Shown here: positions 1 to 64,000 of the stretch, one piece after another
Layout: the number at the start of each line of letters is the position of its first letter
How positions within the stretch are numbered: the first letter of the stretch is position 1
Source of the DNA: an uncultured Desulfobacterales bacterium
Lineage (GTDB): Bacteria > Desulfobacterota > Desulfobacteria > Desulfobacterales > B30-G6
Assembly: GCA_964452555.1 (NCBI GenBank)
Contig: CAYVMI010000024.1
Coordinates: forward strand, 11,250 to 75,249
DNA length: 64,000 nt
Direction: 5' to 3'
Notes under the pieces: model-generated
The model's database searches: none
Told to the model about the DNA's origin: nothing
Seen by the model: the letters and a program-made list of their open reading frames with translations, nothing else
Translations under genes and position numbers: made by a program

Positions 1-1
1 T

Positions 2-1177
2 ATGCGCCTGTCCGGCGGGAACGCCTATTTCGGTTCGGGCGAAAATACCCTTTTTATAGTGGATAGTTTCAGCGGGCAGCGCAGAAAATGGCTGCTGGAA
101 GACATCCATGACAGTGTGGCGCTTCAGGACCAGTTGGAACACATCGATTATGTGGCACCGTTGGGTTATGCCTCTGATTGTACACCCAAAATGAGCTGTC
201 TGCGCCAATTCGAAAGCATGCTCACCTATTCCAATAAACCCGTATTTTGGAGCGCATTGGACAACCAAGGCGTGCATGATATTCTCGAAATGGCATCTGT
301 GGTGGCCCCGTCTCGAATGCTGACCGAAAAGCCCTTTATGGTTCAGTTGACCTCTTCAATATCCCCCCTGGTGCATACGCCCGAAGACCTGGGGAAACTT
401 CTGATCTGTGCCGAGAAGCGCCTGCCGTCCATTTACACGCCCACCCACACCGGCGGTGCGACATCGCCGGTAACCCTGGCCGGCACTCTGGTCGTGTGTG
501 TTGCCCAGGCCCTCAGTCTGCTGGCCATCATTCAGTTGAAAAAGGAGGGTGCCCCGATCATTTTACAGGGGGTAACCAAGAACATGGACATGCGGACCAC
601 CATATCCCCATATGGCTCACCGGAGTTCCAATTGACAGAGTGTGCGCTCACGGAAATATTTCACTGGCTGGGTCTGCCCACCTTTGGTACCGCCGGATGC
701 ACGGATGCCAAGGTTGCCGATTCCCAGGCGGCGATGGAATCCTGTTTTTCTTGTTTGAGCCAGGCTTTGAGTGGTACCAATTTGATTCACGATGTCGGTT
801 TCCTGGAATCCGGTCTGACCGGGTCTTTTGATATGCTGGTAATGACCAATGAGTTTTTAGGGATGGTGAAGCGGTTCAAACGGGGCATAGAAGTCAACGA
901 CGAGACCATGGCCGTAGATCTAATTGACAAGGTAGGCATCGGCGGGCATTATATTCAGGAGCGGCACACCCTGGATTATTTCAGATCGGAAACATGGCAG
1001 CCACACCTTCTGGACCGTTCCATCATAGATGAGTGGGAGGAGCAAGGCAGCAAGGATCTGGCCCAACGGACCAAGGAATACATAGGTGAAATTTTAGAAC
1101 GGCCTAGAGAGAAAAAAATCAGTGAAGCGCAAGACGCCGAACTTTCGGCAATCATCAATAACGCCAGGGCTGAGTGA
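2..1177 (+). CDS. MttB-superfamily methyltransferase (trimethylamine/quaternary amine:corrinoid type), 5' end outside window
   Basis: ORF is open to the window edge. It is collinear with the C-terminal two thirds of the two complete MttB-like ORFs here (GGHYIQERHTLDYFRSE tail). No in-frame TAG. Confidence 0.85.
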   Translation: MRLSGGNAYFGSGENTLFIVDSFSGQRRKWLLEDIHDSVALQDQLEHIDYVAPLGYASDCTPKMSCLRQFESMLTYSNKPVFWSALDNQGVHDILEMASVVAPSRMLTEKPFMVQLTSSISPLVHTPEDLGKLLICAEKRLPSIYTPTHTGGATSPVTLAGTLVVCVAQALSLLAIIQLKKEGAPIILQGVTKNMDMRTTISPYGSPEFQLTECALTEIFHWLGLPTFGTAGCTDAKVADSQAAMESCFSCLSQALSGTNLIHDVGFLESGLTGSFDMLVMTNEFLGMVKRFKRGIEVNDETMAVDLIDKVGIGGHYIQERHTLDYFRSETWQPHLLDRSIIDEWEEQGSKDLAQRTKEYIGEILERPREKKISEAQDAELSAIINNARAE

Positions 1178-1241
1178 CGCTGAGGATGCATGTCGTCAAT
1201 TGGTCCTTCAAAATCTTGTATTTCTACTATCCAGGAGAGGA

Positions 1242-1400
1242 ATGCACACGCAGATTGATATTGAGCGCATCCCCGAAGCTTCTATTGAAATGCTTCGGGG
1301 AAACCGTCGTCAAATTTGAGCATTCCGAAACTATAGGGCTGCTTAAAAGAAACGGTATCAGGGTGTCGGGCGATGTTGCTTTCTTTACGGATAAAAGTGA
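1242..1400 (+). pseudogene. Frameshifted N-terminal remnant of an MttB-like gene
   Basis: RBS GGAGAGG precedes ATG 1242, giving MHTQIDIERIPEASIEMLRG. After a frame change near 1300 it reads ETVVKFEHSETIGLLKRNGIRVSGDVAFFTDK. Together these mimic the first ~55 aa of the MttB ORFs at 12797 and 50398 (LSxEExExIxxxSLxILxExG...ELLxxxGxxV), after which similarity is lost. Confidence 0.4.
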
Positions 1401-1542
1401 AAAAAGGGACCTGGATTCCGCTCACACTCAATCTGAAAGATCTTATCTTTATGGGCAGCATTTTATAGGACAATATCGTTTTCTAAATCTGATTTGAAAC
1501 ACAACCCTTAACAAACACCGAAGCTGACAGGGAGGTATAGCC

Positions 1543-2424
1543 ATGTTGCTGGGTTTGCATACGTACAGTTTTCACTTACACGGTATGGGCCAGAATTGGG
1601 GCGGGTATGAGCTGGCCTGGCCCAGGGTGATGGACATCTATGCGCTGATGGATGAGGCCGAAAATCTGGAACTGGACGGATTCCATTTAACCGCCGTGGA
1701 TTGCGAAAGCACAGAGGAGGAAAACCTAAAAAAAATTGGTCAATATGCAAAGGATAGAGGCTTATATTTGGAATACAATTTTTCCTTGAACGAAGAGTTC
1801 GATACGCGTCTCAACAATACTTTTGAGCAGGCCATCACAATCGCCAGCGCACTCGGCGCAGACGTGGCTAAGGTCAGCCTCGATCTCCGGCGCCCCCGCC
1901 CATTGTGTGCTAGCGGCCATCACCCTGAGGTCATGCAACAGTTGGAAAAAATTGCCGGACAGCTTCAGGCCGCAGCGCCAAGAGCCGAAGCCGCCGGCGT
2001 AAGGATTGCAGTGGAAAATCACACCGAGTCACTTTCCAGCGAAGTCCTCTGGCTGATTGAACAGGTGGGGCATCCGTGTGTCGGGGCCTGTGTGGATACG
2101 GTAAATTCAGTTATGGTGCTTGAAGACCCCATGCAAGCCATCGAGAATCTTGTTCCCCGTTCTTTCACCAACCATTTCTGTGATCACCGTATCGAAAGAG
2201 ACCAGTTTGGTTGTCGTTTTACCGGAGTGGCTTGTGGTGATGGTGATATTGACCTAAAACGTGCTCTGGATCTGATCAAAACCCGGTCTTCAATGAAGCG
2301 GATCAATATCGAGGTGGAGTGGGATGCTGGAACAGAACCGCCCGAGGAAGCCCGGCGTCGTGAACGTGAAGCTGTCGAGCGCAGTATTCGCTACTGCCGG
2401 GATGTGTTGGGGATCGGAAAATAG
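1543..2424 (+). CDS. Sugar phosphate isomerase/epimerase-like (xylose isomerase-like TIM barrel) protein
   Basis: 293 aa with RBS GGGAGG upstream. Typical AP-endonuclease-2/TIM-barrel pattern: LGLHTYSF, VAVENH, metal-ligand D/H/E spacing. Confidence 0.65.
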   Translation: MLLGLHTYSFHLHGMGQNWGGYELAWPRVMDIYALMDEAENLELDGFHLTAVDCESTEEENLKKIGQYAKDRGLYLEYNFSLNEEFDTRLNNTFEQAITIASALGADVAKVSLDLRRPRPLCASGHHPEVMQQLEKIAGQLQAAAPRAEAAGVRIAVENHTESLSSEVLWLIEQVGHPCVGACVDTVNSVMVLEDPMQAIENLVPRSFTNHFCDHRIERDQFGCRFTGVACGDGDIDLKRALDLIKTRSSMKRINIEVEWDAGTEPPEEARRREREAVERSIRYCRDVLGIGK

Positions 2425-2461
2425 GTTTGGAAGATAAGCAATAACAGAAAGGGATCGATGG

Positions 2462-3238
2462 ATGGAAGAAAATGCTGCAGTTTACCAACAAATCGAAAAT
2501 ATTGGAATCATAACACTTAATCGGCCCCACCGTCTTAATGCCATTAACGAGGCCCTTTTAAAGGGTTTAATTAACCAGCTGCTTCGAGCACAACAGGATT
2601 CAGGCATTAAATCAGTAATATTGACCGGCGCTGGTCGAGCATTTTGTGCTGGAGAAGATCTAAAGGAAACTTCAGCGGGTAAAACCTTTGCACAGTGGAC
2701 AGTGGAGGTAGATAGACTGCAGGATGTTCAGCGAGTCATTCTGGGGTTGGGCAAGCCATTGATTGCCGCCGTTAACGGTTACGCTGTAGGCGGTGGTTTG
2801 GAGTTTGCTTTAAGCTGTGACATGCGGATTGCCGCGGAAGATGTGCAAATGGGATTTCCTGAAACCGGTGTTGGGCTGACGGTTACTACCGCCGGAACCA
2901 AATTGATTTCTCAGATTGTCGGTCTCGGAAAAGCCAAAGAATTGATCCTGACCGGCAGGCTGGTGGATGCTCATGAAGCGCTTGACATCGGGTTGGTGAA
3001 CAAGGTTGTGGATATCGAGACTCTCCTCGACCATGCGATCGAGGTGTGCCGAATCCTGAACCAACGTTCGCCGCTGGCTTTGAGACTGTCACGTATTGCC
3101 ATCGATCAGGGATTGCACTCGAGTTTTGAGCAGATTCTGGAACTAGAGGCCTCTCACCTGTTGACCTGCATAAATTCTGATGAGCAGCAGGCCTTGGTGG
3201 CGGATAAATTGAAAACCATGCAGGTCAAAAAGCGGTAA
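2462..3238 (+). CDS. Enoyl-CoA hydratase/isomerase (crotonase) family protein
   Basis: ITLNRPHRLNAI, GAGRAFCAGEDL and NGYAVGGGLEFALSCDMRIA are crotonase oxyanion-hole signatures. Confidence 0.9.
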   Translation: MEENAAVYQQIENIGIITLNRPHRLNAINEALLKGLINQLLRAQQDSGIKSVILTGAGRAFCAGEDLKETSAGKTFAQWTVEVDRLQDVQRVILGLGKPLIAAVNGYAVGGGLEFALSCDMRIAAEDVQMGFPETGVGLTVTTAGTKLISQIVGLGKAKELILTGRLVDAHEALDIGLVNKVVDIETLLDHAIEVCRILNQRSPLALRLSRIAIDQGLHSSFEQILELEASHLLTCINSDEQQALVADKLKTMQVKKR

Positions 3239-3263
3239 AACGAATCCGGAAGAGGTAGCATCG

Positions 3264-4880
3264 ATGTTGAAAGGGCGAACTTATGATGAGGTGTGCCGAA
3301 ATTTCAGGTGGAATCTGCCCGACACCTACAATATCGGTGTGGATGTATGCGATAAATGGGCCAATAGTCGCAAACGATTGGCCCTCATATACGTGGGACA
3401 GGATGAAAAAGAACAGCGCTATTCTTTTCAGGACATCAAGATTTGGTCTAACAGGTTGGCTAATGCCTTGGCCGCCCATGGGGTTGAAAAGGGAGACCGT
3501 ATAGGCATTCTGCTCCCCCAATGCCCAGAAACGTTGATTTCTCATATCGCGACCTATAAGCTGGGATGCATTGCTTTGCCGCTGTTGACGCTGTTCGGCC
3601 CCATGGCCATTGAGTATCGGCTCAAGGACAGTGCCGCCAAGGTTGTAATCTCCAATGAAAAAAGCTTGACGAAAATAATTGAAATCCAGGATCGTTTGCC
3701 TGACTTGAAGCTGATTTTAGTGAAGGGAGGTGGCGACAGGGACGGCACCGTGGATTTCTGGAAATGCCTGAAGCATGGCAAGAGTGATTTTAACCCGGTT
3801 GCCACCCATCCCGATGACCCGGCCCTGATCATTTATACGTCCGGCACGACAGGCCAGCCCAAAGGGACGCTGCATGCCCACCGACTGCTTCTGGGGATTA
3901 TGCCGGGTTTTGAATTTTACCACAACCTGTTTCCCCAAGAAAACGATCTGATGTATACACCGTTGGATTGGGCCTATATCGGAGGGTCTTACGATGCACT
4001 GTTCCCTTCCTTGCACCATGGCGTGCCCGTACTCTCATTCAGGCCACCCAAATTCGATCCTGAAAAAGCTTTTTACATAATGGAAAAATATGCGGTTCGA
4101 AACCTGATGGTCGTGCCTACCATATTGAGAATGATGATGCACGAGGTTAAAAACGTGACCAAACGCTACAAGATTAATCTGAGATCAGTAACCGCCGGCG
4201 GTGAGACCCTCGGGGGGGAGTTGTACCAGTGGAGCCGTGAAGTGCTGGGCGTGGATATCAATGAGCAGTATGGCCAGACAGAGTGTGATCTTGTGATCGG
4301 TTTTTGTGGTGACATCATGCCCATTGTCCAGGGTGCTATCGGGAAGGCCGTGCCCGGACACCATGTAGAGATTCTGAATTCCGATGGCACTTTGGCGGAT
4401 GTCAATGAAGATGGCGAAATTTGCGTCAAGCGGCCGGATCCGGTTATGTTTCTGCGTTATTGGAACAACCCTAAAGCCACGCTTGCTAAATTTTCCCATC
4501 AATGGATGAAGACCGGAGACCTTGGGCGCAAAGATGAAAACGGTCTTTTCTGGTTTACGGGCAGGGCGGACGACCTTATCGAGAGCGGTGGCTACAGAAT
4601 CGGTCCCGGAGAGATAGAGGCCTGCCTGATGCAACACGAGGCGGTGGCACTGGTTTGCGTTCTGGGGGTCCCGGATCCCATAAGGGGTGAGATCGTCAAG
4701 GCCTTCATAGTGCCCAAAGCGGGATTCATCCCCAACCAGTCGCTGGAGGAAAGCATTCGCAAACATGTGAAGAAAAGGTTGGAAGCGCACGCTTATCCCC
4801 GGATCATTCAGTTTCTGGAAGCCATGCCCATGACCAAAACAGGAAAAATTCTGAAAAGCAAGCTAAAAGAGATGCAATAA
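3264..4880 (+). CDS. AMP-dependent acyl-CoA synthetase/ligase
   Basis: Carries the AMP-binding motif IIYTSGTTGQPKG, the YGQTE motif, TGDLGRKDENG and a C-terminal KTGKI lysine motif. Confidence 0.9.
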   Translation: MLKGRTYDEVCRNFRWNLPDTYNIGVDVCDKWANSRKRLALIYVGQDEKEQRYSFQDIKIWSNRLANALAAHGVEKGDRIGILLPQCPETLISHIATYKLGCIALPLLTLFGPMAIEYRLKDSAAKVVISNEKSLTKIIEIQDRLPDLKLILVKGGGDRDGTVDFWKCLKHGKSDFNPVATHPDDPALIIYTSGTTGQPKGTLHAHRLLLGIMPGFEFYHNLFPQENDLMYTPLDWAYIGGSYDALFPSLHHGVPVLSFRPPKFDPEKAFYIMEKYAVRNLMVVPTILRMMMHEVKNVTKRYKINLRSVTAGGETLGGELYQWSREVLGVDINEQYGQTECDLVIGFCGDIMPIVQGAIGKAVPGHHVEILNSDGTLADVNEDGEICVKRPDPVMFLRYWNNPKATLAKFSHQWMKTGDLGRKDENGLFWFTGRADDLIESGGYRIGPGEIEACLMQHEAVALVCVLGVPDPIRGEIVKAFIVPKAGFIPNQSLEESIRKHVKKRLEAHAYPRIIQFLEAMPMTKTGKILKSKLKEMQ

Positions 4881-4934
4881 TGTTGCGGAAGATATTCAAA
4901 AATAGAAAAGACGAATGTCCAACATCCAAGGCTG

Positions 4935-4972
4935 TTGTCAACCTTGACAAAAAATTAAGGTATGTAATATAT
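4935..4972 (+). promoter_or_regulatory. Putative sigma-70 promoter with overlapping palindromic operator upstream of the GntR gene
   Basis: Perfect inverted repeat TTGTCAA-cc-TTGACAA at 4935-4950. Its right arm supplies a consensus -35 TTGACA (4944-4949). An ATATAT/TAATAT -10-like box follows at 15-17 nt spacing. Confidence 0.35.
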
Positions 4973-4995
4973 CAGAAACGTAAAAAAGCAACTCA

Positions 4996-5688
4996 ATGAT
5001 ATCCAGCAGAACCATGAGGTTTTTTGCAATGCCAAAGTTGTCTACTATTGAAAAACCGGAATCTCTATCCAAAATGGCATATGACTCAATCCGGGATTCC
5101 ATTCTTTCCGGTGGATGGGAAATTGGTGAGTTATATAATGAAAAAGCAATTGCTGCCGATCTCGGCATTTCACGAACACCGGTCAGAGAGGCTCTATTGG
5201 AGCTTGCTACTCAAGGCCTAGTCATCTTTTTACCCCGTCGGGGGATAATGGTCAATCGCTTTACCCGGCGCGACGTTGAAGAGATTTTCGAACTGAGAAA
5301 AGCTATCGAGCTGGCGGCTGTGGAAAAAGTTACCAAGACATCTCCCCCATTTGATCTTATTGAAATAGAGGAATCCTTGCTCCAGCAACGTAAGGCCGCA
5401 AAAGAAAAAGATTATCTCACATTCATGGAGGCCGACAGATCGTTTCACACCTACTTCAGTAAATTAACCAACAACCGCCGAATGATCGAAATTTTAGGGA
5501 ACCTCAGGGATATGATCCATCTGATGGGCTACAAGGCCTTGTCTGCCGAAGGACGTGCATCCAAGGTTATCGATGAACATGAGAAGATTTTTCAAGCTGT
5601 CAAAAAAGGACAACCCCAAAAAGCGCGTCAAGCCCTGGCTTATCATTTGAATCAAAGCAAGAAGGCGGTTACGGAATCGGGGTTATAG
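4996..5688 (+). CDS. GntR-family (FadR/FCD-type) transcriptional regulator
   Basis: N-terminal wHTH (EKAIAADLGISRTPVREAL) followed by an all-helical FCD-like C-terminus. The start is uncertain, with alternative Met codons at 5014 and 5029. Confidence 0.85.
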   Translation: MISSRTMRFFAMPKLSTIEKPESLSKMAYDSIRDSILSGGWEIGELYNEKAIAADLGISRTPVREALLELATQGLVIFLPRRGIMVNRFTRRDVEEIFELRKAIELAAVEKVTKTSPPFDLIEIEESLLQQRKAAKEKDYLTFMEADRSFHTYFSKLTNNRRMIEILGNLRDMIHLMGYKALSAEGRASKVIDEHEKIFQAVKKGQPQKARQALAYHLNQSKKAVTESGL

Positions 5689-5744
5689 TCCGGACGGATC
5701 AGGCTTGACCAATTAAATCGATTGAAAACCTAGGGAGCTATCCT

Positions 5745-6641
5745 ATGTCAATCCATCCATTTGAATACCATGCACCCAAAAGTCTATCGGAAGCTGTTGA
5801 GCTATGTGTCCGCCTGGGCTTGAATGCCAAAGTACTTGCTGGCGGTACCGATCTTTTGCCAGCCCTTAAATCCCGGACCGTCCGCCCAAAAGCCGTTATC
5901 AGTCTCCATGCCGTTAAAGACCTGAATTACGTGGCAAAAGAAAACGGCCACCTGCGGGTGGGTGCATTGGCCCTACACGCCGATCTGGCTGACAATTCGC
6001 TTATCAAGGATACCGTACCGATTCTGGCTCAGGCCTGCAATTTGATCGGCTCCTGGCAGATCCGCAACATCGCCACCATTGGCGGCAATCTGTGCAATGC
6101 ATCGCCGGTGGCAGACACAGCCGGCCCCTTGTTGGTGTTAGATGCTACCGTGATATTGCAAGGTCCCGAAGGTCGTCGAGAGATAACGGCACTCAATTTT
6201 TTTACCGGACCCGGTACCACTGATCTCAAACCGGGTGAACTTTTAAAGGAAATACGTATCCCCTTGCCAGGTACCGGGTCGGCTGGATGTTATTTGAAAC
6301 TGATGCGCCGTAAGGCGCTTGATCTGGCTTTAGTCGGGGTAGCCATTCAAGCAGAACCAGACCATGTAAACGGAACACTTGGGGAAATCGCCATTGCGCT
6401 GGGCGGTGTAGCGCCCACACCTATACGTGTACCTGAGGCGGAGAATTTGCTGACTGGGCTGGACTACACTGCCGCCAGAAAAGCTGTACCCCAGGCCGCG
6501 CAGACAGCGGTGGCGGCCTGCAATCCCATCTCCGATGTGCGGGCCTCGGCCGAATATCGTCGTAGTATTACTGAAATGTATGTGACCAAAGGACTCACGG
6601 CATTGCTCGAAACCCTGGAGAAAAGGAGCACCTCATCATGA
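5745..6641 (+). CDS. Molybdo-hydroxylase (xanthine dehydrogenase/CO dehydrogenase family) FAD-binding medium subunit
   Basis: CoxM/XdhB-like: LAGGTDL, ATIGGNL and a C-terminal SDVRASAEYRR motif. Translationally coupled to the next gene (ATGA overlap). Confidence 0.85.
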   Translation: MSIHPFEYHAPKSLSEAVELCVRLGLNAKVLAGGTDLLPALKSRTVRPKAVISLHAVKDLNYVAKENGHLRVGALALHADLADNSLIKDTVPILAQACNLIGSWQIRNIATIGGNLCNASPVADTAGPLLVLDATVILQGPEGRREITALNFFTGPGTTDLKPGELLKEIRIPLPGTGSAGCYLKLMRRKALDLALVGVAIQAEPDHVNGTLGEIAIALGGVAPTPIRVPEAENLLTGLDYTAARKAVPQAAQTAVAACNPISDVRASAEYRRSITEMYVTKGLTALLETLEKRSTSS

Positions 6642-7126
6642 AAATCCCTCTCAATATTACGGTAAACGGAGAGAAGCTCAAGCTGGCAGTTGAGCCCCAG
6701 CACACCCTGTTGGAGGTTATCCGCCAGGAATTGGGATTGACAGGTGCCAAAGAAGGCTGCGGTGTGGGCGAGTGCGGGGCCTGCACCGTGCTGCTGAACG
6801 GCCGGCCGGTGGACTCGTGTCTGGTTTTGGCACTCCAGGCCGAAGGGGCCGAGATTGTCACCATCGAAGGATTAGCCAAAGGTGAGCAGGCCGATCCTTT
6901 GCAAACCGCCTTTGTGAAAAAGGGCGCCGTACAATGCGGTTTCTGTACACCCGGAATGATCCTGACTTCCAAAGCTTTATTGAAACAATCTGCCAATCCG
7001 GAAAGGGAGGAAATCAAGCAGGCCCTGTCGGGAAACTTTTGTCGTTGTACCGGATATAACAAGATTGTAAATGCGGTGCAGTTTTGTGCCCATTCGCCGA
7101 CCAAGAAGGAGGCTCCCCATGACTGA
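6638..7126 (+). CDS. Molybdo-hydroxylase [2Fe-2S]-binding small subunit
   Basis: Contains CGVGECGACTV and QCGFCTPG...CRCTGY, the two 2Fe-2S cysteine clusters. Confidence 0.9.
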   Translation: MKIPLNITVNGEKLKLAVEPQHTLLEVIRQELGLTGAKEGCGVGECGACTVLLNGRPVDSCLVLALQAEGAEIVTIEGLAKGEQADPLQTAFVKKGAVQCGFCTPGMILTSKALLKQSANPEREEIKQALSGNFCRCTGYNKIVNAVQFCAHSPTKKEAPHD

Positions 7127-9407
7127 TTTCGACGTTATCGGCAAACCCATCCCTCAGATTGCCGGAATGCAAAAAGCCATGGGGCGCACCCGGTTCGTCT
7201 CCGATCTGGCGCTGCCCTACATGCTCCACGGAGCGATTCTGAAAAGCCCGCATGCCCACGCGCGCATTACAAGGTTGGACACCTCCCGGGCAAAGCGTGT
7301 GCCCGGTGTGCAGGCGGTTATCACTTTTGCCGACACGCCGGGAATCAAGTATGGCCCCCGTTCCGAAGACTGGTACATTTTTGCCAAAGACAGGACGCTG
7401 TTTCACGGTCATGAAGTGGCGGCTGTCGCTGCCGTGGACCCGAAAACAGCGGCGGAAGCGCTGGAGTTGGTCGATGTCGAGTACGAGCCCCTACCGGCGG
7501 TGATCGATCCTCGCAAAGCCCTTGAGGAGGGAGCGCCGCTGGTCATCGAGGAGAAGGGCGACAATCTGGCTTTTGAATTTAAAATCGATTCCGGGGAAGT
7601 CGACCGGGCCCTGGATGAATCCTATTTCGTCTACGAGGACCACTACTACACCAATCAGGTCTACCAGGCCTACCTGGAACCCATGGGCTGTGTGGCCGAA
7701 ATGGACCTTAATGGGCGTTATATTCTCCACACCGGGACCCAGATCCCCAACATGATGCGCATGACCTACGCCAAGGCTTTGGGCGTACCTGCGGACCGAA
7801 TTCGGGTAAAGGTGCCCGAATATGGTGGTGCCTTTGGGGGCAAGATGGAGCACAATATCCATCTTATCGCTGCGTTGCTCTCCCAAAAAGCAGGTCGACC
7901 GGTGCGATTGTTTTACAACCGCCATGAGGATTTTATCGCCGGAAATCCCCGGGTACCCATGCATTTTGATATCAAGCTGGGGGTGGACAAAAACGGACGC
8001 ATCACGGCCAAGGATGTTCAAGTGGTTGGTTCAGCCGGTGCCCGCCTGGTATACGGCCACATTATCCTGATGACAGCCTGCTATCGGGTGGATTCGCTGT
8101 ATAAATTTCCCAATGTTCGTGCGCTGGGATTAACGGCCTACACCCACACCGTTCCCACGAGTTGTTATCGAGGATTCGGCAATGCCCAGGCCACTTTCGT
8201 TCTGGAATCGAGCTTGGACATGGTGGCTGAAAAACTGGGCATGGATCCGGCTGAACTGCGGCTAATCAACGATTTGGGTCCCGATTCCACCTCCATTCAT
8301 GGTTGGAAGATCAATTCCAACGCTCTGGCTGATTGTATCCGTTCGGCCACGACCAAAGCCGATTGGCAACGTAAGCGAGCAACAAAAAAACCGTTACGCG
8401 GCATCGGCCTGGCCTGCTGTAACCATGTGTCCGGCAACCGGCCCTTTGCCCGCGAGTTTGACGGCGGCGCCGGAATCGTTCACGTGGGCCGCGACGGCCG
8501 GGTTACGGTTTTCCACGGAGAATCAGACATGGGTCAGGGCCAGAACACTGTTTTTGCCCAAATAGCGGCTGAGCGCCTCGGGGTCCCGCTTGATTACATC
8601 AGTGTGGCCATGGTGGATACAGACATCAGTCCTTTTGGCTGCGGCAGTTTCGCTACCCGCGGAACACTGATGGGTGGTAATGGGGTACTAGCGGCGGCCG
8701 AGGACGCCTTTAACCAGCTGGCGAAGGTAGCCGCCGATCTGCTTGAAACCGATCCGACAAACGTCAGGTGCCGCAAGGGAAAATTTTTCTCCACCGGGGC
8801 ACCCGATCAAACCGTGGATTGGTATGCCGTAGCCGATCAAGCCGCCATCGCCCGCAAGGGAGCTCCAATCATGGGACAGGGATTTTATGATCCGCCCACG
8901 GTCCTGCCTGATCCGGAAACAAAATACGGCAATATATCACCGGCCTACCCTTTTGCATGCCAGATTGCCGAAGTGGAAGTCGACCCGGACACCGGGCAGG
9001 TGACGGTGACTAGTTTCGTCGCCGCGCATGATGTGGGACGGGCCCTGAATCCCATGGCGCTGGAAGGCCAGATTCAAGGCGGTGTGGCTCAGGGCATGGG
9101 TTGGGCCTTGACGGAAGACATGGCCTACGATGAAGATGGACGCCTGCTCAATCCCGATTTTGTGGACTATGTGGTGCCGGGCCCCCTGGATGTCCCTGAG
9201 ATTGAAACCATCCTGGTGGAACCCGTTGAAAAGGAAGGGCCATACGGCGCCAAAGGAATCGGTGAACCGGCACTCAACCCCGCCATGGCCGCGATTACCA
9301 ATGCGATTTACAATGCTACCGGCATCAGGTTTAAAACCTTGCCTGTTTCACCTGAAAAAATGCTCAATGAGCTTAAACGGCAAAATGAAAAGATAGAAAA
9401 CAAATAG
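7119..9407 (+). CDS. Molybdo-hydroxylase molybdopterin-binding large subunit
   Basis: Aldehyde oxidase/xanthine dehydrogenase a/b-hammerhead and MoCo domains (GGAFGGK, YRGFG, C-terminal GIGEPA). Start placed at ATG 7119 behind RBS GAAGGAGG rather than the track start 7071. Confidence 0.9.
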   Translation: MTDFDVIGKPIPQIAGMQKAMGRTRFVSDLALPYMLHGAILKSPHAHARITRLDTSRAKRVPGVQAVITFADTPGIKYGPRSEDWYIFAKDRTLFHGHEVAAVAAVDPKTAAEALELVDVEYEPLPAVIDPRKALEEGAPLVIEEKGDNLAFEFKIDSGEVDRALDESYFVYEDHYYTNQVYQAYLEPMGCVAEMDLNGRYILHTGTQIPNMMRMTYAKALGVPADRIRVKVPEYGGAFGGKMEHNIHLIAALLSQKAGRPVRLFYNRHEDFIAGNPRVPMHFDIKLGVDKNGRITAKDVQVVGSAGARLVYGHIILMTACYRVDSLYKFPNVRALGLTAYTHTVPTSCYRGFGNAQATFVLESSLDMVAEKLGMDPAELRLINDLGPDSTSIHGWKINSNALADCIRSATTKADWQRKRATKKPLRGIGLACCNHVSGNRPFAREFDGGAGIVHVGRDGRVTVFHGESDMGQGQNTVFAQIAAERLGVPLDYISVAMVDTDISPFGCGSFATRGTLMGGNGVLAAAEDAFNQLAKVAADLLETDPTNVRCRKGKFFSTGAPDQTVDWYAVADQAAIARKGAPIMGQGFYDPPTVLPDPETKYGNISPAYPFACQIAEVEVDPDTGQVTVTSFVAAHDVGRALNPMALEGQIQGGVAQGMGWALTEDMAYDEDGRLLNPDFVDYVVPGPLDVPEIETILVEPVEKEGPYGAKGIGEPALNPAMAAITNAIYNATGIRFKTLPVSPEKMLNELKRQNEKIENK

Positions 9408-9433
9408 TAATTGATTTTTCGAGGAGGTGTTGG

Positions 9434-9778
9434 ATGCCAAAACCAGAGATTGAATTCAAAGACTACGATACCGAGTGGCAATGGCGCCCGGTGGAGGGAG
9501 ACACGCTGGGCATCAAGGAAAAAATTCTTTCGGAGGATCCCGAGACAGGGGACTACACGCGCATGCTTAAATTCCCGCCGGGCATTGAAACCAGCGAGAC
9601 CCTGGTACATGACTTTTGGGAGGAGGTCCTGATTGTAGAGGGCATCTTATACGACATCGCTAAAGACCAAACCTTTTTACCTGGTTTTTATGCCTGCCGT
9701 CCACCGGGAATGACCCATGGACCCTATCGGATCCCGAACGGTTGTGTGACCTTCGAGATTCGCTATTACAAAAAATGA
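9434..9778 (+). CDS. Small cupin-fold protein
   Basis: 114 aa with RBS GAGGAGG. Beta-rich sequence with an HDFWEEVLIVEG...HGP pattern typical of cupin_2-like proteins. Confidence 0.55.
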   Translation: MPKPEIEFKDYDTEWQWRPVEGDTLGIKEKILSEDPETGDYTRMLKFPPGIETSETLVHDFWEEVLIVEGILYDIAKDQTFLPGFYACRPPGMTHGPYRIPNGCVTFEIRYYKK

Positions 9779-9804
9779 TGAATTCGTAAAAAGTCGAATT
9801 CATC
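9777..9804 (+). terminator. Perfect 10-bp stem-loop overlapping the cupin stop codon
   Basis: GATGAATTCG-taaaaagt-CGAATTCATC followed by GGTTTT. Confidence 0.4.
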
Positions 9805-9893
9805 GGTTTTAGGTTTTAAGTTTTAGGTTTTAGGACAAAAAACAGGTTACATTTACAGCCACTTAAAACTTAACACCTAAAACTTAAAACGCC
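9805..9893. repeat. Inverted pair of tandem 7-8-nt repeat arrays, (G)GTTTTA(A/G) x4 and its complement x4, around a 26-nt spacer
   Basis: GGTTTTAGGTTTTAAGTTTTAGGTTTTAGG (9805-9834) faces ACTTAAAACTTAACACCTAAAACTTAAAACGCC (9861-9893). Confidence 0.7.
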
Positions 9894-9934
9894 TGCAAAA
9901 ATGAATTTGTTACTTTTTGCAAGGAGGTGAAAAG

Positions 9935-10633
9935 TTGCAATTAAATTTGACATTACAGCGAGATAAATCCAGCGAACCTCTGACATTCAATTTCTCGCGT
10001 ATGATCAATGCCGGCTATGTGGGGCGGGATCAGGAAGTGGTACGCAAATATATCGCTGAACTGGAGGCCAAAGGCATCCCCGGTCCCAAGAGCACACCGG
10101 TATTATTCCCGGTAAACCCGAGGGCACTGGTTATGAACGAGGACATCGAGGTTTACGGGACTCAAACCGCCGGTGAGGTCGAATATGTTTTGCTGATTCA
10201 AGATGCCCGAACCATCTATGTGGGCATGGGCAGCGATCACACCGATCGACTCCTGGAAGAGACCGACATCCCTCGTTCCAAGCAGATCTGCCCCAATGTC
10301 ATGTGTCCCACCGTATGGCTTTTGGCTGACGTGGAGTCACATTGGGATGAACTGACTTTTGACAGTCAGGTGATCAAAGATGGTGAAAGCATTGCCAACC
10401 AGGACGGACGGCTGGCGACCATTTTGAGCCCTGAAGCACTGATGGCTTTTGTACGTTCCAAATTGGGGGATGATCTTTCCGGCACGCTGCTGTTTTCCGG
10501 TACCGTGGGGACCATCAGCGGCCAATATATCTATGGTGAGCGTTTTATTGCCGGGTTGTACGATCCTGTTATGAACCGCAGCCTGAGCGTAAACTACGGA
10601 GTCCGCCCCTTAGACTATTTAGAAGTCGAATAA
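9935..10633 (+). CDS. Uncharacterised protein, DUF2848-like (recognised from memory only)
   Basis: ORF 9917-10633. TTG 9935 sits 5-6 nt after the strong RBS AAGGAGGTG. Motifs GYVGRDQ, GEVEYVL and GMGSDHTDR resemble DUF2848. Confidence 0.5.
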   Translation: MQLNLTLQRDKSSEPLTFNFSRMINAGYVGRDQEVVRKYIAELEAKGIPGPKSTPVLFPVNPRALVMNEDIEVYGTQTAGEVEYVLLIQDARTIYVGMGSDHTDRLLEETDIPRSKQICPNVMCPTVWLLADVESHWDELTFDSQVIKDGESIANQDGRLATILSPEALMAFVRSKLGDDLSGTLLFSGTVGTISGQYIYGERFIAGLYDPVMNRSLSVNYGVRPLDYLEVE

Positions 10634-10677
10634 ACCTCAAAGTTGCAACCTTGAACTAAAAACTAGGAGCAAGTTTT

Positions 10678-11454
10678 ATGCGTGTGGCATCCATCCAAAT
10701 GAGCGTTGTTGAGGACCATAAAGAAAAAACCATCGCCAAGGCACTTGAAAACATCACCCAGGCCGCCGATGCTCATCTCGTTATTTTGCCCGAAATCTGG
10801 AATGTCGGTTTTATGAGCTTTGACCGTTATGAATCTGAGGCCGAAGACTGTGAAGGCCCCACCATGAACGCCCTCAAACAGGCTGCCAGGGAGGCGAACA
10901 TATACCTGCATACCGGCAGCTTTGTGGAAAAGGACGGTAGCAACTACTACAATTCAAGCTATTTGCTCTCGCCTGACGGTGATATACTGGCCAACTACCG
11001 TAAGATACATCTGTTTGGTCACAATTCCAGGGAGACTCAGATCCTGACACCAGGAAAAAAAGTGACCGTAGCTGATACGCCCATTGGCAAGATCGGCATG
11101 GCAACCTGTTATGATCTGCGATTTCCGGAGCTGTTCCGGCGCATGGCCGAGCAAGGTGCCCAGCTTTTCCTGATCTGCTCAGCCTGGCCCTATCCCCGCC
11201 TGGAGCACTGGATCATATTCAACCGCGCCCGGGCTTTGGAAAATCAATGTTTCCTGGTTTCGGCCAATTCAGTGGGTCCCAACCTGGGAACCACCTTTGT
11301 GGGCCACAGCATGATGATTAACCCCTGGGGCGTGATTTTGGCCGGCGGCGGTGATGAGGATGTCATTTTAACAAGCGAGATCGATTTGGCTGAAGTTGAC
11401 AGTACCCGGGAACGCTTCAGTGCTTACAATGATCGCGTAGCCTGGCTTTCCTGA
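10678..11454 (+). CDS. Carbon-nitrogen hydrolase (nitrilase/amidase superfamily)
   Basis: Glu-Lys-Cys triad context: LVILPE, YRKIHLF, MATCYDLRFPE. Confidence 0.85.
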   Translation: MRVASIQMSVVEDHKEKTIAKALENITQAADAHLVILPEIWNVGFMSFDRYESEAEDCEGPTMNALKQAAREANIYLHTGSFVEKDGSNYYNSSYLLSPDGDILANYRKIHLFGHNSRETQILTPGKKVTVADTPIGKIGMATCYDLRFPELFRRMAEQGAQLFLICSAWPYPRLEHWIIFNRARALENQCFLVSANSVGPNLGTTFVGHSMMINPWGVILAGGGDEDVILTSEIDLAEVDSTRERFSAYNDRVAWLS

Positions 11455-11527
11455 ATCCTGTTAGCACCAAGGTCGCAATATTGGGATAAATGCAGCACAA
11501 AAATTGTCAATACAAGGAGAATGACCC

Positions 11528-12733
11528 ATGGCAGATTTGTTCATTGATTTTTGCGGTGTGAAAATCAAAAATCCGTTGGTAGCCGCATCGGCTGAACCCA
11601 CCTTGAACGCCCATAATATGAAAAAATGCATCGATGCAGGTGCAGGAGGGGTTATCGTCAAAACCATGAGTGATTCCCCGGAAATGCGTGAACTGACCAC
11701 CCGCTCCAAGTGGCGCTTTCTAGATCAAAAACATGAAGTGGCCTGCGGCAAAGTGCCCCGCGCCTTTAGCCTTTACGGTCGTTCCGGATTGGCCTTGGAA
11801 CCCCCGGAAGAGTTTATGCCGGAGGTCGAAGAAGCCGTAAAGTATGCTGCCAACCATGATGCGGTGGTGATCGGCTCCATCGGATCAGTAACCACCGAAG
11901 GTTGGGTTACACTGGCCAAACAGATGGAGCAGACCGGGGTTCCATTGCTGGAGTGTAATTTTGGTTGTCCCCATCCCCATATGATGCCGGGTGTAAAAAC
12001 CGGCATGGAAGTGGGCCAGGATTTTGAATATGCCTGCAACGTTACCCGCCAAGTCTGCGAGGCCGTAAATATTCCGGTGATGATCAAGGTCACCCCCCAG
12101 GTGACCAGCCTCATCGAGTTTACCGGTCACCTGATGGATGCCGGAGCCCAAGCGGTTACTCTCACCAACCGCTTCATCGGGTTCGTGCCGGACATCGAAA
12201 CCGGAAAACCCCTGATTTATGGCAAAGCCGGTTGTGGCGGGCCTTGGATCAAGCCTCTGACCCTGCGCTGGATCCACGATATCCGGCAGCATTACCGGGA
12301 CAGGAATGTATTTATCGCCGGAACAAACGGTGCTTATGATTGGCGCGATATTGTGATGTTCATGATGAGCGGGGCTCACATCGTGGAGATGTGCTCGGCG
12401 GTGATGGTTTACGGCTATGAGTGGTTGGGCAAGCAGGTCCAAAAATTGGATAAGTGGATGGATGAGAAAGGGTACAGCTCGGTTGACGAGTTTTTAGGTG
12501 TCGCCACCGATGCCTCCCTGGCCTACTCTGAAATGCCGCCAGAAAAAGCACGGGTGGATGCAGAACCCTGCACCAATTGCGGTCGCTGTCTGAAAGCTTG
12601 CTTCTACCAGGCCATGCAGCCGGGCGATGAAGCTACCTGGGTGGAGACAAACAACTGTATCGGTTGTGGCGGCTGCTATTCTGTTTGTCCCGTAGAAGGT
12701 GCCGTCGAGATCTATGTCGCGCCCCAAGAATAA
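11528..12733 (+). CDS. Dihydroorotate/dihydropyrimidine dehydrogenase-like (PreA-type) flavoenzyme with C-terminal 2x[4Fe-4S] ferredoxin domain
   Basis: N-terminal GVKIKNPLVAASA TIM-barrel DHODH signature. C-terminal CTNCGRCLKAC and CIGCGGCYSVCP clusters. Confidence 0.8.
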   Translation: MADLFIDFCGVKIKNPLVAASAEPTLNAHNMKKCIDAGAGGVIVKTMSDSPEMRELTTRSKWRFLDQKHEVACGKVPRAFSLYGRSGLALEPPEEFMPEVEEAVKYAANHDAVVIGSIGSVTTEGWVTLAKQMEQTGVPLLECNFGCPHPHMMPGVKTGMEVGQDFEYACNVTRQVCEAVNIPVMIKVTPQVTSLIEFTGHLMDAGAQAVTLTNRFIGFVPDIETGKPLIYGKAGCGGPWIKPLTLRWIHDIRQHYRDRNVFIAGTNGAYDWRDIVMFMMSGAHIVEMCSAVMVYGYEWLGKQVQKLDKWMDEKGYSSVDEFLGVATDASLAYSEMPPEKARVDAEPCTNCGRCLKACFYQAMQPGDEATWVETNNCIGCGGCYSVCPVEGAVEIYVAPQE

Positions 12734-12796
12734 TCCTGTAGCGTAGTTTGAGGCTGCGATTTTCAAACGTTGGGGTAAAATCGGAAGGACGATTTT

Positions 12797-14230
12797 ATGA
12801 AACCGATTATTCAATTTTTATCCGACCAAGAAGTTGAGATTCTGCACGTCCAATCGTTGAAAATCTTAAAAGAAATTGGCATGCGCCTGCCCCACGATGA
12901 AGCCATTGAGCTCTTATCTCAACATGGAGTTGAGATCGTGGATAAAAATGTGGTGCGGTTTCCTGAGGAATTGGTCTCCAGCACCATTAAAATGCTGCCC
13001 AAACTGAAAGACGTCACCCTGTACGGGCGGGACCCCAAACATGATGTCACTTTTGACAAACACGAACCAGCCTTGGCCTGCATGACCATGGCGGTAAACG
13101 TTATTGATCCGTATACGCGCCTTAAACGGCCGGCCACCAACGATGACTTGGCGGTTTTGACACGCATGGCTGATGAACTGGAAAATATTCGCGTAAACGG
13201 CGGTCTGGTGACACCGCAGGAAGTCCCCAAAAATTTCAACGACTGGTACACTTGGGCCACCACCATTAAAAATACGAGTAAGCATATCACCGGCGGGATG
13301 CTGGGAGCCAGCTGTGTCCAAGACGCTGCAAAAATGGCGGCCATTGCGCTCGGGGATGAGGAGCACTTCTATGCCAGGCCATTCATTTCCGGCTGGGTTC
13401 TGACCCTGCCGCCCCTTGGAATCGATGCGGAGTCCCTGGAGGCCTTGATGGAAATGAGCCGCATGAACATACCGGCCATCGTCAGCTCCGGCCCCATACT
13501 GGGGACTTCTTCTCCAGTGACCATCGCCGGTACTGTTGCCCAGGCCCACGCTGAAATCCTGGCCTGCATCGTTGTCTCTCAGTTAGTGAACCCGGGTGCG
13601 CCTATTGTCTATACCAGTTTTGCCCGCGGAATCGACATGAAGAGCGGTAATATTTCCATGGCATGCCCGGAATTTGGGATTTTGAAAGTTGCCATGGCTC
13701 AAATGGGAAGATATCTTGACCTGCCGGTACGCATGCCCGCTTTGCTGCGGGATTCCAAAACTATTGATGCTCAGGCCGGATACGAAACCGGCATGATTGG
13801 AACCGTAACCGGTCTAACGGCCGACCTCATGGATGCCATGCAGTTGGATATGGATTTGGTGGTGGATTTCCCTGATCTGGTTTTTTGCAATGAATGCATG
13901 GCCGGTATCAGCCGTATGGCCAGAGAATTGAAAGTAAATACAGAATCGCTGGCCCTGGAGGCCATAGCAAATGTCGGTCCTGGAGGTACTTTCTTAAGTC
14001 ACCCCCATACTTACGATAATTTTCGCAAGGAGCTATGGATACCATCTTTCATGGAACGCAGAAATTGGGACTTGTGGGAAGCGGACGGGGCCCTGGACAT
14101 ATTCAAAGTTGCTGAAAAGAAAACCCTTGAAATGCTGGAGCAAAAACCACTCACCTTGCTGTCAGAAGAAATTGAAAAGCAAATCGATACAGTCGTAGAG
14201 CGGGCCCAAGCCAAACACACTGAGCCTTAA
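12797..14230 (+). CDS. MttB-superfamily methyltransferase, non-pyrrolysine type (complete)
   Basis: 477 aa, uninterrupted, with no in-frame TAG. Full-length similarity to ORFs 2-1177 and 50398-51861. Confidence 0.9.
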   Translation: MKPIIQFLSDQEVEILHVQSLKILKEIGMRLPHDEAIELLSQHGVEIVDKNVVRFPEELVSSTIKMLPKLKDVTLYGRDPKHDVTFDKHEPALACMTMAVNVIDPYTRLKRPATNDDLAVLTRMADELENIRVNGGLVTPQEVPKNFNDWYTWATTIKNTSKHITGGMLGASCVQDAAKMAAIALGDEEHFYARPFISGWVLTLPPLGIDAESLEALMEMSRMNIPAIVSSGPILGTSSPVTIAGTVAQAHAEILACIVVSQLVNPGAPIVYTSFARGIDMKSGNISMACPEFGILKVAMAQMGRYLDLPVRMPALLRDSKTIDAQAGYETGMIGTVTGLTADLMDAMQLDMDLVVDFPDLVFCNECMAGISRMARELKVNTESLALEAIANVGPGGTFLSHPHTYDNFRKELWIPSFMERRNWDLWEADGALDIFKVAEKKTLEMLEQKPLTLLSEEIEKQIDTVVERAQAKHTEP

Positions 14231-15357
14231 TCAATTATCCGCCCAAGACGCTCTACACCTTTCAGCAGGTCTTTTTTGCCGTAGTAAGCAAAACAGAATC
14301 GCAGATAGTTGCGTAATCCATTACGGCATGAAAACTTAATCCCGGGTTGAAACCCCATTTTGTGCTTAGCGGCAGCGGAAAGTAGCAATTCGCTGTCAGT
14401 CCCTTCGGATAAGCACGACCAGATAAAATAACCTCCAGACGGATCCATGAATTTTAAAGCGGGGACATGCTGCCGGAGTGCATTGCATAAGGTGACCATG
14501 CGCTCATGGTACGTTTTTTTGAGGAACCCAAGATAACTTTCCTGCAGCCCCAATTCTAGCATGCTGTTTACAATGCTGGAAATAAAAGGGTTCAGTCCAC
14601 CGCCACTATCGAGATAACCGCATACGATAAAAGGTTCCAGCAAATCGGGTTTGGCTTGTATCCATCCTAACCGCAATCCAGGCGCTAGGATTTTGGAAAA
14701 AGATCCCAAGGAGAGAACCCGTCCGGGAGTATCATAATAACTCATTGGTTTTGGCGGGGTAATCGTATAATTCAGCAATTGATAAACTTCATCGGCAACC
14801 AGGAAAAAGTCATATTCCTCGCTTAATCCAACGAGTTCCTCGCGTCGTCGGTGGGATAGGGTTGCGCCGGAAGGGTTATGAAAAACGGGTATCGTATAAA
14901 TGAAAACCGGTTTGTGTTTTTTCAGTTTTTCCTTCAACGCTTCAATTATAATTCCATTCTCATCAATCGGCGTTCCGATTACATTAAGCTTGTAATCAGC
15001 AAAGATACGCAAAGCCAAAAAATAGGACGGTTCTTCTACAATCACCGTATCTCCCGGGTTAGTTTTAAGCGCACAAATCATATCCAAAGCCTGGGAAATC
15101 CCGGCCGTGATCAAAAGATGATCCGGTTCAACCGTCTTTCCATATTGTGCGCTTAGAAATTGGGCCAGGGATATCCTAAAACTGCTATTGCCCTGTTGCA
15201 TGCCGTATTGCAATATATTGCGGTCTTTTTGCTGAAACCGGTGGTGGGACGCTTTTTCCAACTCCTCAATGGGGAGAATGCCGACTTGCGGCTGGCCGAT
15301 TCCGAAGTCTACCCAATCTTCGGGAACACTAATTTGAGCCACCTGTACTTTATTCAT
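14227..15357 (-). CDS. PLP-dependent aminotransferase, class I/II
   Basis: PLP-lysine motif SFSKILAPGLRLGW and NPSG motif. Start set at ATG 15357 behind RBS AGGAGG (track start 15420 is upstream). Confidence 0.85.
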   Translation of the reverse strand: MNKVQVAQISVPEDWVDFGIGQPQVGILPIEELEKASHHRFQQKDRNILQYGMQQGNSSFRISLAQFLSAQYGKTVEPDHLLITAGISQALDMICALKTNPGDTVIVEEPSYFLALRIFADYKLNVIGTPIDENGIIIEALKEKLKKHKPVFIYTIPVFHNPSGATLSHRRREELVGLSEEYDFFLVADEVYQLLNYTITPPKPMSYYDTPGRVLSLGSFSKILAPGLRLGWIQAKPDLLEPFIVCGYLDSGGGLNPFISSIVNSMLELGLQESYLGFLKKTYHERMVTLCNALRQHVPALKFMDPSGGYFIWSCLSEGTDSELLLSAAAKHKMGFQPGIKFSCRNGLRNYLRFCFAYYGKKDLLKGVERLGRIID

Positions 15358-15933
15358 CACTCCTCCTATATGGAAATCGTATTGGACATCTTTTATAGCG
15401 TTTCTATACCAGCATATCAAGAGGTGGCAATTTTGGACAATTCACGCATGGTCCTCTAAATCAGGTTTTTCAACTACTGAATAGATGATCAAAATATAAG
15501 ATCGCTGAACATTAAAAAAGCACCCAAATCAAATCGTTGGTTTTATGTGGCGCGCTTATACAATTTAAAATACTCCCAATTCAAAAATTCAAAATTGCTG
15601 AATCAAACCAAATCTTTTTTCAAAGCATTCAAGCGTAAGTATCAATATGGTAATAGGAAGTTTAAATGTAGATTACATCAAATTGAGGAAATACTTCTAT
15701 ACGTTAACTTTATGATTATGTCTTTTTGTCAATATTTTCTTCGTGTTATCGCAAGTCACAACATAATTTTTTCGGTCATATGTTTTGATTTCTTTACGTA
15801 GTTGGGTGAATATCAGTCAAAAATATACCGTCATTTTCCTGCAACCGTCGTTTTGCCATTACAATAGGTTTCTTTTAATAACGTCAATATGACATATTTA
15901 TTGTCCGTGGTGAGGGCATTGTAGCCAGCGGTA

Positions 15934-17172
15934 TTAAACAGTATGGATATCAAATTCCATTAAAACCACCTGTGTCAATTTTTTAAGAATTTTTGAAGAT
16001 AGATTGACTGTGATTTCCTTTTTTCTTCCATACCGCCCTTTCGATAAAAGCCGCGCCTGGATAAATCCATACATATCTAATTCGGAAACCAAATCAGAAA
16101 AAGCCCGTTGGGTAAGAGTCTTGAGATCAGCTTTATCGCAAAAGGAACAATATATTGCATAGGCCTCGCCGGTATATAATGGTTTGGCACTTATTGAATT
16201 TCTGGAAATAATTGAATACAAAACAGCCTGAAGTTGCTTCGGGCTTGATTTAATCATCGCGACATATTTATCTTTCTCTATTTCCTCCAAGGCCTTATCC
16301 AAAAGGTCTAACGATATTGCTGTCCCCTCTTTTTCAGCCATGTGAGATGATTTTGATAACAGTTCGACAGCCTTTCGTGCATCTCCATGTGTTCTGCTGG
16401 ATATAGCGGCGATTTTATCAACAACACCCTCTTCTATAAATTTTTCATTCAGGGCCTTTTTTATTCGTAATGAAAGAATTTTCTGGAGATCACAGGCATT
16501 ATAAGGCTCGAACAACAGTTCATTTATCTTTAAAAAAGATTTAATACGCGGATCAACATTATCCTGCCAATTCAGTCTATTTGAGGTGAACACAATCAGC
16601 AGCTTCGCTGATATTTTTTGTGGCAACCGTTTTACAATAAATTTTAAAAAGCTATCCAAATCACGTTTGATATGATCGATTTCGTCTATAAAGAGGATTA
16701 AATAGCCTTTGTAATCAACGATTTTTTCCTCAATCTTGCTCATCAATTCATCCAGAGATATTCCCTTTTTATATCGCTTTGCTGCGTTTAGAAAACAGGC
16801 AAGGTCATTTAATGCGCGAAAACATGGTTTGGGCGTAGATAGATCAAGATGGATATATTTCATGTTGATTTTTCGTTTTTCACACAGCGACTGGAACAAA
16901 TTTAGGAAATAAAGCATGGTTACTGTTTTGCCTGCACCGGTTTTTCCAAGGAGTGAAAGATGGATGGGATGATCATTTCGAAAGATAGGTGCGAAGTGGG
17001 AGCTTAATTCACGGATTTCTCTATCCCTGACATCAATATCGAAAATTTCACGTAATACCTCAAATTGCTCTTCTCGATGCAGTTGCTCATCATCTAAATA
17101 TTTTCTGTTCTTGATAATCGTGTTTTTAAGAAGAGTTTTTATTTGTTTTTCGATTTTTATTTCAACATCCAT
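15934..17172 (-). CDS. Orc1/Cdc6-type AAA+ ATPase with C-terminal winged helix
   Basis: Walker A GKTGAGKT, Walker B LILFIDEIDH, sensor-1 VFTSN, sensor-2 GDARKAVELL. C-terminal LTQRAFSDLVSELDMYGFIQARLLSKGRYGRKKEI matches the Cdc6 winged-helix signature. Confidence 0.85.
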   Translation of the reverse strand: MDVEIKIEKQIKTLLKNTIIKNRKYLDDEQLHREEQFEVLREIFDIDVRDREIRELSSHFAPIFRNDHPIHLSLLGKTGAGKTVTMLYFLNLFQSLCEKRKINMKYIHLDLSTPKPCFRALNDLACFLNAAKRYKKGISLDELMSKIEEKIVDYKGYLILFIDEIDHIKRDLDSFLKFIVKRLPQKISAKLLIVFTSNRLNWQDNVDPRIKSFLKINELLFEPYNACDLQKILSLRIKKALNEKFIEEGVVDKIAAISSRTHGDARKAVELLSKSSHMAEKEGTAISLDLLDKALEEIEKDKYVAMIKSSPKQLQAVLYSIISRNSISAKPLYTGEAYAIYCSFCDKADLKTLTQRAFSDLVSELDMYGFIQARLLSKGRYGRKKEITVNLSSKILKKLTQVVLMEFDIHTV

Positions 17173-17177
17173 TCTCG

Positions 17178-17395
17178 CTCCACCGGAAATTTACCAAGCT
17201 ATGTTGATGTTCTGAATGTACTCATATAAATAATTTTTGGTTTTATCAGTGGGTGTAGTTTTCCGATGGAAAATGTCAGGCGGGTGTGGGGATTACATAT
17301 TTTTTCTTTTTCTTGTTTGTTTCTATATAGAAAATAAATAATATGAATAGCATAAATATAATTATAATAGATTCCATCGGAAATTTACTCTCGCT
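17178..17395. other. Origin-like module: three TTCC-N4-GGAA dyad repeats around a ~75-bp extreme AT tract
   Basis: CTCCACCGGAAATTTACC (17178-17195), GTTTTCCGATGGAAAATGTC (17258-17277, opposite orientation) and ATTCCATCGGAAATTTACTCTCGCT (17371-17395). AT tract at 17296-17370. GGGTGT boxes at 17251 and 17283. Confidence 0.45.
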
Positions 17396-17478
17396 GAAAT
17401 AAACCCCTATTGGGAAAAGATTAACTCAGACCGGAGAACAAAGAAAAACAGTCTATAATTTGTAGAGTTTTAATGAAC

Positions 17479-17841
17479 TCATCTCAAATGCGGATGATAA
17501 GTCAGTTTGCTCTGAATTTTATAAGGCCTGGGATGTGACACGGAATGTATTCGATATGCATCTCTAAACGCAGATCGAGAGTAACCAACAGTCAGTTGAA
17601 TATCATCGCCTTTATTAATAAGGCGATCGACAGAATCAGTTTTTCGATTAAACGGATTGCTTAAAAGTCCGTATAAGTTCCCTATGCTTGGTTTCTGATT
17701 TTCATCCCTGAACTCAACATGATAATGCTTATAGGTACCTTTCTGTTCGACAACAATCCCGATCATACCATTGCCATACCTGTATTTGTCTATGACCTTA
17801 CCGCTTATATACTCACCCCTGATATAATCAATTAATGCCAT
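17479..17841 (-). CDS. Hypothetical protein (ORFan, 120 aa)
   Basis: Clean ORF in the AT-rich island. No recognisable motif and a weak RBS. Confidence 0.45.
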   Translation of the reverse strand: MALIDYIRGEYISGKVIDKYRYGNGMIGIVVEQKGTYKHYHVEFRDENQKPSIGNLYGLLSNPFNRKTDSVDRLINKGDDIQLTVGYSRSAFRDAYRIHSVSHPRPYKIQSKLTYHPHLR

Positions 17842-17902
17842 ATTATTTTGGGGTAAAGGATATGATCTATAAATACTTTTTGATTTTCATAAAAAAATGT
17901 TG

Positions 17903-17941
17903 CCTCGTTTCGTGAGATTTTAGAGAAAACACGAAACGAGG
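17903..17941. promoter_or_regulatory. Perfect 12-bp inverted repeat in a divergent intergenic region, covering the RBS of the downstream gene
   Basis: CCTCGTTTCGTG (17903-17914), 15-nt loop, CACGAAACGAGG (17930-17941). The right arm contains the GAGG used as RBS for ATG 17950. Confidence 0.5.
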
Positions 17942-17949
17942 TGATAGAA

Positions 17950-18327
17950 ATGGTAAAACCTGCGACAACAAAGCAGATAGCGTTAATAAAACAGCTAAAA
18001 CCAGATAGCGCCGACATCAGCTTGAACAGTTTTGAGGCATCGAAACTGATTGGCCGGTTAATTCAAAGTAAGGGACAGAGCGGCAATCTATTAGGAATTG
18101 AAAAACAGATAAATGAACCCCGGCTCGGGATGGCAATGAAAGAATGTTATAAAATTTGGACCAGATGGGGGAACAGAGATTTTCTTTTTGGAGACCGTAG
18201 AATTCGATTTATCAAAGAAGCTATTTTAACATATTATCTTTTTACAGAAATAGAAAATCGACTCAGAAATAATTTTTATAAAGGCGAAAAGTATATAGAA
18301 GAACTTGCCCCAGATTGGATTCCATAA
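17950..18327 (+). CDS. Hypothetical protein (ORFan, ~125 aa)
   Basis: ATG 17950 lies 8 nt after GAGGTG (track start GTG 17941). N-terminus is MVKPATTKQIALIKQL. No confident family assignment. Confidence 0.5.
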   Translation: MVKPATTKQIALIKQLKPDSADISLNSFEASKLIGRLIQSKGQSGNLLGIEKQINEPRLGMAMKECYKIWTRWGNRDFLFGDRRIRFIKEAILTYYLFTEIENRLRNNFYKGEKYIEELAPDWIP

Positions 18328-18633
18328 AGCTCCCTGGCTAAAACCAGGGTTCTTGTGGTCATTTCTCCATTTGGAGTTGATGAAGTATGATTTCTTTTTT
18401 TTCGATATAACAACTGGATTTTAAGCAAACTCTTTCTCAATTTTGGTTTTCTACACACCTAAAGCTTTAAAAGTCACTTCAAGTGCTCGGATATAAACTC
18501 TAAGAGTTTATTATCCTCACCTTGCAGCTAAACATTTAAATCTTCCCCCCAAAGGGGTCGGCTAAAAACATTTAATCCCCCCAAAATATTCCGTCGAAGG
18601 TTCACAAAGTGAAACCTTCGCGGAGGTATTAAA

Positions 18634-19218
18634 ATGAAAACTATAGCAAACATCGGTTGGAAAAATGAAGAACTGATTGTCCAGGAGAACCTACCAGTAT
18701 GTGCTGGCTTGAAAGTGATTCGTAAAAACGATCCCAATTACGGTCTCTCGGATGAGGAGATCCAAGACAGGAATGAATTTATTCGTTGTTACTTATTAAG
18801 GGATTTTGAGCCGCTTTTAAAAATACCAATACAAGTTGCCGAAGATGATTTTTTCATACCAGAGCATGATGTATGTTCTTCTGAATACACTGCGTTTAAC
18901 ACCCATGATTTTCAGAAAAGAATGCGGCCCTTCAATAGATACGCATACGCGATGAAAATAATATTAGAACGTGTAAAAGACCTTGCGATTTTATATTCAG
19001 TAGTAAGTTCCCGGGATGGCAAAGAAGAGATTTTTAGACGATTCGAATCACTGGTTGAATATCATTTCAGGGGTCGGCTTTTGTTCCTTGTTCGAAGATA
19101 TAGATATGCATATAGTGATTACGGGAGAATCAAATTAAAACAAAATATCGGCGAAATTAATCGAAGAATTCTTGAATGTAAAAGGATATGGGAGCAATTT
19201 GCTCCCTGGGACGTTTGA
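18634..19218 (+). CDS. Hypothetical protein (ORFan, 194 aa)
   Basis: RBS GGAGG at 18622-18626. Preceded by a hairpin (18595-18620) and two direct repeats. Confidence 0.55.
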   Translation: MKTIANIGWKNEELIVQENLPVCAGLKVIRKNDPNYGLSDEEIQDRNEFIRCYLLRDFEPLLKIPIQVAEDDFFIPEHDVCSSEYTAFNTHDFQKRMRPFNRYAYAMKIILERVKDLAILYSVVSSRDGKEEIFRRFESLVEYHFRGRLLFLVRRYRYAYSDYGRIKLKQNIGEINRRILECKRIWEQFAPWDV

Positions 19219-19403
19219 GTATGATAATATTGGAACTCCTTTGTCCCGTGATAAGGAAAACCGATCCTATATATAAATTTTTCGTTTTCACGCATTTTTA
19301 TGTTTTCTTTCCACTATACTTATAAAACACGGCGATAGATTTGTTGATATTCCCGCTTACGATTACCTCCATTGTCATTGAATAAACAATGGAGGTGCTC
19401 AAC

Positions 19404-19694
19404 ATGAATGCGTACGAACTATATGAAGTAAATAAAGCGATCAATGATGTCAGTAAAGGCTACAATGAGATCGGTCGAAGCCAGAAAACGTTGGCTCCAA
19501 AAACCAACAAATGGGATTATATATTAAGGAAAATTTGCCTTGGCTGTAATAAAACTTTGGGAATCTATGAGGTTCAAAATAATCTTGCTTTTTGTTTCCA
19601 GTGCCGGAAATATTTATTTCCGGAAACAGTATATCATCAGGATCCAATCAAAAACCGATTCCGTTCATTACGATCCAGAGGACATCCGATGTAA
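19404..19694 (+). CDS. Hypothetical small protein with a CxxC...CxxC zinc-ribbon-like motif
   Basis: ATG 19404 follows RBS GGAGGTG. Contains CLGCNKT...CFQCRK. Confidence 0.45.
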   Translation: MNAYELYEVNKAINDVSKGYNEIGRSQKTLAPKTNKWDYILRKICLGCNKTLGIYEVQNNLAFCFQCRKYLFPETVYHQDPIKNRFRSLRSRGHPM

Positions 19695-19789
19695 CGCGAC
19701 TTATGCCTGGCATTGCAAATATAGGGGTGGTTTTTGCAATATATTTGATCTTCAACTGGGGTCCTATAAACTGTAAATGCGCCAACAGC

Positions 19790-20236
19790 CTAATGCGCAT
19801 TCCCGCCTTGAAAAGCAATTCTAAGTGACAGGTTATCGCAAACAAACTCGTATGGTAGTGGGGAACCTATTGATCCCCGATATGCGTTCGTTGGGATAAC
19901 AAAGGCAAATTCTCCAGGTGGTATACAGCCGATATTAAATTCCCCAGATTGATTAATGCTGGCAGATTTAATTGGCGTTTTTTCGCCGATTTCATCCATG
20001 ACAGCGTCATATAATGTTGTTGACGTGCTGTATAAAAACACACGCGAGTTAGCAGTAATATCGCCTGAAACCGTACCATGGATATTTACACAGTTGCGCG
20101 GATATTCGTCGGCCAGGCGATTTTTTGGGTTAGAAATGGGTATATTGTTCTGACAACCGGTTGCTAATAATTCAACCAGGCAGATGAATACTATTACGAT
20201 TGTCAAACATATTGATTGTAAAAATTTGGTACTCAT
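19790..20236 (-). CDS. Predicted lipoprotein, beta-rich (carboxypeptidase-regulatory-like fold possible)
   Basis: Signal peptide with lipobox LLATGC. The mature part is rich in beta-type segments (IHGTVSGDI). Confidence 0.55.
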   Translation of the reverse strand: MSTKFLQSICLTIVIVFICLVELLATGCQNNIPISNPKNRLADEYPRNCVNIHGTVSGDITANSRVFLYSTSTTLYDAVMDEIGEKTPIKSASINQSGEFNIGCIPPGEFAFVIPTNAYRGSIGSPLPYEFVCDNLSLRIAFQGGNAH

Positions 20237-20330
20237 AGGTACTAATTTTATTGGAAGGGTTTTTATATTTTGCGGTTTTACTTTGCCGTGTGAGCAAGTA
20301 TTATCGTAAAATATTTAAAGGGAAACAATC

Positions 20331-20678
20331 ATGAGCAGGTTTATGCTTGGACCAAATTTCAATCGCCTCTACGGCGATGAAGGATATAAGATAAGATATA
20401 TGCGGGATCTGCAAATACAGATAAGAGAGGGGTATTTGAGATTCTGTAGATTGTTGGGAAAATCTACTAATAAGGTTTTTAATGTAGCCGATGAGCGAGA
20501 ATTGGTAAAACTATTCTACTGGCTACAAAATGATATAAAGATATACAAAAAGATTCGAGGGACAGGAATCGAGGGAGTTATAGGTGGTGATATAACAGAT
20601 ATTGAAAAAAAGTTGATTAAAAATAATCAGAGTTACCGGTTGCGTCGGGGACTATCGTCCCCTAGGCCCCGACTCTAA
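20331..20678 (+). CDS. Hypothetical protein (ORFan, 115 aa)
   Basis: ORF with RBS-like AGGGA. No recognisable motif. Confidence 0.4.
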   Translation: MSRFMLGPNFNRLYGDEGYKIRYMRDLQIQIREGYLRFCRLLGKSTNKVFNVADERELVKLFYWLQNDIKIYKKIRGTGIEGVIGGDITDIEKKLIKNNQSYRLRRGLSSPRPRL

Positions 20679-20688
20679 AGAGTCGGGG
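20667..20688. terminator. Stem-loop between convergent genes
   Basis: CCCCGACTC-taaa-GAGTCGGGG, preceded by a second hairpin GGGGAC-tatc-GTCCCC (20647-20662). No clear U-run on either strand. Confidence 0.35.
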
Positions 20689-20741
20689 CAAATAGGGGCT
20701 GAAGCTATTTGCCAAAGATTGTGGGAAGAGGTTCTATATAT

Positions 20742-22223
20742 TCAGGGCAAAATAGAAATACGAAGATAATAAAGGAAAATAAGAGATAACCATCCCATAT
20801 CTACAGGCACTTGATATAGCCGTCCAGGTGCAAAACGAGCTTTAATATGGCGCATTCCGGGTACGATCACGCGTACAACCGATACCCCGGCCGCAGGTGG
20901 AGTATAATCCAACACGAAAATTGGTCGCCCTTTTTGTTTGCCTATTGAGGTGCATAAATGCAGCTTTTCTTTCAAGTTACCTGGTTGGGCCAAAAATCGG
21001 TCCACAGCTTTTGGCGATCTCATTTTACCGGGTTGCATTTGGGGGTTATTTTTAATGAAATCACTTTGGGCCCACAAAATAAAGTTGCGTGCAGATTGAT
21101 CCAAAGATTCTAATCCACCGACGTCAATTTGTTTTTGTATGATCCGTTTGAGTGCGTGTACCTGCAGCATCTCACGCACTGCAGATTTGAGAGCTGATAA
21201 GTAATCGAAGTTTGCACCAAACCCCATGTCAATATCTGATTCATCACTGTTCATCGAAATTGCAGCAATCACGGGAATACCGAGATCATGGGTCAAGTCC
21301 AAAGCATAAAACCGACGATCCAATATTTCCAGCCAGCGCAGGCAACCATCTAATTCCGTATCCCTAAAATATTCTGGATCTATTGCCGGGCGGATGATCC
21401 GATTGTACCACCAAATCCCCACGGCGTCCCTTTCCACCACTTCCAGAAATCCCGAAACAATGGCTTCCTTACGCGTGGGGCCTGCGGCACAGCCATTGCT
21501 ATCGGCGATCAGATAATTTCGATCGTGGGGACAATGCAGATAGCAAAGTCCGGCGGGAACAAAATACGGTTTTCCTTCTGGATAGGAAGATACCTCAACC
21601 CAATCCAAAAGGTTATCGCTCCGGACGGGGTAAGGAACGCGATGCCGCTCTCCGAATTGGTTGTCCCGGACGTTCCTTTCTTGATATTGACGTTCACTGA
21701 AAAGAAGGAACTGATGAGGGTGAAGGCCTTTAGTACCTAATTCGCTTTTTTTTGCCCTGGTGATTTTAATATCCTCACGCCAGGTGATGGCCATCGTCTC
21801 CACCAGTTCTCCCAGAGCAGTTAAGATCCCTGTTTGGGGGGTAAATTCTGAACCGGCTGTATATATGTCTTGTTTCGCTAAATCATTTTCTTTTCCTCCG
21901 GACTTGATGTCTGGTTTTTTGGGGATTGCGGCGTAACTGAAAATTGGAAAATCATCATCGGGATTGATTGATACCAGCGCCCGAAGGCATGGTTCACAGG
22001 TCCTACAAACTGATCGGAATTGTTTTGCTAATTCATTTGACTGCCATTCTACTACCGTATTAGGATCAAAGTCTTCAGCAACGATTAGATTCCAATCGCT
22101 TAAAGCATAAAGAACATGGTAAACCTCTTCAGATTCAAACGATTCGCAAAGTTTGCGAACGATGTCTTGTACCGTGCGATGACCGTTAATCAATGCAGCA
22201 ACTTTAACAAGCATATGATTCAA
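20742..22223 (-). CDS. YcaO-domain protein (ATP-dependent peptide backbone-modifying enzyme) with an extra ~110-aa N-terminal region
   Basis: SNGCAAGPTRKEAIVSGFLEVVERDAVGIWWYN is the YcaO core. The VVRVIVPGM...RFAPGR tail is also YcaO-like. N-terminal LINGHRTVQDIVRKL...VYHVLYAL resembles the helical part of PqqD-like RRE domains. Confidence 0.85.
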   Translation of the reverse strand: MNHMLVKVAALINGHRTVQDIVRKLCESFESEEVYHVLYALSDWNLIVAEDFDPNTVVEWQSNELAKQFRSVCRTCEPCLRALVSINPDDDFPIFSYAAIPKKPDIKSGGKENDLAKQDIYTAGSEFTPQTGILTALGELVETMAITWREDIKITRAKKSELGTKGLHPHQFLLFSERQYQERNVRDNQFGERHRVPYPVRSDNLLDWVEVSSYPEGKPYFVPAGLCYLHCPHDRNYLIADSNGCAAGPTRKEAIVSGFLEVVERDAVGIWWYNRIIRPAIDPEYFRDTELDGCLRWLEILDRRFYALDLTHDLGIPVIAAISMNSDESDIDMGFGANFDYLSALKSAVREMLQVHALKRIIQKQIDVGGLESLDQSARNFILWAQSDFIKNNPQMQPGKMRSPKAVDRFLAQPGNLKEKLHLCTSIGKQKGRPIFVLDYTPPAAGVSVVRVIVPGMRHIKARFAPGRLYQVPVDMGWLSLIFLYYLRISILP

Positions 22224-22498
22224 CCCTATGACAATAAAATTATAATATTAGGATTTTTTTACATGTAATGTAATAATTGCAAATATAGAACATATATGGT
22301 AGGCATCAGAGTTACGAACGCTACGTACACATCCTATTCTTTTCCGACTCCACGCTGAATTACAATTCACCTAACATTGCTCGCTACTGCATTAAGTCAA
22401 TTCACGCTGCAATCACAAGAGTTAAAGGTCCACCACTACTACGGTAAGTGATGCCATCCACGGGCTTACCAGATCCCACCAAACAAAGGAGGTTACTC

Positions 22499-22795
22499 AT
22501 GCCGAGATTAAACCTGTCCAAAACGGATTGTAAAAAAATGGGAAAGTTGATCGGTGATGCTTGGCGTCATCCTGACAAGCGGAAAAAACTACTCGTAAAC
22601 CCAGAAAAGGAAATGACCAAAGCGGGCATTAAAATACCAAATGTTGACAAGATTCGGATCGTCGCCGTCGAAGATACCAAAACGACAATTCATTTGGTTT
22701 TGCCAGTACGGCCGGATAGCGTCACCTTTACCGATCTGAAATCAAGTTCGTTTCAGTTAGATTTGGGGCAAAAACTTTTTGCTGCCTGCCGCTAA
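22499..22795 (+). CDS. NHLP (nitrile-hydratase-like leader peptide) family RiPP precursor
   Basis: RBS AAGGAGG precedes ATG 22499. The leader reads LIGDAWRHPDKRKKLLVNPEKEMTKAGIKIPNVDKIRIVAVEDTKTTIHLVLPVRP. The C-terminal tail is DSVTFTDLKSSSFQLDLGQKLFAACR. Confidence 0.8.
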   Translation: MPRLNLSKTDCKKMGKLIGDAWRHPDKRKKLLVNPEKEMTKAGIKIPNVDKIRIVAVEDTKTTIHLVLPVRPDSVTFTDLKSSSFQLDLGQKLFAACR

Positions 22796-22807
22796 AACAC
22801 CGATCGA

Positions 22808-24607
22808 TCACATATCCGGCAAACGGGGTAATCCGGCCAGAGTTAGGCCGTTAAAGAAACCTTTAAGATCTTTTTTGGGCTTAATGGGTACAATCTGAAA
22901 AAGCCAACGGATGTAATCAACTTCATCAGCGTCGGAAGGACCGATCCAGATTTTTTTAATCCCTTGGACAAATGTACCGGCAGCATTGCGGGCGTTTTCC
23001 TGATCCCCAACCAGGGCATATGCGGCGACTAAAAATGCATGGGTCTCAGGTGAAATTTTTTCAAGGCTGCCGATGGTTGTGATGCAACTCTCGTATTCTC
23101 CTGCTAGAAATTGAATGGTTGCCAGATAACCAAGATAATATTCCGGATGGGTTGGGTTAAGCCGAATAGCTTCGCGGGCCTGACTCAGTCCCAAGGCATG
23201 GTGCCCCAGATAGGCCATGCCCTGAGCCCAGGAAATGCATATGTCCGGATCGATCGGATTCAAATCGGCCGCCACATCGAAATGCTTAAATCCATTTTCA
23301 TAATCCCTGGATAACATATAGATCCAGGCGATATTTAAATGATTGCGGGAATCCGCCGGATCGAGCTCCAGGGCTTTACGGGCATATTGAAAGGCTATCT
23401 GCCGATCTTCGACATCGTTTACATTTCCGGGTCCTAAAATGGTTTTGGAGCTATATACCGAGGCCAAGCCGGCATAGGGACGTGCAAACTCCGGATAAAG
23501 TTTAATCGCCTTTTTAAAGAGTTTAGCGGCTTTCTCGTCGGCTTGGCGATCCCAGGCCTCCAACAACTTATTGCCCCGTAACCAAAAATCATATGCCTTG
23601 TGGACCTTGGTGGGGACATCCTGCGTCGAAACCAAACGATTTTGTATCAAGTGGGTTTCCAAGGTACATACAATGCGGCTGACCACGAGGCTCATGACCG
23701 ACGGACCCTCCTCGGGTGCTACCGTATAACGATCGGCCCAAATTTGATTTTCGCCTTCACACTCCACCAATTGAACTGTAATACAAATCTCCGCGCCCAT
23801 TGAACGGACACCGCCCATCAAGAGGTACTGGGCCCCGAGCTCATTAAAATATCTTTTGGGACTTGCGGTCATTTCCTTGTAGGAAAACGACGTTGTTTTA
23901 GCAATGAGGTGAATCGTGCGGAACCTGCATATATCGGTAATGATATCTTCGATGAGCCAATCATTGATATATTGATGTTCCTTATTGGCGCCAATATAAT
24001 CAAAGGGCTGAACAGCCAAGATAGGCTTTTGGGTCAGCATCAGGCCGGGCGACAACTTATCATCGACTTTAGGTATTAAATCACACGTTTCCATCAGGAC
24101 GCTGAAGATGCGTATCGGTTGGGTTTTATTTTTAACTTTTTGTTCGCGCTTGAACTTAAACCCGGCCGATACTTTCTCCTCCACTAAATCGCGAACGATA
24201 CTGGATACACAAATGCCTCCGGGAGAAGCAAGTTCCTGAATCCTGGCGGTGACATTGACAGCGTCGCCATATATTTTTTTCCCGTCACGGATGATATCAC
24301 CCAGATTGATCCCCACCCGGAAATTCATGCGCTGATCAGCGTCCAATTTGGCATTTTTCTTGCCGAGCTGGAGTTGGAAAGCAATCGAACACTCAACACA
24401 ATATTGAACAGATGAAAACTCAGCCAAGATCGAATCTCCGGTCATATCTACTACGCGCCCGCCAAATGCCCCTGCAAGCTCTGTGAATATTTGACAGTAT
24501 TCCAGAAGCCGCTTTCGAGTTGCATCCTCATCCGCCGCCATCATCAAGGAAAATCCCACCACATCGGCATACAAGATGGCAATCAATCTGCGATCAGTCG
24601 GTTTCAA
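22808..24607 (-). CDS. Class III adenylate/guanylate cyclase domain protein with central TolB-N-like region and C-terminal TPR repeats
   Basis: ILYADVVGFS, GDSILAEF, FRVGINLGD and GDAVNVTARIQ form the CHD. The C-terminal half is TPR-like (AYDFWLRG, LDPADSRNHLNIAWIY). Confidence 0.85.
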   Translation of the reverse strand: MKPTDRRLIAILYADVVGFSLMMAADEDATRKRLLEYCQIFTELAGAFGGRVVDMTGDSILAEFSSVQYCVECSIAFQLQLGKKNAKLDADQRMNFRVGINLGDIIRDGKKIYGDAVNVTARIQELASPGGICVSSIVRDLVEEKVSAGFKFKREQKVKNKTQPIRIFSVLMETCDLIPKVDDKLSPGLMLTQKPILAVQPFDYIGANKEHQYINDWLIEDIITDICRFRTIHLIAKTTSFSYKEMTASPKRYFNELGAQYLLMGGVRSMGAEICITVQLVECEGENQIWADRYTVAPEEGPSVMSLVVSRIVCTLETHLIQNRLVSTQDVPTKVHKAYDFWLRGNKLLEAWDRQADEKAAKLFKKAIKLYPEFARPYAGLASVYSSKTILGPGNVNDVEDRQIAFQYARKALELDPADSRNHLNIAWIYMLSRDYENGFKHFDVAADLNPIDPDICISWAQGMAYLGHHALGLSQAREAIRLNPTHPEYYLGYLATIQFLAGEYESCITTIGSLEKISPETHAFLVAAYALVGDQENARNAAGTFVQGIKKIWIGPSDADEVDYIRWLFQIVPIKPKKDLKGFFNGLTLAGLPRLPDM

Positions 24608-24741
24608 CTTAACTCCTTAGAATCCTAGCAGAAGTTTATATGTAACCTTATTTACGTCAGCCTTTAACACGTCGATCGTGACGTAAAGGTTTCATTGCCT
24701 GTTATCTTAACCTCGTTTTTAAGCACGTATCTCAGATTCTA

Positions 24742-26340
24742 TTACGGCAAACTGAATGCCCTCTCGACAGCTTTAGAGGCGTTTACCCGTCCATATCCAA
24801 AGTAGAGCGAGTGCCCATTGATGAATCTGTCCTGAATGGAATCCATATCGGCTGTTTCTTCGATAATCGCTTTCACCTGAAGTCCGCTCAAATCGGGTTT
24901 AACCGATCGCACCAAGCCGGCCACACCGGCTACAATCGGGCAGGCACCAGACGTGCCGCCAAAACCTGTATAGATCTTTCCGGACTCGTAGCCGGGTCCA
25001 TGCTGCTCGTTATCGGTTGTATAGAGTTCATTCTCAGGCAACCACTCACCCGTTAGCGGATCAAAATTATCACTCGGGGCGCAGATATTAATTTCTCGGC
25101 CCCAATTACTATAAAGCGCTTTCTGGTTGGCACTTGTAATGGCAGCCACCGCAATGGTATGCCGATGCGCGGCATATCCATTTAAAATACTGCTTTCCAC
25201 TACGCGTGTATTAGGGTCCTTCGGGTGCCGTTTATACTCAAAATAGGTGTTATCATCATCACGGATGGGTGCATTGTGATTACCGGCGGCGAAACAAATG
25301 ATGGTACCATTGTGACGCGGACCACCATCAACCGCCAGTTTGTCGATAATATCGGCAATCGGTCGCGGTATAGGGTCATAACATGGCACGGAGGTCCAGC
25401 TGCAAGAAATAACATCGGCCTTTTGACCCACAACTTCGAACATATCTCGAACGCTTAATGTTTCCAATGCGATCCGATTTAGCCCCGTCATGCGAACAGG
25501 CATGAAAGCACAGCCTGGTGCAACCCCGACGATACGGCCGGCGTTCTCCTCAGCAATGGCCAACCCTGCGCATGCGGTACCATGCTTGCCACTTGTGACC
25601 CCTGGATAATCGGACCAGGGTTTCTCATCGCCATCCACCCAGTCTGTTGGATGCACGACCTTATTATCCCCACTAAATGCCGGATGAGATAGATCGCAGC
25701 CGTCATCCATAACAGCGATAACGACTTCCCGATTGCCTTTGGTAATTGTCCAGGCTTGATGGGCAGAAATCTGATCAAGATGCCAGAGGTTGCTCCAGGC
25801 GATCGGGTCAGATGGGGCCGGCAAATAATAGCGCTCCATAAAATTGGGTTCCGCGTAAACCACTTCCGGTTGTCTGATCAGGTCATGGGCAACCTTAAGG
25901 GGATTCTTGCCTGCCTTGTCAGTGACCCGAACGATGAAGGTGTTATCGATACCCGCGCATTTTTTATATAATTCCAGCCCATGGAAATGAAATAAGGAAT
26001 TAACTTCACCAGCCCGAGGTAAAACACGTACGATCAGCAGATCGGTCAGGTAATAGCGCGTCCCGGTCCTCTGTGGGGAACGATAGGCATGATGGCAGAC
26101 GATCTTATTTTTTTTTGATCTCAATTTTTTCATGGCGGCGTTGCGATTCTTTTTCTTCACCTCTATTCTTAAGAGCCGCCGTCCAATCTTGCGGACCTTT
26201 TTAGGTTTTATCAGAGAGTTGATTCTTTTCTCATCGTTATCATTTTCCAGTACAGCCGTAAAATATGACGGCTCCCTCTCTACTTCAAATTGTTCGCCGC
26301 CACGTAACATGACGCGGCCATCATGAATTGACGCATTCAT
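24742..26340 (-). CDS. S8 (subtilisin-family) serine peptidase, no signal peptide seen, Lys-rich N-terminal region
   Basis: Catalytic Asp (VIAVMDDG), His (HGTACAGLA) and Ser (GGTSGACPIVAG). The N-terminus reads KKKNRNAAMKKLRSKKNK. Confidence 0.9.
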   Translation of the reverse strand: MNASIHDGRVMLRGGEQFEVEREPSYFTAVLENDNDEKRINSLIKPKKVRKIGRRLLRIEVKKKNRNAAMKKLRSKKNKIVCHHAYRSPQRTGTRYYLTDLLIVRVLPRAGEVNSLFHFHGLELYKKCAGIDNTFIVRVTDKAGKNPLKVAHDLIRQPEVVYAEPNFMERYYLPAPSDPIAWSNLWHLDQISAHQAWTITKGNREVVIAVMDDGCDLSHPAFSGDNKVVHPTDWVDGDEKPWSDYPGVTSGKHGTACAGLAIAEENAGRIVGVAPGCAFMPVRMTGLNRIALETLSVRDMFEVVGQKADVISCSWTSVPCYDPIPRPIADIIDKLAVDGGPRHNGTIICFAAGNHNAPIRDDDNTYFEYKRHPKDPNTRVVESSILNGYAAHRHTIAVAAITSANQKALYSNWGREINICAPSDNFDPLTGEWLPENELYTTDNEQHGPGYESGKIYTGFGGTSGACPIVAGVAGLVRSVKPDLSGLQVKAIIEETADMDSIQDRFINGHSLYFGYGRVNASKAVERAFSLP

Positions 26341-26642
26341 TTTGCACCTCTTGATTCGTGTTAATATAAAGAAGTACTTAATTAGCTCAAGGAAAGGAAT
26401 CTAAGTTAAATTAATCAGTTACGTGTAAATCCGGCAGAAATTTAATTCATCAGACACAGAGACGATCCAGATTACAGATTCGTTCAAGAATTGCGAGGAA
26501 CAACCGAAGAGAAACTGAGGAAACGAGATAAGCGCGTGAGATTTAGCTTCGTTTTAGTAAAGTTATAGAAGTATGACTATTATAAGTACAACCGCTTGTC
26601 AATAAAATCGTCAGCCTGAATTCATCGCTTTGCGGAATAATT

Positions 26643-27512
26643 CTAGAGGCCTGTTATAACGATACCGGCAACCGCCGCTAGTATGCCGGCTCCTTGAAAC
26701 TTCGTGATTCTGTCTTTCAGAAAAATGATCGCCAAGGTGATGGTTACGATGGAAAGGGCCGAGGCAATGGGCGTGATCAATATGGCATCGCCGATGGTCA
26801 ACCCATAATTTACAACGGCCACGGCCGCAGCTTCTATGCTGCCCATCAGCAAAACCATTATCTTTGTTTTGGTGGACGCTTGTGCCAGGTTCAACCCGCT
26901 CTTTATTAGAAATGAGAAAAATAGCAGAAAAATAATAATACCAAACTTTATAAATAGGGTTGTTGCCAACCAGCCGATCTCTTCCGAAACAATTTCACTG
27001 ATATTCCAGAAAACGCCGAAGAAAAATGCACCCAATACAGTTTCCTTGACGCCGCGGGACAACTTAAAGTCATGATTCTTAATGTCTTGCCAATTCAGGG
27101 CCGCGATCGTGACGCCCGCAATAATCATAAAAACGCCCACGGTCTGCACAAAGGTTAGGCGCTGACCCATGAATACAAAGGCAAACAACATGGTAAAGAC
27201 GGCCCATAAGTTCATCACGGCAGCCACTATCGAAACATTGCCGATTTCAAATCCTTTAAAAAAGAATAGATAACCCGCGGAATAAACGATTGCAGCAATG
27301 GGAATTAATACGATGATGAATAAGGGGAGAGAAAAGTTTAGGGTCCACACAAATAGAAACAGAAGAATTGTAAACAAACCGGCCAATTGAGACCAAAAAA
27401 TAGATTTGAACGGTCCGATTTTTTTGGAATAAACACCGCCTAGAAAATCATAAATTCCCCACCCAAACATCCCGCCTAACCCACATAAAATGCTTATCAA
27501 TGCTGAACTCAT
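26643..27512 (-). CDS. EamA/DMT-superfamily transporter
   Basis: 289 aa with about 10 hydrophobic helices in two similar halves. Confidence 0.8.
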   Translation of the reverse strand: MSSALISILCGLGGMFGWGIYDFLGGVYSKKIGPFKSIFWSQLAGLFTILLFLFVWTLNFSLPLFIIVLIPIAAIVYSAGYLFFFKGFEIGNVSIVAAVMNLWAVFTMLFAFVFMGQRLTFVQTVGVFMIIAGVTIAALNWQDIKNHDFKLSRGVKETVLGAFFFGVFWNISEIVSEEIGWLATTLFIKFGIIIFLLFFSFLIKSGLNLAQASTKTKIMVLLMGSIEAAAVAVVNYGLTIGDAILITPIASALSIVTITLAIIFLKDRITKFQGAGILAAVAGIVITGL

Positions 27513-27558
27513 ATTTAACGCGAGGTCCCTACTTGATGAAATTGATACCTTGGATAGG

Positions 27559-29031
27559 TTAAGGCTTTTGAGACGGTTTGATCAAAATATCAATCCGCCG
27601 ATTGATGGCACGTCCTTCTTCAGTTGTATTGGGTGCCAGGGGACGATCCGGCCCAAAACCGGCTGAGCGAATGTGGCTCTCCGGCAGGGTATTGTTGGCC
27701 ACCAGATAAGCTTTAACCGCTGCGGCCCGCTCCTGTGACAGTTTTTGGTTTAATTCGATTGAGCCGGTACTGTCGGTATGTCCTTCAATAACAACCCTTG
27801 GGTGATTAAATGCACGAATGGCTTTTTGTACCTTGCTTAGCAGATAATAATTATCAGGTGTCAAAATGGCCTGCCCCACCGGAAAACGGATCCCGCGCAA
27901 ACGGATGACCAGTTGATCACCTTGCTTATAGACTTCGGCCTCGTCAGCTTGAAAATAGGCCTGAACTTTATTAAAGCGATCATTGAACTCACGTTCGGCT
28001 GCCAGCCTGCGTCGCGCCGCTTCTTGTTCGCGCGAGTAGCCCTGTTGACCTGCCAGGCTTTCCTCGAGTTCTTCAATTTTATTGAGATGCTGCAGCCTGG
28101 CTATCTCCAGGCCGTCAATTTTTTTTAATTTACGCTGATAGGCATCAGCCATTATCTTTATTTGCACTTCAACGCGCCGATCGCGTAGATCGCCCACTGC
28201 CATGGCTTCTTCCAAGCTGGTCAATATACCTTCAATTTCAAGCGCGATCGCTTCAGGTTCCATACCTTCATATTTGTGGCTATATTCGTGCAGGCGAACC
28301 ATCCGCCGGGCCATAAAAGCCGCATGCGAGGCTTTTTTAGCAATGGTAGCTGATTCGTAGGGATGCTGACCGATATAGTCATCAGCCTCCTGGAGGGCTT
28401 GCCGGGCTTCGCCAAAAACCTTGGGAATTAATTTTTGAAATTTTGATTCTTCGGCCTGGGACATCATCTGACGGGTTTCACCCAAGGCATTGTTTTTGAT
28501 GGCCATAATTTCCAGTTCACCATAAGCTACTTGCACTTGGCTGGCCTTGCTCTGGGCGTAGCTTAAATTGTCTTCCTCTATAGCGGTGGTAAGCTTCAGA
28601 TATTGCTTCTCAACATTCTGGAAGGGCTCTCCCAGTTTATCAGCACCAACATTCAACGCCTTGGTGCGGGCCTGGTTGGTTTGACTCAAAATTGTTCTGG
28701 ATATTTGGGCCACATCCAGAGCCGCGTCCAATTTGGCTCTGCCCCTGGCCACATGATCTTTTATGACCGTCAATTTGGCACCCTTATCCAGGGCCTTTTG
28801 TGCTTTGACATAGGCGGCCTGGGCCTCTTTAAACATTCCGGGTGCTAAGGCATCTACCTGTTGGGCTTGGGCTTTTTCCAGATCTGATTTCAGTTGGTTG
28901 ACCAATTGCAGAGGGTCTTGGCCCGGAATACTTTCCAATTGCCGGGTTGCACAGGCACCCACAAGAAAAACCAAGAGTACCCAAATTATGAATCGAAAAT
29001 ATGTATACATTTTTACATCCCTTGAAACCAT
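27559..29031 (-). CDS. OmpA-family lipoprotein with long helical N-terminal region
   Basis: Lipobox LVGAC. C-terminal OmpA domain VVIEGHTDSTGS..NQKLSQERA..V. The start may be ATG 29010. Confidence 0.85.
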   Translation of the reverse strand: MVSRDVKMYTYFRFIIWVLLVFLVGACATRQLESIPGQDPLQLVNQLKSDLEKAQAQQVDALAPGMFKEAQAAYVKAQKALDKGAKLTVIKDHVARGRAKLDAALDVAQISRTILSQTNQARTKALNVGADKLGEPFQNVEKQYLKLTTAIEEDNLSYAQSKASQVQVAYGELEIMAIKNNALGETRQMMSQAEESKFQKLIPKVFGEARQALQEADDYIGQHPYESATIAKKASHAAFMARRMVRLHEYSHKYEGMEPEAIALEIEGILTSLEEAMAVGDLRDRRVEVQIKIMADAYQRKLKKIDGLEIARLQHLNKIEELEESLAGQQGYSREQEAARRRLAAEREFNDRFNKVQAYFQADEAEVYKQGDQLVIRLRGIRFPVGQAILTPDNYYLLSKVQKAIRAFNHPRVVIEGHTDSTGSIELNQKLSQERAAAVKAYLVANNTLPESHIRSAGFGPDRPLAPNTTEEGRAINRRIDILIKPSQKP

Positions 29032-29446
29032 ATAATGTTAATTGCGCACTTTTTCAAAAATCGAGTATGCCAAAATGGTATTGGGGGGTCAATAAATTGT
29101 TGGGAGTCGAGTTTTGGCAGGGTGAATTGTTACTGCCAGAAAATGCTCTGGCCAGCCATTACGGATATCAGAATGGCTAGGGCTACAACCTATCTCAAAA
29201 TGAAGATTTGGTCCCCGGGCATGGTATTCAACGGATAAAAAGTGGAGTATCCACGTTATAAATGAGCATTTTTTGCAGTTTTGCTTTGTCACCAGAAGGA
29301 ATTAAATGTTTTTGAGATAGCTCGTAAACATCCTGGAAAAAAAGATAGTGACCTCAACAATACACCATGCACAAACAAAGGTGATGAAATCAATGGGATA
29401 CCGAATAAATTGAGTTAGAAGCGAGAACCTTCCTGACAAACACCGA

Positions 29447-30280
29447 TCAGGGAAGATTCATGGCAATATTTAGATAAAGGCTTTTAATTCGTCCCTGTAA
29501 TGCCTTTCTACCTTCCCTGCAGAACATATGATCAGGACTCCACCAACCAAGCTCATTTAAATGATCCGTTTCCTCAATGACACCTTTAAAGTAGTCTTCA
29601 CGCCATTTGGCTGATTCGACCGAAACCAATCCGTCATTTTCACCCTCCAGCCTTTTGATGATACGAAAAGGAAATTTAAGGATGTGAAATACCGGCCAGA
29701 AGGTCTGCTTCCCGGCGTAGGTCTGAAAAAGAATCGATTCCTCACACGTTTTTTCAAAATGCACAACCTCTGGATTGCGGTTGAAGGCCTGGCACCGGTC
29801 GGTTCTTAGATCCATTAATCCACTGATATCGGAACCGGATTTTTGAGCAATTCTGATAAAAAACCCTAATTTACCAATACCCCAATCGGCAAATGCAGAT
29901 CCTGCATGAGGCGTAGAAATAGTTGTCAACGATGCGATCTGGCGGTGAATGCGGCCTTTCTTGCGATCATTGAACATCATATGGCGAGCATCTAACCCAC
30001 CCATGCTGTGGGCGATAATATTAACCTTCTCACAATTTTCTCTGGTTATTATATCTGATAACGACTGGCGAAGATCTTCGGCCCGGGCATCAACATTGGC
30101 GGCCCACCCGACGTTTGAATGAAATGCACTAAATCCTTCTTGCACCAGCGCTGTTCGGATATTTTTAAAATAGTGTAGTTTGTCAAGCTTGACGCTATGG
30201 GTGTTGTTGATACCAAGTGCCTGGCTCCATAATTGATCAAATCGACATACGCCATGGGCCAGTACTATTGGAAAAGTCAT
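29447..30280 (-). CDS. Alpha/beta-hydrolase, lipase/esterase-like
   Basis: N-terminal PIVLAHG oxyanion motif and nucleophile elbow AHSMGG. Confidence 0.8.
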   Translation of the reverse strand: MTFPIVLAHGVCRFDQLWSQALGINNTHSVKLDKLHYFKNIRTALVQEGFSAFHSNVGWAANVDARAEDLRQSLSDIITRENCEKVNIIAHSMGGLDARHMMFNDRKKGRIHRQIASLTTISTPHAGSAFADWGIGKLGFFIRIAQKSGSDISGLMDLRTDRCQAFNRNPEVVHFEKTCEESILFQTYAGKQTFWPVFHILKFPFRIIKRLEGENDGLVSVESAKWREDYFKGVIEETDHLNELGWWSPDHMFCREGRKALQGRIKSLYLNIAMNLP

Positions 30281-30533
30281 GAGGACCTGTTTCTAAAATA
30301 TCTTTTAGCTGATCCGCCTGAGTTCGCTGAATCTCGAACGTTGTTTCGTGTTTTAAATTTCTCGAATAATAAAGTATGTCTGCGGCTTGAAACAAGATTC
30401 CGTTTTGAAATTGTCATCTACTCCGCGCATTTCGAGGAGAGTTGAAATCATCCTTTATAAACAGCTCCTAGCTATGAACCGAAAAGAGTGGGCTTGTGAA
30501 TTGGCTAAAACCCTGATTGGAATGCGTTTTAAG

Positions 30534-30571
30534 CAAAAAAAATGGGCAGCAGAAAATTAATTCTGCTGCCC
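30534..30571 (-). terminator. Strong Rho-independent terminator reading on the minus strand
   Basis: Minus strand reads GGGCAGCAGAA-ttaatt-TTCTGCTGCCC followed by A-TTTTTTTT. No U-run exists in the plus direction. Confidence 0.7.
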
Positions 30572-30683
30572 CAGGTATTATCGATACTCACCTTGTGGGG
30601 TGCCAATCGTCTTTCCCGGGGGTGTCATTTCTTGTCCGACCGAATATTCCCATGTTTTGCATTGCCCAAGGGCCTTGCTCAAC

Positions 30684-30746
30684 CTGGTCAGGTTCGATCT
30701 GACCTAGTTTGACACCTTGTCTCGCGCTGTCCTGCTTGGTTTTTCC
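30684..30746. repeat. Copy A of a ~60-nt dispersed repeat
   Basis: CTGGTCAGGTTCGATCTGACCTAGTTTGACACCTTGTCTCGCGCTG..CTTGGTTTTTCC aligns with copy B. Confidence 0.6.
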
Positions 30747-30974
30747 AGCGTGGATTCTATCCTTACGAATATTATCTAGCTAGTCAAACGAAGCCCGACC
30801 TTGCTCGGCTCTGGGGTGCTCGCTGCCGCATCAAAATTTCAAAGAATTAAATTGCTCTTGCGAGTGTCATTAATCTAGTCAATTTTAATGCAGCCTCGCT
30901 AAACTTGGCGCTTCCCGTTGATCCGGCCCAATCTTGAACCAAGTAATGTTCCACTCTTACAAGCTTCTTCACAC

Positions 30975-31033
30975 CTAGTCAAGTTCGGCCTGATCCTGTT
31001 CGACACCTTGTTTCGCTCTGCTTGGCTTTTCAC
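30975..31033. repeat. Copy B of the ~60-nt dispersed repeat (291 bp from copy A); a partial third copy lies at 31289-31309
   Basis: CTAGTCAAGTTCGGCCTGATCCTGTTCGACACCTTGTTTCGCTCTGCTTGGCTTTTCAC. Confidence 0.6.
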
Positions 31034-31909
31034 TTCCGGGTTCCGTTTGACCCTTGCGGGTTTTACGTTTCCCGTTAATGTAAAACCGAGCCTTGTGCAA
31101 CCAAGTGCCTCGCTCTGTCCAGCTTGAATTTCCCGTGCCAAGCACTGCCAATTAAGGCTTTGCCAGGCTCGCTCTTTTCAAACTCGACCTTGCTCGACCG
31201 CTTGCCGGATTTTGTCTGGTCTGTTATTTCCAGCTTAATGGCAACCCCTGCGGGTGTCAACAAGCTAGTCATCTCAGGCTGACCTCACCTGGCAAGTTCG
31301 GGTCATCACGATTGGGATCGATAATCACCCTTGATTGTTTTGATAGTTTATTTAATTATTGTTTGTCAACCTTTTTTTTAATTTTTTTATATTTTTTTTC
31401 GTACGTGGCAATTAGTCAATAATTTAATAATTACAGGGTTTTACACATATTTAAATTTTACTTAAAGCAAATTTCTTTTTTATATCGGCCAGTTACTTTG
31501 CTTATTACTGCTTACCTTTATTTAATCATTATTAGTAGTAAATTAGTAATAATTATATTACAGTTTGGATATCAAATATATCGTGTCGATTTAAAATTTT
31601 ATTAGTAATTCAAACAGATAAATAGCTAGTCAAACGTTAGCTTTGAATTTTCTTTTATAGCAATTAAATTTTCCTTAAAAAACGTATCGCACAGCAATAA
31701 TTGTAATAATCTAATCCGTTTTTATGGAATCCGAACCGGCATAAAGGATCAACGTCCGTTTTTGGCCTAAATCAAATCCATTTGCTTTATACGAATGACC
31801 GTCATTAGAAACTTATGGATTGCTTTCAGCATTGACAAACCCGATAAGATGCTTTTAGATAAACCATTCCTTTCCGATAATATCCCGCTTTAAATCAGGA
31901 GGCTTAGCC

Positions 31910-32392
31910 ATGAATCATATCGGTGATAAGCTCGATACCCTGCTGGTCGCGGTCGATTTTACAAGCTATTCCGAAACTGCGACTCTATTCGCCAGCCGAT
32001 TAGCCCGAAAACTTAATGCGCGACTCCTCATTTTACATGTGATTCACGATCCGGCTGAAGCACCAGGTTTTTATGTCACTAAAGATAAAACCTCAGCCTA
32101 TCTTCAAACCATGGAAGAAACGGCGAATGATATGATGACCGCCTTCCTTGACAAACTATGCAATGCAAATCCTGAAGAGGGGCCTCTCCAAAAGGCGAAA
32201 TCACTTCTTGTCGTCGGCACTCCCGCCGTCCGCATTGTTGAAGTCGCTCAAAAGGAGAACGTAGACATGATCGTTGTCGGCAGTCATGGCCGCACCGGGC
32301 TTTCCGGTCTTATGATCGGTTCCAAAGCTGAACGGGTTGTTAAATTGGCCCCTATCCCGGTAACGGTCGTTAAGACTTCTCCGGTAAAATGA
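31910..32392 (+). CDS. Universal stress protein family
   Basis: LVAVDFTSYS, ILHVI and the C-terminal VVGSHGRTGLSGLMIGSKAERV ATP-binding motif. Confidence 0.85.
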   Translation: MNHIGDKLDTLLVAVDFTSYSETATLFASRLARKLNARLLILHVIHDPAEAPGFYVTKDKTSAYLQTMEETANDMMTAFLDKLCNANPEEGPLQKAKSLLVVGTPAVRIVEVAQKENVDMIVVGSHGRTGLSGLMIGSKAERVVKLAPIPVTVVKTSPVK

Positions 32393-32451
32393 CAGTTTAA
32401 TCCGGCTTAAAGATTTTCCAGATATTTTGTATCGTTTCAAAGGAGCGTCAC

Positions 32452-34254
32452 ATGAAACCAAGCTATACGCGTAATATTCAGGAATGGGGCTTAATAGGCC
32501 TGTGTAGTTGGTTCCTATTTGCCCCGGCGGGCGCTCAGGCTGGCGGCGGTTCCGGGTCCGACGAACTGAGTTGGTTCTTTCTGGTGATCGGACTACTGGG
32601 AGGCCTGTCCCTGTTTCTTTTTGGCATGGATAAAATGAGTGATGCCCTAAAAAATGTAGCCGGCGAAAAAATGAAAGATATCCTGGGTATGTTATCCAGC
32701 AACCGGATCATGGGAATGATTACCGGTGCCATAGTTACAGCCGTGATCCAGTCCAGTTCTGTTACCACGGTAATGCTGGTCGGCTTTGTCACCGCCGGTC
32801 TGATGTCCCTATCCCAAACCATCGGTGTGGTTATGGGATCCAATATCGGCACAACCATCACCGCCCAAATCGTTGCTTTCAAAGTTACCAAATACGCCCT
32901 GTTGTTGGTGGCTGTCGGCTTCGGCCTGCTTTTCATTTCCAAGAAAGAAAAGGTCCAGCAATACGGTTATATGATTATGGGTCTGGGCATGATCTTCTTC
33001 GGGATGGGCGTTATGAGTGATGCCATGCGTCCTTTGAGAAGCTATCAACCGTTTTTGGACTTGATGACGCAAATGTCCAACCCCGTTCTGGGTATTATGG
33101 TAGCTGCTCTGTTTACGGCTTTAGTGCAATCAAGCTCGGCAACCACCGGCGTGATCATTGTTCTGGCCATGCAGGGACTCATCAGCCTGAAAGCCGGTAT
33201 AGCCCTTTCCTTTGGAGCCAACATCGGTACCTGCGTAACCGCATTTTTAGCCTCCATTGGCAAACCCAGAGAGGCGGTACGCGTATCCGTGGTACATGTA
33301 TTATTTAATGTCGTGGGGGTGTTGATATTCCTGCCCTTCATTGGTCCCTTTGTAAAACTGGTTGTCGCCATTTCACCGTCTGCAGCCGAAAATCTCACCG
33401 GTTTGCAGGCCGCCGCGGCCGTATTGCCACGCCAAATTGCCAATGCCCACACAATTTTCAATGTTACCTGTGCAGTCATCTTTATGCCCTTCGTCTCGAT
33501 ATTCGCAAGAATTGTTTACCGATTGGTTCCTGACAAACCGATTCAGGAAACCGAAATTCTCCAGCCTAAATATCTGAATGAAATGCTGTTTCATACGCCC
33601 AGCCTGGCATTGGATGCAGCCCGGCATGAACTGAAACGCATGGGCAAACGCGTTGATCTTATGAATGCCTCTATGATGCCGGCAGTGCTGTCCGGGAGCA
33701 AAGAAGCCCTGATGGATGTGCGCGAGATGGATGAAGAGGTAGATGTATTGCACAGACACATCGTTAACTATCTGGCCGAGGTCAGCAAATTAAATCTCAA
33801 TCAAACCCAGACAGATAAACTAATGAAACTCATGAGCAGCGCCAACGATTTGGAACACATCGGGGATGTCATCGAAACCAACATGATCGAATTGGGGGAA
33901 CACCGGATTGACAACGGCATCACCATCAGCGATGCAACCAGGAAAGTCATTAACACGCTGCACGTGGTGGTCTCGGATGCCCTCAAAGCTGCCCTTCGCG
34001 CTGTGGTGGATGAAGAAAAGGATTATGCCCTGCGTGTTACCCAAATGAAAGAAGATGTGAACCGCTTGTTGGAAAAAGCCGATTTGCACCAGGCCCAGCG
34101 GCTGGCGTGTGAAGATTCCGGGAAATTTGAAGCTTATAGCCTCGAAATCGAAATCATTGAAAAATTAAAACGCATCTATTACCATGCCAAACGGATGGCC
34201 GAGGGGGTTATCCAAACGGATGCCAAAGCTCCGGCATTATATCACGCTGCATAA
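32452..34254 (+). CDS. Na/Pi cotransporter family protein with C-terminal PhoU-like domains
   Basis: Duplicated QSSSATT/QSSSVTT motifs in a polytopic N-half. The helical C-half contains NDLEHIGD. Confidence 0.9.
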   Translation: MKPSYTRNIQEWGLIGLCSWFLFAPAGAQAGGGSGSDELSWFFLVIGLLGGLSLFLFGMDKMSDALKNVAGEKMKDILGMLSSNRIMGMITGAIVTAVIQSSSVTTVMLVGFVTAGLMSLSQTIGVVMGSNIGTTITAQIVAFKVTKYALLLVAVGFGLLFISKKEKVQQYGYMIMGLGMIFFGMGVMSDAMRPLRSYQPFLDLMTQMSNPVLGIMVAALFTALVQSSSATTGVIIVLAMQGLISLKAGIALSFGANIGTCVTAFLASIGKPREAVRVSVVHVLFNVVGVLIFLPFIGPFVKLVVAISPSAAENLTGLQAAAAVLPRQIANAHTIFNVTCAVIFMPFVSIFARIVYRLVPDKPIQETEILQPKYLNEMLFHTPSLALDAARHELKRMGKRVDLMNASMMPAVLSGSKEALMDVREMDEEVDVLHRHIVNYLAEVSKLNLNQTQTDKLMKLMSSANDLEHIGDVIETNMIELGEHRIDNGITISDATRKVINTLHVVVSDALKAALRAVVDEEKDYALRVTQMKEDVNRLLEKADLHQAQRLACEDSGKFEAYSLEIEIIEKLKRIYYHAKRMAEGVIQTDAKAPALYHAA

Positions 34255-34350
34255 TTTGCAATGCAGGAATATTCTGCTTTTTACATGACCCAATCGTACA
34301 GACGCTAAAAGATCGCAAAATGCATTAAATCCAAATGAGAGGATCATATT

Positions 34351-34725
34351 ATGCGTGTAAAAAAGCTATTGGACAAAAAAGGTCATGATGTATATTCCGT
34401 ATCCCCGGATGCGACGGTGTATGATGCCCTCAAAATCATGGCTAAAAAAGAAATCGGTGCCCTAATCGTCGTTGAAAAAGACAAAATGGTCGGTATCATG
34501 TCCGAAAGGGACTATGCACGCAAGGTGATCCTGAAAGGTAAAGCGTCCAAGCATACCCTTGTCAGTGACATCATGACCACCGATATAATTACCGCTAAAC
34601 CGGATACGAAGCTAAAAAAATGCCTCAGCCTGATGACCAAACATCGTATCCGTCATATCCCCATATTGGACGGTGACAAGCTCGATGGTGTCCTGTCTAT
34701 AGATGATGTGCGGCATGTAACCTGA
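34351..34725 (+). CDS. CBS-domain pair protein
   Basis: 124 aa with two CBS repeats (GALIVVEKDKMVGIMSERD; HRIRHIPILDGDKLDGVLS). Confidence 0.85.
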   Translation: MRVKKLLDKKGHDVYSVSPDATVYDALKIMAKKEIGALIVVEKDKMVGIMSERDYARKVILKGKASKHTLVSDIMTTDIITAKPDTKLKKCLSLMTKHRIRHIPILDGDKLDGVLSIDDVRHVT

Positions 34726-35603
34726 TGGATGGCATATTGAATTGGGGTATTGACGTTGTCCTCTGGTGCCAGCAGTTCAGTCCGGAACTGGATATTTTTT
34801 TTAAAGTCCTGACCGCCTTGGGCGACGAGCTCTTTTTCCTGCTATTCGTTCCGTTGATCATCTGGAGTGTCGATTATACCATCGGCGTCCGCATGGCCCT
34901 GATATTTTTGTCATCGGCCTATCTCAACAGCATTTCCAAGCTGATTGCAGCCCAACCCAGACCGTTTCAAGTCTCATCAGACGTCCGTATGCTGGTGGAA
35001 GAAACCACCGGCGGTTTTCCCAGCGGCCATACCCAAAACACAACTGCAGTTTGGGTATCCTTGGCCGTCCAGTTTAAAAAAAGATGGTTTTGGTTCCTGA
35101 CCGTCGGCCTGTTAATACTTGTGCCCCTATCCAGGCTATACCTTGGCGTCCATTTTCCCACTGATTTACTGGGGGGCTATATATTGGGCCTTGCCATCAT
35201 AACTGCTTTTATGCGATCTGAGCGGCCGGTTTTAAAGTGGCTGCAATCAAAATCCATCGGCGTTCAGTTGCTGTTGGTGGTTTGTATCACTGCCCTGCTG
35301 GCCTTAGCCGGCATCGGCCATTTGCAAGAAACCAGTGCGACCACTGCTACCTTACTGGGGGGCGGTGTCGGCCTGGTACTTGAACGGCACCTTATCCGTT
35401 TTGACAGCGCGGGCACCTGGTGGCAGCGGGTCATACGATTTTTGCTTGGGGCTTTGGTGTTGGGAATCATCTATTTTGGATTAAAAATTCTTTTTTCCCA
35501 CCTGACACCGTATCTGCTTTTCCGGTTCATCCGCTATGCACTAGTCGGGCTGGCCGTTTTCTTGCTGATGCCCTGGCTTTTTATACGACTGAAACTTGCT
35601 TGA
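34725..35603 (+). CDS. PAP2-family membrane phosphatase
   Basis: KxxxxxxRP (KLIAAQPRP), PSGHT and SRLYLGVHFPTD acid-phosphatase motifs, on a polytopic protein. Confidence 0.8.
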   Translation: MDGILNWGIDVVLWCQQFSPELDIFFKVLTALGDELFFLLFVPLIIWSVDYTIGVRMALIFLSSAYLNSISKLIAAQPRPFQVSSDVRMLVEETTGGFPSGHTQNTTAVWVSLAVQFKKRWFWFLTVGLLILVPLSRLYLGVHFPTDLLGGYILGLAIITAFMRSERPVLKWLQSKSIGVQLLLVVCITALLALAGIGHLQETSATTATLLGGGVGLVLERHLIRFDSAGTWWQRVIRFLLGALVLGIIYFGLKILFSHLTPYLLFRFIRYALVGLAVFLLMPWLFIRLKLA

Positions 35604-35699
35604 AGACGGGCTGTACAAATCCTAGTCTTTGATTTAATGTTCGCCGGCGATTTCTTGCCGAAGAAGAACTGCATGGTATGAATTGAATTCCGGAGTGCA

Positions 35700-36272
35700 A
35701 TGATGACACTTTACACCGGCACAGGCGATGGAGGCCTAACGGGATTGTTCAGTGGGGAACGCATCAGTAAGGCGGATGCCCGCATCCAGGCTTCCGGCGC
35801 CGTGGATGAGCTCAATTCCATTTTAGGTGCCCTGATTGCAGAAATACCGGACACCCAGACCGATTTGATCACAGCCTTGCATAGCATTCAGTCGGACCTG
35901 TTTCTGATTGGGGCCTGGATATCAACCACACCGGATTCACCGGCATTATCGCAATTGCAGCCTTTTGATAAACAACGGGTAAGCATGCTCGAAAATGGGA
36001 TCGATGATCTGGAAGCGCTATTACCGCGTCTGAACCGATTCATTCTACCCGGCGGCCATATCTCGAGCGCCTGGGCCCATATTGCCAGGTCGGTCTGCAG
36101 GCGTTGCGAGCGCCATACCGTCATGCTTTATGAGCACCTAGATACTGAAAAGTTGCCGCCTGCCGTCCAGCATATCCTCCAGTATCTCAATCGGCTGTCG
36201 GACTACTTGTTTGTGGTAGCCCGTTATTGCAACCAATTCAACAATCATGACGACGCCGAGTGGCAGGGATAG
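35700..36272 (+). CDS. PduO-type ATP:cob(I)alamin adenosyltransferase
   Basis: YTGTGDGGLTGL N-terminus, DELNS, and the LPGG...AHIARSVCRRCER pattern. Confidence 0.85.
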   Translation: MMTLYTGTGDGGLTGLFSGERISKADARIQASGAVDELNSILGALIAEIPDTQTDLITALHSIQSDLFLIGAWISTTPDSPALSQLQPFDKQRVSMLENGIDDLEALLPRLNRFILPGGHISSAWAHIARSVCRRCERHTVMLYEHLDTEKLPPAVQHILQYLNRLSDYLFVVARYCNQFNNHDDAEWQG

Positions 36273-36281
36273 TTTGAAGAC

Positions 36282-36941
36282 ATGCCCATGCGCAATGCAA
36301 ATCAAATGGCAGTGATCAGCGGCAGGCGCTGGCTAACGGCCAATACATTTGAACTCACGATCCAACGCCCCAAAGGTTTTGACTTTATCCCCGGCCAATG
36401 CTTGCGGATAATCCATACTGCCGGCGAGCGTGACTACAGCCTGGCCTCGGGTACGGATGATGATGCATTGGTTTTATGCATTCGCCTGGTTGACCAGGGC
36501 AGCGTAAGCGGTTTTTTGAGTAGTTGCGATATCCCCACCGAGATTTCGATCCAAGGACCCTACGGCTATTTTACTTTCAAGGCATCTTCGCGCCGGGCCA
36601 TTTTTGTGGCCACCGGCACCGGCATCGCCCCTATTTGTTCGATGGCCCGCTCCGGCATGCGCGATTTTCTTTTGCTGCACGGCGCCCGTCAACCAATCGA
36701 TCTCTATTACCGCGGTCTGCTTGAGGAAGTCGCCAACACCTACATCGGCTGTGTGTCCGATATCGATCGGGAAGATAAAGCGGTTTTCCATGGTCGTGTT
36801 ACCGATTATCTCGCAAAACAACTGCCCATGGGTTCTTATGATTTTTATCTTTGCGGAAGTCGTAGCATGATTCGGGACGTGACCCGATTGGTGGATCGGC
36901 GGTTTCCGGATTCGCTCGTATACACGGAAATGTTCTATTAG
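36282..36941 (+). CDS. Ferredoxin-NADP reductase-like FAD/NAD(P)-binding oxidoreductase
   Basis: RDYSLAS (RxYS FAD motif), GTGIAP NAD(P) motif and CGSRSM near the C-terminus. Confidence 0.7.
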   Translation: MPMRNANQMAVISGRRWLTANTFELTIQRPKGFDFIPGQCLRIIHTAGERDYSLASGTDDDALVLCIRLVDQGSVSGFLSSCDIPTEISIQGPYGYFTFKASSRRAIFVATGTGIAPICSMARSGMRDFLLLHGARQPIDLYYRGLLEEVANTYIGCVSDIDREDKAVFHGRVTDYLAKQLPMGSYDFYLCGSRSMIRDVTRLVDRRFPDSLVYTEMFY

Positions 36942-36966
36942 AGGGACGGTGTCGTGTGAAATAGAA

Positions 36967-39372
36967 TCATGCGACGATTTTATTTAACTCAGCGTGGACG
37001 GCGTAGCCGATTTTCTTGAGGGTATATGGTTTGCGGATATAGGCACCGGCACCAAGCCTCTGGGTTTCCTTGACCCGTTCGGTTTCAGAGAAACCGCTGG
37101 CGATAACGGCCTTCTGATCAGAATTTACTTCCAATATTTTCCGATACGTTTCCAGGCCATCCATTCCCGGACCCAATATCATGTCCAAAACCAATAAATC
37201 AAATAGATCCCCATTTTTGATACAATCCACCGCAGCTTCACCGGTGGAAACGGCCTTGACTTGATATCCGAAGACTTCCAGCATTTTGGAGGCGATTTCA
37301 CGCTGCTCCCGTACATCATCAATCACCAGGATTTTTTGTCCCCGGCTCATTAAATCATCCAGCGATAAATCCGAAACGGTTTCCTGATTCGTTTTCCTGG
37401 TGACAGGCAGATAAACCTTGATGGATGTCCCCTTATTCAATTCACTGAGAATATCAATATAGCCATTATGGTCCTTAACCGTCCCCCACACCACTGCCAT
37501 ACCCAATCCGGTGCCGCTGCGTCCCATGGATTTCTTGGTGTAAAACGGCTCGAAAATGCGCTCCAGATCCTCATCTGATATACCGATGCCGTTATCCGAT
37601 ATGGAAATGACGATATAATCACCTTCGGCCACATCATCGTAGCCCTGGATAGCGGTATCGACGTATTGGTTTTTAGTTTGAATAAGCAATTCGCCGCCAT
37701 CGGGCATGGCCTCGAGTGCATTGATGATCAGATTCATGATCGTTTTGGATAAATGTACCGGCGAACCCAGCATATTTAGGATCTCTGAATTTAGTTCGGT
37801 CCGGACGTGAACGGCTTTATGATAACTTTTTATTTTTTTAAACTCGGGACTCTCTAAAAAATCCTGGATCAGCGTATTAATATGGACTAGTTCAGTGACT
37901 TTAATGCCGCTGCGCGAAAGCGTCAGTAGGTCATTGACAATTGTTGCCGCCTTTTCGCCGGTTTTCTTAATTGTCAGGATTGGTTTGCGCAAAGGACTGG
38001 TGCGGGGAAGATCCAGCAGCATCAATTCCGGATAGCTGATGATACCGGATAAGATGTTGTTCAGATCATGTGCCACCCCGCCGGCCAGCAGACCAATGGC
38101 TTCCATTTTTTTGGCCCGGTGCAGTTTAGTCTCCAGCTCCAGACGCTCGGCTTCCGAATTGACCTTATCCTCAATTTCTTTTTTCAGCTTTTGGTTGGCC
38201 AATTCAAGATCGGCGGTCCTTTCGCGTACTTTTGCTGCCAGCTGACTGCGGGCCCTTTTAAGGCTCTTGATCTGGATGTCGATCGTTTGGGCCATGGAAT
38301 TGAGCGCTCTGAAAATGAGTTTGAATTCCTCGTAGTCATTCGCTGCAACCTCGATCGAATAGGTAATATCCTTCTGGATCTTGTTGGTTTCCCGGCGCGT
38401 GCGCACAAAGGCGGACATGATCCTGTATACATATAATGTTAGGCCCACAATGATAATTAAAAAAACCGAGATTGAAATGATTTGAATCGCCAACAGCCAT
38501 TTGCCTAATTGCCGGCGCCTCGCTTGGATTTGTTCCCGTTCTTGCTGGAACGTTTCCGCCTGTGCCAGCGAATTTTGGATCATTTGTTTGGAGATCGCAG
38601 CGAATTCGATCTCTCCCGTCAGGAGTACCGTAAAGGCTTTTTCAAACATTCTGCCGGTGATAAGCAGCTCCTCCACCAACAGCCCGTCCTGGGCATCCAA
38701 CGAGTAATCTTCGAAGGTATTAACCGAATCATAGAAATGCTTTATATTATCTTGAAACTCTTTTTTAAGTATGGAGGGCTGTTCAGTTACATTAAGTTTA
38801 TAAAAGATTGAAAAAACGTCCAGAAGCTGGTTCTGGATTGTGACGGCCGCATTGACGATTTCCAGTTCCGGTGCCGCCTTCACGGAACTGCGTTTAAATT
38901 CCTCACTTGTATCCCAATCCTGGGTGGTATGCCCGCGTCGCAACAAATTCTTTAAATAGACGATGTGATGTTCATGGATGTAGCGGACGCTTTCAACCAT
39001 GCTGGGCATTAAGTTACGAACAATATTGTGTTGATCTTCAATGCGCATATTCAAATCAAGCAAGGTATTAAAAAGCTTTGAACGCTGATCCAATAAAACC
39101 ATGTTTTCGCCGAAACCGATCTCACGGGCTTCGGTTTTGATATTCTGATATAAATTGATAACCTGAATGCCGGTATCCGGGTTATTTAAGGCAATCCTTT
39201 CCTTCAATACAGCCGCTGAAAATTCTTTTTCCAGACCCAGAATCTGATGATAGGTTGTGTCGGCCTTTTTTTCGATATAATTAAAATAAAGAGTCAACAG
39301 GTATAAACCGCTCAGTAAAACAATTGCGGTCATGAACATCTGAAGATTCGATTTGATCGACTTGAATTTCAT
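36967..39372 (-). CDS. Hybrid sensor histidine kinase/response regulator (membrane sensor, HisKA, HATPase, REC)
   Basis: H-box GGVAHDLNNILSGI, N/G boxes (NALEAM, DNGIGI, GTGLGMA) and a C-terminal REC (ILVIDD...DLLVLDMILPGMDG). Start set at ATG 39372. Confidence 0.85.
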   Translation of the reverse strand: MKFKSIKSNLQMFMTAIVLLSGLYLLTLYFNYIEKKADTTYHQILGLEKEFSAAVLKERIALNNPDTGIQVINLYQNIKTEAREIGFGENMVLLDQRSKLFNTLLDLNMRIEDQHNIVRNLMPSMVESVRYIHEHHIVYLKNLLRRGHTTQDWDTSEEFKRSSVKAAPELEIVNAAVTIQNQLLDVFSIFYKLNVTEQPSILKKEFQDNIKHFYDSVNTFEDYSLDAQDGLLVEELLITGRMFEKAFTVLLTGEIEFAAISKQMIQNSLAQAETFQQEREQIQARRRQLGKWLLAIQIISISVFLIIIVGLTLYVYRIMSAFVRTRRETNKIQKDITYSIEVAANDYEEFKLIFRALNSMAQTIDIQIKSLKRARSQLAAKVRERTADLELANQKLKKEIEDKVNSEAERLELETKLHRAKKMEAIGLLAGGVAHDLNNILSGIISYPELMLLDLPRTSPLRKPILTIKKTGEKAATIVNDLLTLSRSGIKVTELVHINTLIQDFLESPEFKKIKSYHKAVHVRTELNSEILNMLGSPVHLSKTIMNLIINALEAMPDGGELLIQTKNQYVDTAIQGYDDVAEGDYIVISISDNGIGISDEDLERIFEPFYTKKSMGRSGTGLGMAVVWGTVKDHNGYIDILSELNKGTSIKVYLPVTRKTNQETVSDLSLDDLMSRGQKILVIDDVREQREIASKMLEVFGYQVKAVSTGEAAVDCIKNGDLFDLLVLDMILGPGMDGLETYRKILEVNSDQKAVIASGFSETERVKETQRLGAGAYIRKPYTLKKIGYAVHAELNKIVA

Positions 39373-39377
39373 ATTGA

Positions 39378-40181
39378 TTATTGAGGTGTTTCCGTCTGAT
39401 ACCCCGCTTTGATCCAACCTCGCATACCAAACAACAGGCCATATACATTTTTATAGCCATACTTGGATAAAAATTGCATCGCAAATTTGTCACGGTTACC
39501 GGTTTCCGTAACCGTGACAACCAGGCCGTCTTTCGGTATCTGTTTTCTGACTTCGGCTTTTTGCAGATCGTCCAACAAACAGAAAATGAGGGGGCAGTCG
39601 CTTTGGATGATGGGCGGTCGCCGGACATCTTTTAACTGGTGTTCGGTTCTTAAGTCCAGCAAGGTTACATTCGGAATACCGGCCTCGTTTGTACAGGTAT
39701 CCTCCACCGGGGTTAATTTGGAGAGCACCTCTTTTGCGGTTAGAAATTGACTTTTATATTGCGGCAGAGGTTCCAGCGTTTCAATCTTGAATTCGGATTT
39801 TATCCAATCTTTTAAACCACCGTTATAGATCCGTATGTTTTTATACCCGTATTTCTTGGCGGCAACTGCCGTCTTGTAGGCAAATACTCACCGATAACCC
39901 ATTCAGTACATGACCAGCAATTTGTTCAGATCTTTACCTGCCCGCTGAATCGTATCCTCGAAGCGGCTCCAGGGAATATTGACTGAGCCTGGGATCGAAC
40001 TGTTGCGAAAAATAATTTCGTCCAGAGTATTGATGAGAGCAAATTCAAGCTGCCCCAGCTCCCTTTGGGCCAGCATATTTACCAATTCTTCGGTGGTCAC
40101 AATTTCAAAGCGTTCCAGGGCCATGGCCGAAAATCCGGAAAATATCAGTAACACGACAGATGCCAGGATAGCATTTTTCAT
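39378..40181 (-). CDS. Secreted tandem-rhodanese protein with two in-frame TGA codons in the first active-site loop (candidate selenoprotein, or a recent pseudogene)
   Basis: One frame is open from ATG 40181 to TAA 39378 apart from TGA at 39903-39905 and 39888-39890. It reads ..KLLVMY-TGA-MGYR-TGA-VFAYKTAVAAKKYGYKNIRIYNGGLKDW.., and the first TGA sits where rhodaneses carry the catalytic Cys. The N-terminus is a signal peptide. The second domain is Cys-less (TETGNRD). Confidence 0.5.
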
Positions 40182-40444
40182 GTATAGCTCCAGTTAATAT
40201 GGCTATCTATTGATTAAAATGAAGGGGTCGCTCTGAATTCAAATCAAATTTCAATAGATCAATTGCATTTGATTTGCAAGTTGTAACTGCTTCGGGCGGA
40301 GACAAATCTAATGCTTGGATTATTGCCGGACATCTAATCATTGTCTGATTTAATCCAGATGGCCAATCAGCCCTCCAGTTGCTTTTCGAACTTTGCCAGA
40401 TATTTTTTGGTTTCCACGAGGGTGGTAACCGATGGGAATTATAT

Positions 40445-42418
40445 CTAAGAGCTGGTATCCGTGATGATTTCCTGAATCTTTTGGGATAGGTTCTGGACAG
40501 TAAATGGCTTTTGGATAAATCCGTTGCAGCCCCGGGCCATAATCTCGGCAGCCTGACCGTCGAGCGTATACCCACTGGAAAGTATCACCGGAATTTCTGG
40601 CCGCACCCTGCGGATATGATCAAAGGTAAGACCACCGTCCATTTCCGGCATAATCATATCTAAAATTATCAAATCAATAGCGGTACCCTTATCCTGAACG
40701 ATCTCTATGGCCCTCAATCCACTCTCAGCCTTAAGAACGGAATAACCCAACTTTATGAGCATGGCGCCGGATACATCCAGTATCATTTGCTCATCATCAA
40801 TCAGCAGAATCGTCGCGCTTCCCTGCGTAATTTTCTGGGGTGCGGTATGGGTAGACGCCAGTTGTTTATCAGAAAGGGGAATGTAAATATTAAAAGTGGT
40901 ACCCTCATTAATCCGGCTGTCTACCGATATAATGCCGCCGTGATTTTTAATGATGCCATAGGCCGATGCCAGGCCCAAACCAGTTCCCGCGCTTTTATCT
41001 TTGGTGGTAAAAAAAGGATCGAATATCCGCTGTCGCGTTTCTCTATTCATGCCAATGCCGGTATCGGTCACCGATATTTTGGCAAATCGACCCACTTCGA
41101 GATTGTGAGCGCTACAAAGTTTTTCGTTCATCCTGACAGCCGATATTGCTAGAGATAGCTCACCGCCTGTCGGCATAGCCTGCCAGGCATTGACATATAG
41201 ATTCAATAAAACCTGTTCTATTTGCGATCGATCAGCTTCAACAACGATCAGGTCCGGTGCCGCCTTAATATGAATGCGGATCTCTTTACGGGTACGACCA
41301 AACATATTGGCACTGTCGGTCACCAATTGATTGAGTTCGATGGGTTTGACCTCATATTTGCCGCCACGCACAAAACCGAGCAATTGATTGGTCATATCCA
41401 CAGCGCTTTTAGTATAATCATGAATGGCCTGGATGTGCTCGTTTAGGGGTTCAGAGCCATCCACTTCGAGCGACATCAGGGATGCACGCCCCAGAATACC
41501 CATTAACAGATTATTGAAATTGTGGGCGATCCCGCCGGCAAGTGTCCCGATGGCTTCCATTTTATGGGCTTGTTTTAACTCGTTTTCCATCCGTTTTAAA
41601 TCGGTGATATCGGTGGCAATCTGCAAGCGTACCAGACGCCCGTCTGTCCATTCAATCGCCCGATCGTAATTGCTGTACCATTTGTCCGTAATCGGATTTT
41701 CTCCTTGCCAGATGTACACACCGGTTGGCCGGCCGGTTTCATCGATCAGGCGATCATTGGAGCAGTGGTCACAGGGTCCGGTTTCATTGCGGAATACCTG
41801 ATAGCAAATTCTGCCGGTCAAATCCTGACCAAACGAATCAATCATATGCTTATTCATGAAAAGAATTTCATAGGATTGCATATCAGCCACGTAAATCGTC
41901 GCGTCGATACTATCCAAAACAGTGAGAAATCGGACGTGTGACAACTTTAAGGCTTCTTGGGCGCGTTTGCGATCAGTTATATCAATGATAACCCCTTCAG
42001 TATAACCTTTATCCGGATAGGCCGTGGCGCTCAATGCGATCTGAATCGTAGACCCATCTGAACACCGCATTTCGGTTTCAAATCCATCCACCTTGCTGTG
42101 CTTTTCGAGCATTGCCATGAGTTCGCTGCGCCGTATGGGATCAACATACTGCTTAGAGGTCACAAACTCCGTCACAAATTTTTCAACTGACTGATAACCC
42201 ATCATATTGGCTAATGTTCGATTGGCGGCCAGAAGTTTTCCATCATTGAGACGCGTGCGGTAAATCCCCACCATGGCCGTATCAAACAACTGGCGATATA
42301 GTTTTTCTTTGGCTTCGAGTCGCGCTAACTTTTTTAGCAATTCTGATTTAGTCGGTTCCGTCGTCATCCACTGATTCCTTAGCTGAATATCAATTGATTG
42401 CGTCTTGTAGCGAGCCAA
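40445..42418 (-). CDS. PAS-domain hybrid histidine kinase/response regulator
   Basis: Two PAS-like segments, H-box GGIAHNFNNLLMGI, HATPase (DTGIGM, GTGLGLA) and REC (ILLIDDE...DLIILDMIMPEMDG). The track start is TTG 42418; ATG 42367 is an alternative. Confidence 0.85.
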   Translation of the reverse strand: MARYKTQSIDIQLRNQWMTTEPTKSELLKKLARLEAKEKLYRQLFDTAMVGIYRTRLNDGKLLAANRTLANMMGYQSVEKFVTEFVTSKQYVDPIRRSELMAMLEKHSKVDGFETEMRCSDGSTIQIALSATAYPDKGYTEGVIIDITDRKRAQEALKLSHVRFLTVLDSIDATIYVADMQSYEILFMNKHMIDSFGQDLTGRICYQVFRNETGPCDHCSNDRLIDETGRPTGVYIWQGENPITDKWYSNYDRAIEWTDGRLVRLQIATDITDLKRMENELKQAHKMEAIGTLAGGIAHNFNNLLMGILGRASLMSLEVDGSEPLNEHIQAIHDYTKSAVDMTNQLLGFVRGGKYEVKPIELNQLVTDSANMFGRTRKEIRIHIKAAPDLIVVEADRSQIEQVLLNLYVNAWQAMPTGGELSLAISAVRMNEKLCSAHNLEVGRFAKISVTDTGIGMNRETRQRIFDPFFTTKDKSAGTGLGLASAYGIIKNHGGIISVDSRINEGTTFNIYIPLSDKQLASTHTAPQKITQGSATILLIDDEQMILDVSGAMLIKLGYSVLKAESGLRAIEIVQDKGTAIDLIILDMIMPEMDGGLTFDHIRRVRPEIPVILSSGYTLDGQAAEIMARGCNGFIQKPFTVQNLSQKIQEIITDTSS

Positions 42419-42712
42419 ATGCGGCTTCTTCCTGGAATGCTATCTGGTTTAATTTATCAGGGACAGCGGCAATGAGTTCCGCAGGAGCTTCAACCTCCAA
42501 AGCATCCTTACAGGGAGCGACGGCCTGCTCCCACAGATCACCGCACTGTTTTATCCTAAGGGCTACTTCCTGCAGTCCGCTGTTGACATTGATATTAGCG
42601 GCTTCATGGGTATTTGTCTATTCCAAGCGAGTAATGCGGACAACAAGTACTGCGGAAACAGTGGTCTAGATATGGGCGCGATACCTGTAATTGTCGATGT
42701 CCGATTAATTAT

Positions 42713-45010
42713 TCACCCTTGCGCCAGTTCATTTTTCACGGCGAGGCCCAGTTCTTCCAATGTAATCGGTTTCTTGATGTACTGGCCCGCGCCCAGTCTC
42801 TGGGTCGCACGCACATCTTCGGTCTCTGCAAAACCACTGACGATTATGGCGCTTTGATTCGGATGTATCTTTTTTATGCGTTCATAAGTTTGACGGCCGT
42901 TGATTCCCGGATCCATGATCATATCCAGTAATATTAAATCCGCCTTATTATGCTTCATAAAATCGACGGCTTCCTCGCCACTGGCGGCAGTATTGGTATT
43001 ATAACCCAGGGTTTGCAGCATTCTGCTGGATATCTCCCGTTGGGTGTCCACATCATCCACAACCAGAATAGTTTCGCCGTTTCCTTTGAGATCCGCCAGC
43101 GGAGTGGCAGAATTTGTATTCAAAATCTGGTCCCGGGTAATGGGCAGGTATAAGTCAAACCTTGTTCCCTTATGATCGCTTTTAACATCGATGTAACCCT
43201 TGTGGTCCAGCATGATGTTCCAAACAACCGCCAAGCCCAGGCCGGTTCCGCTGCGTCCCATGAATTTTTTTGTATAGAAAGGCTCAAAGATCCGTTCAAG
43301 GTCCTCCGGGGATATGCCGGGACCGTCATCGGCAACGGTCAAAACCACATATTCACCCCGGCTGACATTGTCATACCCGCTTAAGGGCCTGTCCAGATAT
43401 TGGTTCTTGGTTTCAATACGGATTAGGCCGCTGACATCGGCTGCCTCCGCGGCATTTGAAACCAGATTCATCAGCACCTTGCTGAGATGAATTGCCGAAC
43501 CGTTGATGTTCATCAGATCCTTGCTGAGACCGGTTTTTACCTTGACGTTGGGGTGATACTGCTTCAGTTTATAATACTCCGGCGATCGTAGATAATTCTC
43601 CACGATATCGCTAATATTTAACGGTTCTCTGTTGATGGCCACACCCCTGGCCACGGTGAGCAGATCCTGAACAATGGCCGTGGCCCGGTGCCCGGACTCC
43701 TTGATGGTCTCGATCGGTTCCTTTAATTTGCTGTCTGCGGGCAAATCCATCAGAATAAGCTCCGGGTAGCTGACAATGCCGGACAATACGTTGTTCAAAT
43801 CATGGGCAACGCCGCCGGCCAAAAGCCCCAATGATTCCATTTTGTTGGATCTGGCCAGCTTCTCTTCACTCTCGCGCAGTACCCTCTCGGCTTGCTTCTG
43901 CTGGGTGATATCGCGGGTGACGCCTAATATGCTCGGCGGTTCATTTGCGTTTCCCGGTAAGATTCTCGCCATGTTACCGGTTTGGATCACCGAACCTCCT
44001 TTGCAGTATTGCTCCACCTCAAAATAGACCGGCTGAAATCCCTTGGGGTCATTGGACTCTGCCAGGGCCAGTTTCTCTGTAAATAGATTCATCACTTTTT
44101 CGAGCGAATCGGACGGCAGAACTTCCTCTAGTTTCTGCGCCATCGCCTCCGCCATTGTAAAACCCCGCATGCTGCGAACAGATGGACTGATATAGGTAAA
44201 CTTCAACTGCATATCCATGGTCCATATAATGTCGGCCACATTTTCAGCTATCAGACGATAGCGCCGCTCACTGTCTCTCAAGGCATCTTCCGTCTGCTTG
44301 CGTTCCGATACCTCCTGTTCCAGCTCGTTTTTTAAATCCACTAATCGCGAATGTTCCTTTTTCAAGATATTGGTCAGGTCTCTTTCCTTTTGCTGGGCCG
44401 ATAAGAGCCCCTTAACCAGTACAGCCACCGACATGGCTGCAACCGCATTCAACAGAATGAAACTGGCACCTGCCGTTATCATATGTTTGATACTGTCAAA
44501 AAAGACGAAATCCTGACCGAATGAACCTGTTTCCGTTAACCAACCGATAATAATTAATGTGATGGCATTGATGATAATGGCTGCCATGGCAGGCTTCAGT
44601 CCCATCAGGATTCCCACAAACACCGGAAAGGCAAAAAGCCAGGCCGGGCCACCACTGAGAATCCCCACGGAAAGGATAATAAAGACCCCCACCACATAAA
44701 AGATAAGCAAAGTTGCCGCAGCCCGTAATTCATAACTGGGTCTGCGCGCCAACATTATGCTGAGAGCATAAAACCATGCGGTAATATCAAAGATCATCAG
44801 TGTCCACAATTTCTGCTCAATCGCTAACAAAATTAGTGGTACGAGTGCCACCAACCCGATCAGCAGGCCTGAAAAAATAATTGTAAACAGAATACGGGCA
44901 CGCCAATAGGCAAGGCTGTTTTTTTCCAAAGCGCCTAAAGGAACCATCCGCTGCATGGCGAAGGTTTGGAACCTTTGGAAAAGAGATATGTTAATTTTAT
45001 TCAGAGGCAT
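42713..45010 (-). CDS. Membrane-anchored PAS hybrid histidine kinase/response regulator
   Basis: Polytopic N-terminus, PAS, H-box GGVAHDLNNVLSGI, HATPase and REC (ILVVDDV...DLILLDMIMDPGING). Confidence 0.85.
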   Translation of the reverse strand: MPLNKINISLFQRFQTFAMQRMVPLGALEKNSLAYWRARILFTIIFSGLLIGLVALVPLILLAIEQKLWTLMIFDITAWFYALSIMLARRPSYELRAAATLLIFYVVGVFIILSVGILSGGPAWLFAFPVFVGILMGLKPAMAAIIINAITLIIIGWLTETGSFGQDFVFFDSIKHMITAGASFILLNAVAAMSVAVLVKGLLSAQQKERDLTNILKKEHSRLVDLKNELEQEVSERKQTEDALRDSERRYRLIAENVADIIWTMDMQLKFTYISPSVRSMRGFTMAEAMAQKLEEVLPSDSLEKVMNLFTEKLALAESNDPKGFQPVYFEVEQYCKGGSVIQTGNMARILPGNANEPPSILGVTRDITQQKQAERVLRESEEKLARSNKMESLGLLAGGVAHDLNNVLSGIVSYPELILMDLPADSKLKEPIETIKESGHRATAIVQDLLTVARGVAINREPLNISDIVENYLRSPEYYKLKQYHPNVKVKTGLSKDLMNINGSAIHLSKVLMNLVSNAAEAADVSGLIRIETKNQYLDRPLSGYDNVSRGEYVVLTVADDGPGISPEDLERIFEPFYTKKFMGRSGTGLGLAVVWNIMLDHKGYIDVKSDHKGTRFDLYLPITRDQILNTNSATPLADLKGNGETILVVDDVDTQREISSRMLQTLGYNTNTAASGEEAVDFMKHNKADLILLDMIMDPGINGRQTYERIKKIHPNQSAIIVSGFAETEDVRATQRLGAGQYIKKPITLEELGLAVKNELAQG

Positions 45011-45341
45011 CGGTTTAATTTAATTTTTTATACGTTTTTCAATTTGAGCAAATGACAATAATAGTCATACGTTATCATTTCGGCAACTATTGAAAAAACC
45101 TTTACGTTTAAATTCGAATGGGGGGTCGTATGGTGCGTGGCCGTGATTGTATCGGCGCCAATACGATAAACAATTGAAATAATTTGTTATGCCATGATAA
45201 AAAAGGGTGGAGAGTGGAAATTGAGAATACCAATGTGCACATAAATTTGGAAAATCAAATGGTGGGCATATGCCATGCTTTGGCCACAGGCACGATCGCT
45301 GGAATTCAGATATGAACCATCCTGCCTTGTGAAGGCCTCGC

Positions 45342-45611
45342 TTAAGACAACCAAAGCAATCTCAGGAAAACTGTAAAAACCACAACCGAGATAATACAAA
45401 ATGCCAACAGGTTGGCGATCGCATTCTTGACCTGCCCGACATTGAATCGGTCTTTAATCTGACGGAGGATATCAACCGAAGCATTGATATAGAGCAAGAT
45501 AATACCGAAAAAAATACCGCGGGTGCCGAAAACTGCAGCAGCCAATCCCAGTATAAGCAGCAGGATGATAAAAATCGTCCAATCCCTCTTTGAAAACGAT
45601 TTAAGCTTCAT
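45342..45611 (-). CDS. Small membrane protein (hypothetical)
   Basis: ATG 45611 lies 1 nt after the upstream stop. Three hydrophobic helices. Confidence 0.4.
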   Translation of the reverse strand: MKLKSFSKRDWTIFIILLLILGLAAAVFGTRGIFFGIILLYINASVDILRQIKDRFNVGQVKNAIANLLAFCIISVVVFTVFLRLLWLS

Positions 45612-45612
45612 A

Positions 45613-45951
45613 TCACCTTTTAAATATCCTTTGCAGAAATAGCACGCCCAAATTTCCCAAAACAATCACCATAAATACCAAGACGATCACGAACCAGAAC
45701 CAAAAACAGATGCGCAACGCGGTTTCATAACCCACCTGGCTCCCAAATATAATTGCCAGAAGAAATAGAAAAATACCAAACCAGCCCATCACAAAGCCCA
45801 GGAGCTTAAAATATTCCCAGGTCGGATTCATTCGGCGATATATAGTGATGCCGCAATACGGGCATTGCCTGTATTTCTTAAGAAATAAATTTACTGTAAA
45901 CCGGACGCTCGACCAAATACCCATATGGTGATGACATGCTGGGCATCGCAT
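45613..45951 (-). CDS. Small zinc-ribbon plus transmembrane protein (hypothetical)
   Basis: MRCPACHH...QCPYCG followed by two hydrophobic helices. The start is ambiguous (track start 46041). Confidence 0.4.
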   Translation of the reverse strand: MRCPACHHHMGIWSSVRFTVNLFLKKYRQCPYCGITIYRRMNPTWEYFKLLGFVMGWFGIFLFLLAIIFGSQVGYETALRICFWFWFVIVLVFMVIVLGNLGVLFLQRIFKR

Positions 45952-46485
45952 AAAGGCGTTCTCCCGGACGCTGAGAATCATCGCTATCAGCAACACGCTG
46001 TACGCCCGTAACCATCCAGACTGCGAGCTATCTAAAAACAATTTAATTACTTATGGCTGCTTGGCAATGCGGTTCAAGATGCTCCTAAATAGTATGGACG
46101 TTTTGCTTTCTTTCTACCTCGCCCCATATCAGAGGACCAATTATTTATTTTGAGATGGGCTGTAATCAATAATATCAGACTTGACAGAGGACGACAAGGA
46201 AGGGAAGCACCGCCACTCATTTTCCTGCCGGGTTAAAGGCCGGGAAATGCATAGGCTGAAATCTTGAAATAAGACAGGTTCTAGCAGGTTCCGCCGGTGT
46301 CGGACCGCAGATTGAAGCGTACCCTGCAGCAAGACTTTCGGCGAGGAACACGGTTAAATCGAATGAGGCCTTCGAGTAAACGTCAGCCAAGCTGCTTGCC
46401 GAATTTGAACGCTCACCCGAGGTCCTCAAGTCACGCTGCTGACAGAATCTTCCCACATGAAGTTCGATCCATATTGATTCGCTCG

Positions 46486-47478
46486 CTAACCCCGCTGCAA
46501 GTCTTTGACGAGCTCAGTCGAGTCGCTAGGGGGAATGCACTCGCCATCGCAGTCCAACCCACCGAGTTTGGATGTAATATACCTCTTAACCCTCCCATCG
46601 ATGGCAATTAATCCCAGGGCAATTGTCGCCATGCCCAAATAATGACGCAGGTCCAGACGTTCACCTAACAGGAAGATACCGAGCAACATGGCACTGACCG
46701 GGATTAGAAAGGTTACCAGCATCAGGTTGGTTGCGCCGGCAGACGAGAGGATCTTAAAATATAAAATATAAGCCAGGGCCGTACACACCAAGGCCAGTGT
46801 AAGCATACAGGTCCAAATATTTACACCCGGGTTTGATAGAGTCCAGGGTTTGTCTATCACCAGCGACACCGGTATCATCAACAGCGCGCTGCAGGTCAGT
46901 TGTCCGGTTGCCATGACATAAGGCGATTCTTTTTTGAATTGTTTGCCGAATATACCGGCAAAGGCGTAGGATATCGCCGCTCCCACCACCGCCAGTTGAG
47001 CGAAAGCATTGGCACCGAATCCCTTGAGAACATCCGGGCCGATGATAATGATCACCCCGATTATCCCTAAAATCACACCGCTCAATCGACCTGGATTCAA
47101 TTTTTCATCCCGGGTTAGAAAATGAGCCAGCATCACGGTCCAAAGGGGTGTTGTGGCGTTAAGAATGGATGCCAGACCGCTGGCAATTTTGATCTGACCC
47201 CAAAAAATCAGACTAAATGGAATCATATTATTGAGCAGCCCCATGACCAGAAAACCGGTCCACATCTTCAAAGACCCGGGCATGCGCCGTCCGCTAAAGA
47301 CCATGAATAAGTTCATTACAATCGCCGCTATGCCAACGCGGACCAGAACGATGGTGAGCGGCGGAATGGCAGCTACGGCCACCTTGCCCAGAAAGAAAGA
47401 CGCGCCCCAGATAAACGATAGAATCAATAGCAAAATCCATTCGACCGGCCCCATGACTCTATTTATTGACTGTTCCAT
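46486..47478 (-). CDS. EamA/DMT-superfamily transporter
   Basis: About ten helices in two EamA-like halves, with a ~35-aa hydrophilic C-terminal tail. Confidence 0.8.
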   Translation of the reverse strand: MEQSINRVMGPVEWILLLILSFIWGASFFLGKVAVAAIPPLTIVLVRVGIAAIVMNLFMVFSGRRMPGSLKMWTGFLVMGLLNNMIPFSLIFWGQIKIASGLASILNATTPLWTVMLAHFLTRDEKLNPGRLSGVILGIIGVIIIIGPDVLKGFGANAFAQLAVVGAAISYAFAGIFGKQFKKESPYVMATGQLTCSALLMIPVSLVIDKPWTLSNPGVNIWTCMLTLALVCTALAYILYFKILSSAGATNLMLVTFLIPVSAMLLGIFLLGERLDLRHYLGMATIALGLIAIDGRVKRYITSKLGGLDCDGECIPPSDSTELVKDLQRG

Positions 47479-47727
47479 ATCACCTCACTGTGTATTTATG
47501 ACGCGCAACATAATATCTTTTTGTGCCGACCGCCACCCATTTCTTGCGGTCTTTATCTTTATTTTGAGAATGGGTGTCGTATCTATTTTTTTAAAAGTTT
47601 TCGCTTTAGTCATAATTCGTGTATACAAATTGGTCAGATTGCAAAATTTGGCGTTCGTCTTCGAGCCTGGGCTGAAAATGGCCAATTCAGTTATTGTGAA
47701 AATTTAGGTTGATGCGGAAAGTTCTAA

Positions 47728-48582
47728 ATGAGCGGAATATCTTATCTGGCATTATCGGTATTATTCTCATGTGTTATTGCCGTGGCCATGAAAGTCGCCA
47801 ACACCCATGACTTTAAGTTGGGGCAGGTCTTGGCGGTTAATTACATTGTGTGCTGCCTGAGTTTGTTAATTCAAGGCAGCTGGCAGATCCACAAATTGGG
47901 CTCACCCGTTGTTTGGGCGCTGGGTGTTTCGATTGGAATTTTGTTCGTACTCAGCCTGTGGTTATATGACCGTGCCATCGCTGCAACCGGTTTGGCCCTT
48001 TCCACGACGTTGATGCGGTTGTCTGCTGCCCTGCCAACTTTAGCTTCAATCGTAGTTTTTTCTGAAAGGGCCAGTATGTTTCAGACAGTTGGTCTGGTAC
48101 TGGCATTTGCCTGTTTGCCTTTGGCCAACAAAGAGCCTTTGCGCCTGCGTCAAATCGGCAAAGATATGCGCGGTGGAATGCATTGGGGACTTCTGCTTTT
48201 TATTGCTGCAGGTGTTACCGACTTTGCGTTCAAACTCCAGGTCGAGCTTGAACCGGATGCTGACCCCAACGGCTTCATGATGCTCATATTCGGTACAGCG
48301 CTTTTACTGACGCTGCCACAGCTTTTTAAAGGGCCGCTGCCCAGCAGGCAATGTATGTTCTGGGGATTCACCCTGGGAATCAGTAATGTACTGACGACAT
48401 TATTTAAAATCCTGGCCCTGGCTATTGTGCCCGGCGCAATTGCCTTTCCCACCATGGGCATTGCCGTCATTGCGCTAACCGCCTTGGTCAGCCTGCTGAT
48501 ATGGAAAGAGAAATTGCGTCCGGCGAACTACCTGTTTCTGGCCTTGGGGGGTCTGGCGGTTTTCCTGATCAACCTCGGATAG
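47728..48582 (+). CDS. Polytopic membrane protein, DMT-like
   Basis: 284 aa, about 9-10 hydrophobic helices. Family assigned only by overall resemblance. Confidence 0.55.
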   Translation: MSGISYLALSVLFSCVIAVAMKVANTHDFKLGQVLAVNYIVCCLSLLIQGSWQIHKLGSPVVWALGVSIGILFVLSLWLYDRAIAATGLALSTTLMRLSAALPTLASIVVFSERASMFQTVGLVLAFACLPLANKEPLRLRQIGKDMRGGMHWGLLLFIAAGVTDFAFKLQVELEPDADPNGFMMLIFGTALLLTLPQLFKGPLPSRQCMFWGFTLGISNVLTTLFKILALAIVPGAIAFPTMGIAVIALTALVSLLIWKEKLRPANYLFLALGGLAVFLINLG

Positions 48583-48583
48583 C

Positions 48584-48982
48584 TGCACGTCATTACCAGG
48601 CCAACATATCGGTGCTTCCTGGATGGCCGATTACGGCTATCAATGGTGGGTCATTAAGCCGGGTGTTTTTTCGGCCCTGGTCCATGACGGCCAATATATT
48701 ATCGTGGTTCCGGAAGAAAACATCGTAGCCGTGTTCACCAGTAGTTTGATCGCCAGGGATACCTGGGCGCCCATGGGTTTACTGTTCACCTATATCCTAC
48801 CGGCTTTAGAATCCACGACATCGCTGTCACAGAATGCCAAAATGAACAAGACACTCAATAGGGCCTGCGCCTGCACCCAAGCGGCCACCCATTATATTCT
48901 TATAATTCACTGTATTTCGATTCAAAGGCATGTTACAAACGGCCTCGATAAGCACATCAAGCCACCATTTCCCAATACATAA
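48584..48982 (+). pseudogene. C-terminal remnant of a beta-lactamase-like serine hydrolase
   Basis: GYQWWVIKPGVFSALVHDGQYIIVVPEENIVAVFTS is typical of the last ~50 aa of class-C-like serine hydrolases. There is no N-terminal catalytic part. Confidence 0.4.
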
Positions 48983-48993
48983 GTAGGTCCGTC

Positions 48994-50220
48994 ATGCATA
49001 ATAAAAAACAGATTATTGATGCCGCGACACTGTGCGTGCATGCCGGTGAAGGTGTCGATCCGCAAACCAAGGCATTGCGCCGGCCGATTCATATGGCCAA
49101 TTCCTATGAACTGCCTACGGATATCGAGGAACTACTGGAGGTCTTTTCCTGGGATAACCTGGACAAGTTTCAATATACCCGTGAGCATAGTGCCACACCA
49201 CGGCATCTGGAAGAACGCCTGGCCGCCCTCGAGGGCAGCGAGGATTGTGTCGTCACCGCCAGCGGTATGGGTGCGGTTTCGGCCTTGCTCTTCACCCTGC
49301 TCAAATCCGGCGATCATCTGGTGGCGTCGGAAATTTGTTATACCGGCACCCAGAAACTGATGAGTGTACACCTGCCCCGTTTTGGTATTGATGCCAGTAT
49401 GGTAGACACCACTGATTTGGACGCTGTCCGGGCGGCCATTCGGCCGGAGACCAAATTGATTTTTGTGGAAACACCGGGTAATCCCCTGGTGACCATCAGC
49501 GATATCGCCGCCATTGCAGCCATAGCGCAGGACGCCGGTGCTCTCCTGGTGGTGGATAGCACCTGGTCGGGCCTAATTTCCCAAAGCCCTTTGCAGCACG
49601 GGGCCGATATCGTAATCCACAGCGCCACAAAATACTTAAACGGCCACGGTGATGCCCTTGGGGGGACGATCATGGGTCCCGGAAAGCTGCTGGCCGATGT
49701 ACGCGAATACGGCATTGTCCACTTGGGAGCCTGCATCAGTCCCTTCAATGCCTGGCTGATCATGAGAGGTCTGGTCACCCTGCCCCTGCGGATGATGCAA
49801 CATGCCCACAACGCCCAAAAAATAACCCAATTTTTAGCTTCCCATGAGGGGGTTTTTCGCGTGCACTATCCCGGTCATCCGGACCACCCCCAACATGAAA
49901 TCGCCAAAAAGCAGATGTCGGATTTCTCCGGTATGCTTAATTTCAGTCTCAACATCGATCTGCTGGAGAATTTTGAATTTCTCAAAGCCTTGCGTCTCAT
50001 TCGACATGCGGTATCTCTGGGACATGATCAAAGCCTAATTCTGTTTATTCCTACGATCTTCTTTTTTGAAGATATGGTTCAGTTTGATGCGGACCAAAAG
50101 GAAAAGTATGCCCGGATCATGGGGGACGGGATCTATCGCTTTAGCGTGGGGCTGGAAAGTCCGGAGGCAATCATAGGGGATTTGTCTCAGGCTCTAGAAG
50201 TTGTTGGATTGAGGCTTTAA
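48994..50220 (+). CDS. PLP-dependent Cys/Met-metabolism enzyme (methionine gamma-lyase/cystathionine gamma-synthase family)
   Basis: HSATKYLNGHGDALGG PLP-lysine motif, with family-typical length and N-terminus (ATLCVHAGE). Confidence 0.9.
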   Translation: MHNKKQIIDAATLCVHAGEGVDPQTKALRRPIHMANSYELPTDIEELLEVFSWDNLDKFQYTREHSATPRHLEERLAALEGSEDCVVTASGMGAVSALLFTLLKSGDHLVASEICYTGTQKLMSVHLPRFGIDASMVDTTDLDAVRAAIRPETKLIFVETPGNPLVTISDIAAIAAIAQDAGALLVVDSTWSGLISQSPLQHGADIVIHSATKYLNGHGDALGGTIMGPGKLLADVREYGIVHLGACISPFNAWLIMRGLVTLPLRMMQHAHNAQKITQFLASHEGVFRVHYPGHPDHPQHEIAKKQMSDFSGMLNFSLNIDLLENFEFLKALRLIRHAVSLGHDQSLILFIPTIFFFEDMVQFDADQKEKYARIMGDGIYRFSVGLESPEAIIGDLSQALEVVGLRL

Positions 50221-50297
50221 TCACAACGAGGGTTCAAGAGCGTTACGGGTTGCAAGGCACGCGTTGCATGTTGAGCATTGAGCTGAAAGCAATTAGC

Positions 50298-50327
50298 AGC
50301 CTATAGCCTACAGCCTAATAGCCTAAC
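50298..50327. repeat. Tandem heptamer array (AGCCTAN)x4 upstream of mttB
   Basis: AGCCTAT AGCCTAC AGCCTAAT AGCCTAAC. Confidence 0.65.
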
Positions 50328-50397
50328 TGAGTTAATTGAGTTCCTTTTTTTAACTATCTAATCTGAATTTAAAATTGCATAAGGAGTCTACCAGACC

Positions 50398-51861
50398 ATG
50401 CAGCCCCAACGACTCGAATTTCTAAGTCCGGAAGAAGTAGAAAGCATTCAAAACAAGACCCTCGAAATTCTTGAGAGAACAGGCATCAAGGTCAATCTCA
50501 AAAAGATGCGAGATTTACTGGCCGATCATGGCTGCCGGGTGGATCCCAAGACCCATATCACCAAATTGCCGCCGTCATTGGTGCAGTCTGCCATTCAAAA
50601 GGCGCCCACAGAATTTGTCATCCATGGCGCTGATCCCGACATGCGTTTTCCCATCGGCCCGGGAAAGCGGGTCTGGTCCGGTCTGGGCACTGCCTTTCGC
50701 ATGCTGAACATCGAAGACGGTAGCCATTCAGACGCCACCCATCAGGATGTTGCCACCCATTTAATTCTCTTTGACCACCTGGACAATATCTCCTGTAATC
50801 AGATGGACGTCTGGGCCCAGGATCTGCCCATGCATACCATCCATGTGGAAGCCTTACGCACCTGGGCATTGGAGTGCCGGAAATCCATCGGGATGGGTGC
50901 TTACGGCGTTATGGCCACTCAGGACATGATGGAGATGATCTCCCTGATTCGGGGCGGTCGCGATCAAATGAAAAAATTTCCGCCTTTCTGCGGCATTGTG
51001 AGCATCGAGAGCCCCCTGTCCAGCACCCAGGCGCAGCTGGAAGGCATGATCATTCTGGGGGAGCATGGCATGCCGGCGCTGCTCTCACCCGAGGCCATGG
51101 CTGGTACCACGGCACCGGCGCCCCTGGCCGGTCTTTTGTTGCAGCATAACGTGGAGATCATCGCGCATGTGGCCATGGCTCAGATTGCCAATCCAGGCGC
51201 ACCGGTCATGTATGGAACGGTTTCGACAATAGCCGATTTAAAAACCGGTTCCCCGGCTCTGGGTTCAATTGAGACCGGCATGATCAGCGCTGCTTCGGCT
51301 CAGCTAGCGCGGTCGTATGGTTTACCGGTTCGTACCGTCGCCGGCGCCACCGAATCCAAGTTGCTGGATGTTCAATGTGGGTTTGAAAGAGCCCAATCCA
51401 TGCTGCTGGCGGCCATGGCCGGTGCCAACTACATCACCTGCATCGGAACCTTGGAATCCACCAACCTGGGTGCGCATGAAATGGCGGTTATCGACAATGA
51501 GATCACCGGCAGGGTAGACCGGGCCCTAAGGGGCATTCACGTGGACGATACCATGCTGGCGGCGGAAGATATCCAGCGGGTAGGTCCGGGCGGTAACTAC
51601 TTAATGGAGCCCCTGACTTTGGAGAGCTTTAAACAGGAGCATTTCATTCCTTCGGTTTCCGATCGGGATCAAATGGAGGCCTGGAAAACGGCCGGCAGTC
51701 CGGGCATTGCCGATCATGCCCGGGCCGAAGTGGCCAGGATCCTAGCCGAGCATCAACCCAGAGAGCTGGATCCCAAACTGGTGCGGGAACTGGACAACTA
51801 TGTGGCGATGGTCCAAAAACGCAGCATCACCGATTTTGAAGCGGCGGAATGGGAATCATAG
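50398..51861 (+). CDS. MttB-superfamily methyltransferase, non-pyrrolysine type (complete)
   Basis: 487 aa, uninterrupted. Similar throughout to ORF 12797-14230. Confidence 0.9.
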   Translation: MQPQRLEFLSPEEVESIQNKTLEILERTGIKVNLKKMRDLLADHGCRVDPKTHITKLPPSLVQSAIQKAPTEFVIHGADPDMRFPIGPGKRVWSGLGTAFRMLNIEDGSHSDATHQDVATHLILFDHLDNISCNQMDVWAQDLPMHTIHVEALRTWALECRKSIGMGAYGVMATQDMMEMISLIRGGRDQMKKFPPFCGIVSIESPLSSTQAQLEGMIILGEHGMPALLSPEAMAGTTAPAPLAGLLLQHNVEIIAHVAMAQIANPGAPVMYGTVSTIADLKTGSPALGSIETGMISAASAQLARSYGLPVRTVAGATESKLLDVQCGFERAQSMLLAAMAGANYITCIGTLESTNLGAHEMAVIDNEITGRVDRALRGIHVDDTMLAAEDIQRVGPGGNYLMEPLTLESFKQEHFIPSVSDRDQMEAWKTAGSPGIADHARAEVARILAEHQPRELDPKLVRELDNYVAMVQKRSITDFEAAEWES

Positions 51862-51865
51862 AGAT

Positions 51866-51902
51866 CAGGCTGATAGGTGTATAGGCTGTAGACTATTAGG
51901 CG
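51866..51902. repeat. Tandem array of the complementary heptamer (TAGGCTN-like units) downstream of mttB, inverted relative to 50298-50327
   Basis: CAGGCTGA TAGGTGTA TAGGCTG TAGACTAT TAGGCG. The core TAGGCTGTAG is the reverse complement of CTACAGCCTA in the upstream array. Confidence 0.6.
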
Positions 51903-52054
51903 CTGACAGCTATTCGTAATTTGGTTTTTTGTATGCTTATACGAATTGCTAATCCTTCAATGTTGGACGTTCGATGTTCGATGTTATATTACTGTGTTTC
52001 AATTCTGCAACTTATTTCTAGCGATTAAGCTGAACCTGCTGATAATGTAAACAA

Positions 52055-53401
52055 ATGAAAGAAATGCCACCTGAAGCACCCTTAACCTACCGCGAAACCA
52101 TTGTTTACAACTTGGCGGGATTCTCACTGAATATCTACGAGACAATCCTGGCAGCCTGGGTCATGTTTTTCTATATGCCGCCGGAAGACAGCGGACATAT
52201 ACGCTATATTCCTATGGCGATTCTGGGCATCATCCTGGCCGGCGGCCGCATACTGGATGCGCTGACCGATCCCCTTGTCGGCTACCTCAGCGATCGGACA
52301 TCATCACGCTGGGGCCGGCGCAAACCTTTCATTTTCGTGGCGGCACCCCTGCTGTATATTTCTTTTGCCTTGATCTGGCTGCCTCCCCAAGCTCAGACCA
52401 GCTATCTCAATGCGATCTATCTGGGTGCGATACTTTTTGTGTACTACTGGGCCTATACCGGCGTCCTGATTCCCTGGTTCGCGGTTCTGCCGGAAATGCG
52501 GCGCGAAAACAAAAAGCGGGTTAAAATCGCTACGTTCGGTGTGGCCATCGGCGTTATTGGATCACTAGTGGGTGGCGGTCTTTCCGGTCCGCTGCTGGAG
52601 AGTCTGGGCGCCTTTAAAATGTCCCTGATTCTGGGTGCGGTCGCCCTTGTTGGCAGTGAGCTGACCCTGCTGGGCATACAGGAAAAGCCTGCTGGCAATT
52701 CAGCCCAACCCAAGCCGGATACCGAGGGCTTTCTCAAGGTCCTGAAAGTTGTATTTCTGGATCGACAGGTACTGTCCTTTGCCGTCACGATTATGTTGGT
52801 GCAGCTGACCTACCAGCTGATGCTCATGAACGTTCCCTATTTCACCACCCTGATCCTGGGTCAGGATGAAGCGGCCGCATCCATGTTAATGGGTAAAATC
52901 ATCATCCTCATCGCCCTGTCCACGCCCGCATGGTATTTTTTGTTGAGTAAATTTCCTAAACGACAGGTTTTCCGATTTATCATGCTGGCCATGGCGACCG
53001 GCTTTATTTTCAGTTTTTTTATTGGCAAATTGCCGGTCATGCCTTTAAATCTGCAGGCCATTATCATTTTAGCGATTGTATCCATTCCGCTGGGCGGCAT
53101 GTTTGTGGTTGCCTTGGGTTTGATCGCCGACCTGACAGACTACGATGAACTTAAATCCGGCCAAAGGCGTGAAGCCGTCTACTACGGGATTTATGGCATC
53201 GTGCGTAAAACCGGATGGGCTTTCTGCTCATTGATTATGATGGGCATTTTCAATATCTTTGGATTTAGTACCGAAAATCCCCTGGGCGTTCAGGTTCTGT
53301 GGCTGGTGTGCGCTCTGGTATGTTTATTGGGTTTTGTGACCTTTTTACCCTACCGGCTCGGGGACAGCCAAGCTGAAACTAAAAAAATCATGCAGCTGTA
53401 A
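52055..53401 (+). CDS. MFS transporter of the glycoside-pentoside-hexuronide (GPH) cation-symporter type
   Basis: 448 aa, 12 helices. The DPLVGYLSDRTSSRWGRRKPF motif is typical of GPH/MelB-like carriers. Confidence 0.85.
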   Translation: MKEMPPEAPLTYRETIVYNLAGFSLNIYETILAAWVMFFYMPPEDSGHIRYIPMAILGIILAGGRILDALTDPLVGYLSDRTSSRWGRRKPFIFVAAPLLYISFALIWLPPQAQTSYLNAIYLGAILFVYYWAYTGVLIPWFAVLPEMRRENKKRVKIATFGVAIGVIGSLVGGGLSGPLLESLGAFKMSLILGAVALVGSELTLLGIQEKPAGNSAQPKPDTEGFLKVLKVVFLDRQVLSFAVTIMLVQLTYQLMLMNVPYFTTLILGQDEAAASMLMGKIIILIALSTPAWYFLLSKFPKRQVFRFIMLAMATGFIFSFFIGKLPVMPLNLQAIIILAIVSIPLGGMFVVALGLIADLTDYDELKSGQRREAVYYGIYGIVRKTGWAFCSLIMMGIFNIFGFSTENPLGVQVLWLVCALVCLLGFVTFLPYRLGDSQAETKKIMQL

Positions 53402-53422
53402 TGTACGGCCCTAACCGCGTTC

Positions 53423-53938
53423 TCAAGCCAAAACAGATTTTGCAAATTTTTTAGCCGCGTTCAGGTCCGCTTCATCCGGATGCCCGCTCATTTGGGCTTT
53501 CTTTCGCTGCCATTCCGCGTCGTCAACCCCTTGCATCTCCTGTACGGCCGCGTGCATGGCATCCGCCAAATAGCCCTGACAACTAAAACATCCCTTATTT
53601 ACCATGCTCTTTGTTTCACATGCATCCGAATATGCTTTGATCATTTGGTCTAATTGCTGCTGGGGGTAGGCCGGTGCAGCGTGGGTGATAAAGCCTGCAA
53701 AGCTGATTCCCGGTAGTTCCGGGATTTGCTCTAAAAAGTCGGCAACCTCCTTGGCCACAACTCCGGCGTGAATGGGCGATCCCATAAAAATAGTATCAAA
53801 CTGGTTTAATGCGTTTGGATCAACCGCATCCAGCTTCATTAAAACAACATTATGTTTTTCGGAAGCCTGCGCATGGATTGCCGTCGCAACTTTTTCAGTA
53901 TTTCCGGATTGACTAACATAGGTCACCAAAATCTTCAT
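53423..53938 (-). CDS. Flavodoxin-family protein
   Basis: MKILVTYVSQSGNTEKVA FMN-phosphate loop. Confidence 0.8.
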   Translation of the reverse strand: MKILVTYVSQSGNTEKVATAIHAQASEKHNVVLMKLDAVDPNALNQFDTIFMGSPIHAGVVAKEVADFLEQIPELPGISFAGFITHAAPAYPQQQLDQMIKAYSDACETKSMVNKGCFSCQGYLADAMHAAVQEMQGVDDAEWQRKKAQMSGHPDEADLNAAKKFAKSVLA

Positions 53939-53957
53939 TTGATAATTCCTTTCTTAA

Positions 53958-54773
53958 TTATGATTCCTTTAAGTGCTTCCACGCCGGTGTGATCAATACT
54001 GAATCACTCGCCTCAAGTTCCATCCGCTCAAAAAGAGATATCGGGAGGGTGAGCGTCAGCGTGCTCTTATGGAAGTACTTACGCATGACCTCCCGGCCAT
54101 CCACATCCAACATCCCCAAAATTGCCCGGGGAGACTTCAGTTCTCCGGCAGCATAGGCAAAGGCCGTGATGCGCATACAGTCAGCGCCCTGGGGAACTTG
54201 GATCGGGTCCGTTCCCGGCAGGACCGATCCGGTCAGGGTAATCAACGCACCCAACTCATCCGGATTCACCGGAAATATAACGGCACGGACGTTATCTTCT
54301 GGCTTAATCTGGTTTAGGGGTTTAAACAACACATAATCCTGGGAGATATCGTAGCGTGGCAGGCCATGCTGAATCCACTCTTTGGCCAACTCAGCATTGC
54401 AGTGCCTTCGTTCTCCGTATTCGAACAATGAACGCCAACTCTTGGGTGCGGCGTCCATTTGCTTACGATAGACTTCTTTATTGCCGGCAGATTGAATGCC
54501 CTTGCTAAAAAACGCTGCATAGCGGTCCAACATTTCATCGCTAGCATCCATATCAAAACCGAGCCCCATGGCCGCCCGACCGCCGGTGCAGACAATACTC
54601 TGGCGACTGCCCCCGGATACCCGGTTTCGTCGGGAGGCACTGGCAAATAAGTATAAAATACAACCGAATCGACCCGGCTTAAACTGCAACACGTTTTCAG
54701 GAACAGCATCACTCCAAACAACGGCCACGGGCTCGAACTCCGGTTGCAGATGTTTTACAATAGTGCTCTCCAC
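53958..54773 (-). CDS. DUF169-like protein (recognised from memory only)
   Basis: 271 aa. N-terminal EPVAVVWSD...GCILYL pattern. Confidence 0.5.
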   Translation of the reverse strand: MESTIVKHLQPEFEPVAVVWSDAVPENVLQFKPGRFGCILYLFASASRRNRVSGGSRQSIVCTGGRAAMGLGFDMDASDEMLDRYAAFFSKGIQSAGNKEVYRKQMDAAPKSWRSLFEYGERRHCNAELAKEWIQHGLPRYDISQDYVLFKPLNQIKPEDNVRAVIFPVNPDELGALITLTGSVLPGTDPIQVPQGADCMRITAFAYAAGELKSPRAILGMLDVDGREVMRKYFHKSTLTLTLPISLFERMELEASDSVLITPAWKHLKES

Positions 54774-54785
54774 CCCTATATCTCC

Positions 54786-55424
54786 CTATGATAATTCAAC
54801 CTCAGGACGAATGTATCCCGGCAAATCGTCACGTAAATGCGATCGGCCGTACCGAACTGAATCCGGGTAATATTCCGTATAAAGCTGGACTTTACCCGCG
54901 ATTTCCGCTCCGACCTGGTCGGCTATAAATGCCAAGGCCATGTCCATACCCGCCGATACGCCCGCAGATGTCCAAATGTTGCCGTCCCTGACAAAACGTT
55001 CATCCACGACATTTACATCGCCCCGTTCTTTGAGTTCCGCCCGGCAGTTCCAATAGGTAGCCGCTTTCCTGCCATTTAGCAGGCCGGCGGCATGCAGGAC
55101 CAAAGAACCGGTGCAAACCGAAAGTATTGCCTTGCAAGTGATGGCTTGCTGCTGGATAAACCGAATCACACCGGCATCTTTAAGCGCCTCGCGGGACCCA
55201 ACACCTCCGGGCACCAAAAGGTAGTCTAACCCGGGGCAAGCGGCAAATTCATAATCCGGTACAATACCCAAGCCGTTCACACATTTGATAACACTTTTGT
55301 TTTTCGCCACTGTAAAACAGGACGATGGTCCACCAAAGTATTGTCGCCAGGCATTGAACATCTCCCATGGTCCCACAAAGTCCAGTTCCTCAAGATCGTC
55401 AAACAGAAAAAAACCAAAATTCAT
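54786..55424 (-). CDS. DJ-1/PfpI-family (class I glutamine-amidotransferase-like) protein
   Basis: LLVPGG and nucleophile-elbow SVCTGSLVLAAAGLL-like motif (SVCTGSLVLHAAGLL). Start at ATG 55424 behind GGAGGAAC. Confidence 0.85.
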   Translation of the reverse strand: MNFGFFLFDDLEELDFVGPWEMFNAWRQYFGGPSSCFTVAKNKSVIKCVNGLGIVPDYEFAACPGLDYLLVPGGVGSREALKDAGVIRFIQQQAITCKAILSVCTGSLVLHAAGLLNGRKAATYWNCRAELKERGDVNVVDERFVRDGNIWTSAGVSAGMDMALAFIADQVGAEIAGKVQLYTEYYPDSVRYGRSHLRDDLPGYIRPEVELS

Positions 55425-55597
55425 CTGAGTTCCTCCCAACATCTTTTTGTTTGAATGCCTGTACGACGAATCTAGCGAGATAACCGGTCGCACCGGCTAC
55501 CAGTACTCCCGGCATGATCACACCATCTTTTTCATTATTATCACATTTCAAGATAAAATATATCCTATTATAGAAGTTATATTAATATGACTTCCAG

Positions 55598-55879
55598 TTA
55601 TTCATCCAGGGCAACCCAAACACTGTGGTTCACCAAACCAAACTCTTTGAGTGCGGCTACCAGCCGTAGGGCCAAGCGACTACCCCCGTAGTCTATTTTT
55701 TCAGAATCATGAGCCAAATGAATACAAAAATCACAATCTATCAACACACGACAATAGACCTGAACGGTGTCTTGATTGTCTGTTTTACTATCCGCTGTGA
55801 TCAATCGCCGTAATTTAGATTCGAGTGTCTCGCGATTTGTTTCAACCGATCTCAGTAGGATCACCTCTATCCACTTCAT
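55598..55879 (-). CDS. Hypothetical small protein (93 aa)
   Basis: Clean ORF divergent from the sigma-54 activator gene. No motif recognised. Confidence 0.4.
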   Translation of the reverse strand: MKWIEVILLRSVETNRETLESKLRRLITADSKTDNQDTVQVYCRVLIDCDFCIHLAHDSEKIDYGGSRLALRLVAALKEFGLVNHSVWVALDE

Positions 55880-56119
55880 GCTTACATAGCCTCCGATCTA
55901 AAGAAATCACTTCAATTAATCTAATATCCATAGTTATGAAAATGTTCCGTAATAGAAGCAGCTCTTACGCGGCTCAGCTATTTTTCCACACAAAACCGAA
56001 CAATATTTTGACAGCCATTATATCCTCTTCCAGAATCATGCCAATAATTGTTTATCTATTTATTTCAAATATTTATATTACAGCACATTGCTTTTTTACC
56101 TGATTTGACAAAAGGCATT

Positions 56120-56162
56120 TGCCATATAAGATAATTATGTTATCGTCTGCCATATAAGATAA
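56120..56162. promoter_or_regulatory. Two exact 15-bp direct repeats TGCCATATAAGATAA, 28 bp apart, in the divergent control region
   Basis: Copies at 56120-56134 and 56148-56162. Confidence 0.45.
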
Positions 56163-56308
56163 ATACCTATCTTTAACGAATCCGAGACCCGGACTCCCAA
56201 TACCGGGGACTAAATATAAAATCTGCAACTATCCGAATCGAAGTCGTCAACGACCACCGACCTTGTCGGTGGCTTATGATAAGAGTTTGAGAAATTTGAG
56301 GTTAGCCC

Positions 56309-57838
56309 ATGGATAAAAACGAGTTCTTTCGCCAAGCAACATTGCGGATCTGCGGTAATCTGGAGATTGAACAAGCCATGCACTCCCTCCTCCTGTTCCT
56401 GAAAGACTGCATGCCCATATCCAAAATGATACTGCAGCTTTATGACCGCAACTACCGCGCCATGCGAACCATTGCTGAGGCCGACGAGACCGGCGGCAGC
56501 AAACAGGATTTGCTGACGCCGCTATCCAAGGTTGCCGGTGAAATGGCCGCCAATGCCCCCAAGGAACCGGACATATTTCTGATCGAAGATCCCATGGCCC
56601 ATGCCGTTAGTCGTGAGATGACGAAGTTTCACGGCATTCAGGCCAAATCGATCATGCTCCTGGTTCTCAGGACCGGCGGTGAGACCCTCGGCTATTTGGT
56701 TCTTGTCGCTATGGGACCGGATAAATTTGTGGACGAAAACTTGGATTGGGTGCTTTTGTTAAAAGAACCTTTTGTAATCGCCATGGCGAACACCCTCAAG
56801 CATAGACAAGTCCTCAAATTGAACGACCTGTTGGCAGATGACAATCGTTATCTGCACGGAGAATTGCGGCGTTTATCGGGTGATGAAATTGTGGGGGCCA
56901 ATTTCGGATTGAAACAGGTGATGAACAAAGTGCAGCAGGTCGCTTCCCTGGACAGTCCGGTATTGCTGCTGGGTGAAACCGGCACGGGTAAAGATGTGAT
57001 TGCCAACGCCATCCACTTTTCTTCTGCTCGCAGCGACGGCCCCTTTGTGAGCGTCAACTGCGGCGCAATACCCGATACCCTGATAGACAGTGAGTTATTT
57101 GGCCATGAGAAAGGCGCTTTTACGGGAGCGCTTTCACAAAAGCGGGGACGTTTTGAACGGGCCAATAAGGGCACTATTTTTTTAGATGAAATCGGCGAGC
57201 TCCCGCTACAAGCCCAGGTGCGGCTACTGAAAGTATTGCAAAGCAGAGAGATCGAGCGTGTGGGCGGTGTCAAAACCATATCACTGGACATTCGCATTAT
57301 AGCGGCTACAAACCGGGATTTGGAAGAAATGGTGGCGAACCAGCAATTTCGTGAGGATTTGTGGTTTCGGATTAATGTCTTCCCCATCTGGATTCCCCCG
57401 CTGCGGGATAGACCCATGGATTTACCGGCTTTAATTCAGCACTTTATCGACCATAAAGCCAGAGAACTCAAACTCCCCCAAATTCCGACGATTACACCCG
57501 GGGCCATCGAGCCCTTGATCTCCTATCATTGGCCTGGCAATGTGCGCGAGCTCGAAAACATTATCGAACGCACGCTGATTCTCAATCCCAGAGGCCCCCT
57601 CACCTTCGATCATCTAAATTTAAGCCTATCCCAACGGAATTCATCCGTACAGGGTGAACAATCAGAAACCGATAATCTGGATATGATCATTGCCAGCCAT
57701 ATTCGCCGTGTATTGGTTCACGCTAAGGGCCGCGTCAACGGGCCCGATGGTGCCGCCGCCCGTCTGGGCATTAATCCCAGCACCTTACGAAACCGCATGA
57801 AGAAATTGGGAATTGCCTATGGCCGCAAACATACATAA
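56309..57838 (+). CDS. Sigma-54-dependent transcriptional activator (GAF-like sensor, AAA+, Fis-type HTH)
   Basis: GETGTGKDVIANAIH Walker A, ELFGHEKGAFTGA (GAFTGA loop), the WPGNVRELEN motif and a C-terminal HTH. Confidence 0.9.
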   Translation: MDKNEFFRQATLRICGNLEIEQAMHSLLLFLKDCMPISKMILQLYDRNYRAMRTIAEADETGGSKQDLLTPLSKVAGEMAANAPKEPDIFLIEDPMAHAVSREMTKFHGIQAKSIMLLVLRTGGETLGYLVLVAMGPDKFVDENLDWVLLLKEPFVIAMANTLKHRQVLKLNDLLADDNRYLHGELRRLSGDEIVGANFGLKQVMNKVQQVASLDSPVLLLGETGTGKDVIANAIHFSSARSDGPFVSVNCGAIPDTLIDSELFGHEKGAFTGALSQKRGRFERANKGTIFLDEIGELPLQAQVRLLKVLQSREIERVGGVKTISLDIRIIAATNRDLEEMVANQQFREDLWFRINVFPIWIPPLRDRPMDLPALIQHFIDHKARELKLPQIPTITPGAIEPLISYHWPGNVRELENIIERTLILNPRGPLTFDHLNLSLSQRNSSVQGEQSETDNLDMIIASHIRRVLVHAKGRVNGPDGAAARLGINPSTLRNRMKKLGIAYGRKHT

Positions 57839-59501
57839 CAAACTCAAACTCCTCCAGCTCAAATACCTAATGATGTTCTTCAACTTCATTGCCATTTCCA
57901 TCGGCGTGTTCACCGTGTTTATTTTGAGCTATCGTTCCATCTCCCCGCCTACACCCGAGATAGAGCGCTTAACCTGGCGGATAGCACTTGTTCTGGAACC
58001 CATCGGATTCTTTTTGCTTATCGGATTGATAATCCTTTTTGAACGGCCCATCCGACGCTACCTGGATTTGACTTATCAACGTGCAGCGATTCCGCCGGAG
58101 CTGGAGATGAAGGCCCGCCAACGTTTGCTGAACGAACCTTTCTTCTTAATCGGACTCGATTTTATTTGGTGGATGCTGGCCGCCGCCCTATATCCCATCT
58201 CCTATTACCAATACAGTGCCGGTGAAATGATCATAGGCCGGGCCTTGCTGCAAAACATCCTGATTGGTTTGGTTACGACCACAACCGCCTTTTTCATCTT
58301 GGAGTACGTACTCCAGAAAATGATGGTCCCCTATTTTTTCCCCACCGGCGGACTCTACATGACACCTAAAACCCTGCGCATACGCATACGCAACCGCCTG
58401 GCGGCTCTGCTGGTTGCCTGCAACCTGGTCCCGTTTCTCGCCATTTTCGCGATACTGCGGGGCACTTACCGGATTGATCTGGATCCGGCCAAACTGATGG
58501 AAATGCTCCGGCCGGCCATTATGAGTGTCGTCATTTTCGGGGTAGTGGTCGGCGTCGGTCTGACCCTGCTGGTGAGCGGAACCATCACGCGCCCCTTAAA
58601 TGAGATCATCCGGGTACTCAAACGGGTGCGCGACGGACATTTTGACGGTAAGGTACGGGTGACCTCCAATGATGAAATCGGATACACCGGCGATGTCATT
58701 AACGAAATGACGGAAGGTCTCAAGGAGCGCAACCGCATGCGTTCTGCGCTCGAACTGGCGAAGGAGGTGCAACAGCACTTTCTGCCGGATTCCGACCCGC
58801 TTATTCCTGGTTTGGATATTGCCGGCCGGAGTATTTATTGCGAACGCACCGGCGGGGATTACCTTGATTATCTGGATTTCGGGACCCCTCAGGCAGGCAG
58901 GGTCGGCATTGCCGTGGGCGACGTGAGCGGCCACGGCATACCTTCAGCTTTATTAATGGCTTCGGTTCGGGCCTCATTGCGCCAAAGAATCCAATTGCCC
59001 GGAAGTCTGGCAGACATCATTTCCGATGTAAACCGTCATATGGCCCAGGATGTAAGAGAATCAGGCCGCTTTATGACCCTTTACTACAGTGAAATCAACA
59101 CCCGTAAGCAAACTATCCAATGGGTTCGTGCCGGGCATGATCCGGCCATTTTCTATGATCCGGAGACCGATGTTTTCGAAGATCTGAAGGGTCCGGGCTT
59201 GGCCCTGGGCGTGGACAGTGAATGGCAATACAGCGAAAACCAGCGGTCCGGTCTAAAACCCGGCCAAATCATTTTGATGGCCACAGATGGAATTTGGGAA
59301 GCCCGTAATCCCGAGGGACAAACATTTGGGAAAAAAGCGTTGCGTGATATTATCCGTCAAAACGCCGCTGCCAGCGCCCAGGAATTGCTGCGGGCCATTC
59401 TGCTGGCTGTAGAGAGCTTCCGGGAAGGTATTCCATCCGAGGACGATGTGACCCTGGTCATTATTAAGGTGGAACCGGCTTTTGCTAAATCGAGTCCTTA
59501 A
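57813..59501 (+). CDS. Membrane HAMP-domain PP2C/SpoIIE-family phosphatase
   Basis: Multiple TM helices and HAMP (ITRPLNEIIRVLKRV). PP2C motifs GGDYLDY, VGDVSGHG, ATDGIWE and DDVTLV. ATG 57870 is an alternative start. Confidence 0.85.
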   Translation: MPMAANIHNKLKLLQLKYLMMFFNFIAISIGVFTVFILSYRSISPPTPEIERLTWRIALVLEPIGFFLLIGLIILFERPIRRYLDLTYQRAAIPPELEMKARQRLLNEPFFLIGLDFIWWMLAAALYPISYYQYSAGEMIIGRALLQNILIGLVTTTTAFFILEYVLQKMMVPYFFPTGGLYMTPKTLRIRIRNRLAALLVACNLVPFLAIFAILRGTYRIDLDPAKLMEMLRPAIMSVVIFGVVVGVGLTLLVSGTITRPLNEIIRVLKRVRDGHFDGKVRVTSNDEIGYTGDVINEMTEGLKERNRMRSALELAKEVQQHFLPDSDPLIPGLDIAGRSIYCERTGGDYLDYLDFGTPQAGRVGIAVGDVSGHGIPSALLMASVRASLRQRIQLPGSLADIISDVNRHMAQDVRESGRFMTLYYSEINTRKQTIQWVRAGHDPAIFYDPETDVFEDLKGPGLALGVDSEWQYSENQRSGLKPGQIILMATDGIWEARNPEGQTFGKKALRDIIRQNAAASAQELLRAILLAVESFREGIPSEDDVTLVIIKVEPAFAKSSP

Positions 59502-60083
59502 CACGCAAATTCCAAACAGCAAATAGGGGGATGCCCTACTCTATTCCCCCGAAGATCATATATCCAACGTGGTCATTAAGATGGGATCAACTCTCGATTC
59601 CAATTCAATTAATAAATTCATTAGTTTGGTAGCAATAAATGATGGTATCTGCAAATGCTATGAACCGGTTATAATCTCAACATACGTCAGTTTCAACCAA
59701 ACGTGAGATATGGTATCAAGTATCACATGTCCCCACGTTCTCGGCGAGTTGATGGTATCATAACCTTTTTGCTTTCCGGAATGTTAGGTTTCTAGCAGGA
59801 TTTCGAAATGAACCAAATGTTAGATGCTCTCAATTCATCTCAGGTTCTGCTTTGAAGGCTTATTAGTGAATTCTTCAGTTTCGTATTATTTTCACCGACA
59901 ACAATATATGATAGCTAAATGTTTTATGTAACTGGTAATCATTTCCATCCTTCAACAGTATGAAAAATCGGCTTTCAATGGTAATCATAAGATATTTTCA
60001 GATTAAAAGATTCTCATCAATCGTTTTCGTCGCAATCTTTTTGCCAATTACCATACACCAGAACAATTATCACAAGGTTTAAA

Positions 60084-62312
60084 ATGAACAAAAAATTTTG
60101 TCACTACCGTCAACTCCTTTATCTACTCATCATAATCATCATCGCAGCTGGTTGCGCCTCTACCAAGAGCCGGTTTCGCAAAGCCGCCTCTAAAAATACT
60201 GTTGAAGCATATGAAGCCTTCATCAATAATCCTGAAAACAAAGGGCCGCTGGTAGATAAAAGCAGAAAAAGGATCGAACAACTCCTCTTTGACAATGCCT
60301 GCAAGGAAGGCAGCATTCAGGCGTTTGAAAAATACCTGGAAATTTATCCGGAAGGGAAACATGCGGATGAAGCCAGGATGAGGGTCCAAAACATCCAATT
60401 TTTCAAGGCTCGAGGGGAAAACACGATAGCGGCATTCGAAGCATTCTTGAAAAAATACCCATCTGGGGAGAATGCGGATTCGATTAAAAAGCTATATGAA
60501 TATTCATATTTCAGGAGAGTCAGCAAAGAAGACCGGATAGAGGGCTATGAAAGCTATTTGAAAACATTTCCGCAAGGGCAGAATGCCCGTAAAAGCAAAT
60601 CCAGATTGGCGGCCCTGTACCAGTTAAAAATGGAGGGTGAAAATAATATTGAGGTCTTACGTGCCTTTATTCATCGTTTCCCGAAAAACAAACAGGTTCC
60701 GCACATCCGTGAAAAAATAGCCTGGCTGAAAATAAAAGGGAAAACGGATTTCTCGCTTTTTGATAAATATCTCAGGGCTTACCCCAAGGGCAGTTATTTC
60801 AAACAGGCTCTATCAGAAGCTGACGATCTTTTCTATTCACAGACAGTAAAAAGAAACCGACAAGACGGCTACCTTGACTATTGTCGAAAATTTCCGGGCG
60901 GGAAACATCAGGAGGCGGCAAAGGCCTGGCTGCTTAAAAAATATACCCAGGAAGAGCAAACGGCCTTTAAAAAGGCGAAAAAAGATCATTCATCGCAGGC
61001 CTATATCAAATTCCTCGCAAAATATCCTTCCGGCGAAAACTCAATAACCGCCTTAAACATTTTAAAGAGTCGCGCCTCCGCGGAACTGCAATCCTATATC
61101 GATTATTTCCATTCGAAGGATGACGTGAAAAAGGCCTACGGTGCATACTATATCGGAGAGTTAGGCAGTCGAGCACCACTTGCGGTGCCATTTTTATTGT
61201 CACAACTCAATAATAGGGAGTCGCTGATATGGCTGGAACGAGGTAAAAAAACCTCACCCGCACAAGAAGCGGCAAAGGCACTGGTTAAGATCGGAGACGC
61301 CGCAGTGGATCCTTTGATTCAGACGATAAAAAATCGTGACTACGGCACGGGCAATGCCATGTGGGCATTGGGAGAACTGAGGACTAAAAAAGCAGTCCCC
61401 GAGCTGATCAGTGCTTTAAAGAAAAATTGGTGGAAAGAGGAAGCAGCTATTGCTTTAGGCAAAATCGGCGACAAAAGGGCCGACAGACCGTTGATGGAGG
61501 TGTTAATTGATAAGGATTACAGGGTACGTGAATCCGCCGTTGAAGCTTTGAACCAAATCGTGCCGGATTGGCGCAAGAGCAAAGACATCCAAGAGTTCCT
61601 GCCGGCCATTATTAAAAGTCTAAAAAGTAAGGACATTTACATCGGCAACGCCTCAGCTGTTATTTTAGGTGAAATTGGTGACAAAAAGGCGGTGGTCCCG
61701 CTCTTAGATGCCCTGTCACGTCAGGAGCGGTTCGTCAAGCAGGAAGCAGCTGTGTCCTTGGGACGAATCGGCGACAAACTGGCTGTCGAGGGACTCATCG
61801 CCGCATTGCGGGACCCCAATAAATATGTAAAAGAAAATTCCGCAAGGGCATTGGGGGAAATCGGTGACCGGCGGGCAGTCGGACCGATCGTTCAAATGTT
61901 GAAACAAGAAAAAGAGGAGCAGGTTTTGATTGCTGCCGTGAATTCTCTCGGTGAGCTGAAGGATAAGCGGTCGGTCAAGGCGTTGATAACCCTATCCAAC
62001 CATCAATACCAGACGATCAAGGCGGATTCTATCCTCGCCTTGGGAAAAATCGGCGATTCACGCGCGGTTGAGCCAATTATAAAATTGCTTAAGGACGATG
62101 ATGAATATTGCAGATACCGGGCTGTACTTGCATTAGGCTTATTAAAAGATAATCGGGCTGTCGGGCCCATCATCCATCAATTGTTTGAAAAGGAAAAAGA
62201 TCTTCGGACCGACGTTGCCATTAGCACGCTGAAAGAACTGACAGCTCAAAATCACAACAGCCCTGATGCGTGGCTGGCGTGGTGGAAAAAGCAGTCCGGA
62301 GAATACCAATAA
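60084..62312 (+). CDS. Lipoprotein with eight ~35-aa N-terminal repeats and C-terminal HEAT (PBS-lyase-type) repeats
   Basis: Lipobox IAAGC. Repeats of the form AFExYLxxYPxGxxAxxA. The C-terminal half has many ALGxIGDxRAVxPL units. Confidence 0.8.
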   Translation: MNKKFCHYRQLLYLLIIIIIAAGCASTKSRFRKAASKNTVEAYEAFINNPENKGPLVDKSRKRIEQLLFDNACKEGSIQAFEKYLEIYPEGKHADEARMRVQNIQFFKARGENTIAAFEAFLKKYPSGENADSIKKLYEYSYFRRVSKEDRIEGYESYLKTFPQGQNARKSKSRLAALYQLKMEGENNIEVLRAFIHRFPKNKQVPHIREKIAWLKIKGKTDFSLFDKYLRAYPKGSYFKQALSEADDLFYSQTVKRNRQDGYLDYCRKFPGGKHQEAAKAWLLKKYTQEEQTAFKKAKKDHSSQAYIKFLAKYPSGENSITALNILKSRASAELQSYIDYFHSKDDVKKAYGAYYIGELGSRAPLAVPFLLSQLNNRESLIWLERGKKTSPAQEAAKALVKIGDAAVDPLIQTIKNRDYGTGNAMWALGELRTKKAVPELISALKKNWWKEEAAIALGKIGDKRADRPLMEVLIDKDYRVRESAVEALNQIVPDWRKSKDIQEFLPAIIKSLKSKDIYIGNASAVILGEIGDKKAVVPLLDALSRQERFVKQEAAVSLGRIGDKLAVEGLIAALRDPNKYVKENSARALGEIGDRRAVGPIVQMLKQEKEEQVLIAAVNSLGELKDKRSVKALITLSNHQYQTIKADSILALGKIGDSRAVEPIIKLLKDDDEYCRYRAVLALGLLKDNRAVGPIIHQLFEKEKDLRTDVAISTLKELTAQNHNSPDAWLAWWKKQSGEYQ

Positions 62313-62564
62313 AACAGAGAGAATCTTGTCTGATCCTCCGGGTTACCCCCATCGGCTAACATTATCCCTATTTGAGAAGATGGGGTTGACCCGTCCGAAT
62401 GGCGTCCCCGATCAACTTAACGGCAATTTGGGCTTCATCGCTGTTTTGTACACCTGACATATCTCCAACATATCTAAAACACGTAAGGCTCTTGAAAGGC
62501 TGTGATATCAAACTGTCAATTGTAGAAATGATCAGCTACTGATATCTGATAATTCTAATACAGG

Positions 62565-64000
62565 TCAGGAAAGTTTAAGCCAACGAATGCTATTGGATCG
62601 GCATGATGGGCAAGTCCGCTCCATTTCCATTTGGTATTTATCCTGCCATTGATTATCACATCGCATGCAAACGAATCCGGCCTGGGTACCCTCATCCTTC
62701 GGCTTGGGATTAAGCGGCCGCGGCACCTTGGCCTTTTCCAAAGCTACCCGGGTTCGGTCTATCTCCGCCGCATCAACGGTTTGACGTTTGGTTTCAACCG
62801 CCTCCATGATGGATTGCCAGCGGGCGCCTTCCGCCGCCGAACACCATTCCAGCATAAGCCGATCCGGTCGCAGCTCGACTTTTTCCAAACCGTTCCACAA
62901 TCCATCCACTCGCCGGACGGTACTGCGATTGGCATCGATGTAATGGCAATCCACATAGTGGCATCCGGAAACCAGCACCACCGGCGCACCCATTTTAAAT
63001 GCATACCAGACGAATTCCGGATTGACCCGGGCCGAACACATGGTACGGATGATGCGTGCATTGGGCGGGTAAACCATGCGGGCCACACCGGCTGTATCGG
63101 CGCCGGCATAGGAGCACCAGTTGCAGGCAAAGGTCACAATTTTGTCCGCCGGGTTATGCTCCAGGATAGCGTCGATCTGGGCATAAATAGCCTGATCGGT
63201 AAAATGACGCATTTCAATGGCACCATGGCGGCATTCGGCCGCACAGTTTCCGCATCCCACACAGGCCGCACTGGTGAGGTGAGGCAGCTCCTTTTTTGCC
63301 CAGGATATGGCACCGAATGGACACACGTCGGCACACTGACCGCACATTTTGCATAGCTCCGCATCCAGTACCGACGTTATGGCCTCAACTGAAAAGGTAT
63401 CTTTTTTAAGCAGAATATTGCTTTTGGATGCAGCCGCCCCAGCCTGGGTGACGCTTTCACGGACATCTTTGGGGCTCTCGGCACAGCCGGCAATAAACAC
63501 GCCTTTGGTGGGTGTATTAACCGGCAGCAGCTTGGCATGCGCTTCCTTTAAAAACCCATTGGGAGACTTGGAAAGACTCACCAGCCTGCGGATCGATTCG
63601 GTATCGGTCGCCGGTTTGGCTCCCACAGCCAATACAATCATATCGAATTCATGCTGCTCCAGGCGCTTGGCAGTGGTATTTTCCACCGTCACCGCAAGAT
63701 TGCCGGTCTCAGTGTTTTCAACTACATCGCCGGGCAAACCGCGGATATAGCGCACACCGCTTTGTTTGCTGCGCATGAGCAGTTCTTCGAATCCTTTGCC
63801 AAAGGCACGCAGGTCCATGTAAAACACGGTAATATCGATTTCCGGGTAATTGTCTTTGAGATATTGGGTTGCCTTGATGGTGTTCATGCAACAAATATTG
63901 GAGCAATAGGGGTAGCCCCGGTCGGCATCCCGGGTGCGGGAACCCACACATTGGATAAAGGCAACGTGCCGGGGCTTTTTTAAATCGCTGGGACGCCCGA
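62565..64000 (-). CDS. HdrA-like FAD/FeS oxidoreductase fused to an MvhD domain with a C-terminal zinc-ribbon tail; N-terminus outside window
   Basis: The frame stays open upstream of the track start to the window edge (..KPRHVAFIQCVGSRTRD..). Two 4Fe-4S motifs (CKMCGQCADVCP, CVGCGNCAAEC). MvhD signature FACNWCSYAGAD...SGCH..DCHY. Tail CMRCDN...CPSCRS. Confidence 0.85.
   Translation of the reverse strand, partial: GRPSDLKKPRHVAFIQCVGSRTRDADRGYPYCSNICCMNTIKATQYLKDNYPEIDITVFYMDLRAFGKGFEELLMRSKQSGVRYIRGLPGDVVENTETGNLAVTVENTTAKRLEQHEFDMIVLAVGAKPATDTESIRRLVSLSKSPNGFLKEAHAKLLPVNTPTKGVFIAGCAESPKDVRESVTQAGAAASKSNILLKKDTFSVEAITSVLDAELCKMCGQCADVCPFGAISWAKKELPHLTSAACVGCGNCAAECRHGAIEMRHFTDQAIYAQIDAILEHNPADKIVTFACNWCSYAGADTAGVARMVYPPNARIIRTMCSARVNPEFVWYAFKMGAPVVLVSGCHYVDCHYIDANRSTVRRVDGLWNGLEKVELRPDRLMLEWCSAAEGARWQSIMEAVETKRQTVDAAEIDRTRVALEKAKVPRPLNPKPKDEGTQAGFVCMRCDNQWQDKYQMEMERTCPSCRSNSIRWLKLS

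Follow-up and report, generated by a model that had tools for sequence, protein, structure and literature searches.

An archaeal-type Orc1/Cdc6 initiator with a candidate origin in a Desulfobacterales genome, on a probable fragment of a plasmid-like mobile element

Introduction

In the textbook view, bacterial replication starts through DnaA or plasmid Rep proteins, and Orc1/Cdc6 proteins with their origin recognition boxes (ORBs) are regarded as archaeal and eukaryotic, loading the MCM helicase. Archaeal origins of this type include Pyrococcus oriC/cdc6, Sulfolobus oriC1 with Orc1-1 (2QBY) and the system of Aeropyrum ORC1 (2V1U), and Orc1/Cdc6 replicons also occur on archaeal plasmids, such as those of Methanosarcina barkeri and the haloarchaeal megaplasmids. 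Among mobile elements, AICEs (pSAM2, SLP1) are integrated and plasmid-like; they encode an initiator and a tyrosine integrase, and one large FtsK/HerA-superfamily ATPase takes the place of type IV secretion.

Here we describe a 5.4-kb AT-rich island in a stretch of 64,000 nucleotides (the window, to which all coordinates refer) from an uncultured Desulfobacterales bacterium (GCA_964452555.1, CAYVMI010000024.1:11250-75249). As at archaeal origins, its orc1 gene directly adjoins inverted ORB-like boxes flanking an AT-rich tract, and the boxes closely resemble Pyrococcus ORBs (PMC1904270). Archaeal Orc1-1 and ORC1 are the best structural relatives of the encoded protein, which has the same order of AAA+, lid and winged-helix domains. 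Unlike archaeal origins, the island lies in a bacterium that has DnaA and in which MCM was not found beyond low-scoring cross-hits, and the bacterial Orc1 module belongs to a mobile element, not to a chromosome origin. Archaeal Orc1/Cdc6 plasmids are likewise extrachromosomal or mobile and gave the best PLSDB matches; however, their Orc1 proteins are only about 30% identical (below 31%) to that of the island, which falls in its own clade, and the island's other genes (F2, F6, F8, F17, F18 and F19) match no family in Pfam, PHROGs, PADLOC or NCBIfam.

Fuller relatives of the island resemble AICEs in being integrated, in encoding an initiator and a tyrosine integrase, and in having one large HerA-like ATPase, with no type IV secretion found among the proteins screened. 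They differ from AICEs in initiator type and host phyla, and the window's copy is without the HerA-like ATPase and the integrase. Foreign composition, strain-specific presence and the loss of integration and transfer genes are features that the island shares with decayed prophage or ICE remnants, but unlike these it keeps a replication module of a kind undescribed for bacteria in the literature searched.

Results

A compositionally foreign island between an aminotransferase and a YcaO gene

The island block is compositionally foreign. In 500-bp windows, GC falls from 0.44–0.55 to 0.32–0.40 across about 15250–20750. The host assembly has a GC of 0.478, and the 5-kb windows covering the island, at 0.37, are in its bottom 0.5% (n = 5,422 windows); the island's tetranucleotide distance is in the top 0.25% (n = 2,021 windows). 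GC3 is 0.33–0.39 in the seven island genes, 0.47–0.61 in the left flank and 0.41–0.51 in the right flank. A sharp drop between the aminotransferase and the YcaO gene had been noted in an earlier sequence-only reading and is confirmed.

Synteny and DNA homology with a sister-genus genome stop at 15367–15441, marking the island's left edge, and the right edge lies within 20679–20741, between F6 and the YcaO cassette. The left spacer contains no homologues of F7, F9 or F14, which come after orc1 in other copies of the element. The host assembly is a MAG of 5.9 Mb in 112 contigs (93.7% complete). A Logan assembly that was built separately (SRR24302418, 28-kb contig) shows both junctions with 100% identity; its run may share the MAG's reads. 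Searches also confirmed that no integrase, partition or capsid gene is present between 15358 and 20741, that the window contains no tRNA to serve as an anchor, and that flanking direct repeats are limited to short, imperfect two-copy repeats, none of them convincing.

Table 1. Features of the island (window coordinates; a dot marks features without strand).
Feature	Position	Strand	Description
Left junction	15358–15933	.	Non-coding AT-rich spacer, aminotransferase start to orc1 stop; left edge somewhere within
orc1	15934–17172	-	Orc1/Cdc6-type AAA+ initiator, 412 aa, intact; TIGR02928, domain and structure matches
ORB-c	17178–17195	-	Predicted origin-recognition-box-like repeat GGTAAATTTCCGGTGGAG; ends 6 nt short of orc1 ATG
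ORB-b	17247–17272	+	Same box inverted TTCCATCGGAAAACTACACCCACTG; inverted pair with ORB-a
AT-rich tract	17292–17371	.	80 bp between ORB-b and ORB-a; read from sequence
ORB-a	17372–17396	-	Distal box CAGCGAGAGTAAATTTCCGATGGAA; core position and Pyrococcus likeness
F17	17479–17841	-	120 aa; 45% identical to L024's 127-aa gene in the same origin-adjacent position
F18	17941–18327	+	128 aa (125 from ATG 17950); 43% identical to 126-aa gene of element L027
F2	18634–19218	+	194 aa; the family's most widespread small gene
F19	19389–19694	+	101 (97) aa, two CxxC pairs, zinc-ribbon-like; 47% identical to L024's 97-aa gene, same position
F8	19640–20236	-	Lipoprotein-like envelope protein; annotated ORF 19790–20236, 148 aa
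F6	20331–20678	+	115 aa, last element gene before the YcaO cassette; family homologues

An intact Orc1/Cdc6 initiator and a candidate origin

The product of orc1 scores 249 bits against TIGR02928, the model of Orc1/Cdc6 replication initiators (cut-off 181; 248 bits in the genome search), and contains AAA_22, Cdc6_lid (E = 4e-14) and winged-helix Cdc6_C (E = 7.8e-23) domains. Among solved structures, the best match is S. solfataricus Orc1-1 (2QBY_A, E = 8.5e-53), aligned over the full length. All of the approximately 170 columns invariant in an alignment of 20 family members are retained, and the family-invariant residues of Walker A (G76, K77, T78, G79, G81, K82, T83) and Walker B (D163, E164) are kept. 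The gene is single-copy in the host genome. A search for MCM helicase (PF00493) in the host and four element-bearing genomes returned just 20–31-bit cross-hits, and bacterial controls matched likewise.

More than 600 Orc1 homologues were retrieved, the best 120 listed being 70–78% identical and carrying source names such as Thermodesulfobacteriota and Syntrophales. The clade numbers more than 600 distinct sequences; the few with a source name are bacterial, as are the named element genomes. Orc1 was present in 2 of 400 genomes sampled across the phylum, and a search of 14 further genomes from the host's family, 9 of them of the same genus, did not detect it; no DNA match to 15770–26600 was detected in the relatives searched. 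The refutation suggested in the sequence-only reading, that the island genes are conserved core genes of related genomes, was therefore not borne out.

The non-coding region 5' of orc1 is kept across the element family and holds three boxes (about -16, -98 and -210) together with the AT-rich tract. The core of ORB-c, TTCCnnTGGA, is found at -16 in 12 of 18 loci, that of ORB-b at about -98 in nearly every Thermodesulfobacteriota locus; most loci have the ORB-a core at about -210 to -220. Across the 18 loci, with fixed offsets, ORB cores are 139-fold denser upstream of orc1 than in the rest of the loci, and the pattern has one further occurrence in the 64-kb window. The non-coding origin DNA is 67–76% identical between elements, and related loci have an equivalent AT-rich tract between the boxes. 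ORB-a is a close match to the P. furiosus ORB3 sequence given in PMC1904270, GGAGAGAGTTTTATTTCCACTGGAAG. Judged from their sequence and position, the AT-rich tract is a candidate DNA-unwinding element and ORB-c is likely an autoregulatory operator.

Six small genes that recur beside Orc1/Cdc6 genes

Besides orc1, the island carries six small ORFs, in the places that the sequence-only reading had given (sizes in Table 1). None has a meaningful match in Pfam, PHROGs, PADLOC or NCBIfam. The label 'ORFan' nevertheless had to be abandoned: co-occurrence with Orc1/Cdc6, which that reading had suggested checking, was found, each of the six having homologues beside Orc1/Cdc6 genes, in the same order, on other Thermodesulfobacteriota contigs. 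In stating that no Rep gene is visible, that reading erred in substance, since the element has its initiator in Orc1/Cdc6. Orientations are mixed but do not strictly alternate as claimed, running - - + + + - + along the island; a Shine-Dalgarno-like motif, attributed to every ORF, precedes four to five of the seven starts and is absent at F17 and F8; and among the leaders, all described as structured, only those of F18, F2 and F19 are more stably folded than shuffled sequences (z -2.4 to -4.7).

F2 has 234 homologues at 50–62% identity and adjoins orc1 in seven Thermodesulfobacteriota element loci, with two copies in L023. Its AF2 model (pLDDT 70.8) contains a C-terminal three-helix bundle, and a PDB search with it gave no informative match. 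A word-based search of a large database with F18 matched F18 alone. Homologues of F6 (27–37% identity) adjoin F8 in L023, L024, L025 and L027.

F8, with 116 cluster representatives, is interrupted by an in-frame TAG at 19790–19792; the following 50 codons (19640–19789) are in frame and match the C-terminus of relatives, which are about 198 aa long (read-through AVGAFTV...YCKNHPYIC...GCPLD). Since the host encodes PylS and PylD, some read-through of this TAG could occur. For the L024 homologue, an AF2 model (pLDDT 85.9) shows an N-terminal helix with Gly-Cys followed by a beta-sandwich, with weak PDB matches to CnaB2 and PA1324-like structures.

Fuller relatives define an element family

The block F6-F8-F19-F2-F18-F17-origin-orc1 is contiguous and keeps the gene order of fuller elements. 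For the F6-F8-F19-F2-F17 block upstream of orc1, L024 matches both order and orientations, and L023, L025 and L027 match partly. Fuller elements add a HerA-like ATPase (F1, in 10 of 14 clustered loci), a Cas4-like nuclease (F3) and several other conserved genes. In L023, L024, L025 and L027, F6 is followed by F15 or F4 and then by F13, Cas4-like and HerA-like genes, all missing here. Some fuller copies also carry a tyrosine integrase (L024 among them), ParA, HU, ArdC-N, RadC, SprT, Replic_Relax, methylase, Fic/Doc or SMODS. The analogy with AICEs invites the guess that the HerA-like ATPase may have a transfer role.

No HerA-like ATPase, Cas4-like nuclease, F4, F5, F7, F9, F13, ArdC, ParA or element integrase was found in the whole 5.9-Mb assembly. 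When all ORFs of five fuller loci were searched against it by tblastn, only F0, F2, F6, F8, F17, F18 and F19 were recovered, within 15936–20638. A further hallmark of mobility is that L025 and L026 are 100% identical for 12.4 kb before their flanks differ. Inspection of the Desulfovermiculus and Syntrophales copies for flanking att repeats found none. A short copy, L055 (the reduced copy is listed as L055/L056), consists of orc1 and two small ORFs beside host kinases. The GC of related elements is 0.39–0.58, roughly like that of the surrounding loci; the window's copy is the lowest, at 0.36, and therefore looks un-ameliorated.

Within Thermodesulfobacteriota the family is widespread, and relatives occur in Verrucomicrobiota, Kiritimatiellia and Lentisphaerota. 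Named carriers comprise Desulfobacteraceae, Syntrophales, Desulfovermiculus, the Olavius Delta 1 symbiont, Pontiellaceae (including the cultured isolate B12227, which bears a related element), Kiritimatiellia and Lentisphaerota. Among 86 representative proteins from ten loci, screened through the 25 Pfam and PHROG families with the most matches, no type IV secretion, capsid, portal or tail family was found, the sole near-hit to virus genes being a weak terminase-family match of the HerA-like ATPase. A tailed prophage or other virus is not supported: no capsid, portal, terminase or tail gene was found in the island or among these proteins of its fuller relatives, that near-hit aside. IMG/VR, phage records and the bacterial plasmids of PLSDB contained no close Orc1 relative, and a literature search found no paper describing such bacterial Orc1 elements; a bacterial mobile-element family with an archaeal-type initiator and origin is apparently undescribed.

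Discussion

We consider it probable that the island is a stranded internal fragment, from F6 to orc1, of an integrated, plasmid-like mobile element, because no other gene of the element was found anywhere in the assembly. A lower-GC donor would have supplied the element by horizontal transfer, and both arms would later have been lost, after which excision and movement would no longer be possible. The best Orc1 match is 78% and no near-identical full-length relative was found, so the deletions are deduced from elements of somewhat variable order. Because the MAG is in 112 contigs and not fully complete, the missing genes could also sit in unassembled DNA, not next to the island.

Nothing in the island is clearly broken, which speaks against a fragment: the TAG in F8 is the sole lesion, leaving Orc1, all three boxes and five small genes intact. 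A complete, naturally small element, such as a satellite or mini-replicon transferred by full-length elements or replicating by itself, would fit an intact Orc1 and origin with five or six intact small genes, and L055/L056, as a second reduced copy, makes a naturally small form possible. We nevertheless judge this unlikely, as the island is single-copy and without terminal repeats, integrase or tRNA target, its gene content is an exact internal slice of larger elements, cut past F6 and right after orc1, and L055 differs in ends and gene set. Retention of every family-invariant Orc1 residue and the overlap of an ORB box with the orc1 translation start could alternatively reflect domestication by the host, with Orc1 acting as a transcription regulator or driving a secondary chromosomal origin. 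Archaeal Orc1 paralogues that act as regulators offer a precedent (PMC6061795, PMC9738581), among them Sulfolobales Orc1-2, a non-initiator that regulates transcription (PMC6061795). The failure to find Orc1 in any of 14 genomes of the same family, the un-ameliorated composition and the single further ORB core in the window make domestication quite improbable.

The sequence-only reading had offered defence, a mobile-element remnant or a plasmid-like replicon. Our results support the remnant, one akin to a plasmid-like replicon, and an anti-phage defence island centred on an AAA+/STAND-like ATPase, already disfavoured, is very improbable. AT-rich islands of small uncharacterised genes are typical for defence loci, and Orc1 weakly matches Avs1b (14 bits, E = 0.0014), which with mad8 (10 bits, E = 0.089), also to Orc1, is all that PADLOC-DB 2.0 returned in the island. 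Orc1, however, passes the curated initiator model and aligns full-length to Orc1-1; defence does not fit because PADLOC gave nothing meaningful, with none of the six small ORFs matched, and because the ORB and AT-tract origin is conserved upstream of orc1. Because a MAG with an archaeal-type initiator and origin might contain archaeal DNA misjoined to a bacterial contig, such an assembly or binning artefact was also weighed. This is scarcely credible given the junctions reproduced in the Logan assembly, a left flank syntenic with the sister genus, and closest relatives of all island genes on contigs named as bacterial taxa, several longer than 100 kb.

In intact elements of the family to which we assign the fragment, Orc1 would bind the ORB boxes, melt the AT tract and then recruit a non-MCM helicase, which would be the HerA-like ATPase of the element or the DnaB of the host; autorepression of orc1 would result from the box that overlaps its ribosome-binding site. 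Since the fragment's Orc1 and origin look intact, Orc1 may continue to bind there and to repress orc1, but productive firing is unlikely because the other element genes are missing. That the Orc1–ORB module is a working bacterial replicon, its origin opened and passed to the HerA-like ATPase, or to DnaB via a conserved small protein such as F2, and that the window's copy, with its intact initiator and origin, might accordingly bind or even fire, is a tentative and rather doubtful proposal.

Because the window's island is probably only a relic, its main value lies in the family that it reveals. Six genes that had appeared to be ORFans can now be assigned to a mobile-element family, and TIGR02928 is unsafe as an archaeal marker in binning or contamination screens. 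The Pontiellaceae isolate B12227 offers a cultured handle on a related element, and the question of which partner an archaeal-type initiator recruits in a bacterial cell is directly testable. If the module does prove to be a working replicon, it would represent a third route of bacterial initiation beside DnaA and plasmid Rep proteins, in a family present in at least two phyla among the genomes searched.

Composition and genomic setting of the island

An 87.8-kb contig (C24) carries the window; the host genome to which it belongs comprises 5.9 Mb in 112 contigs, has 47.8% GC and encodes a bacterial DnaA. GC content in 500-bp windows was 0.32–0.40 across about 15250–20750, compared with 0.44–0.55 to the left and 0.42–0.49 to the right, and the 5-kb windows covering the island fell within the lowest 0.5% of the genome by GC. 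Only 0.25% of 2,021 windows exceeded the island in tetranucleotide distance from the genome mean, and GC3 was 0.33–0.39 for the seven island genes versus 0.47–0.61 for the left-flank genes, demonstrating that the composition drop described in the sequence-only reading is real. ORF calling returned the same ORF positions as that reading. Its statements that the island has no tRNA anchor and no flanking direct repeats were borne out as well: the window contains no tRNA, the repeat search gave no convincing flanking repeat, and no att site was found at the island. Its attribution of a ribosome-binding site and structured leader to every ORF held for some genes, which have Shine-Dalgarno-like motifs and folded leaders, and failed for the rest.

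Synteny with a sister-genus genome (G012) extended from window 9389 to about 15441 and then ended; beyond the break, G012 continues with genes located on contig C10 in the host. No DNA match to 15770–26600 was found in relatives (30 genomes for 15770–24600; 15 for 24000–26600), and no Orc1 was found in 14 other genomes of the host family (nine from the host genus), indicating that the island is accessory rather than core. A weak DNA match of the spacer at 15.6 kb to two relatives (G007 and G008) was dismissed; its target in G007 is unrelated intergenic DNA that is AT-rich.

The adjoining cassette (20742–26340) encodes a YcaO protein, an NHLP-like precursor, a cyclase-TPR protein and an S8 protease. 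Because this cassette was likewise unmatched at the DNA level in the relatives searched (30 for 20742–24600; 15 beyond) and has an intermediate GC3 (0.41–0.51), the strain-specific region spans about 15.4–26.6 kb and appears to combine at least two modules of differing composition. No YcaO gene occurred beside orc1 among 14 clustered related loci or in the gene tables of four others (L055–L058).

An Orc1/Cdc6 initiator and its upstream origin

The island encodes an Orc1/Cdc6 initiator, the sole such gene in the host genome, scoring 249 bits against a curated TIGR02928 cut-off of 181. Its best solved relative is Sulfolobus Orc1-1, which binds origin recognition boxes (ORBs) (2QBY_A, E 8.5e-53). 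Neither the host genome nor four other genomes bearing the element yielded an MCM.

The origin architecture upstream of orc1 is conserved. The 300 bp preceding the gene are non-coding, yet share 67–76% DNA identity with the equivalent region of other elements, and contain three copies of one ORB-like box and an AT-rich tract. In almost all Thermodesulfobacteriota loci the core TTCCnnTGGA recurs at three places, −16, about −98 and about −210 to −220; over 18 loci, the 330 bp upstream of orc1 show it at 139 times the density of the remaining sequence. The window box closely resembles Pyrococcus furiosus ORB oligonucleotides, such as ORB3 (GGAGAGAGTTTTATTTCCACTGGAAG), which bind Cdc6/Orc1 in vitro and whose conserved TTCC and GAA motifs have been stressed (PMC1904270).

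Between ORB-b and ORB-c, about −45 to −60 from orc1, most of the related loci L022–L041 carry a further conserved box, AAAnnTTTAAATA (for example GAAAGCTTTAAATA in L031), generally some 45–50 nt ahead of the gene. The window version at about 17215–17235, TTATTTATAT, is more degenerate. This box resembles an archaeal BRE/TATA promoter and could equally be a bacterial −10 region.

Origin features and small genes of the island
Feature	Window coordinates	Description	Homologues
ORB-a	17372–17396	CAGCGAGAGTAAATTTCCGATGGAA	
AT-rich tract	17292–17371	80 bp	
ORB-b	17247–17272	ORB-a box, inverted	
ORB-c	17178–17195	ends 6 nt before the orc1 ATG	
F17		120 aa	
F18		128 aa	
F2		194 aa	234 homologues
F19		101 aa	
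F8		148 aa	116 representatives
F6		115 aa	

The small genes recur beside orc1 in a shared order

DNA was fetched around nine orc1 homologues and 16 loci from named genomes, and 439 ORFs were clustered. Homologues of all six small island ORFs co-occur with orc1 elsewhere, so the label of ORFans no longer applies. The companion claim that they belong to no recognisable family survives with respect to Pfam, PHROGs, PADLOC and NCBIfam, none of which gave anything usable, and falls with respect to the recurrent families found beside orc1. The island's order F6-F8-F19-F2-(F18)-F17-origin-orc1 matches that of one related locus (L024) at every gene, strands included, placing it in a family with same-order blocks and a patchy distribution in the genomes searched.

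Structure models were of limited help in assigning function. The AF2 model of F2 (pLDDT 70.8) is a generic helical bundle with a best Foldseek E of 0.09, and a profile search against PDB sequences gave no match. For F8, the L024 homologue was modelled well (pLDDT 85.9), with only weak beta-sandwich matches (E of at least 0.01).

Within F19, a nested palindrome, GTTTCCAGTGCCGGAAATATTTATTTCCGGAAAC, occupies 19594–19627 and encodes a conserved CFQCRKYLFPET motif. Its arms, CCGGAAAT, resemble the ORB core; because they are missing from the L024 homologue, the palindrome may be coincidental.

The window Orc1 retains all columns invariant among 20 family members, and five of the small genes are of normal length. 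F8 is stopped by an in-frame TAG (19790–19792) at a codon that is Tyr or His in relatives. The 50 codons past it stay open and resemble the cysteine-containing C-terminus of the relatives; F8 is the sole island gene ending in TAG and also the one whose frame runs 50 homologous codons further. Genes for PylS and PylD are present in the host genome (G000:C46:43086-46414), scoring above cut-off at 312 and 219 bits respectively. TAG terminates 26% of long ORFs in the host genome and is therefore mostly a stop. Either F8 has recently acquired a nonsense mutation or its TAG is decoded as sense part of the time, and conditional read-through as pyrrolysine is conceivable.

Distribution of related Orc1 proteins

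A large protein collection contains more than 600 homologues of the window Orc1, and the best 120 of them share 70–78% identity with it; those with source names come from Thermodesulfobacteriota and Syntrophales MAGs. Relatives at 52–56% identity were found in genomes of Pontiellaceae, Kiritimatiellae, Lentisphaerae and other Verrucomicrobiota, where a HerA-like gene is present too. Searches of phage records and IMG/VR gave no relative, and the PLSDB matches were archaeal plasmid Orc1 proteins only, at below 31% identity. Among 400 genomes sampled across the phylum, two encode Orc1, each in several copies with 41–43% identity. These more distant proteins (four copies in G101, with in-frame stops in two, and two copies in G340) may represent a second, multi-copy Orc1 element lineage.

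Fuller elements and the genes missing from the host assembly

A HerA-like ATPase (F1, about 650 aa, with DUF87 and PADLOC HerA/mad8 matches) follows the small-gene block in 10 of the 14 loci. In the seven F1-holding Thermodesulfobacteriota loci it is accompanied by a Cas4-like PD-(D/E)XK nuclease (F3, about 250 aa) and F4, and in three of these by F13 (48 aa). F7 (zinc-ribbon-like), F9 and F5 lie across orc1 from this block or at a greater distance. Individual loci carry ArdC-N, ParA, HU, RadC, SprT, Replic_Relax, DNA methylase, Fic/Doc or SMODS genes, and L024 has a tyrosine integrase. On two long contigs, integrases lie beside tRNA-Pro (Desulfovermiculus) and tRNA-Glu (Syntrophales), 32–60 kb from orc1; the search for a matching att repeat found none. 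Capsid, portal, tail and type IV secretion families were missing from the lists obtained for 86 representative proteins.

The family's other core genes are absent from the host assembly. When ORFs of five fuller loci were compared with the whole host assembly, matches fell only inside 15936–20638, and F1, F3, F4, F5, F7, F9, F13, ArdC and the integrase were all missing; on this gene content, the island is evidently an internal slice of the element, cut just past F6 on one side and just past orc1 on the other. At 0.36, the window copy has a lower GC content than any other element seen (others 0.39–0.58, broadly like their surrounding loci), suggesting that it came from a lower-GC donor fairly recently.

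Two metagenome contigs (L025 and L026; JGI 3300036987 and 3300037046) share 12,378 bp at 100% identity, orc1 included, and diverge completely from L025:12565 onwards, 1.3 kb past orc1, with unrelated flanks. The pattern suggests recent movement or rearrangement. Between orc1 and F4-F13-F3, L025 has an 8-kb block of ferredoxin, nitroreductase, hydrolase and CoA-ligase genes, which could be a cargo insertion or a recent rearrangement. On a Syntrophales contig (L022, 14365–21242), WD40, Ser/Thr kinase, Prok-JAB, E2-CBASS and ThiF-like genes directly adjoin the element; they form a ubiquitin-like/CBASS-type defence cluster and are possibly its cargo.

Origin and possible working of the module

Taking gene order, origin and gene content together, we consider it likely that the island is a stranded fragment of an Orc1-bearing mobile element. 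A naturally small satellite or a still-active mini-replicon seems unlikely. Domestication by the host is more doubtful still. As a mobile element, the module does not qualify as a complete integrative element, a virus or a known defence system, and we regard a defence system as very improbable. Least credible is an artefact: the island junctions do not look like one, because a separately built assembly of run SRR24302418, whose reads may overlap with those behind the MAG, matches window 9866–27172 at 100% identity.

No account of Orc1/ORB elements in bacteria turned up in full-text searches of the literature. The window module has the sequence-level hallmarks of an archaeal orc1-adjacent origin, apart from the MCM partner, and is likened to it in working on sequence grounds. 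In full elements, Orc1 would bind the ORBs, open the AT-rich tract and recruit a non-MCM helicase, and the box over the orc1 translation start would give autorepression. The island is probably a relic of the element family: the window copy would have lost both arms after integration and now be immobile, and its Orc1 may still bind its boxes.

Follow-up and report, generated by a model that had tools for sequence, protein, structure and literature searches.

An Orc1/Cdc6 gene with an ORB-like box array in an accessory island of a Desulfobacterales bacterium: a candidate archaeal-style initiator-origin cassette

Why should a bacterium carry a gene for an Orc1/Cdc6 protein? Initiators and replicative helicases are thought to be paired by domain: bacteria use DnaA together with DnaB, and archaea and eukaryotes use Orc1/Cdc6 together with MCM. 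The gene considered here lies in a 64,000-nucleotide stretch of DNA from an uncultured Desulfobacterales bacterium, referred to below as the window. A preliminary description of this DNA regarded the gene as an oddity for a bacterium and offered two explanations: the initiator of an integrated replicon transferred between domains, or a repurposed DNA sensor. The analysis reported here favours the first, with the reservations on transfer given below, since relatives of the gene reside in mosaic mobile elements and a conserved array of ORB-like boxes and AT-rich DNA lies upstream. With a probability of about 0.6, we consider that the Orc1/Cdc6 protein and the 306-bp region upstream of its gene constitute a self-contained archaeal-style initiator-origin cassette, of a family that would drive the replication of mobile elements and that is represented here by a stripped-down island of 5.3 kb. 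The gene itself is as follows.

15934..17172, minus strand: predicted Orc1/Cdc6 (Orc1-1-type) AAA+ initiator gene, 412 aa from an ATG start, with an AAA+ core, a Cdc6 lid and a C-terminal winged helix

The translation contains every motif on which the preliminary description had based its claim of a complete Orc1/Cdc6 rather than a generic AAA+ protein, namely GKTGAGKT (residues 76-83), FIDEIDH (161-167), FTSN (195-198) and GDARKAVELL (263-272), together with the winged-helix segment LTQRAFSDLVSELDMYGFIQARLLSKGRYGRKKEI (353-387). That claim is upheld, well beyond chance, by profile searches, in which the NCBIfam model TIGR02928 (orc1/cdc6) scores 249.1 bits against a cut-off of 181.3 and the Pfam models Cdc6_C (7.8e-23; 80.7 against a cut-off of 25.1), Cdc6_lid (4e-14; 52.7 against 27) and AAA_22 (3.7e-08) all pass their gathering scores, the best matches not being to TniB, IstB or STAND families; the narrower equivalog models (NF001625 and others) fall under their cut-offs. 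In a phmmer search of the PDB sequences, the top match is Sulfolobus solfataricus Orc1-1 (2qby_A, 8.5e-53, over residues 47-396), followed by another protein of the initiator type, Aeropyrum pernix ORC1 (2v1u_A, 2.8e-46), whereas the Orc1-2-like 1fnn reaches just 1.6e-14. The wing segment is identical to that of Orc1-1 at 18 of 34 positions, by a count made by eye on the phmmer alignment, in keeping with the proposed closeness of the winged helix to that of archaeal Cdc6. The predicted structure, a model of moderate confidence (pLDDT 67.6), also appears to have the Orc1 fold: all of its top 50 Foldseek matches are ORC/Cdc6 proteins, and the first three (2qby_A at 1.9e-22, then 2qby_B and 2v1u_A; TM 0.65-0.78) are chains from archaeal Orc1-DNA complexes.

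Conservation within the bacterial family extends to the catalytic and DNA-contacting residues. Across 18 family members, G76-T83, D163/E164, N198, R209 and R266 are invariant, corresponding to Walker A, Walker B, sensor 1, the R209 position (an arginine finger by position only) and sensor 2. Equally invariant are G137, I138, R356 and R380, which align with G120, L121, R341 and R365 of Sso Orc1-1, DNA-contact residues that have been mutated in that protein (PMC3089459). The first ~45 residues are kept within the bacterial family and unmatched by archaeal proteins. Judged by its sequence, the reading frame at 15934-17172 of the minus strand is thus a full-length, genuine Orc1/Cdc6 protein of the Orc1-1 type. 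Other identities were considered and rejected. TniB, TnsC and IstB are absent from the Pfam and NCBIfam matches and from the Foldseek top 50; the sole PHROG match to a 'DNA transposition protein' is weak (1.1e-4) and confined to the lid region, and no transposase adjoins the gene. An identity as DnaA, DnaC or a STAND protein was likewise discarded, as none of these is among the significant profile matches or the 50 best structural ones.

The DNA around the gene differs from its surroundings, as had been remarked in describing it as accessory AT-rich DNA of a bacterium.

15421..20741, no strand: accessory AT-rich island, 63% AT against 53% for the window; its right-hand limit is not firmly defined
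17479..17841, minus strand: o120, small unannotated gene of family c46, upstream of the box array; 47% identical to the gene at the same position in locus L003
17941..18327, plus strand: o128, small unannotated gene of family c48
18634..19218, plus strand: o194, uncharacterised family c7 (at least 500 proteins), with a helical model
19389..19694, plus strand: o101, small protein of family c47 with CxxC...CxxC cysteines
19790..20236, minus strand: o148, small protein of family c16 with a hydrophobic N-terminus and a lipobox-like LATGC
20331..20678, plus strand: o115, small unannotated gene of family c6, the last gene collinear with full elements

GC content is 0.34-0.40 over about 15-21 kb and 0.45-0.55 in the flanks. 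The island is also missing from the syntenic site of a related genome (locus L028), which keeps the aminotransferase-MttB-DHODH-CN hydrolase-DUF2848 block; from this absence and the atypical composition, the island is accessory DNA. It comprises the Orc1/Cdc6 gene, the box array and the six small genes listed above, and its gene order follows that of the Orc-proximal part of larger elements in relatives. For o194, no match was obtained among PDB sequences, and its model (pLDDT 71.5) retrieved generic helical bundles with E above 0.2.

An island whose composition is unlike that of its flanks, in a family many of whose carriers are MAGs, might be suspected of being archaeal DNA that was joined to bacterial DNA during assembly or binned with it. 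The contig is, however, not a chimera, a possibility that the preliminary description had named as fatal to its reading: both island junctions are reproduced by an independent Logan assembly, and the flanking genes are Desulfobacterota-like. The adjoining aminotransferase is 71-81% identical to proteins of Thermodesulfobacteriota, Desulfobacterales and Deltaproteobacteria, and the window encodes bacterial hybrid histidine kinases. Furthermore, members of the Orc1/Cdc6 family lie inside bacterial contigs of 564 kb, 576 kb and 708 kb, one of them from an isolate. An artefact is therefore extremely improbable, and the gene resides in a bacterial genome of the sulfate-reducer type.

Nor is the gene a peculiarity of one genome. 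At least 685 related cluster representatives exist, the best 120 of which are each at least 70% identical, and the family spans two phyla, its members being 65-78% identical to the window protein in Desulfobacterota and 52-56% in PVC bacteria. Among named archaeal proteins, the closest reach no more than about 31-34% identity; with a bacterial family of this size, a recent transfer between domains is not supported. In a neighbour-joining tree, the Desulfobacterota and PVC clades are each monophyletic, with sisters at 38-40% identity; the tree was rooted at its midpoint and most of its leaves carry no label, so that no archaeal donor can be read from it. The database labels of these proteins are only 'AAA family ATPase' or 'Cdc6/Cdc18 family protein', and no description of a bacterial Orc1/Cdc6 family or of its boxes was found in searches of open-access full texts.

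In relatives, the gene belongs to mosaic elements that hold a HerA/FtsK-like ATPase, a Cas4-like nuclease, ParA, Replic_Relax, ArdC-N, an integrase and variable cargo. ParA, relaxase and integrase occur in only some of these elements, and a tyrosine integrase, ISL3 or Replic_Relax is found near some relatives. No free circular form was found: contigs of 20-24 kb with the family gene are partial or integrated, and terminal overlaps were found in none of 32 complete metagenome contigs, all of them short fragments. Purifying selection maintains the family on the mobile elements of both bacterial phyla. A virus origin was rejected, as PHROGs gave just generic AAA+ and exonuclease matches and neither the IMG/VR scan nor the phage records yielded relatives. 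Identity with a known bacterial plasmid replicon was rejected too, since every one of the best-scoring plasmid records listed is archaeal and at most 31% identical.

A survey of neighbours, as advocated in the preliminary description, gave a divided answer: the box array is near-universal, but there is no fixed protein partner. The most frequent, c9, is present at 17 of 27 loci; for the rest, the counts range from 0 to 12 of 29. A search with the c9 profile against PDB sequences found nothing; c20 of the PVC clade, which looks like a membrane and coiled-coil protein, was considered as a possible fusion of c9 and c10, an idea rejected because neither blastp nor hhalign showed any similarity. 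In loci with annotated genes, no gene up to 10 kb away was recognised as encoding a helicase, primase or polymerase, nor was any MCM-like gene in the annotated flanks of family loci.

These neighbourhoods bear on the second explanation offered at the outset, that the protein is a DNA sensor repurposed for an anti-phage or conflict system. STAND NTPases do derive from the Cdc6/ORC clade (PMC8195603), weak sub-threshold matches to Avs1b (E 0.0014, 14 bits) and nSTAND5 (E 0.0064) were obtained, and defence-like proteins (SMODS, NACHT, AAA_13, caspase-TPR and E2/JAB/ThiF) are encoded near some homologues. However, such neighbours change from locus to locus and none is present in the window, the Orc1/Cdc6 protein lacks an effector or sensor domain, c9, c10, c11, c13 and c20 match no PADLOC model, and PADLOC searches of the island proteins gave nothing usable, the Avs1b match being the only one. 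With no meaningful PADLOC match, no fixed effector and a constant partner that is instead a cis-element of origin type, a role in defence is very unlikely.

That partner, the sole near-universal companion of the gene, is an array of boxes accompanying nearly every copy. In the window it is composed of the following features.

17178..17201, plus strand: ORB-like box 1, core TCCACCGGAAA at 17179-17189, 17 nt upstream of the ATG
17248..17271, minus strand: ORB-like box 2, core TCCATCGGAAA at 17260-17270, about -98 from the ATG, with its dyad end toward the AT-rich spacer
17271..17372, no strand: AT-rich spacer between boxes 2 and 3, 102 bp, 76.5% AT; candidate duplex-unwinding element
17320..17333, no strand: perfect 14-bp palindrome TTTCTATATAGAAA, near the middle of the spacer
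17372..17395, plus strand: ORB-like box 3, core TCCATCGGAAA at 17373-17383, about -211 from the ATG, inverted with respect to box 2 and with its dyad end toward the spacer

Three copies of the box consensus, TCCAnnGGAAA, thus stand inside 217 bp upstream of the gene. In 19 loci, where the boxes occupy three shared offsets, the consensus is matched 41 times in 5.7 kb of upstream DNA and 12 times in 305 kb elsewhere, a 184-fold enrichment; in 45 further metagenome loci the counts are 111 and 27 (73-fold), with peaks at -20, -100 and -210/-220. The unit of gene and boxes recurs in about 60 loci from anaerobic bacteria, and most homologous loci have a box at the offset of box 1. Between the inverted boxes 2 and 3 falls the 80-mer (17291-17370) that, at 85% AT, is richer in AT than any other in the window. 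The palindrome, which occurs once in the window, is found at the same offset in five other loci (L001, L005, L011, L012 and L026).

The core of the boxes is that of archaeal origin ORBs. In two loci (L003 and L008) boxes read TTCCAGTGGAAAT, exactly the Pyrococcus 13-mer; its reverse complement is, base for base, the core of the ORB1-3 and mini-ORB oligonucleotides published for Pyrococcus (PMC1904270). The extended bacterial box continues as wyTACtCnCACt and, beyond the 13-mer, just ACTCT aligns with Pyrococcus ORB1; as the G-string of archaeal ORBs is not present in it, the bacterial box resembles a mini-ORB with an extension of its own. The layout is also familiar. Sulfolobus oriC1 possesses three ORBs, of which ORB2 and ORB3 stand in inverted orientation on either side of an AT-rich DUE; it also has an essential central motif and lies next to orc1-1 (PMC12141716; PMC5333045). 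The window array fits this type, boxes 2 and 3 being inverted around the 102-bp spacer and the gene starting 98 bp from box 2. The Sulfolobus ucm sequence is absent from the spacer, where the likeness is positional only.

An array located wholly upstream of a gene could equally serve its expression. On the coding strand, box 1 overlaps GGAG, the likely Shine-Dalgarno sequence of the Orc1/Cdc6 gene, and AT-rich DNA is to be expected in promoters, so the array could be no more than an autoregulatory operator. The protein would then regulate or switch transcription instead of initiating replication: a DNA-binding factor dependent on ATP that controls its own gene and those of the element (as, for example, an induction or DNA-damage switch), with the boxes as its operators. 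Non-initiator regulators of this kind are documented for Sulfolobus Orc1-2 and for the Orc1/Cdc6 homologue of the pleolipovirus SNJ2 (PMC9738581, PMC10123103, PMC5333045); the lack of any helicase or primase travelling with the gene is consistent with such a role. Nevertheless, the far greater closeness of the protein to Orc1-1/ORC1 (8.5e-53 and 2.8e-46) than to the Orc1-2-like 1fnn (1.6e-14), a box core that is the core of origin ORBs, and the inversion of boxes around an extremely AT-rich spacer with a central motif all argue for an origin. Archaeal origins, too, sit upstream of orc1 genes and regulate them, so autoregulation is compatible with origin function. A purely regulatory role is, on this evidence, unlikely. 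No sigma-70-like promoter was called on the orc strand in the upstream region.

Whether the copy in the window is still active is a separate matter. The c9/c10/c11 and c13 genes and those for the Cas4-like nuclease and HerA/FtsK-like ATPase are missing from the island, and a search of the window detected no remnants of them. No integrase, transposase or partition module is present in the island, the only repeats around it are short and of the kind expected by chance, and neither a tRNA target nor RNA families were found there. Without other modules, an integrase or flanking repeats, this copy may no longer move or replicate, and might be an idle leftover of a decayed element whose family cassette is perhaps active elsewhere. 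Against such a stranded relic, the reading frame is intact and retains all family-invariant residues, its six private substitutions at otherwise invariant columns being conservative and within the family range (0-6); the three boxes, the spacer and the palindrome are likewise all intact, and a compact context is also seen in another locus (L026). We regard the relic explanation as unlikely. The preliminary description had remarked on neither the box array nor the modules that the window copy lacks.

If the region is an origin, as the favoured reading of an initiator-origin cassette holds, its operation can be proposed in outline. Monomers of Orc1/Cdc6 would attach to the three ORB-like boxes, with contacts made by R356 and R380 of the winged helix and by G137/I138 of the initiator-specific motif. 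In the AT-rich unwinding region with its central palindrome, which boxes 2 and 3 bracket in inverted orientation, the ATP-bound initiator would recruit a replicative helicase. Box 1, given its position over the ribosome-binding region, would confer autoregulation as well. The cassette is the invariant unit of mosaic integrated elements in anaerobic Desulfobacterota and PVC bacteria, where it would drive replication of the excised or transferring element. We infer box binding, origin firing and the nature of the helicase alike. As MCM is the only known client of Orc1/Cdc6 and bacteria are without it (PMC3607249), the candidates for the helicase would be the host DnaB or the HerA/FtsK-like ATPase of the elements. 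That the cassette is a working archaeal-type origin in bacterial cells, at which Orc1 on ORB boxes loads one of these non-MCM helicases, is a tentative proposal to which we give slightly less than even odds.

The bacterial family brings together an archaeal-type initiator and archaeal-type origin boxes, and the cassette could be a module that works across the divide between archaea and bacteria in syntrophic anaerobic communities. If correct, these would be the first Orc-dependent replicons in Bacteria. Firing of the cassette would imply that an Orc1-type initiator can couple to a different helicase, would bear on early exchange or replacement of replication machineries, and would provide a compact, sequence-defined origin for genetically difficult anaerobes. 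Should the protein be only a regulator, it would still be a bacterial case of a role other than initiation, one that has so far been described for archaeal Orc1 proteins. The question is directly testable, since one carrier, Pontiellaceae B12227, has been deposited as a non-MAG genome.

Among known systems, TniB, TnsC, IstB, DnaC, DnaA and the STAND NTPases share the AAA+ core of the initiator/ORC clade with the window protein, without its Cdc6 lid and Cdc6_C winged helix. Bacterial iteron initiators of the RepA/pPS10 type are alike in placing a winged helix, a proposed relation of that of Orc1/Cdc6, on repeats beside an AT-rich region near their own, self-repressed gene; however, they have no AAA+ module, their repeats are unrelated to ORBs and, unlike the present cassette, their plasmids rely on established DnaA/DnaB pathways. 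Archaeal plasmids (haloarchaeal and Methanosarcina), viruses (SNJ2) and integrated elements likewise carry an Orc1/Cdc6 gene for their replication or control protein, amongst many small unannotated genes and on mosaic backbones, although the present family is bacterial and the best-scoring plasmid records listed are all archaeal, with no more than 31% identity. In comparison with archaeal oriC1, the cassette is found in a bacterial host with no known MCM and in a mobile or accessory island rather than at a chromosomal origin; its extended box ends in TACtCnCACt in place of the G-string, its central motif is a palindrome unrelated in sequence to ucm, and its protein is about 31% identical to the archaeal ones. 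With the archaeal Orc1-1/Cdc6-1 proteins of Sulfolobus oriC1, Pyrococcus oriC and the Aeropyrum ORC1-ORB system, the window protein nonetheless shares the three-part build of an AAA+ module containing the ISM, a lid and a winged helix; the catalytic motifs are conserved as well, as are the DNA contacts at the four positions tested. Origins of the oriC1 type and the present array have in common the ORB dyad core, identical to the Pyrococcus 13-mer in some bacterial loci, and the arrangement, beside the initiator gene, of three boxes, one pair of which is inverted across an AT-rich spacer holding a conserved central motif.

The gene that the preliminary description took for an archaeal/eukaryal-type Orc1/Cdc6 gene is encoded as follows:

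15934-17172, minus strand: Orc1/Cdc6 ORF, 412 aa, ATG start

Every motif quoted in that description is found in the translation, and profile searches identify the protein as Orc1/Cdc6 proper rather than a generic AAA+ ATPase: Pfam Cdc6_C (7.8e-23), Cdc6_lid (4e-14) and AAA_22 all exceed their gathering thresholds, and the NCBIfam model TIGR02928 ('orc1/cdc6 family replication initiation protein') gives 249 bits against a cut-off of 181. The top matches among PDB sequences are archaeal, namely S. solfataricus Orc1-1 (2qby_A, 8.5e-53, residues 47-396, 30.9% identity) and A. pernix ORC1 (2v1u_A, 2.8e-46); the Orc1-3 chain 2qby_B follows at 4.5e-37, while the Orc1-2-like P. aerophilum Cdc6 (1fnn) scores only 1.6e-14 and eukaryotic Orc1/Cdc6 proteins approximately 1e-8. 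Foldseek was used to compare known structures with a moderately confident AlphaFold2 model (pLDDT 67.6, with lid and winged helix at ~80-90); the best three matches are archaeal Orc1-origin DNA chains (TM 0.65-0.78) and all of the top 50 are ORC/Cdc6 chains. A TniB, IstB or STAND identity is rejected: no chain of these families, and no DnaA chain, is among the Foldseek top 50.

The Orc1-1 positions mutated in PMC3089459 (ISM G120 and L121, helix-turn-helix R341 and wing R365) align to G137, I138, R356 and R380 of the window protein, all of which are invariant in its family. The protein keeps all other family-invariant residues, its six private substitutions are conservative (family range 0-6), and it is free of signs of decay. 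The first ~46 residues fall outside the archaeal Orc1 alignment and have low model confidence; among members of the bacterial family they are highly conserved, many positions being invariant, and they form a candidate surface for a bacterial-specific partner.

The AT-rich island proposed around this gene is compositionally distinct, with a GC content of 0.34-0.40 at ~15-21 kb versus 0.45-0.55 in its surroundings. An archaeal-type gene in a bacterial contig could be explained by chimeric assembly, but the neighbouring genes are bacterial and both island junctions were recovered in an independent Logan assembly of one sequencing run, in the order aminotransferase, Orc1/Cdc6, small genes and YcaO, excluding an artefact for practical purposes. 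Proteins named Thermodesulfobacteriota, Desulfobacterales or Deltaproteobacteria share 71-81% identity with the abutting aminotransferase. Other products of the window are bacterial hybrid histidine kinases, an enzyme resembling 4-hydroxybenzoyl-CoA reductase, methyltransferases of the MttB family and a protein similar to HdrA. The related genome GCA_039714495.1 retains the aminotransferase-MttB-DHODH-CN hydrolase-DUF2848 block, where synteny stops at the aminotransferase with no Orc island beyond. The island is accessory DNA.

Several other features of the contig were observed. Two genes of the MttB superfamily (trimethylamine methyltransferase-like) lie at 12797-14230, within the conserved block adjoining the island, and at 50398-51861. 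Directly beside the island is a RiPP-like pair (20742-22795), composed of a minus-strand YcaO cyclodehydratase (Pfam 2.9e-67) and a divergent NHLP-leader-family precursor candidate (TIGR03793 3e-11, below cut-off), followed by an adenylate-cyclase/TPR protein and an S8 peptidase; none of these four is present at the syntenic site of the related genome. In AT content, the region 31300-31620 ranks second in the window (80-mers up to 82.5% AT); it sits in a ~1.6-kb gap (30281-31909) devoid of ORFs of at least 150 aa, and neither an ORB-like box nor a tRNA or Rfam match occurs in it. Across positions 1-64000, cumulative GC skew peaks near 21 kb and declines thereafter, coinciding with a strand switch at the island (plus genes at 1-14 kb, minus genes at 14-31 kb), and is probably a gene-orientation effect.

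A search of 5.8 billion proteins (E <= 1e-10) returned at least 685 homologues, the best 120 of which are all ~412 aa long and 70-78% identical; some of these are named Thermodesulfobacteriota or Syntrophales, and some are encoded on contigs of up to 564 kb. GTDB species genomes contributed 17 loci, with identities of 65-73% in Desulfobacteraceae, Syntrophales, Desulfovermiculus, an Olavius symbiont and one Balneolales-labelled MAG. Sister to these is a clade with 52-56% identity (hereafter PVC), which comprises Kiritimatiellae, Lentisphaerae, Victivallales and Verrucomicrobiota, including the non-MAG genome Pontiellaceae B12227. In an exhaustive representative search, similarity falls stepwise from the family to a small 38-40% tier and then to a 28-36% tier, to which proteins named Micrarchaeota Cdc6 (34%) and Acidilobus Orc1/Cdc6 (31%) belong. 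A midpoint-rooted neighbour-joining tree, its tips mostly unlabelled, unites the Desulfobacterota and PVC clades and puts the 38-40% tier beside them as sisters. Two proteins of the 38-40% tier, P0128 and P0129 (loci L024 and L025), lie in unannotated, mobile-looking contexts, near genes for an ISL3 transposase, an NPHP3_N/NACHT-like ATPase and a DDE transposase; L025 has a single ORB-like box at -85. The window gene belongs to a large bacterial family carried on mobile elements.

All ORFs of the loci were clustered to survey their neighbourhoods. In Desulfobacterota, the gene is accompanied downstream by the zinc-ribbon protein c9, c10 and c11, upstream by the small genes c6, c16, c7 and c14, and by a recurrent module of c13, a Cas4-like PD-(D/E)XK nuclease and a 620-800-aa HerA/FtsK-like DUF87 ATPase. 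The ATPase recurs in the PVC clade, where the Orc1/Cdc6 gene is translationally coupled to downstream c20 (L013, L014, L015, L017, L019 and L020), a protein of 370-461 aa with an N-terminal half that is hydrophobic and looks multi-pass and a C-terminal half of coiled-coil type, for which no database match was found and which is unrelated to c9 and c10. Whether homologues keep the same neighbours had been asked earlier; no protein partner is universal over 40 Desulfobacterota-type loci, c9 occurring in 17 of 27 and the remaining partners in 0-12 of 29. ParA, HU, ArdC-N, Replic_Relax, tyrosine integrase and ISL3 are sporadic neighbours, as is a variable conflict-type cargo of WD40 plus protein kinase, a JAB/E2-CBASS/ThiF set, SMODS cyclase, caspase-TPR, a 1373-aa NACHT protein and AAA_13, located at:

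L001, 14365-21242: conflict-type cargo
L007, 9713-11020: conflict-type cargo
L013, 1942-3981: conflict-type cargo
L019, 1704-9690: conflict-type cargo

The elements seem to act as defence-gene carriers. A defence role for the Orc1/Cdc6 gene itself, previously suggested in the form of a repurposed DNA sensor, has no specific support, PADLOC returning nothing usable for the island proteins or family companions.

The window copy is a reduced version of the full elements. Six small genes (o120, o128, o194, o101, o148 and o115) are collinear with the Orc-proximal part of L002 and L003, whilst the island holds no remnant of c9-c11, c13, the Cas4-like nuclease or the DUF87 ATPase, and no recombinase, tRNA or convincing flanking repeat. 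One of the six, o194 (18634-19218), represents a family of 500 or more proteins that is uncharacterised and lacks a Pfam domain; o194 has conserved motifs AFNTHDFQ and ERVKDLAI and a predicted helical bundle for which no structural match was found, and it is duplicated in one element (L002, 7414-8007 and 13993-14586).

The 306 bp immediately 5' of the Orc1/Cdc6 gene contain three copies of TCCAyCGGAAA, with a perfect palindrome between the second and third:

17179-17189, plus strand: box 1 core, -17 from the start codon
17260-17270, minus strand: box 2 core, -98 from the start codon
17320-17333: 14-bp palindrome TTTCTATATAGAAA, near the spacer middle, ~-161 to -148 from the ATG
17373-17383, plus strand: box 3 core, -211 from the start codon

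The extended consensus spans ~24 bp (yTCCAsyGGAAAwyTACtCnCACt), and offsets and orientations are repeated in both clades. Motif counts for 19 non-redundant loci are 41 in 5.7 kb upstream versus 12 in 305 kb elsewhere (184-fold); at 45 further metagenome loci they are 111 versus 27 (73-fold), peaking at -20, -100 and -210/-220. Boxes 2 and 3 have opposite orientations and point their dyad ends at the 102-bp spacer between them, which is 76.5% AT and holds the most AT-rich 80-mer of the 64-kb window. The palindrome is single in the window, recurs at equal offset in L001 (9840-9853), L005, L011, L012 and L026, and may serve a second, dimeric factor as a binding site or belong to the promoter.

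Initiator gene and box array together make up the conserved unit. The simplest reading, which goes beyond the in silico match, is that this unit is an archaeal-type initiator-origin cassette serving as the replication module of mosaic integrated bacterial elements, with box 1 adding autoregulation. The earlier proposal of an integrated-replicon initiator is the one favoured by the evidence; free forms were not found, with terminal overlaps in none of 32 complete metagenome contigs (all short fragments), no bacterial plasmid relative among the best-scoring plasmid records listed (all archaeal) and no viral relative in an IMG/VR scan or phage records. In the annotated flanks of the loci no helicase, primase or polymerase was recognised, and MCM, the only known client of Orc1/Cdc6, is lacking in bacteria (PMC3607249). 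The chief alternative is an Orc1 with a solely regulatory role and no initiation, as documented for Sulfolobus Orc1-2 and a pleolipovirus homologue (PMC9738581, PMC10123103 and PMC5333045).

In archaea, proteins and origins of these kinds are familiar. The novelty lies in a conserved Orc1/Cdc6 family in two bacterial phyla, the cognate ORB array accompanying it, and the ensuing problem of what helicase would be loaded by such an initiator in bacterial cells; full-text searches of open-access papers found no description of such a family with its array.

The array mirrors Sulfolobus oriC1 point for point. There, each of three ORBs binds one Orc1-1 monomer in a defined polarity, ORB2 and ORB3 lie in inverted orientation on either side of an AT-rich duplex-unwinding element, orc1-1 is adjacent (PMC12141716; generally PMC5333045) and an essential short motif lies midway between ORB2 and ORB3 (PMC12141716). 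The window likewise has three boxes, two of them inverted around an AT-rich spacer, an adjoining initiator gene and a central motif, the palindrome occupying the position of the Sulfolobus ucm although unrelated to it in sequence. Unlike archaeal ORBs, the bacterial box has no G-string. Boxes in L003 and L008 read TTCCAGTGGAAAT, the exact reverse complement of the core common to the published Pyrococcus oligonucleotides bound by Cdc6/Orc1, namely ORB1, ORB2, ORB3 and mini-ORB (PMC1904270), from which the window boxes differ at the two central dyad positions and, in two of three, at one flanking base.

Follow-up and report, generated by a model that had tools for sequence, protein, structure and literature searches.

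Origins of replication built from Orc1 and ORB elements are regarded as an archaeal hallmark, continued by descent in the eukaryotic ORC, and bacteria use DnaA or plasmid Rep proteins. The locus described here raises the question of whether an origin of the archaeal type can reside in bacterial DNA. It lies in a 64,000-nt stretch from an uncultured Desulfobacterales bacterium (hereafter the window), in which an orc1/cdc6-like gene is preceded by repeated boxes and an AT-rich tract. The first-pass annotation likened this arrangement to the grammar of archaeal origins and named beforehand, as tests of the likeness, conservation of the motif beside homologous genes and co-variation of the repeat across those loci.

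On the evidence set out below, which was drawn from sequence, orc1 (15934-17172) and the adjoining DNA (17173-17400) would represent an Orc1-1-class initiator together with an ORB-type origin of a plasmid- or ICE-like element, probably persisting here as a short chromosomal remnant. We give this reading a probability of roughly 60%.

The window encodes an Orc1/Cdc6 protein in a bacterial host

15934-17172, minus strand: orc1/cdc6, 412 aa; AAA+ ATPase with Cdc6 lid and C-terminal winged helix

The Pfam models Cdc6_C, Cdc6_lid, and AAA_22 all matched the window protein above their cutoffs, and TIGR02928 (orc1/cdc6) scored 249.1 bits against a cutoff of 181.3. The protein aligned over its full length (E=8.5e-53) with Sulfolobus (Sso) Orc1-1 from the DNA-bound crystal structure 2QBY_A. 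Its Walker A (GKTGAGKT), Walker B (DEID), sensor 2 (GDARKA), and wing (GRYGRKKE) motifs align with those of 2QBY_A and 2V1U_A, and identity to solved archaeal Orc1 proteins is about 30%. An AlphaFold model, built on a shallow alignment and of low confidence (mean pLDDT of 63), served for a coarse fold match only; the top three Foldseek hits were 2QBY_A, 2QBY_B, and 2V1U_A, all archaeal Orc1 proteins on origin DNA. By these sequence criteria, the window protein is a true member of the Orc1/Cdc6 family, of the archaeal Orc1-1 class. The family is otherwise associated with archaeal and eukaryotic hosts, and the host here is bacterial.

The N-terminal 45 residues, which are family-specific and nearly invariant, fall outside the Sso Orc1-1 alignment; we speculate that they could be an adaptor. 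A search of Orc1 against anti-phage families returned no match. In a library of 1.84 billion proteins, the window protein and its close relatives form one cluster at 50% identity, with sister groups at 36 to 40%; among relatives that have a name, a Micrarchaeota Cdc6 (34%) comes closest.

Also on this contig are genes for a sigma-54 enhancer-binding protein, hybrid histidine kinases, and an OmpA-domain protein. Those homologues that have a name belong to MAGs of Thermodesulfobacteriota and Syntrophales, one of them lying on a 564-kb contig. The host is a bacterium, Desulfobacterota-like.

Three ORB-type boxes and an AT-rich spacer lie upstream of orc1

17372-17396, minus strand: ORB-A, full 25-bp box, CAGCGAGAGTAAATTTCCGATGGAA in gene orientation; 24.5 bits, E=1.4e-5
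17247-17271, plus strand: ORB-B, full 25-bp box, CAGTGGGTGTAGTTTTCCGATGGAA; 22.8 bits, E=4.8e-5
17178-17194, minus strand: ORB-C, mini-ORB 17-mer, GTAAATTTCCGGTGGAG in gene orientation; 14.1 bits
17225-17244, minus strand: promoter-like box; family consensus AAAACCGAAAAATATAAATA (also ACCGAAAAATATAAATA), window copy AAAACCAAAAATTATTTATA, from alignments
17272-17371, no strand: AT-rich spacer, putative duplex-unwinding element (DUE); 100 bp, 24% GC
17320-17333, no strand: central palindrome TTTCTATATAGAAA, midway between the inverted ORB-A and ORB-B

The three copies of one motif reported by the first-pass annotation are present in the sequence where it had placed them (17178-17194, 17247-17271, and 17372-17396), and there is none elsewhere in the 64 kb. 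The pattern CCATCGGAAATTTAC, searched across the whole window with up to three mismatches, matched only 17180-17194 (+), 17255-17269 (-), and 17374-17388 (+). By itself, this number of matches equals chance (3.1 expected from shuffles of the whole window); the matches carry 0, 1, and 2 mismatches, and all fall inside 215 bp. With a 27-nt ORB profile made from homologous loci, ORB-A, ORB-B, and ORB-C were the only sites in the window to score above 8 bits.

Some details of the initial description had to be revised. The repeat unit was drawn too short, as the outer two copies span 25 bp with the consensus CAGTGrGAGTArwTTTCCnnTGGAA (17247-17271 and 17372-17396). The copy nearest orc1, said to lie 6 nt from the start codon, lies 5 nt before the ATG and includes the Shine-Dalgarno GGAG (17178-17181), which ORB-C thus overlaps. 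Of two GGGTGT boxes said to flank the second copy, one is the outer half of that copy and the other (17280-17292) shows no sequence conservation in relatives.

ORB-A is the copy distal to orc1. ORB-B is inverted relative to both ORB-A and ORB-C, so that the cores of ORB-A and ORB-B are turned toward the AT tract between them. ORB-C lacks the outer half of the box. The core of the spacer (17296-17370), estimated by eye at about 15% GC in the first-pass annotation, measured 14.7%, and the overlapping stretch 17291-17374 is the sole part of the 64-kb window with 75-mers that low in GC. Each strand of the spacer is T-rich on the way in from its ORB to the center. The palindrome TTTCTATATAGAAA had been missed in the first description.

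A scan for sigma-70 promoters on the gene strand upstream of orc1 called none. The promoter-like box, by its sequence, presumably resembles an archaeal BRE plus TATA element. DnaA boxes, with up to one mismatch allowed, are absent from 17173-17478, and their number over the whole window is at chance. An iteron-based or DnaA-assisted oriV was rejected, as the region holds an inverted pair and one distant direct copy and no DnaA box.

The layout is conserved beside homologous orc1 genes

Homologous loci were collected from genomes (4), from metagenomes (57), and from look-ups of encoding contigs (12). The proteins that they encode are mostly 70 to 78% identical to the window Orc1. The layout was kept in every locus with enough upstream DNA, in 38 distinct versions, so that the test set beforehand, conservation of the motif beside homologous genes, was passed. 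The conserved order is ORB, T-rich arm, palindrome TTTCTATATAGAAA, A-rich arm, and inverted ORB, followed by the promoter-like box, a mini-ORB over the ribosome-binding site, and orc1. The arrangement of inverted boxes around an AT-rich tract with orc1 adjoining, as first described for the window, therefore holds for the window and for all 38 distinct loci.

In gene orientation, ORB-A lies at about -200 to -280, the inverted ORB-B at about -98, and ORB-C at -22 to -6. The 3′ end of ORB-C is TGGAG in 23 of 36 distinct loci. The A-B distance is variable, and ORB-B and ORB-C are a fixed distance of about 76 nt apart in all loci. As an observation on the origin interpretation, this fixed spacing fits a regulatory role at least equally well.

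Across the 38 distinct loci, the spacer between ORB-A and ORB-B is 86 to 178 bp long (median, 109), with a median GC content of 24.5%. Its left half is T-rich in all 38 loci and its right half A-rich in 36 of them. The palindrome TTTCTATATAGAAA occurs with at most two mismatches in 36 of 37 distinct spacers, at a relative position of 0.45 to 0.59, compared with 0.8% of shuffled spacers.

In approximately 400 kb of locus DNA, all profile matches of at least 20 bits were the ORBs of pairs near orc1. Such pairs are also found apart from the orc1 promoter. Loci L001, L020, L021, and L023 have a second ORB-AT-ORB unit, with a central TTTCTATACAGAAAA of its own, just downstream of orc1, and in L004, whose protein is 56% identical, an ORB pair lies 1.2 kb upstream of the gene. 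In L091, from a sister family at 40% identity, only degenerate ORB-like sites were found, in another layout.

Boxes and winged helix changed together in one subclade

In the subclade comprising L026, L043, L048, and L060, TTTCC has become (A/T)TGC(A/C) in all three sites. Fifteen of the 18 residue changes private to this subclade are at positions 293 or higher, in the winged-helix part of the protein; among them are R351H and T354K, where the recognition helix begins. The corresponding share of private changes in other lineages is 41%. The scan of homologous loci for co-variation thus yielded a concerted change of site and winged helix in one subclade, which, as a single evolutionary event, is suggestive and no proof. 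From these sequences, Orc1 can be predicted with high confidence to bind the boxes.

The arms of the boxes also bear on a structural explanation, according to which the DNA would act as an oriT, a single-strand hairpin, or a cruciform of 25-nt arms, or the repeat would have arisen by chance. ORB-A and ORB-B are inverted and their arms approximately 79% complementary, and a relaxase-family gene is present in some relatives, as this explanation would have it. However, the arms keep a site-specific consensus across loci (TAAATTTCC-GAT in A and TAGTTTTCC-AGT in B) with no compensation, and these differences favor protein sites over a selected hairpin. The third copy is in direct orientation, the sites match archaeal ORBs that are bound by protein, and an Rfam search of the window between 15 and 21 kb gave no match. 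The hairpin or oriT reading was rejected on the uncompensated differences between the arms, and a chance repeat is excluded by conservation in 38 loci. As a whole, the structural explanation is scarcely credible, and binding sites for Orc1 within an origin are the preferred reading of the boxes.

The module lies on a low-GC island related to mobile elements

15400-20750, no strand: low-GC island, ~5.3 kb; 31 to 42% GC versus 44 to 58% in the flanks
17479-17841, 18634-19218, 19389-19694, 19790-20236, and 20331-20678: island ORFs with homologues, found by tblastn against related loci

Besides orc1 and the origin-like region, the island holds six small ORFs of unknown function; homologues of five of them lie beside orc1 in other loci (tblastn). 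Searches of the neighboring ORFs against Pfam, NCBIfam, PADLOC, PHROGs, and PDB sequences were uninformative, and none of the island ORFs encodes a recognizable UBP-like protein. The island holds no integrase, transfer, or partition genes, and no att-like direct repeats surround it; lacking an integrase, att repeats, and transfer genes, it may be a remnant.

Other loci have a richer gene content near orc1, namely, a TraG/HerA-like DUF87 ATPase with a PD-(D/E)XK nuclease, ArdC, RadC, SprT, a relaxase-family (Replic_Relax) protein, ParA, and HU. By this content, the related loci look like parts of a conjugative plasmid or ICE. Over 10,565 nt, L008 and L009 do not differ; their right flanks then diverge abruptly, 1.3 kb after orc1, which fits one element in two contexts, or possibly an assembly artifact. 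A search for terminal overlaps that would mark circular contigs gave none.

A protein search of IMG/VR found no relative, and none was found among phage records; a search of IMG/VR by ORB pattern gave 18 single matches and no pairs, which is chance level. In PLSDB (72,556 plasmids), 438 records had a relative, and the 85 matches listed were all archaeal plasmids, at no more than 31% identity. Genes for MCM, DnaB, primase, or polymerase were absent within 8 to 10 kb of orc1 in 11 contexts, as were other helicase domains.

Because ParA and HU genes are close to orc1 in L007, L089, and L090, a partition or DNA-organizing site was considered, in which Orc1 on the inverted boxes would form a centromere-like or nucleoid-anchoring complex together with the ParA of the element. 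The ParA genes have small downstream partner genes of their own, though, and the ORB-DUE-ORB grammar is that of proven origins. We are aware of no case in which Orc1 binds a centromere, and we regard such a function as very improbable beside that of an origin.

The poverty of the island also suits a different view, namely, that the window holds an inactive fossil, once the working origin of an intact element, possibly in an archaeal host, and now a decaying remnant without function. In addition to the approximately 5.3 kb left without integrase, transfer, partition, or att sequences, the window ORB-B (22.8 bits; typical values are 25 to 29) and the promoter box both depart from the family consensus, and the window Orc1, with 27 private substitutions, ranks among the most changed proteins of the set. 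The diverged ORB-B and promoter box, together with the missing integrase, att, and transfer sequences, mean that the window copy may be inactive. Decay does occur in the family, since orc1 is frameshifted in L043/L044 and L048. In the window, by contrast, the 412-codon ORF is unbroken and keeps every catalytic motif, and the ribosome-binding site, the palindrome, and each of the boxes are present in register. A complete loss of function is rather improbable for the window copy, and an ORB-type origin carried on a short remnant remains our reading of it.

A probable origin with a likely second role as operator

The first proposal, that the locus reproduces archaeal origin grammar, is supported by a true Orc1/Cdc6 protein, by boxes near-identical to bound Pyrococcus ORBs, and by a layout like that of Sulfolobus oriC1. 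From its sequence, the module probably is, or recently was, a replication origin.

In the proposed mechanism, Orc1 monomers would occupy the two full ORBs (17247-17271 and 17372-17396) with opposite polarities, placing the winged helix on the TTTCC-NNN-GGAA core, which faces the AT tract, and the AAA+ initiator-specific motif on the outer CAGTGAGAG half of the box; this binding mode is suggested by homology with 2QBY and 2V1U and by the co-variation of site and winged helix. ATP-bound Orc1 would then deform the DNA and mark the 100-bp spacer for helicase loading or duplex opening, and a DNA-binding protein of the host or the element would probably occupy the central palindrome, both steps being modeled by analogy on the Sulfolobus ORB3-DUE(ucm)-ORB2 arrangement. 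To our knowledge, bacteria lack MCM, which archaeal Orc1 loads. Candidates for the helicase are a host DnaB-type enzyme and an unrecognized protein of the element.

Orc1 would in addition control its own synthesis, through ORB-B at the place of a -35 element and the mini-ORB over the ribosome-binding site. From these positions of the boxes, ORB-B and ORB-C very probably also form an autoregulatory operator, which is compatible with an origin. Such autoregulation is a feature of archaeal orc1 genes adjacent to origins.

The positions of the boxes also admit the stricter view of a domesticated Orc1, now a DNA-binding regulator that acts on its own gene or on genes of the element, with the three boxes as operators that have no role in replication. 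ORB-C overlaps both the leader and the Shine-Dalgarno sequence, ORB-B is immediately next to the conserved promoter-like box, spacing varies between A and B but not between B and C, and the search of 11 contexts found no helicase gene nearby. Yet an operator has no need for a distal inverted full ORB across an AT tract of 86 to 178 bp, for a strand-symmetric T/A skew, or for a palindrome. Both the second ORB-AT-ORB unit downstream of orc1 in one clade (L001, L020, L021, and L023) and the L004 pair, 1.2 kb from the gene, are separate from the orc1 promoter, and the ATPase motifs are intact. We consider regulation as the only function unlikely, and an origin whose inner boxes double as an operator the better account.

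A bolder extension is doubtful at present: that bacterial conjugative or integrative plasmids replicate from a true archaeal oriC1-type origin. Two routes to this can be imagined. The first is a rewiring of Orc1, perhaps via its N-terminal 45 residues, that would let it load a bacterial helicase. The second is an element that would pass back and forth between syntrophic bacteria and archaea, with Orc1, the ORBs, and the BRE/TATA-like promoter put to use in the archaeal partner.

In the literature searched, coverage of which was incomplete, we found no description of a bacterial Orc1/Cdc6 or of a bacterial ORB origin. An Orc1-ORB-DUE module that is conserved, and apparently under selection, on mobile elements of bacteria would be the first such case outside the archaeal lineage and its eukaryotic descendants, and evidence that entire replicon modules can pass from one domain to another. 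It would also raise the question of what Orc1 loads in a cell without MCM.

Comparison with known systems

Iteron plasmid replicons of the RepA/pPS10 type offer a functional analogy, since they too would combine an element-encoded winged-helix initiator, repeats by an AT-rich region, and autoregulation. A relationship between the Orc1/Cdc6 winged helix and the WH1 domain of dWH plasmid initiators, pPS10 RepA among them, has been put forward (bioRxiv 10.1101/2024.09.03.610885). Unlike these replicons, the locus has a full AAA+ Orc1, an inverted pair in place of tandem iterons, and no DnaA box.

A second comparison is with the orc1/cdc6-adjacent origins of archaeal plasmids and minichromosomes, as in haloarchaea and Methanosarcina, in which Orc1 is the initiator of an extrachromosomal or integrated element; these plasmids were the sole kind of relative among the 85 of 438 PLSDB matches listed. 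They differ in that their proteins are at most 31% identical to the window Orc1 and that their hosts are archaea with MCM.

At the level of the boxes, close counterparts are in Pyrococcus (Thermococcales), for which the ORB oligonucleotides bound in vitro by Cdc6/Orc1 have been printed, ORB3 being GAGAGTTTTATTTCCACTGGAA (PMC1904270). ORB-A of L001 (GAGAG-TAAATTTCCACTGGAA) agrees with P. furiosus ORB3 at 19 of 22 aligned positions, and ORB-A of the window agrees at 17 of 22. The Pyrococcus mini-ORB ATTTCCACTGGAG is identical to ORB-C in many loci (the agreement is at 11 to 13 of 13 positions; 11 of 13 in the window). Both systems are divided into long ORBs (here A and B) and mini-ORBs (here C), and ORB clusters lie on either side of orc1 in one clade, as they do around Pyrococcus cdc6 (PMC1904270). 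In contrast with Pyrococcus, the outer half of the boxes has no C/G string like that of the ORB1 and ORB2 oligonucleotides (PMC1904270), and mini-ORBs are far fewer. The DNA region is thus like, and by these alignments apparently sequence-related to, an archaeal ORB origin, full membership being provisional.

A further close likeness is to Sulfolobus, whose Orc1-1 is also the best solved relative of the window protein. In PMC12141716, Sulfolobus oriC1 is described as having ORB2 and ORB3 inverted around an AT-rich DUE, both of them essential; midway between them lies ucm, also essential and bound by a nucleoid protein, and a third ORB (ORB1) and the orc1-1 gene are adjacent. As far as that description goes, the two systems share three Orc1 boxes, two of which are inverted around an AT-rich region of about 100 to 130 bp, a conserved motif in the middle of the pair, and an initiator gene immediately beside. 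They differ in that the host here is bacterial with no known MCM, that the module is on a mobile element, and that the third box overlaps with a ribosome-binding site of bacterial type. The central motif is here a 14-bp palindrome, analogous to ucm in position. The authors of that work ask explicitly whether other lineages have a mid-DUE feature like ucm (PMC12141716); judged by position, the central palindrome would be a second, independent case of such a motif.

A second origin-like unit downstream of orc1

The archaeal-type orc1/cdc6 gene is followed in one clade of homologous loci (L001, L020, L021 and L023) by an extra module, directly 3′ of orc1, that consists of an origin recognition box (ORB), an AT tract and an inverted ORB. 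The AT tract of this downstream module contains TTTCTATACAGAAAA.

Downstream ORB-AT-ORB module (locus positions)
L001, about 3539-3560
L020, 3460-3672
L021, 3241-3357
L023, 2392-2508

The initiator gene in that clade is therefore bracketed by two origin-like units.

Possible element boundary and HU-family genes in related loci

Contigs L008 and L009, which come from different samples, share identity over 10.5 kb that includes orc1 and diverge sharply at position 10565, 1326 nt past the orc1 stop. This position may mark the boundary of the element. An HU-family gene was found near orc1 in three elements, and its product is a candidate for the protein that binds the central palindrome, the conserved motif midway in the AT tract between the inverted ORBs upstream of orc1.

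HU-family genes (Bac_DNA_binding) near orc1 (locus positions)
L007, 11127-11414
L089, 11318-11656
L090, 19367-19627

Orc1 N terminus and gene integrity

The N-terminal ~45 residues of Orc1 (codons 1 to 45, window 17038-17172) are almost unchanging across the bacterial family, fall beyond the alignment with Sulfolobus Orc1-1, and have pLDDT values below 50 in the predicted structure. Frameshifted orc1 genes were observed in L043/L044 (4713-5928) and L048 (2477-3728), members of the subclade with altered ORB cores, and reflect either pseudogenisation or assembly error.

Bacterial host and other genes in the window

12797-14230, (+), MttB-family (trimethylamine methyltransferase-like) gene
20742-22223, (-), YcaO cyclodehydratase
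22448-22795, (+), small ORF, weak nitrile-hydratase-alpha-like match
36967-45010, (-), three consecutive hybrid histidine kinases
50398-51861, (+), MttB-family gene
56309-57838, (+), sigma-54 enhancer-binding protein

The host is bacterial, because the window encodes hybrid histidine kinases and a sigma-54 enhancer-binding protein. Two MttB-family genes occur within this single 64-kb bacterial genome stretch. The YcaO gene adjoins the small ORF, and the two, which border the low-GC island, may represent a modifying enzyme and its NHLP-type RiPP precursor.

A promoter-like box between ORB-B and ORB-C

The consensus of related loci contains a conserved box, ACCGAAAAATATAAATA, between ORB-B and ORB-C, two of the ORBs upstream of orc1.

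17225-17244 in the window, conserved box
1430-1450 in L091, the same box

The box has no sigma-70 -35 partner. It also lies upstream of the 40%-identical sister orc1 of L091, and it looks similar to an archaeal BRE plus TATA element.

Follow-up and report, generated by a model that had tools for sequence, protein, structure and literature searches.

The window analyzed here, that is the whole stretch of DNA under study, comprises 64,000 nt from an uncultured Desulfobacterales bacterium (B30-G6; GCA_964452555.1, contig CAYVMI010000024.1, positions 11,250-75,249 of the forward strand). It contains a gene for a short-form LynD-type YcaO protein and, divergently transcribed, a gene for a small precursor. 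Both were named in an earlier note on this DNA and both were verified as real (ORFs 20742-22223 on the minus strand and 22499-22795 on the plus strand). Beyond the precursor lie genes for a protein combining a class III cyclase-homology domain with TPRs and for a subtilase of family S8 (Table 1).

Table 1. Features of the YcaO cassette (positions are those of the window)
Feature	Position	Strand	Basis or remark
Short-form LynD-type YcaO gene	20742..22214	-	490 aa from ATG at 22214; ORF extendable to TTG at 22223
RRE three-helix remnant (alpha1-alpha3), YcaO residues 1-42	22089..22214	-	Profile, MAFFT, AF2
Hairpin IVAEDFDPNTVVEW, YcaO residues 43-60, bridge to YcaO domain	22035..22088	-	MAFFT against long forms, AF2
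Aberrant YcaO C-terminal tail LSLIFLYYLRISILP and stop	20742..20789	-	Family alignment
Divergent intergenic region	22215..22498	.	Orthologous spacers compared
NHLP-like precursor, 98 aa	22499..22795	+	TIGR03793, profile search, alignment
Cys97 codon, predicted thiazoline site	22787..22789	+	Sole conserved Cys
Class III cyclase-homology, middle and TPR protein, 599 aa	22808..24607	-	Pfam Guanylate_cyc, TPR
S8 subtilase, 532 aa, candidate leader protease	24742..26340	-	Pfam Peptidase_S8

In the ORFs scanned along the 64 kb of the window, no E1/Ocin-ThiF protein, TfuA, SagB-type dehydrogenase, radical SAM enzyme, LanM or ABC/C39 protein was detected, nor was a sulfur-transfer gene found in the window. 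TfuA was likewise missing from all related loci. The statement that the pair has no partner enzymes therefore held for the enzymes listed, but it overlooked two conserved neighbors, the cyclase/TPR gene (22808-24607) and the S8 gene (24742-26340).

The arrangement of cyclase/TPR gene, precursor and YcaO was recovered in the window, L002-5/L094, JGI 3300042731, L011, L007/8, L009/10 and L091, and partially in L093. The outer flanks on both sides differed completely between these loci, and the YcaO proteins were 31-63% identical across lineages. The conserved unit is a set of three to four genes, encoding the S8 protease, the cyclase/TPR protein, the precursor (on the opposite strand) and the YcaO, so that the two-gene "minimal" module proposed earlier was drawn too small. 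The arrangement recurred in about ten lineages, and in no case did it lie within a classical TOMM or thiopeptide cluster.

The short-YcaO family is very rare. Only nine matches were obtained among 1.84 billion representative proteins, a precursor search of JGI metagenomes added a single locus of the same lineage as L002, and a search of the GTDB representative genomes yielded one full-length member (L011). No description of a short YcaO with a cyclase/TPR partner was found in the literature searched, the coverage of which is incomplete.

Short YcaO and its terminal regions

The YcaO assignment of the earlier note, made from the core SNGCAAG...EVVERD, was borne out. The sequence contains SNGCAAG...FLEVVERD, and residues 124-458 matched PF02624 with an E value of 2.9e-67 (227.8 bits; gathering cut-off 25.7). 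Judged by its score against TIGR03604 (SagD-family TOMM cyclodehydratase), the protein is clearly related to this family, although its 185.7 bits stay under the curated cut-off of 219.25. A profile of the short-YcaO family matched LynD residues 350-774 (E 3.8e-97) as well as MusD and TruD, and MusD was as close as LynD both by this profile (E 1.4e-96) and by Foldseek. The AF2 model used here was built from a 102-sequence alignment and reached a pLDDT of 91 and a pTM of 0.92 (an earlier 14-sequence model with pLDDT 47 was dropped as too poor); its best Foldseek matches were to LynD, with a TM of 0.76. When 14 short-form members and 88 fused cyclodehydratases (102 sequences) were aligned, the window YcaO kept 22 out of 22 invariant columns, including E136, E139, E258, E261, R262, E348, R455, R460 and G464-L466. 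The start position (MLVKVAALI...) is common to all 14 short-form family members, and the identical protein sequence is present on three contigs. By sequence and predicted fold, the protein is a cyclodehydratase of the LynD/MusD/TruD type without the E1-like domain, and its ATP/Mg catalytic core is, as far as residue conservation indicates, intact.

The ThiF/E1-like region, which spans about 250 aa in fused forms, had no match in the 490-aa YcaO. The long forms are about 750 aa in length, and their residues ~86-320 are missing from the alignment of the short YcaO. The N-terminal region had been described as an extra ~110 aa; it amounts to about 60 aa, because LynD homology begins already at residue ~61. 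Its description as the helical half of a recognition element was confirmed, since the first ~45 aa match the RRE helices of fused cyclodehydratases. A profile of residues 1-60 matched residues ~40-84 in 60 of the 106 other homologues, mostly fused enzymes of ~750 aa (best E 3e-10), and MAFFT aligned the remnant on residues 36-75 of the long forms. The match to PF21084 was below cut-off and covered positions 33-69 of 76 only (E 0.044), and that to PqqD had an E value of 0.053. Helices were predicted by AF2 at residues 2-8, 15-22 and 28-40 (pLDDT ~95) and strands of the bridging hairpin at 44-45 and 54-57; RRE beta-strands 1-3 were absent in all 14 short-form members. According to these profile and alignment matches, residues 1 to ~45 share their ancestry with the helices of the winged-helix RRE in fused cyclodehydratases, and the hairpin may be a relic of the E1-like motifs VVLTDDY / PGxTGCW.

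These comparisons make the short YcaO a descendant of fused E1-like/YcaO heterocyclases (LynD/PatD/MprC type) that lost nearly the whole E1-like domain together with the three RRE beta-strands and kept the three RRE helices. For recognition and activation, an E1-like domain and a leader-binding beta-sheet are commonly regarded as necessary. In E1-dependent systems (BalhC/D) the partner domain strongly activates the YcaO, and therefore the deletion form alone might be inactive. The absence of the canonical leader-binding strand, RRE beta3, also counts against the mechanism proposed below.

At its C-terminus, the window copy departs from its relatives. The family consensus RSxPISENDLTxxPIPI (PxPx) is replaced by a sequence ending in ...YYLRISILP. 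The proline-rich PxPxP-type tail, as well as E482, L483 and P487, are kept in 13 of the 14 short-form members, the window YcaO being the exception, and E482/L483 are conserved in at least 90% of 102 LynD-type sequences. The replacing sequence is T-rich and falls at the edge of a low-GC island, where the GC content drops from 0.44-0.47 to 0.34-0.39. A frameshift was rejected as the origin of the odd tail, since no other frame encodes the conserved one. A search of the window, including the far border of the island, revealed no displaced relic of the conserved tail, and a PADLOC scan of the island genes gave nothing meaningful. Because the conserved tail was replaced at the island border, the window YcaO copy may be weakened or inactive.

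A further-reaching reading is that the cassette is a decaying relic in this genome, the island insertion having destroyed the YcaO tail and left an inactive enzyme and no product. The exact coincidence of the tail replacement with the GC drop and the broad conservation of the tail motif would fit such decay, as would the report that PxPxP is canonical for azoline-forming YcaOs, with a possibly catalytic terminal carboxylate (PMC12338566). However, the rest of the YcaO ORF and the precursor, cyclase/TPR and S8 genes remain intact and carry every invariant residue, the protein recurs unchanged on the three contigs, and the replacement tail is similar in length and still ends in ...ILP. We regard decay as a real but doubtful possibility.

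Precursor and intergenic region

The precursor ORF is preceded by AAAGGAGG. The earlier note had ascribed to its product a textbook NHLP leader. The NHLP-like character was supported by the match to TIGR03793 (E 2e-11) and by that of the precursor family profile to 8TB1, the NMR structure of the NHLP MprE7 (E 2.6e-5); the same profile matched nitrile hydratase alpha (E 1e-5). The word textbook did not apply, since the TIGR03793 score of 43.6 bits is below the cut-off of 50.9 and motif 2 (ELSxEELxxVAGG), with its Gly-Gly cleavage site, was absent in all precursors of the short-YcaO family. Motif 2 does occur in the NHLPs adjoining long-form enzymes, and motif 1 (xxAWxxPxxRKKLLxNP) could be recognised here. 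Membership according to NHLP-Burk (TIGR03795) or other models of the NHLP clan was rejected because no matches were obtained, for TIGR03795 not even at E 10.

The structured NHLP-like domain covers about residues 7-78. Invariant positions in the precursor alignment were M1, P2, R3, G15, W22, H65, V67, P69, P72, L89, G90 and C97. The C-terminal segment follows the conserved pattern ...LG-x6-C-[R/K], contains one Cys only, and ends in C-R in the window copy. Cys97 was invariant in the 8-sequence alignment, and a C-terminal Cys also occurs in the L091 precursor (...ASGCK). The L093 precursor (...GGRR), encoded on a contig of only 2x coverage, has Arg instead of Cys. The Cys is kept in nine of the ten complete precursor sequences seen, and it is followed by a "follower" of 1-6 residues.

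Repeated AATTCAC/CACGCTG boxes in the divergent region had been pointed out in the earlier note. The repeats reported at 22351-22370 and 22398-22416 (CAATTCAC twice and CACGCTG twice) are exact over 7-8 nt only, and a repeated 8-mer arose in 48% of shuffles. Orthologous spacers measured 95-208 bp, and none of the seven contained the boxes. Being at chance level and unconserved, they were dismissed as operator sites and as a promoter signal.

Protease and cyclase/TPR neighbors

The S8 subtilase (Pfam Peptidase_S8, E 1e-41) is a cytoplasmic protein with an N-terminal domain of ~190 aa and no signal peptide, and it represents a candidate leader protease. Its gene adjoins the cyclase/TPR gene and was present in five lineages (the window, L002/L094, JGI 3300042731, L011 and L091); the window and L091 proteins are 35% identical over the full length (E 8e-100). 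It was absent from the L007/L009 loci, which counts against the proposed mechanism. Assignment as a cyanobactin protease of the PatA/PatG type was not supported, the best PDB matches being generic subtilases.

The 599-aa neighbor gave Pfam matches to Guanylate_cyc and TPR. It adjoins the precursor or the YcaO in all related loci with that flank readable, its length is constant (~598-613 aa), and distant lineages share 35-40% identity over the full length (35% between the window and L091). Within the cyclase domain, D15, D58 and N118 were invariant in the alignment. The roles of metal-binding Asp, transition-state Asn/Arg and substrate-specifying Lys/Asp are those that we presume from class III cyclases in general. 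On this assignment, the transition-state Arg is present in the window and is Gly in L007/L009, and the canonical substrate-specifying Lys is absent in all sequences compared. The score against TIGR03903 was 19.6 bits (cut-off 705.75).

These neighbors bear on the idea that the YcaO and precursor alone are a self-sufficient minimal RiPP module and that the adjacent genes are mere syntenic passengers. In its favor are the genuine RRE-helix remnant, the lack of S8 in two lineages and the stand-alone YcaOs known from bottromycin biosynthesis (cited in PMC12338566). Such a pair is nevertheless very unlikely, as the cyclase/TPR gene stays adjacent though both outer flanks change and YcaO identity falls to 31-63%, and full-length orthologues of both S8 and cyclase/TPR are found in the most distant complete locus.

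Alternatively, the cyclase/TPR protein might be the missing partner itself. Its middle/TPR module would bind the NHLP precursor and present or activate it for the short YcaO, replacing the lost E1-like domain and RRE, and the YcaO would then not be self-sufficient. In addition to the adjacency and constant length, one sequence (P0132) appears to combine the C-terminal part of a TPR protein with a short YcaO, and in Gemmatimonadota the same middle/TPR module (profile positions 190-533) is fused not to a cyclase but to a Ser/Thr kinase that adjoins fused YcaO and NHLP genes. Since the catalytic Arg is not conserved in L007/L009, cyclase activity may not be the conserved function. On the other hand, the TPR module also lies beside full-length enzymes, in whose loci a scaffold role is not required because these enzymes have their own RRE. 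Moreover, the invariant metal-binding Asp residues and Asn fit a signalling enzyme, and the interaction is a predicted one. We consider this partner role unlikely.

Proposed pathway and relation to known systems

In the reading that we favor, at slightly better than even odds, the four genes form a rare and compact RiPP-like cassette, the short YcaO modifying Cys97 of the NHLP-like precursor and the S8 protease cleaving it. Docking would occur through protein-protein contact of the folded NHLP domain, whose alpha1 helix, with Trp22 as an invariant residue, would touch the retained RRE helices. With ATP, the YcaO would phosphorylate the Ala96-Cys97 amide carbonyl and the Cys97 thiol would cyclise to give one thiazoline (-18 Da). 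This chemistry is predicted from homology, and the product would be an azoline and not an azole because no dehydrogenase is present. The cytoplasmic S8 protease would then free the C-terminal peptide, from which the terminal Arg/Lys may be trimmed later; C-terminal heterocycles are usually formed before follower removal (PMC12338566). The cyclase/TPR protein would act as a dedicated regulatory or sensing partner. Gene content, homology, loss of domains, conservation of the module and of the Cys, and replacement of the tail are observations, whereas the chemistry, the mode of binding and the parts played by protease and cyclase are predictions. Further points counting against this mechanism are the Arg-for-Cys precursor on the 2x-coverage L093 contig, the TIGR03604 and TIGR03793 scores under their curated cut-offs, the window YcaO without its PxPx tail, and the Gly in place of the cyclase Arg in L007/L009 with the Lys absent throughout.

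The YcaO might also catalyze a reaction other than azoline formation, either cutting off the residue(s) behind the Cys with ATP, as MusD does, or forming a backbone amidine or thioamide. MusD is as near a relative as LynD and hydrolyses a C-terminal GV dipeptide with ATP (PMC10885120), the precursors have a follower behind the Cys, and that of L093 lacks this Cys. However, the Cys is kept in nearly all complete precursors, and the window contains neither TfuA nor a sulfur-transfer gene. The tested MusD substrate already carried azoles (PMC10885120), so that its peptidase activity would be an addition to heterocyclisation and not an alternative. Amidine macrocyclisation is disfavored because it needs a free N-terminus, and here a folded leader of 78 aa is in the way. 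Taken as a whole, a different chemistry appears quite unlikely, and thiazoline formation remains the preferred reading.

Compared with the cyanobactin heterocyclases LynD/PatD/TruD/MusD (fused E1-like and YcaO; PDB 4V1T, 4BS9, 7U58), homology of the YcaO domain extends along ~430 residues (E ~1e-97, ~31% identity, TM 0.76), the ATP/Mg residues are the same, and RRE alpha1-alpha3 is recognisably homologous. The short YcaO, however, is ~260 residues shorter and has no RRE beta-strands, E1-like body or Zn-Cys4 site. It would act on a folded, single-Cys protein of NHLP-like type, whereas cyanobactin precursors have a short leader with cassettes. PatA/PatG-type proteases are also absent here, the S8 protein not being specifically PatA/G-like.

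The proteusin-type azoline systems MprC/MprE and NstD/NstC (PMC12455567, PMC11583998) likewise pair an NHLP-type structured leader with a LynD-like YcaO. NHLP leaders are folded and bind the MprC RRE bimodally, with alpha1 on the RRE helices and L(X)4L extending the RRE beta-sheet (PMC12455567); the alpha1 contact is the one proposed here. The enzymes of these systems, unlike the short YcaO, are full-length and possess the whole RRE; L(X)4L...GG and multi-Cys cores characterise their precursors, and a dehydrogenase (MprD) accompanies them. The short-YcaO cassette has no beta-sheet half of the bimodal interface, no GG motif and no dehydrogenase.

The NHLP-Burk TOMM systems of Burkholderiales (precursor TIGR03795, fused cyclodehydratase TIGR03882, kinase/cyclase fusion TIGR03903) feature a Cys at the C-terminus, lack a GG motif and an ABC exporter, and are accompanied by a large kinase (Haft et al., 2010; PMC2887384). 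The likeness extends to an NHLP-related precursor without Gly-Gly, a short suffix with C-terminal Cys (there Cys or Cys-Cys), the lack of an ABC exporter and a large signalling protein with a cyclase-homology domain alongside. The precursor of the window differs in that it has no TIGR03795 match, is single instead of a tandem pair and has no 15-aa insert. The signalling protein here is a cyclase/TPR protein of 599 aa, not a kinase/cyclase of ~1300 aa, and the YcaO is of the short form.

The bottromycin stand-alone YcaOs (BotC/BotCD) were not among the relatives recovered, the nearest homologues of the window YcaO all being LynD-type fused enzymes. Bottromycin precursors have a follower instead of a leader, and we know of no RRE remnant in the stand-alone YcaOs of that pathway. 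Shared traits are the lack of an E1-like/Ocin-ThiF partner and a heterocycle next to a short C-terminal follower (PMC12338566).

The cassette might also be a peptide-signalling circuit and not an antibiotic pathway, in which the thiazoline tail freed by S8 is sensed by a TPR receptor that switches an output domain (the cyclase here, the Ser/Thr kinase in Gemmatimonadota). We judge this improbable. If true, an RRNPP-like TPR receptor linked to cAMP or phosphorylation signalling would have a RiPP-type modification as its ligand, and a LynD-type enzyme would be workable with only the helical half of the RRE.

The short-YcaO family can be read as a deletion experiment done by nature on the best-studied azoline-forming enzyme class, its members having neither E1-like domain nor leader-binding beta-sheet and yet being conserved across lineages ~31% identical. 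For practical purposes this particular window is of less value, its YcaO having lost the conserved tail. With the family, the bimodal NHLP-RRE model (PMC12455567) is directly testable, since the retained part is exactly the helices contacting leader alpha1 in that model. If active, the short YcaO would give engineers a heterocyclase of much reduced size. Its strict linkage to the cyclase/TPR protein, paralleled by the kinase/TPR protein in relatives, offers a tractable way to approach why signalling proteins accompany NHLP-type TOMM clusters, an association first noted in 2010 and long left without explanation.

Domain loss in the short YcaO

The N-terminus MLVKVAALI... was found in all 14 full-length relatives of the short YcaO, close and distant, and the start was therefore placed at the ATG at 22214, giving a protein of 490 aa. 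The next-best database relatives were ~750-aa "TOMM precursor leader peptide-binding proteins" with PF21084 and PF02624, at a query coverage of only ~70%. A profile of YcaO residues 1-60 matched 60 of 106 other homologues (mostly ~750-aa fused forms, E down to 3e-10), always at their residues ~40-84. According to Pfam, the 76-position winged-helix domain PF21084 occupies residues ~6-81 of the long forms, and the N-terminus of the window YcaO matched only its positions 33-69 (E 0.044); its match to PqqD was weak (E 0.053). Independently, MAFFT aligned residues 1-40 with long-form residues 36-75, and the next stretch, IVxDDF...PxTVVCW, with two E1-domain motifs (VVLTDDY and PGxTGCW). The three placements indicate that the short YcaO retains helices alpha1-alpha3 of the leader-recognition element (RRE), without beta1-beta3 and nearly all of the E1-like domain. 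By sequence comparison, it is a deletion derivative of a fused heterocyclase.

An AlphaFold2 model built from a 102-sequence alignment (pLDDT 91, pTM 0.92) displayed helices at residues 2-8, 15-22 and 28-40 and, after these, a short hairpin, and Foldseek related it to LynD (TM 0.76). All 22 columns invariant across the 102 sequences were kept in the window YcaO. The profile, Pfam, MAFFT and the predicted helices support the earlier note, which had likened the N-terminus to the helical portion of a PqqD-type element; the extra N-terminal region is about 60 aa and not the ~110 aa given there.

The last 15 residues of the window YcaO were LSLIFLYYLRISILP, in place of the tail RSxPISENDLTxxPIPI conserved in 13 of 14 family members. 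E482 and L483 of this tail were conserved in at least 90% of the 102 LynD-type sequences. A frameshift was ruled out as the source. The identical tail-replaced protein was present on three contigs, and the replacement is therefore not an assembly error. It sits exactly where GC drops from ~0.45 to 0.34-0.39, the edge of a low-GC island whose right end abuts the YcaO stop codon. The six small orphan ORFs of the island had no Pfam or PADLOC match, and no tRNA was found in the window. The island resembles an insertion of mobile or foreign DNA. A proline-rich tail is considered canonical in azoline-forming YcaOs (PMC12338566), so the window YcaO may be impaired.

Coordinates of features in the window and, where a locus is named, in related loci
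Feature	Coordinates	Strand	Remark
YcaO ORF	20742-22223	-	PF02624, residues 124-458, E 2.9e-67
Aberrant YcaO C-terminal tail	20742-20789		T-rich, encoding LSLIFLYYLRISILP, not ...SENDLTxxPIPI
Precursor ORF	22499-22795	+	98 aa; divergent from YcaO, behind ribosome-binding site AAAGGAGG
Cyclase/TPR protein	22808-24607	-	599 aa
S8 subtilase	24742-26340	-	532 aa
Low-GC island	15400-20740		~5.3 kb; GC 0.34-0.39 vs 0.45-0.52 in flanks
Cdc6/Orc1-like AAA+ ATPase	15934-17172	-	winged-helix domain; inside island
MttB-family (trimethylamine methyltransferase-like) genes	2-1177; 12797-14230; 50398-51861
Molybdoenzyme set	5745-9407		xanthine-dehydrogenase type
Cobalamin adenosyltransferase	35700-36272
Hybrid histidine kinase/response-regulator cluster	36967-45010		three genes
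Sigma-54 activator	56309-57838
HAMP-SpoIIE phosphatase	57813-59501
FlpD-type gene	62565-63947
Ser/Thr kinase + middle/TPR fusions	L087:4397-7000; L014:3955-6822; L019:1366-4038		Gemmatimonadota
Split S8	L002:6027-7627; L094:8471-10164
Divergent spacers	L002:9906-10000; L011:6224-6319
Precursor ending ...IMGGRR	L093:323-640	-
M14 zinc carboxypeptidase	L092:1900-3648	-

Precursor and divergent region

The precursor reached 43.6 bits against the NHLP model TIGR03793 (cut-off 50.9). A profile of eight family members matched 8TB1, the NMR structure of the NHLP leader MprE7, over residues 7-78 (E 2.6e-5), and also nitrile hydratase alpha subunits. The cleavage motif ELSxEELxxVAGG and a Cys-rich core, both present in NHLPs beside long-form enzymes, were absent from the precursor. 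The 8TB1 match thus upholds an NHLP-like protein, while the sub-threshold score and the two missing features argue against the "textbook NHLP" first proposed. Precursor identity fell to ~24% across lineages; the MPR start, G15, W22, the HxVxP..P motif, L89 and G90 were conserved in all members. The C-termini carried just one Cys, with Arg or Lys after it (AACR, GSCR(LPWKP), GGCR, GGCK and SGCK). One precursor, on a contig with only ~2x coverage (L093), has Arg at the position of this otherwise conserved Cys; a sequencing error, a pseudogene or a genuinely Cys-less variant could account for it.

The repeated boxes reported between the divergent genes were at chance level and not conserved. The divergent spacers of two related loci, L002 and L011, are short (95-96 bp); in both, a stretch similar to GGTYGTCAAYRA lies immediately before the YcaO start, and its window counterpart is TTGTCATAGGGTTGA. 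The stretch could be a promoter or operator element that has been conserved.

Conserved neighbours

A protein of 598-613 aa with a cyclase-homology domain, a middle domain and TPR repeats directly adjoined the precursor in every related locus with a readable flank (window/L001, L002-5/L094, JGI 3300042731, L011, L007/8, L009/10 and L091, with a partial copy in L093); in the metagenome fragment P0132 it adjoined the YcaO itself. A cytoplasmic S8 subtilase adjoined the cyclase/TPR protein in five lineages and was absent from the L007/L009 loci. Between the window and L091, the most distant complete locus, both proteins displayed 35% identity over full length (cyclase/TPR, E 8e-117; S8, E 8e-100). 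YcaO identity fell to ~31% across lineages, and the outer flanks were wholly different from lineage to lineage. The conserved unit is larger than two genes. None of the enzymes listed as absent in the earlier note turned up among the scanned ORFs of the 64-kb window or in any related locus, and this observation holds; the note's conclusion that the module has no partners is contradicted by the conserved cyclase/TPR and S8 neighbours.

P0132 (658 aa) is one called protein in which the C-terminal TPR part of a cyclase/TPR-type protein is joined to a short YcaO by a ~45-aa linker, with no space there for an antisense precursor gene. It represents a genuine fusion or else a read-through from a lineage that has its precursor elsewhere. 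In the L002/L094 lineage, S8 is split into an N-terminal ORF of ~88-120 aa and one of ~445-483 aa; several independent assemblies have the break at the same place, which suggests that the frameshift or pseudogene is real and not an error.

In the cyclase domain, the Asn and the Asp residues that bind metal did not vary. Gly replaced the catalytic Arg in L007/L009, and no canonical substrate-specifying Lys was present. Three Gemmatimonadota loci carry the middle/TPR module of the window protein (profile positions 190-533) joined to a Ser/Thr kinase, not a cyclase, and the neighbours of this fusion are a full-length fused YcaO and an NHLP precursor containing 2-4 Cys. Set against the window, the arrangement resembles a shared module whose output domain has been swapped. 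Therefore, the conserved link seems to be a TPR module with an exchangeable output domain, consistent with a role in sensing or regulation, or possibly as a receptor for peptides or a scaffold.

Elsewhere in the window, a cobalamin adenosyltransferase and a molybdoenzyme set lie near three MttB-family genes, suggesting an anaerobe (FlpD-type gene) that metabolizes quaternary amines or is methylotrophic. Among the clustered histidine kinases, one has MASE11 and one PAS domains; a sigma-54 activator and a phosphatase lie farther along.

Proposed mechanism and relation to known systems

The YcaO family profile matched residues 350-774 of LynD (E 3.8e-97), and MusD and TruD were matched too. Given its homology and conserved catalytic residues, the YcaO probably uses ATP to cyclodehydrate the Ala96-Cys97 amide, which would form one thiazoline; with no dehydrogenase, the thiazoline would stay unoxidized. 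Less probably, the YcaO performs MusD-type ATP-dependent peptidase chemistry (PMC10885120).

Agarwal and co-workers found bimodal binding of folded NHLP leaders to the MprC RRE, in which helix alpha1 touches the RRE helices and an L(X)4L motif extends the RRE beta-sheet (PMC12455567). The short YcaO retains exactly the helical half of this interface, and the precursor still has the Trp of alpha1 together with a V(X)4L-like stretch. By analogy, the simplest model would be docking by protein-protein contact via the retained helices. S8 is the obvious candidate protease for cutting the leader. C-terminal heterocycles are normally formed before the follower is removed (PMC12338566), so the terminal Arg/Lys may be trimmed after heterocycle formation. 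An M14 zinc carboxypeptidase immediately downstream of the short YcaO, seen once in one lineage (L092), could trim the Arg/Lys after the Cys.

The N-terminal profile of the short YcaO detected only 9 proteins among 1.84 billion representatives. One full-length member was present among 185,579 species genomes and one further locus in 241 million JGI metagenome records, and a literature search returned no paper describing the short form or its gene module. NHLP-Burk precursors have no Gly-Gly motif, a short suffix and a C-terminal Cys or Cys-Cys, and their systems have a large kinase alongside and no ABC exporter (Haft et al. 2010; PMC2887384). The window-family precursors likewise lack the Gly-Gly motif and carry a C-terminal Cys; their sequences do not match the NHLP-Burk precursor model TIGR03795. 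The short YcaO module belongs within the known NHLP/TOMM kind, and the short form is new there.
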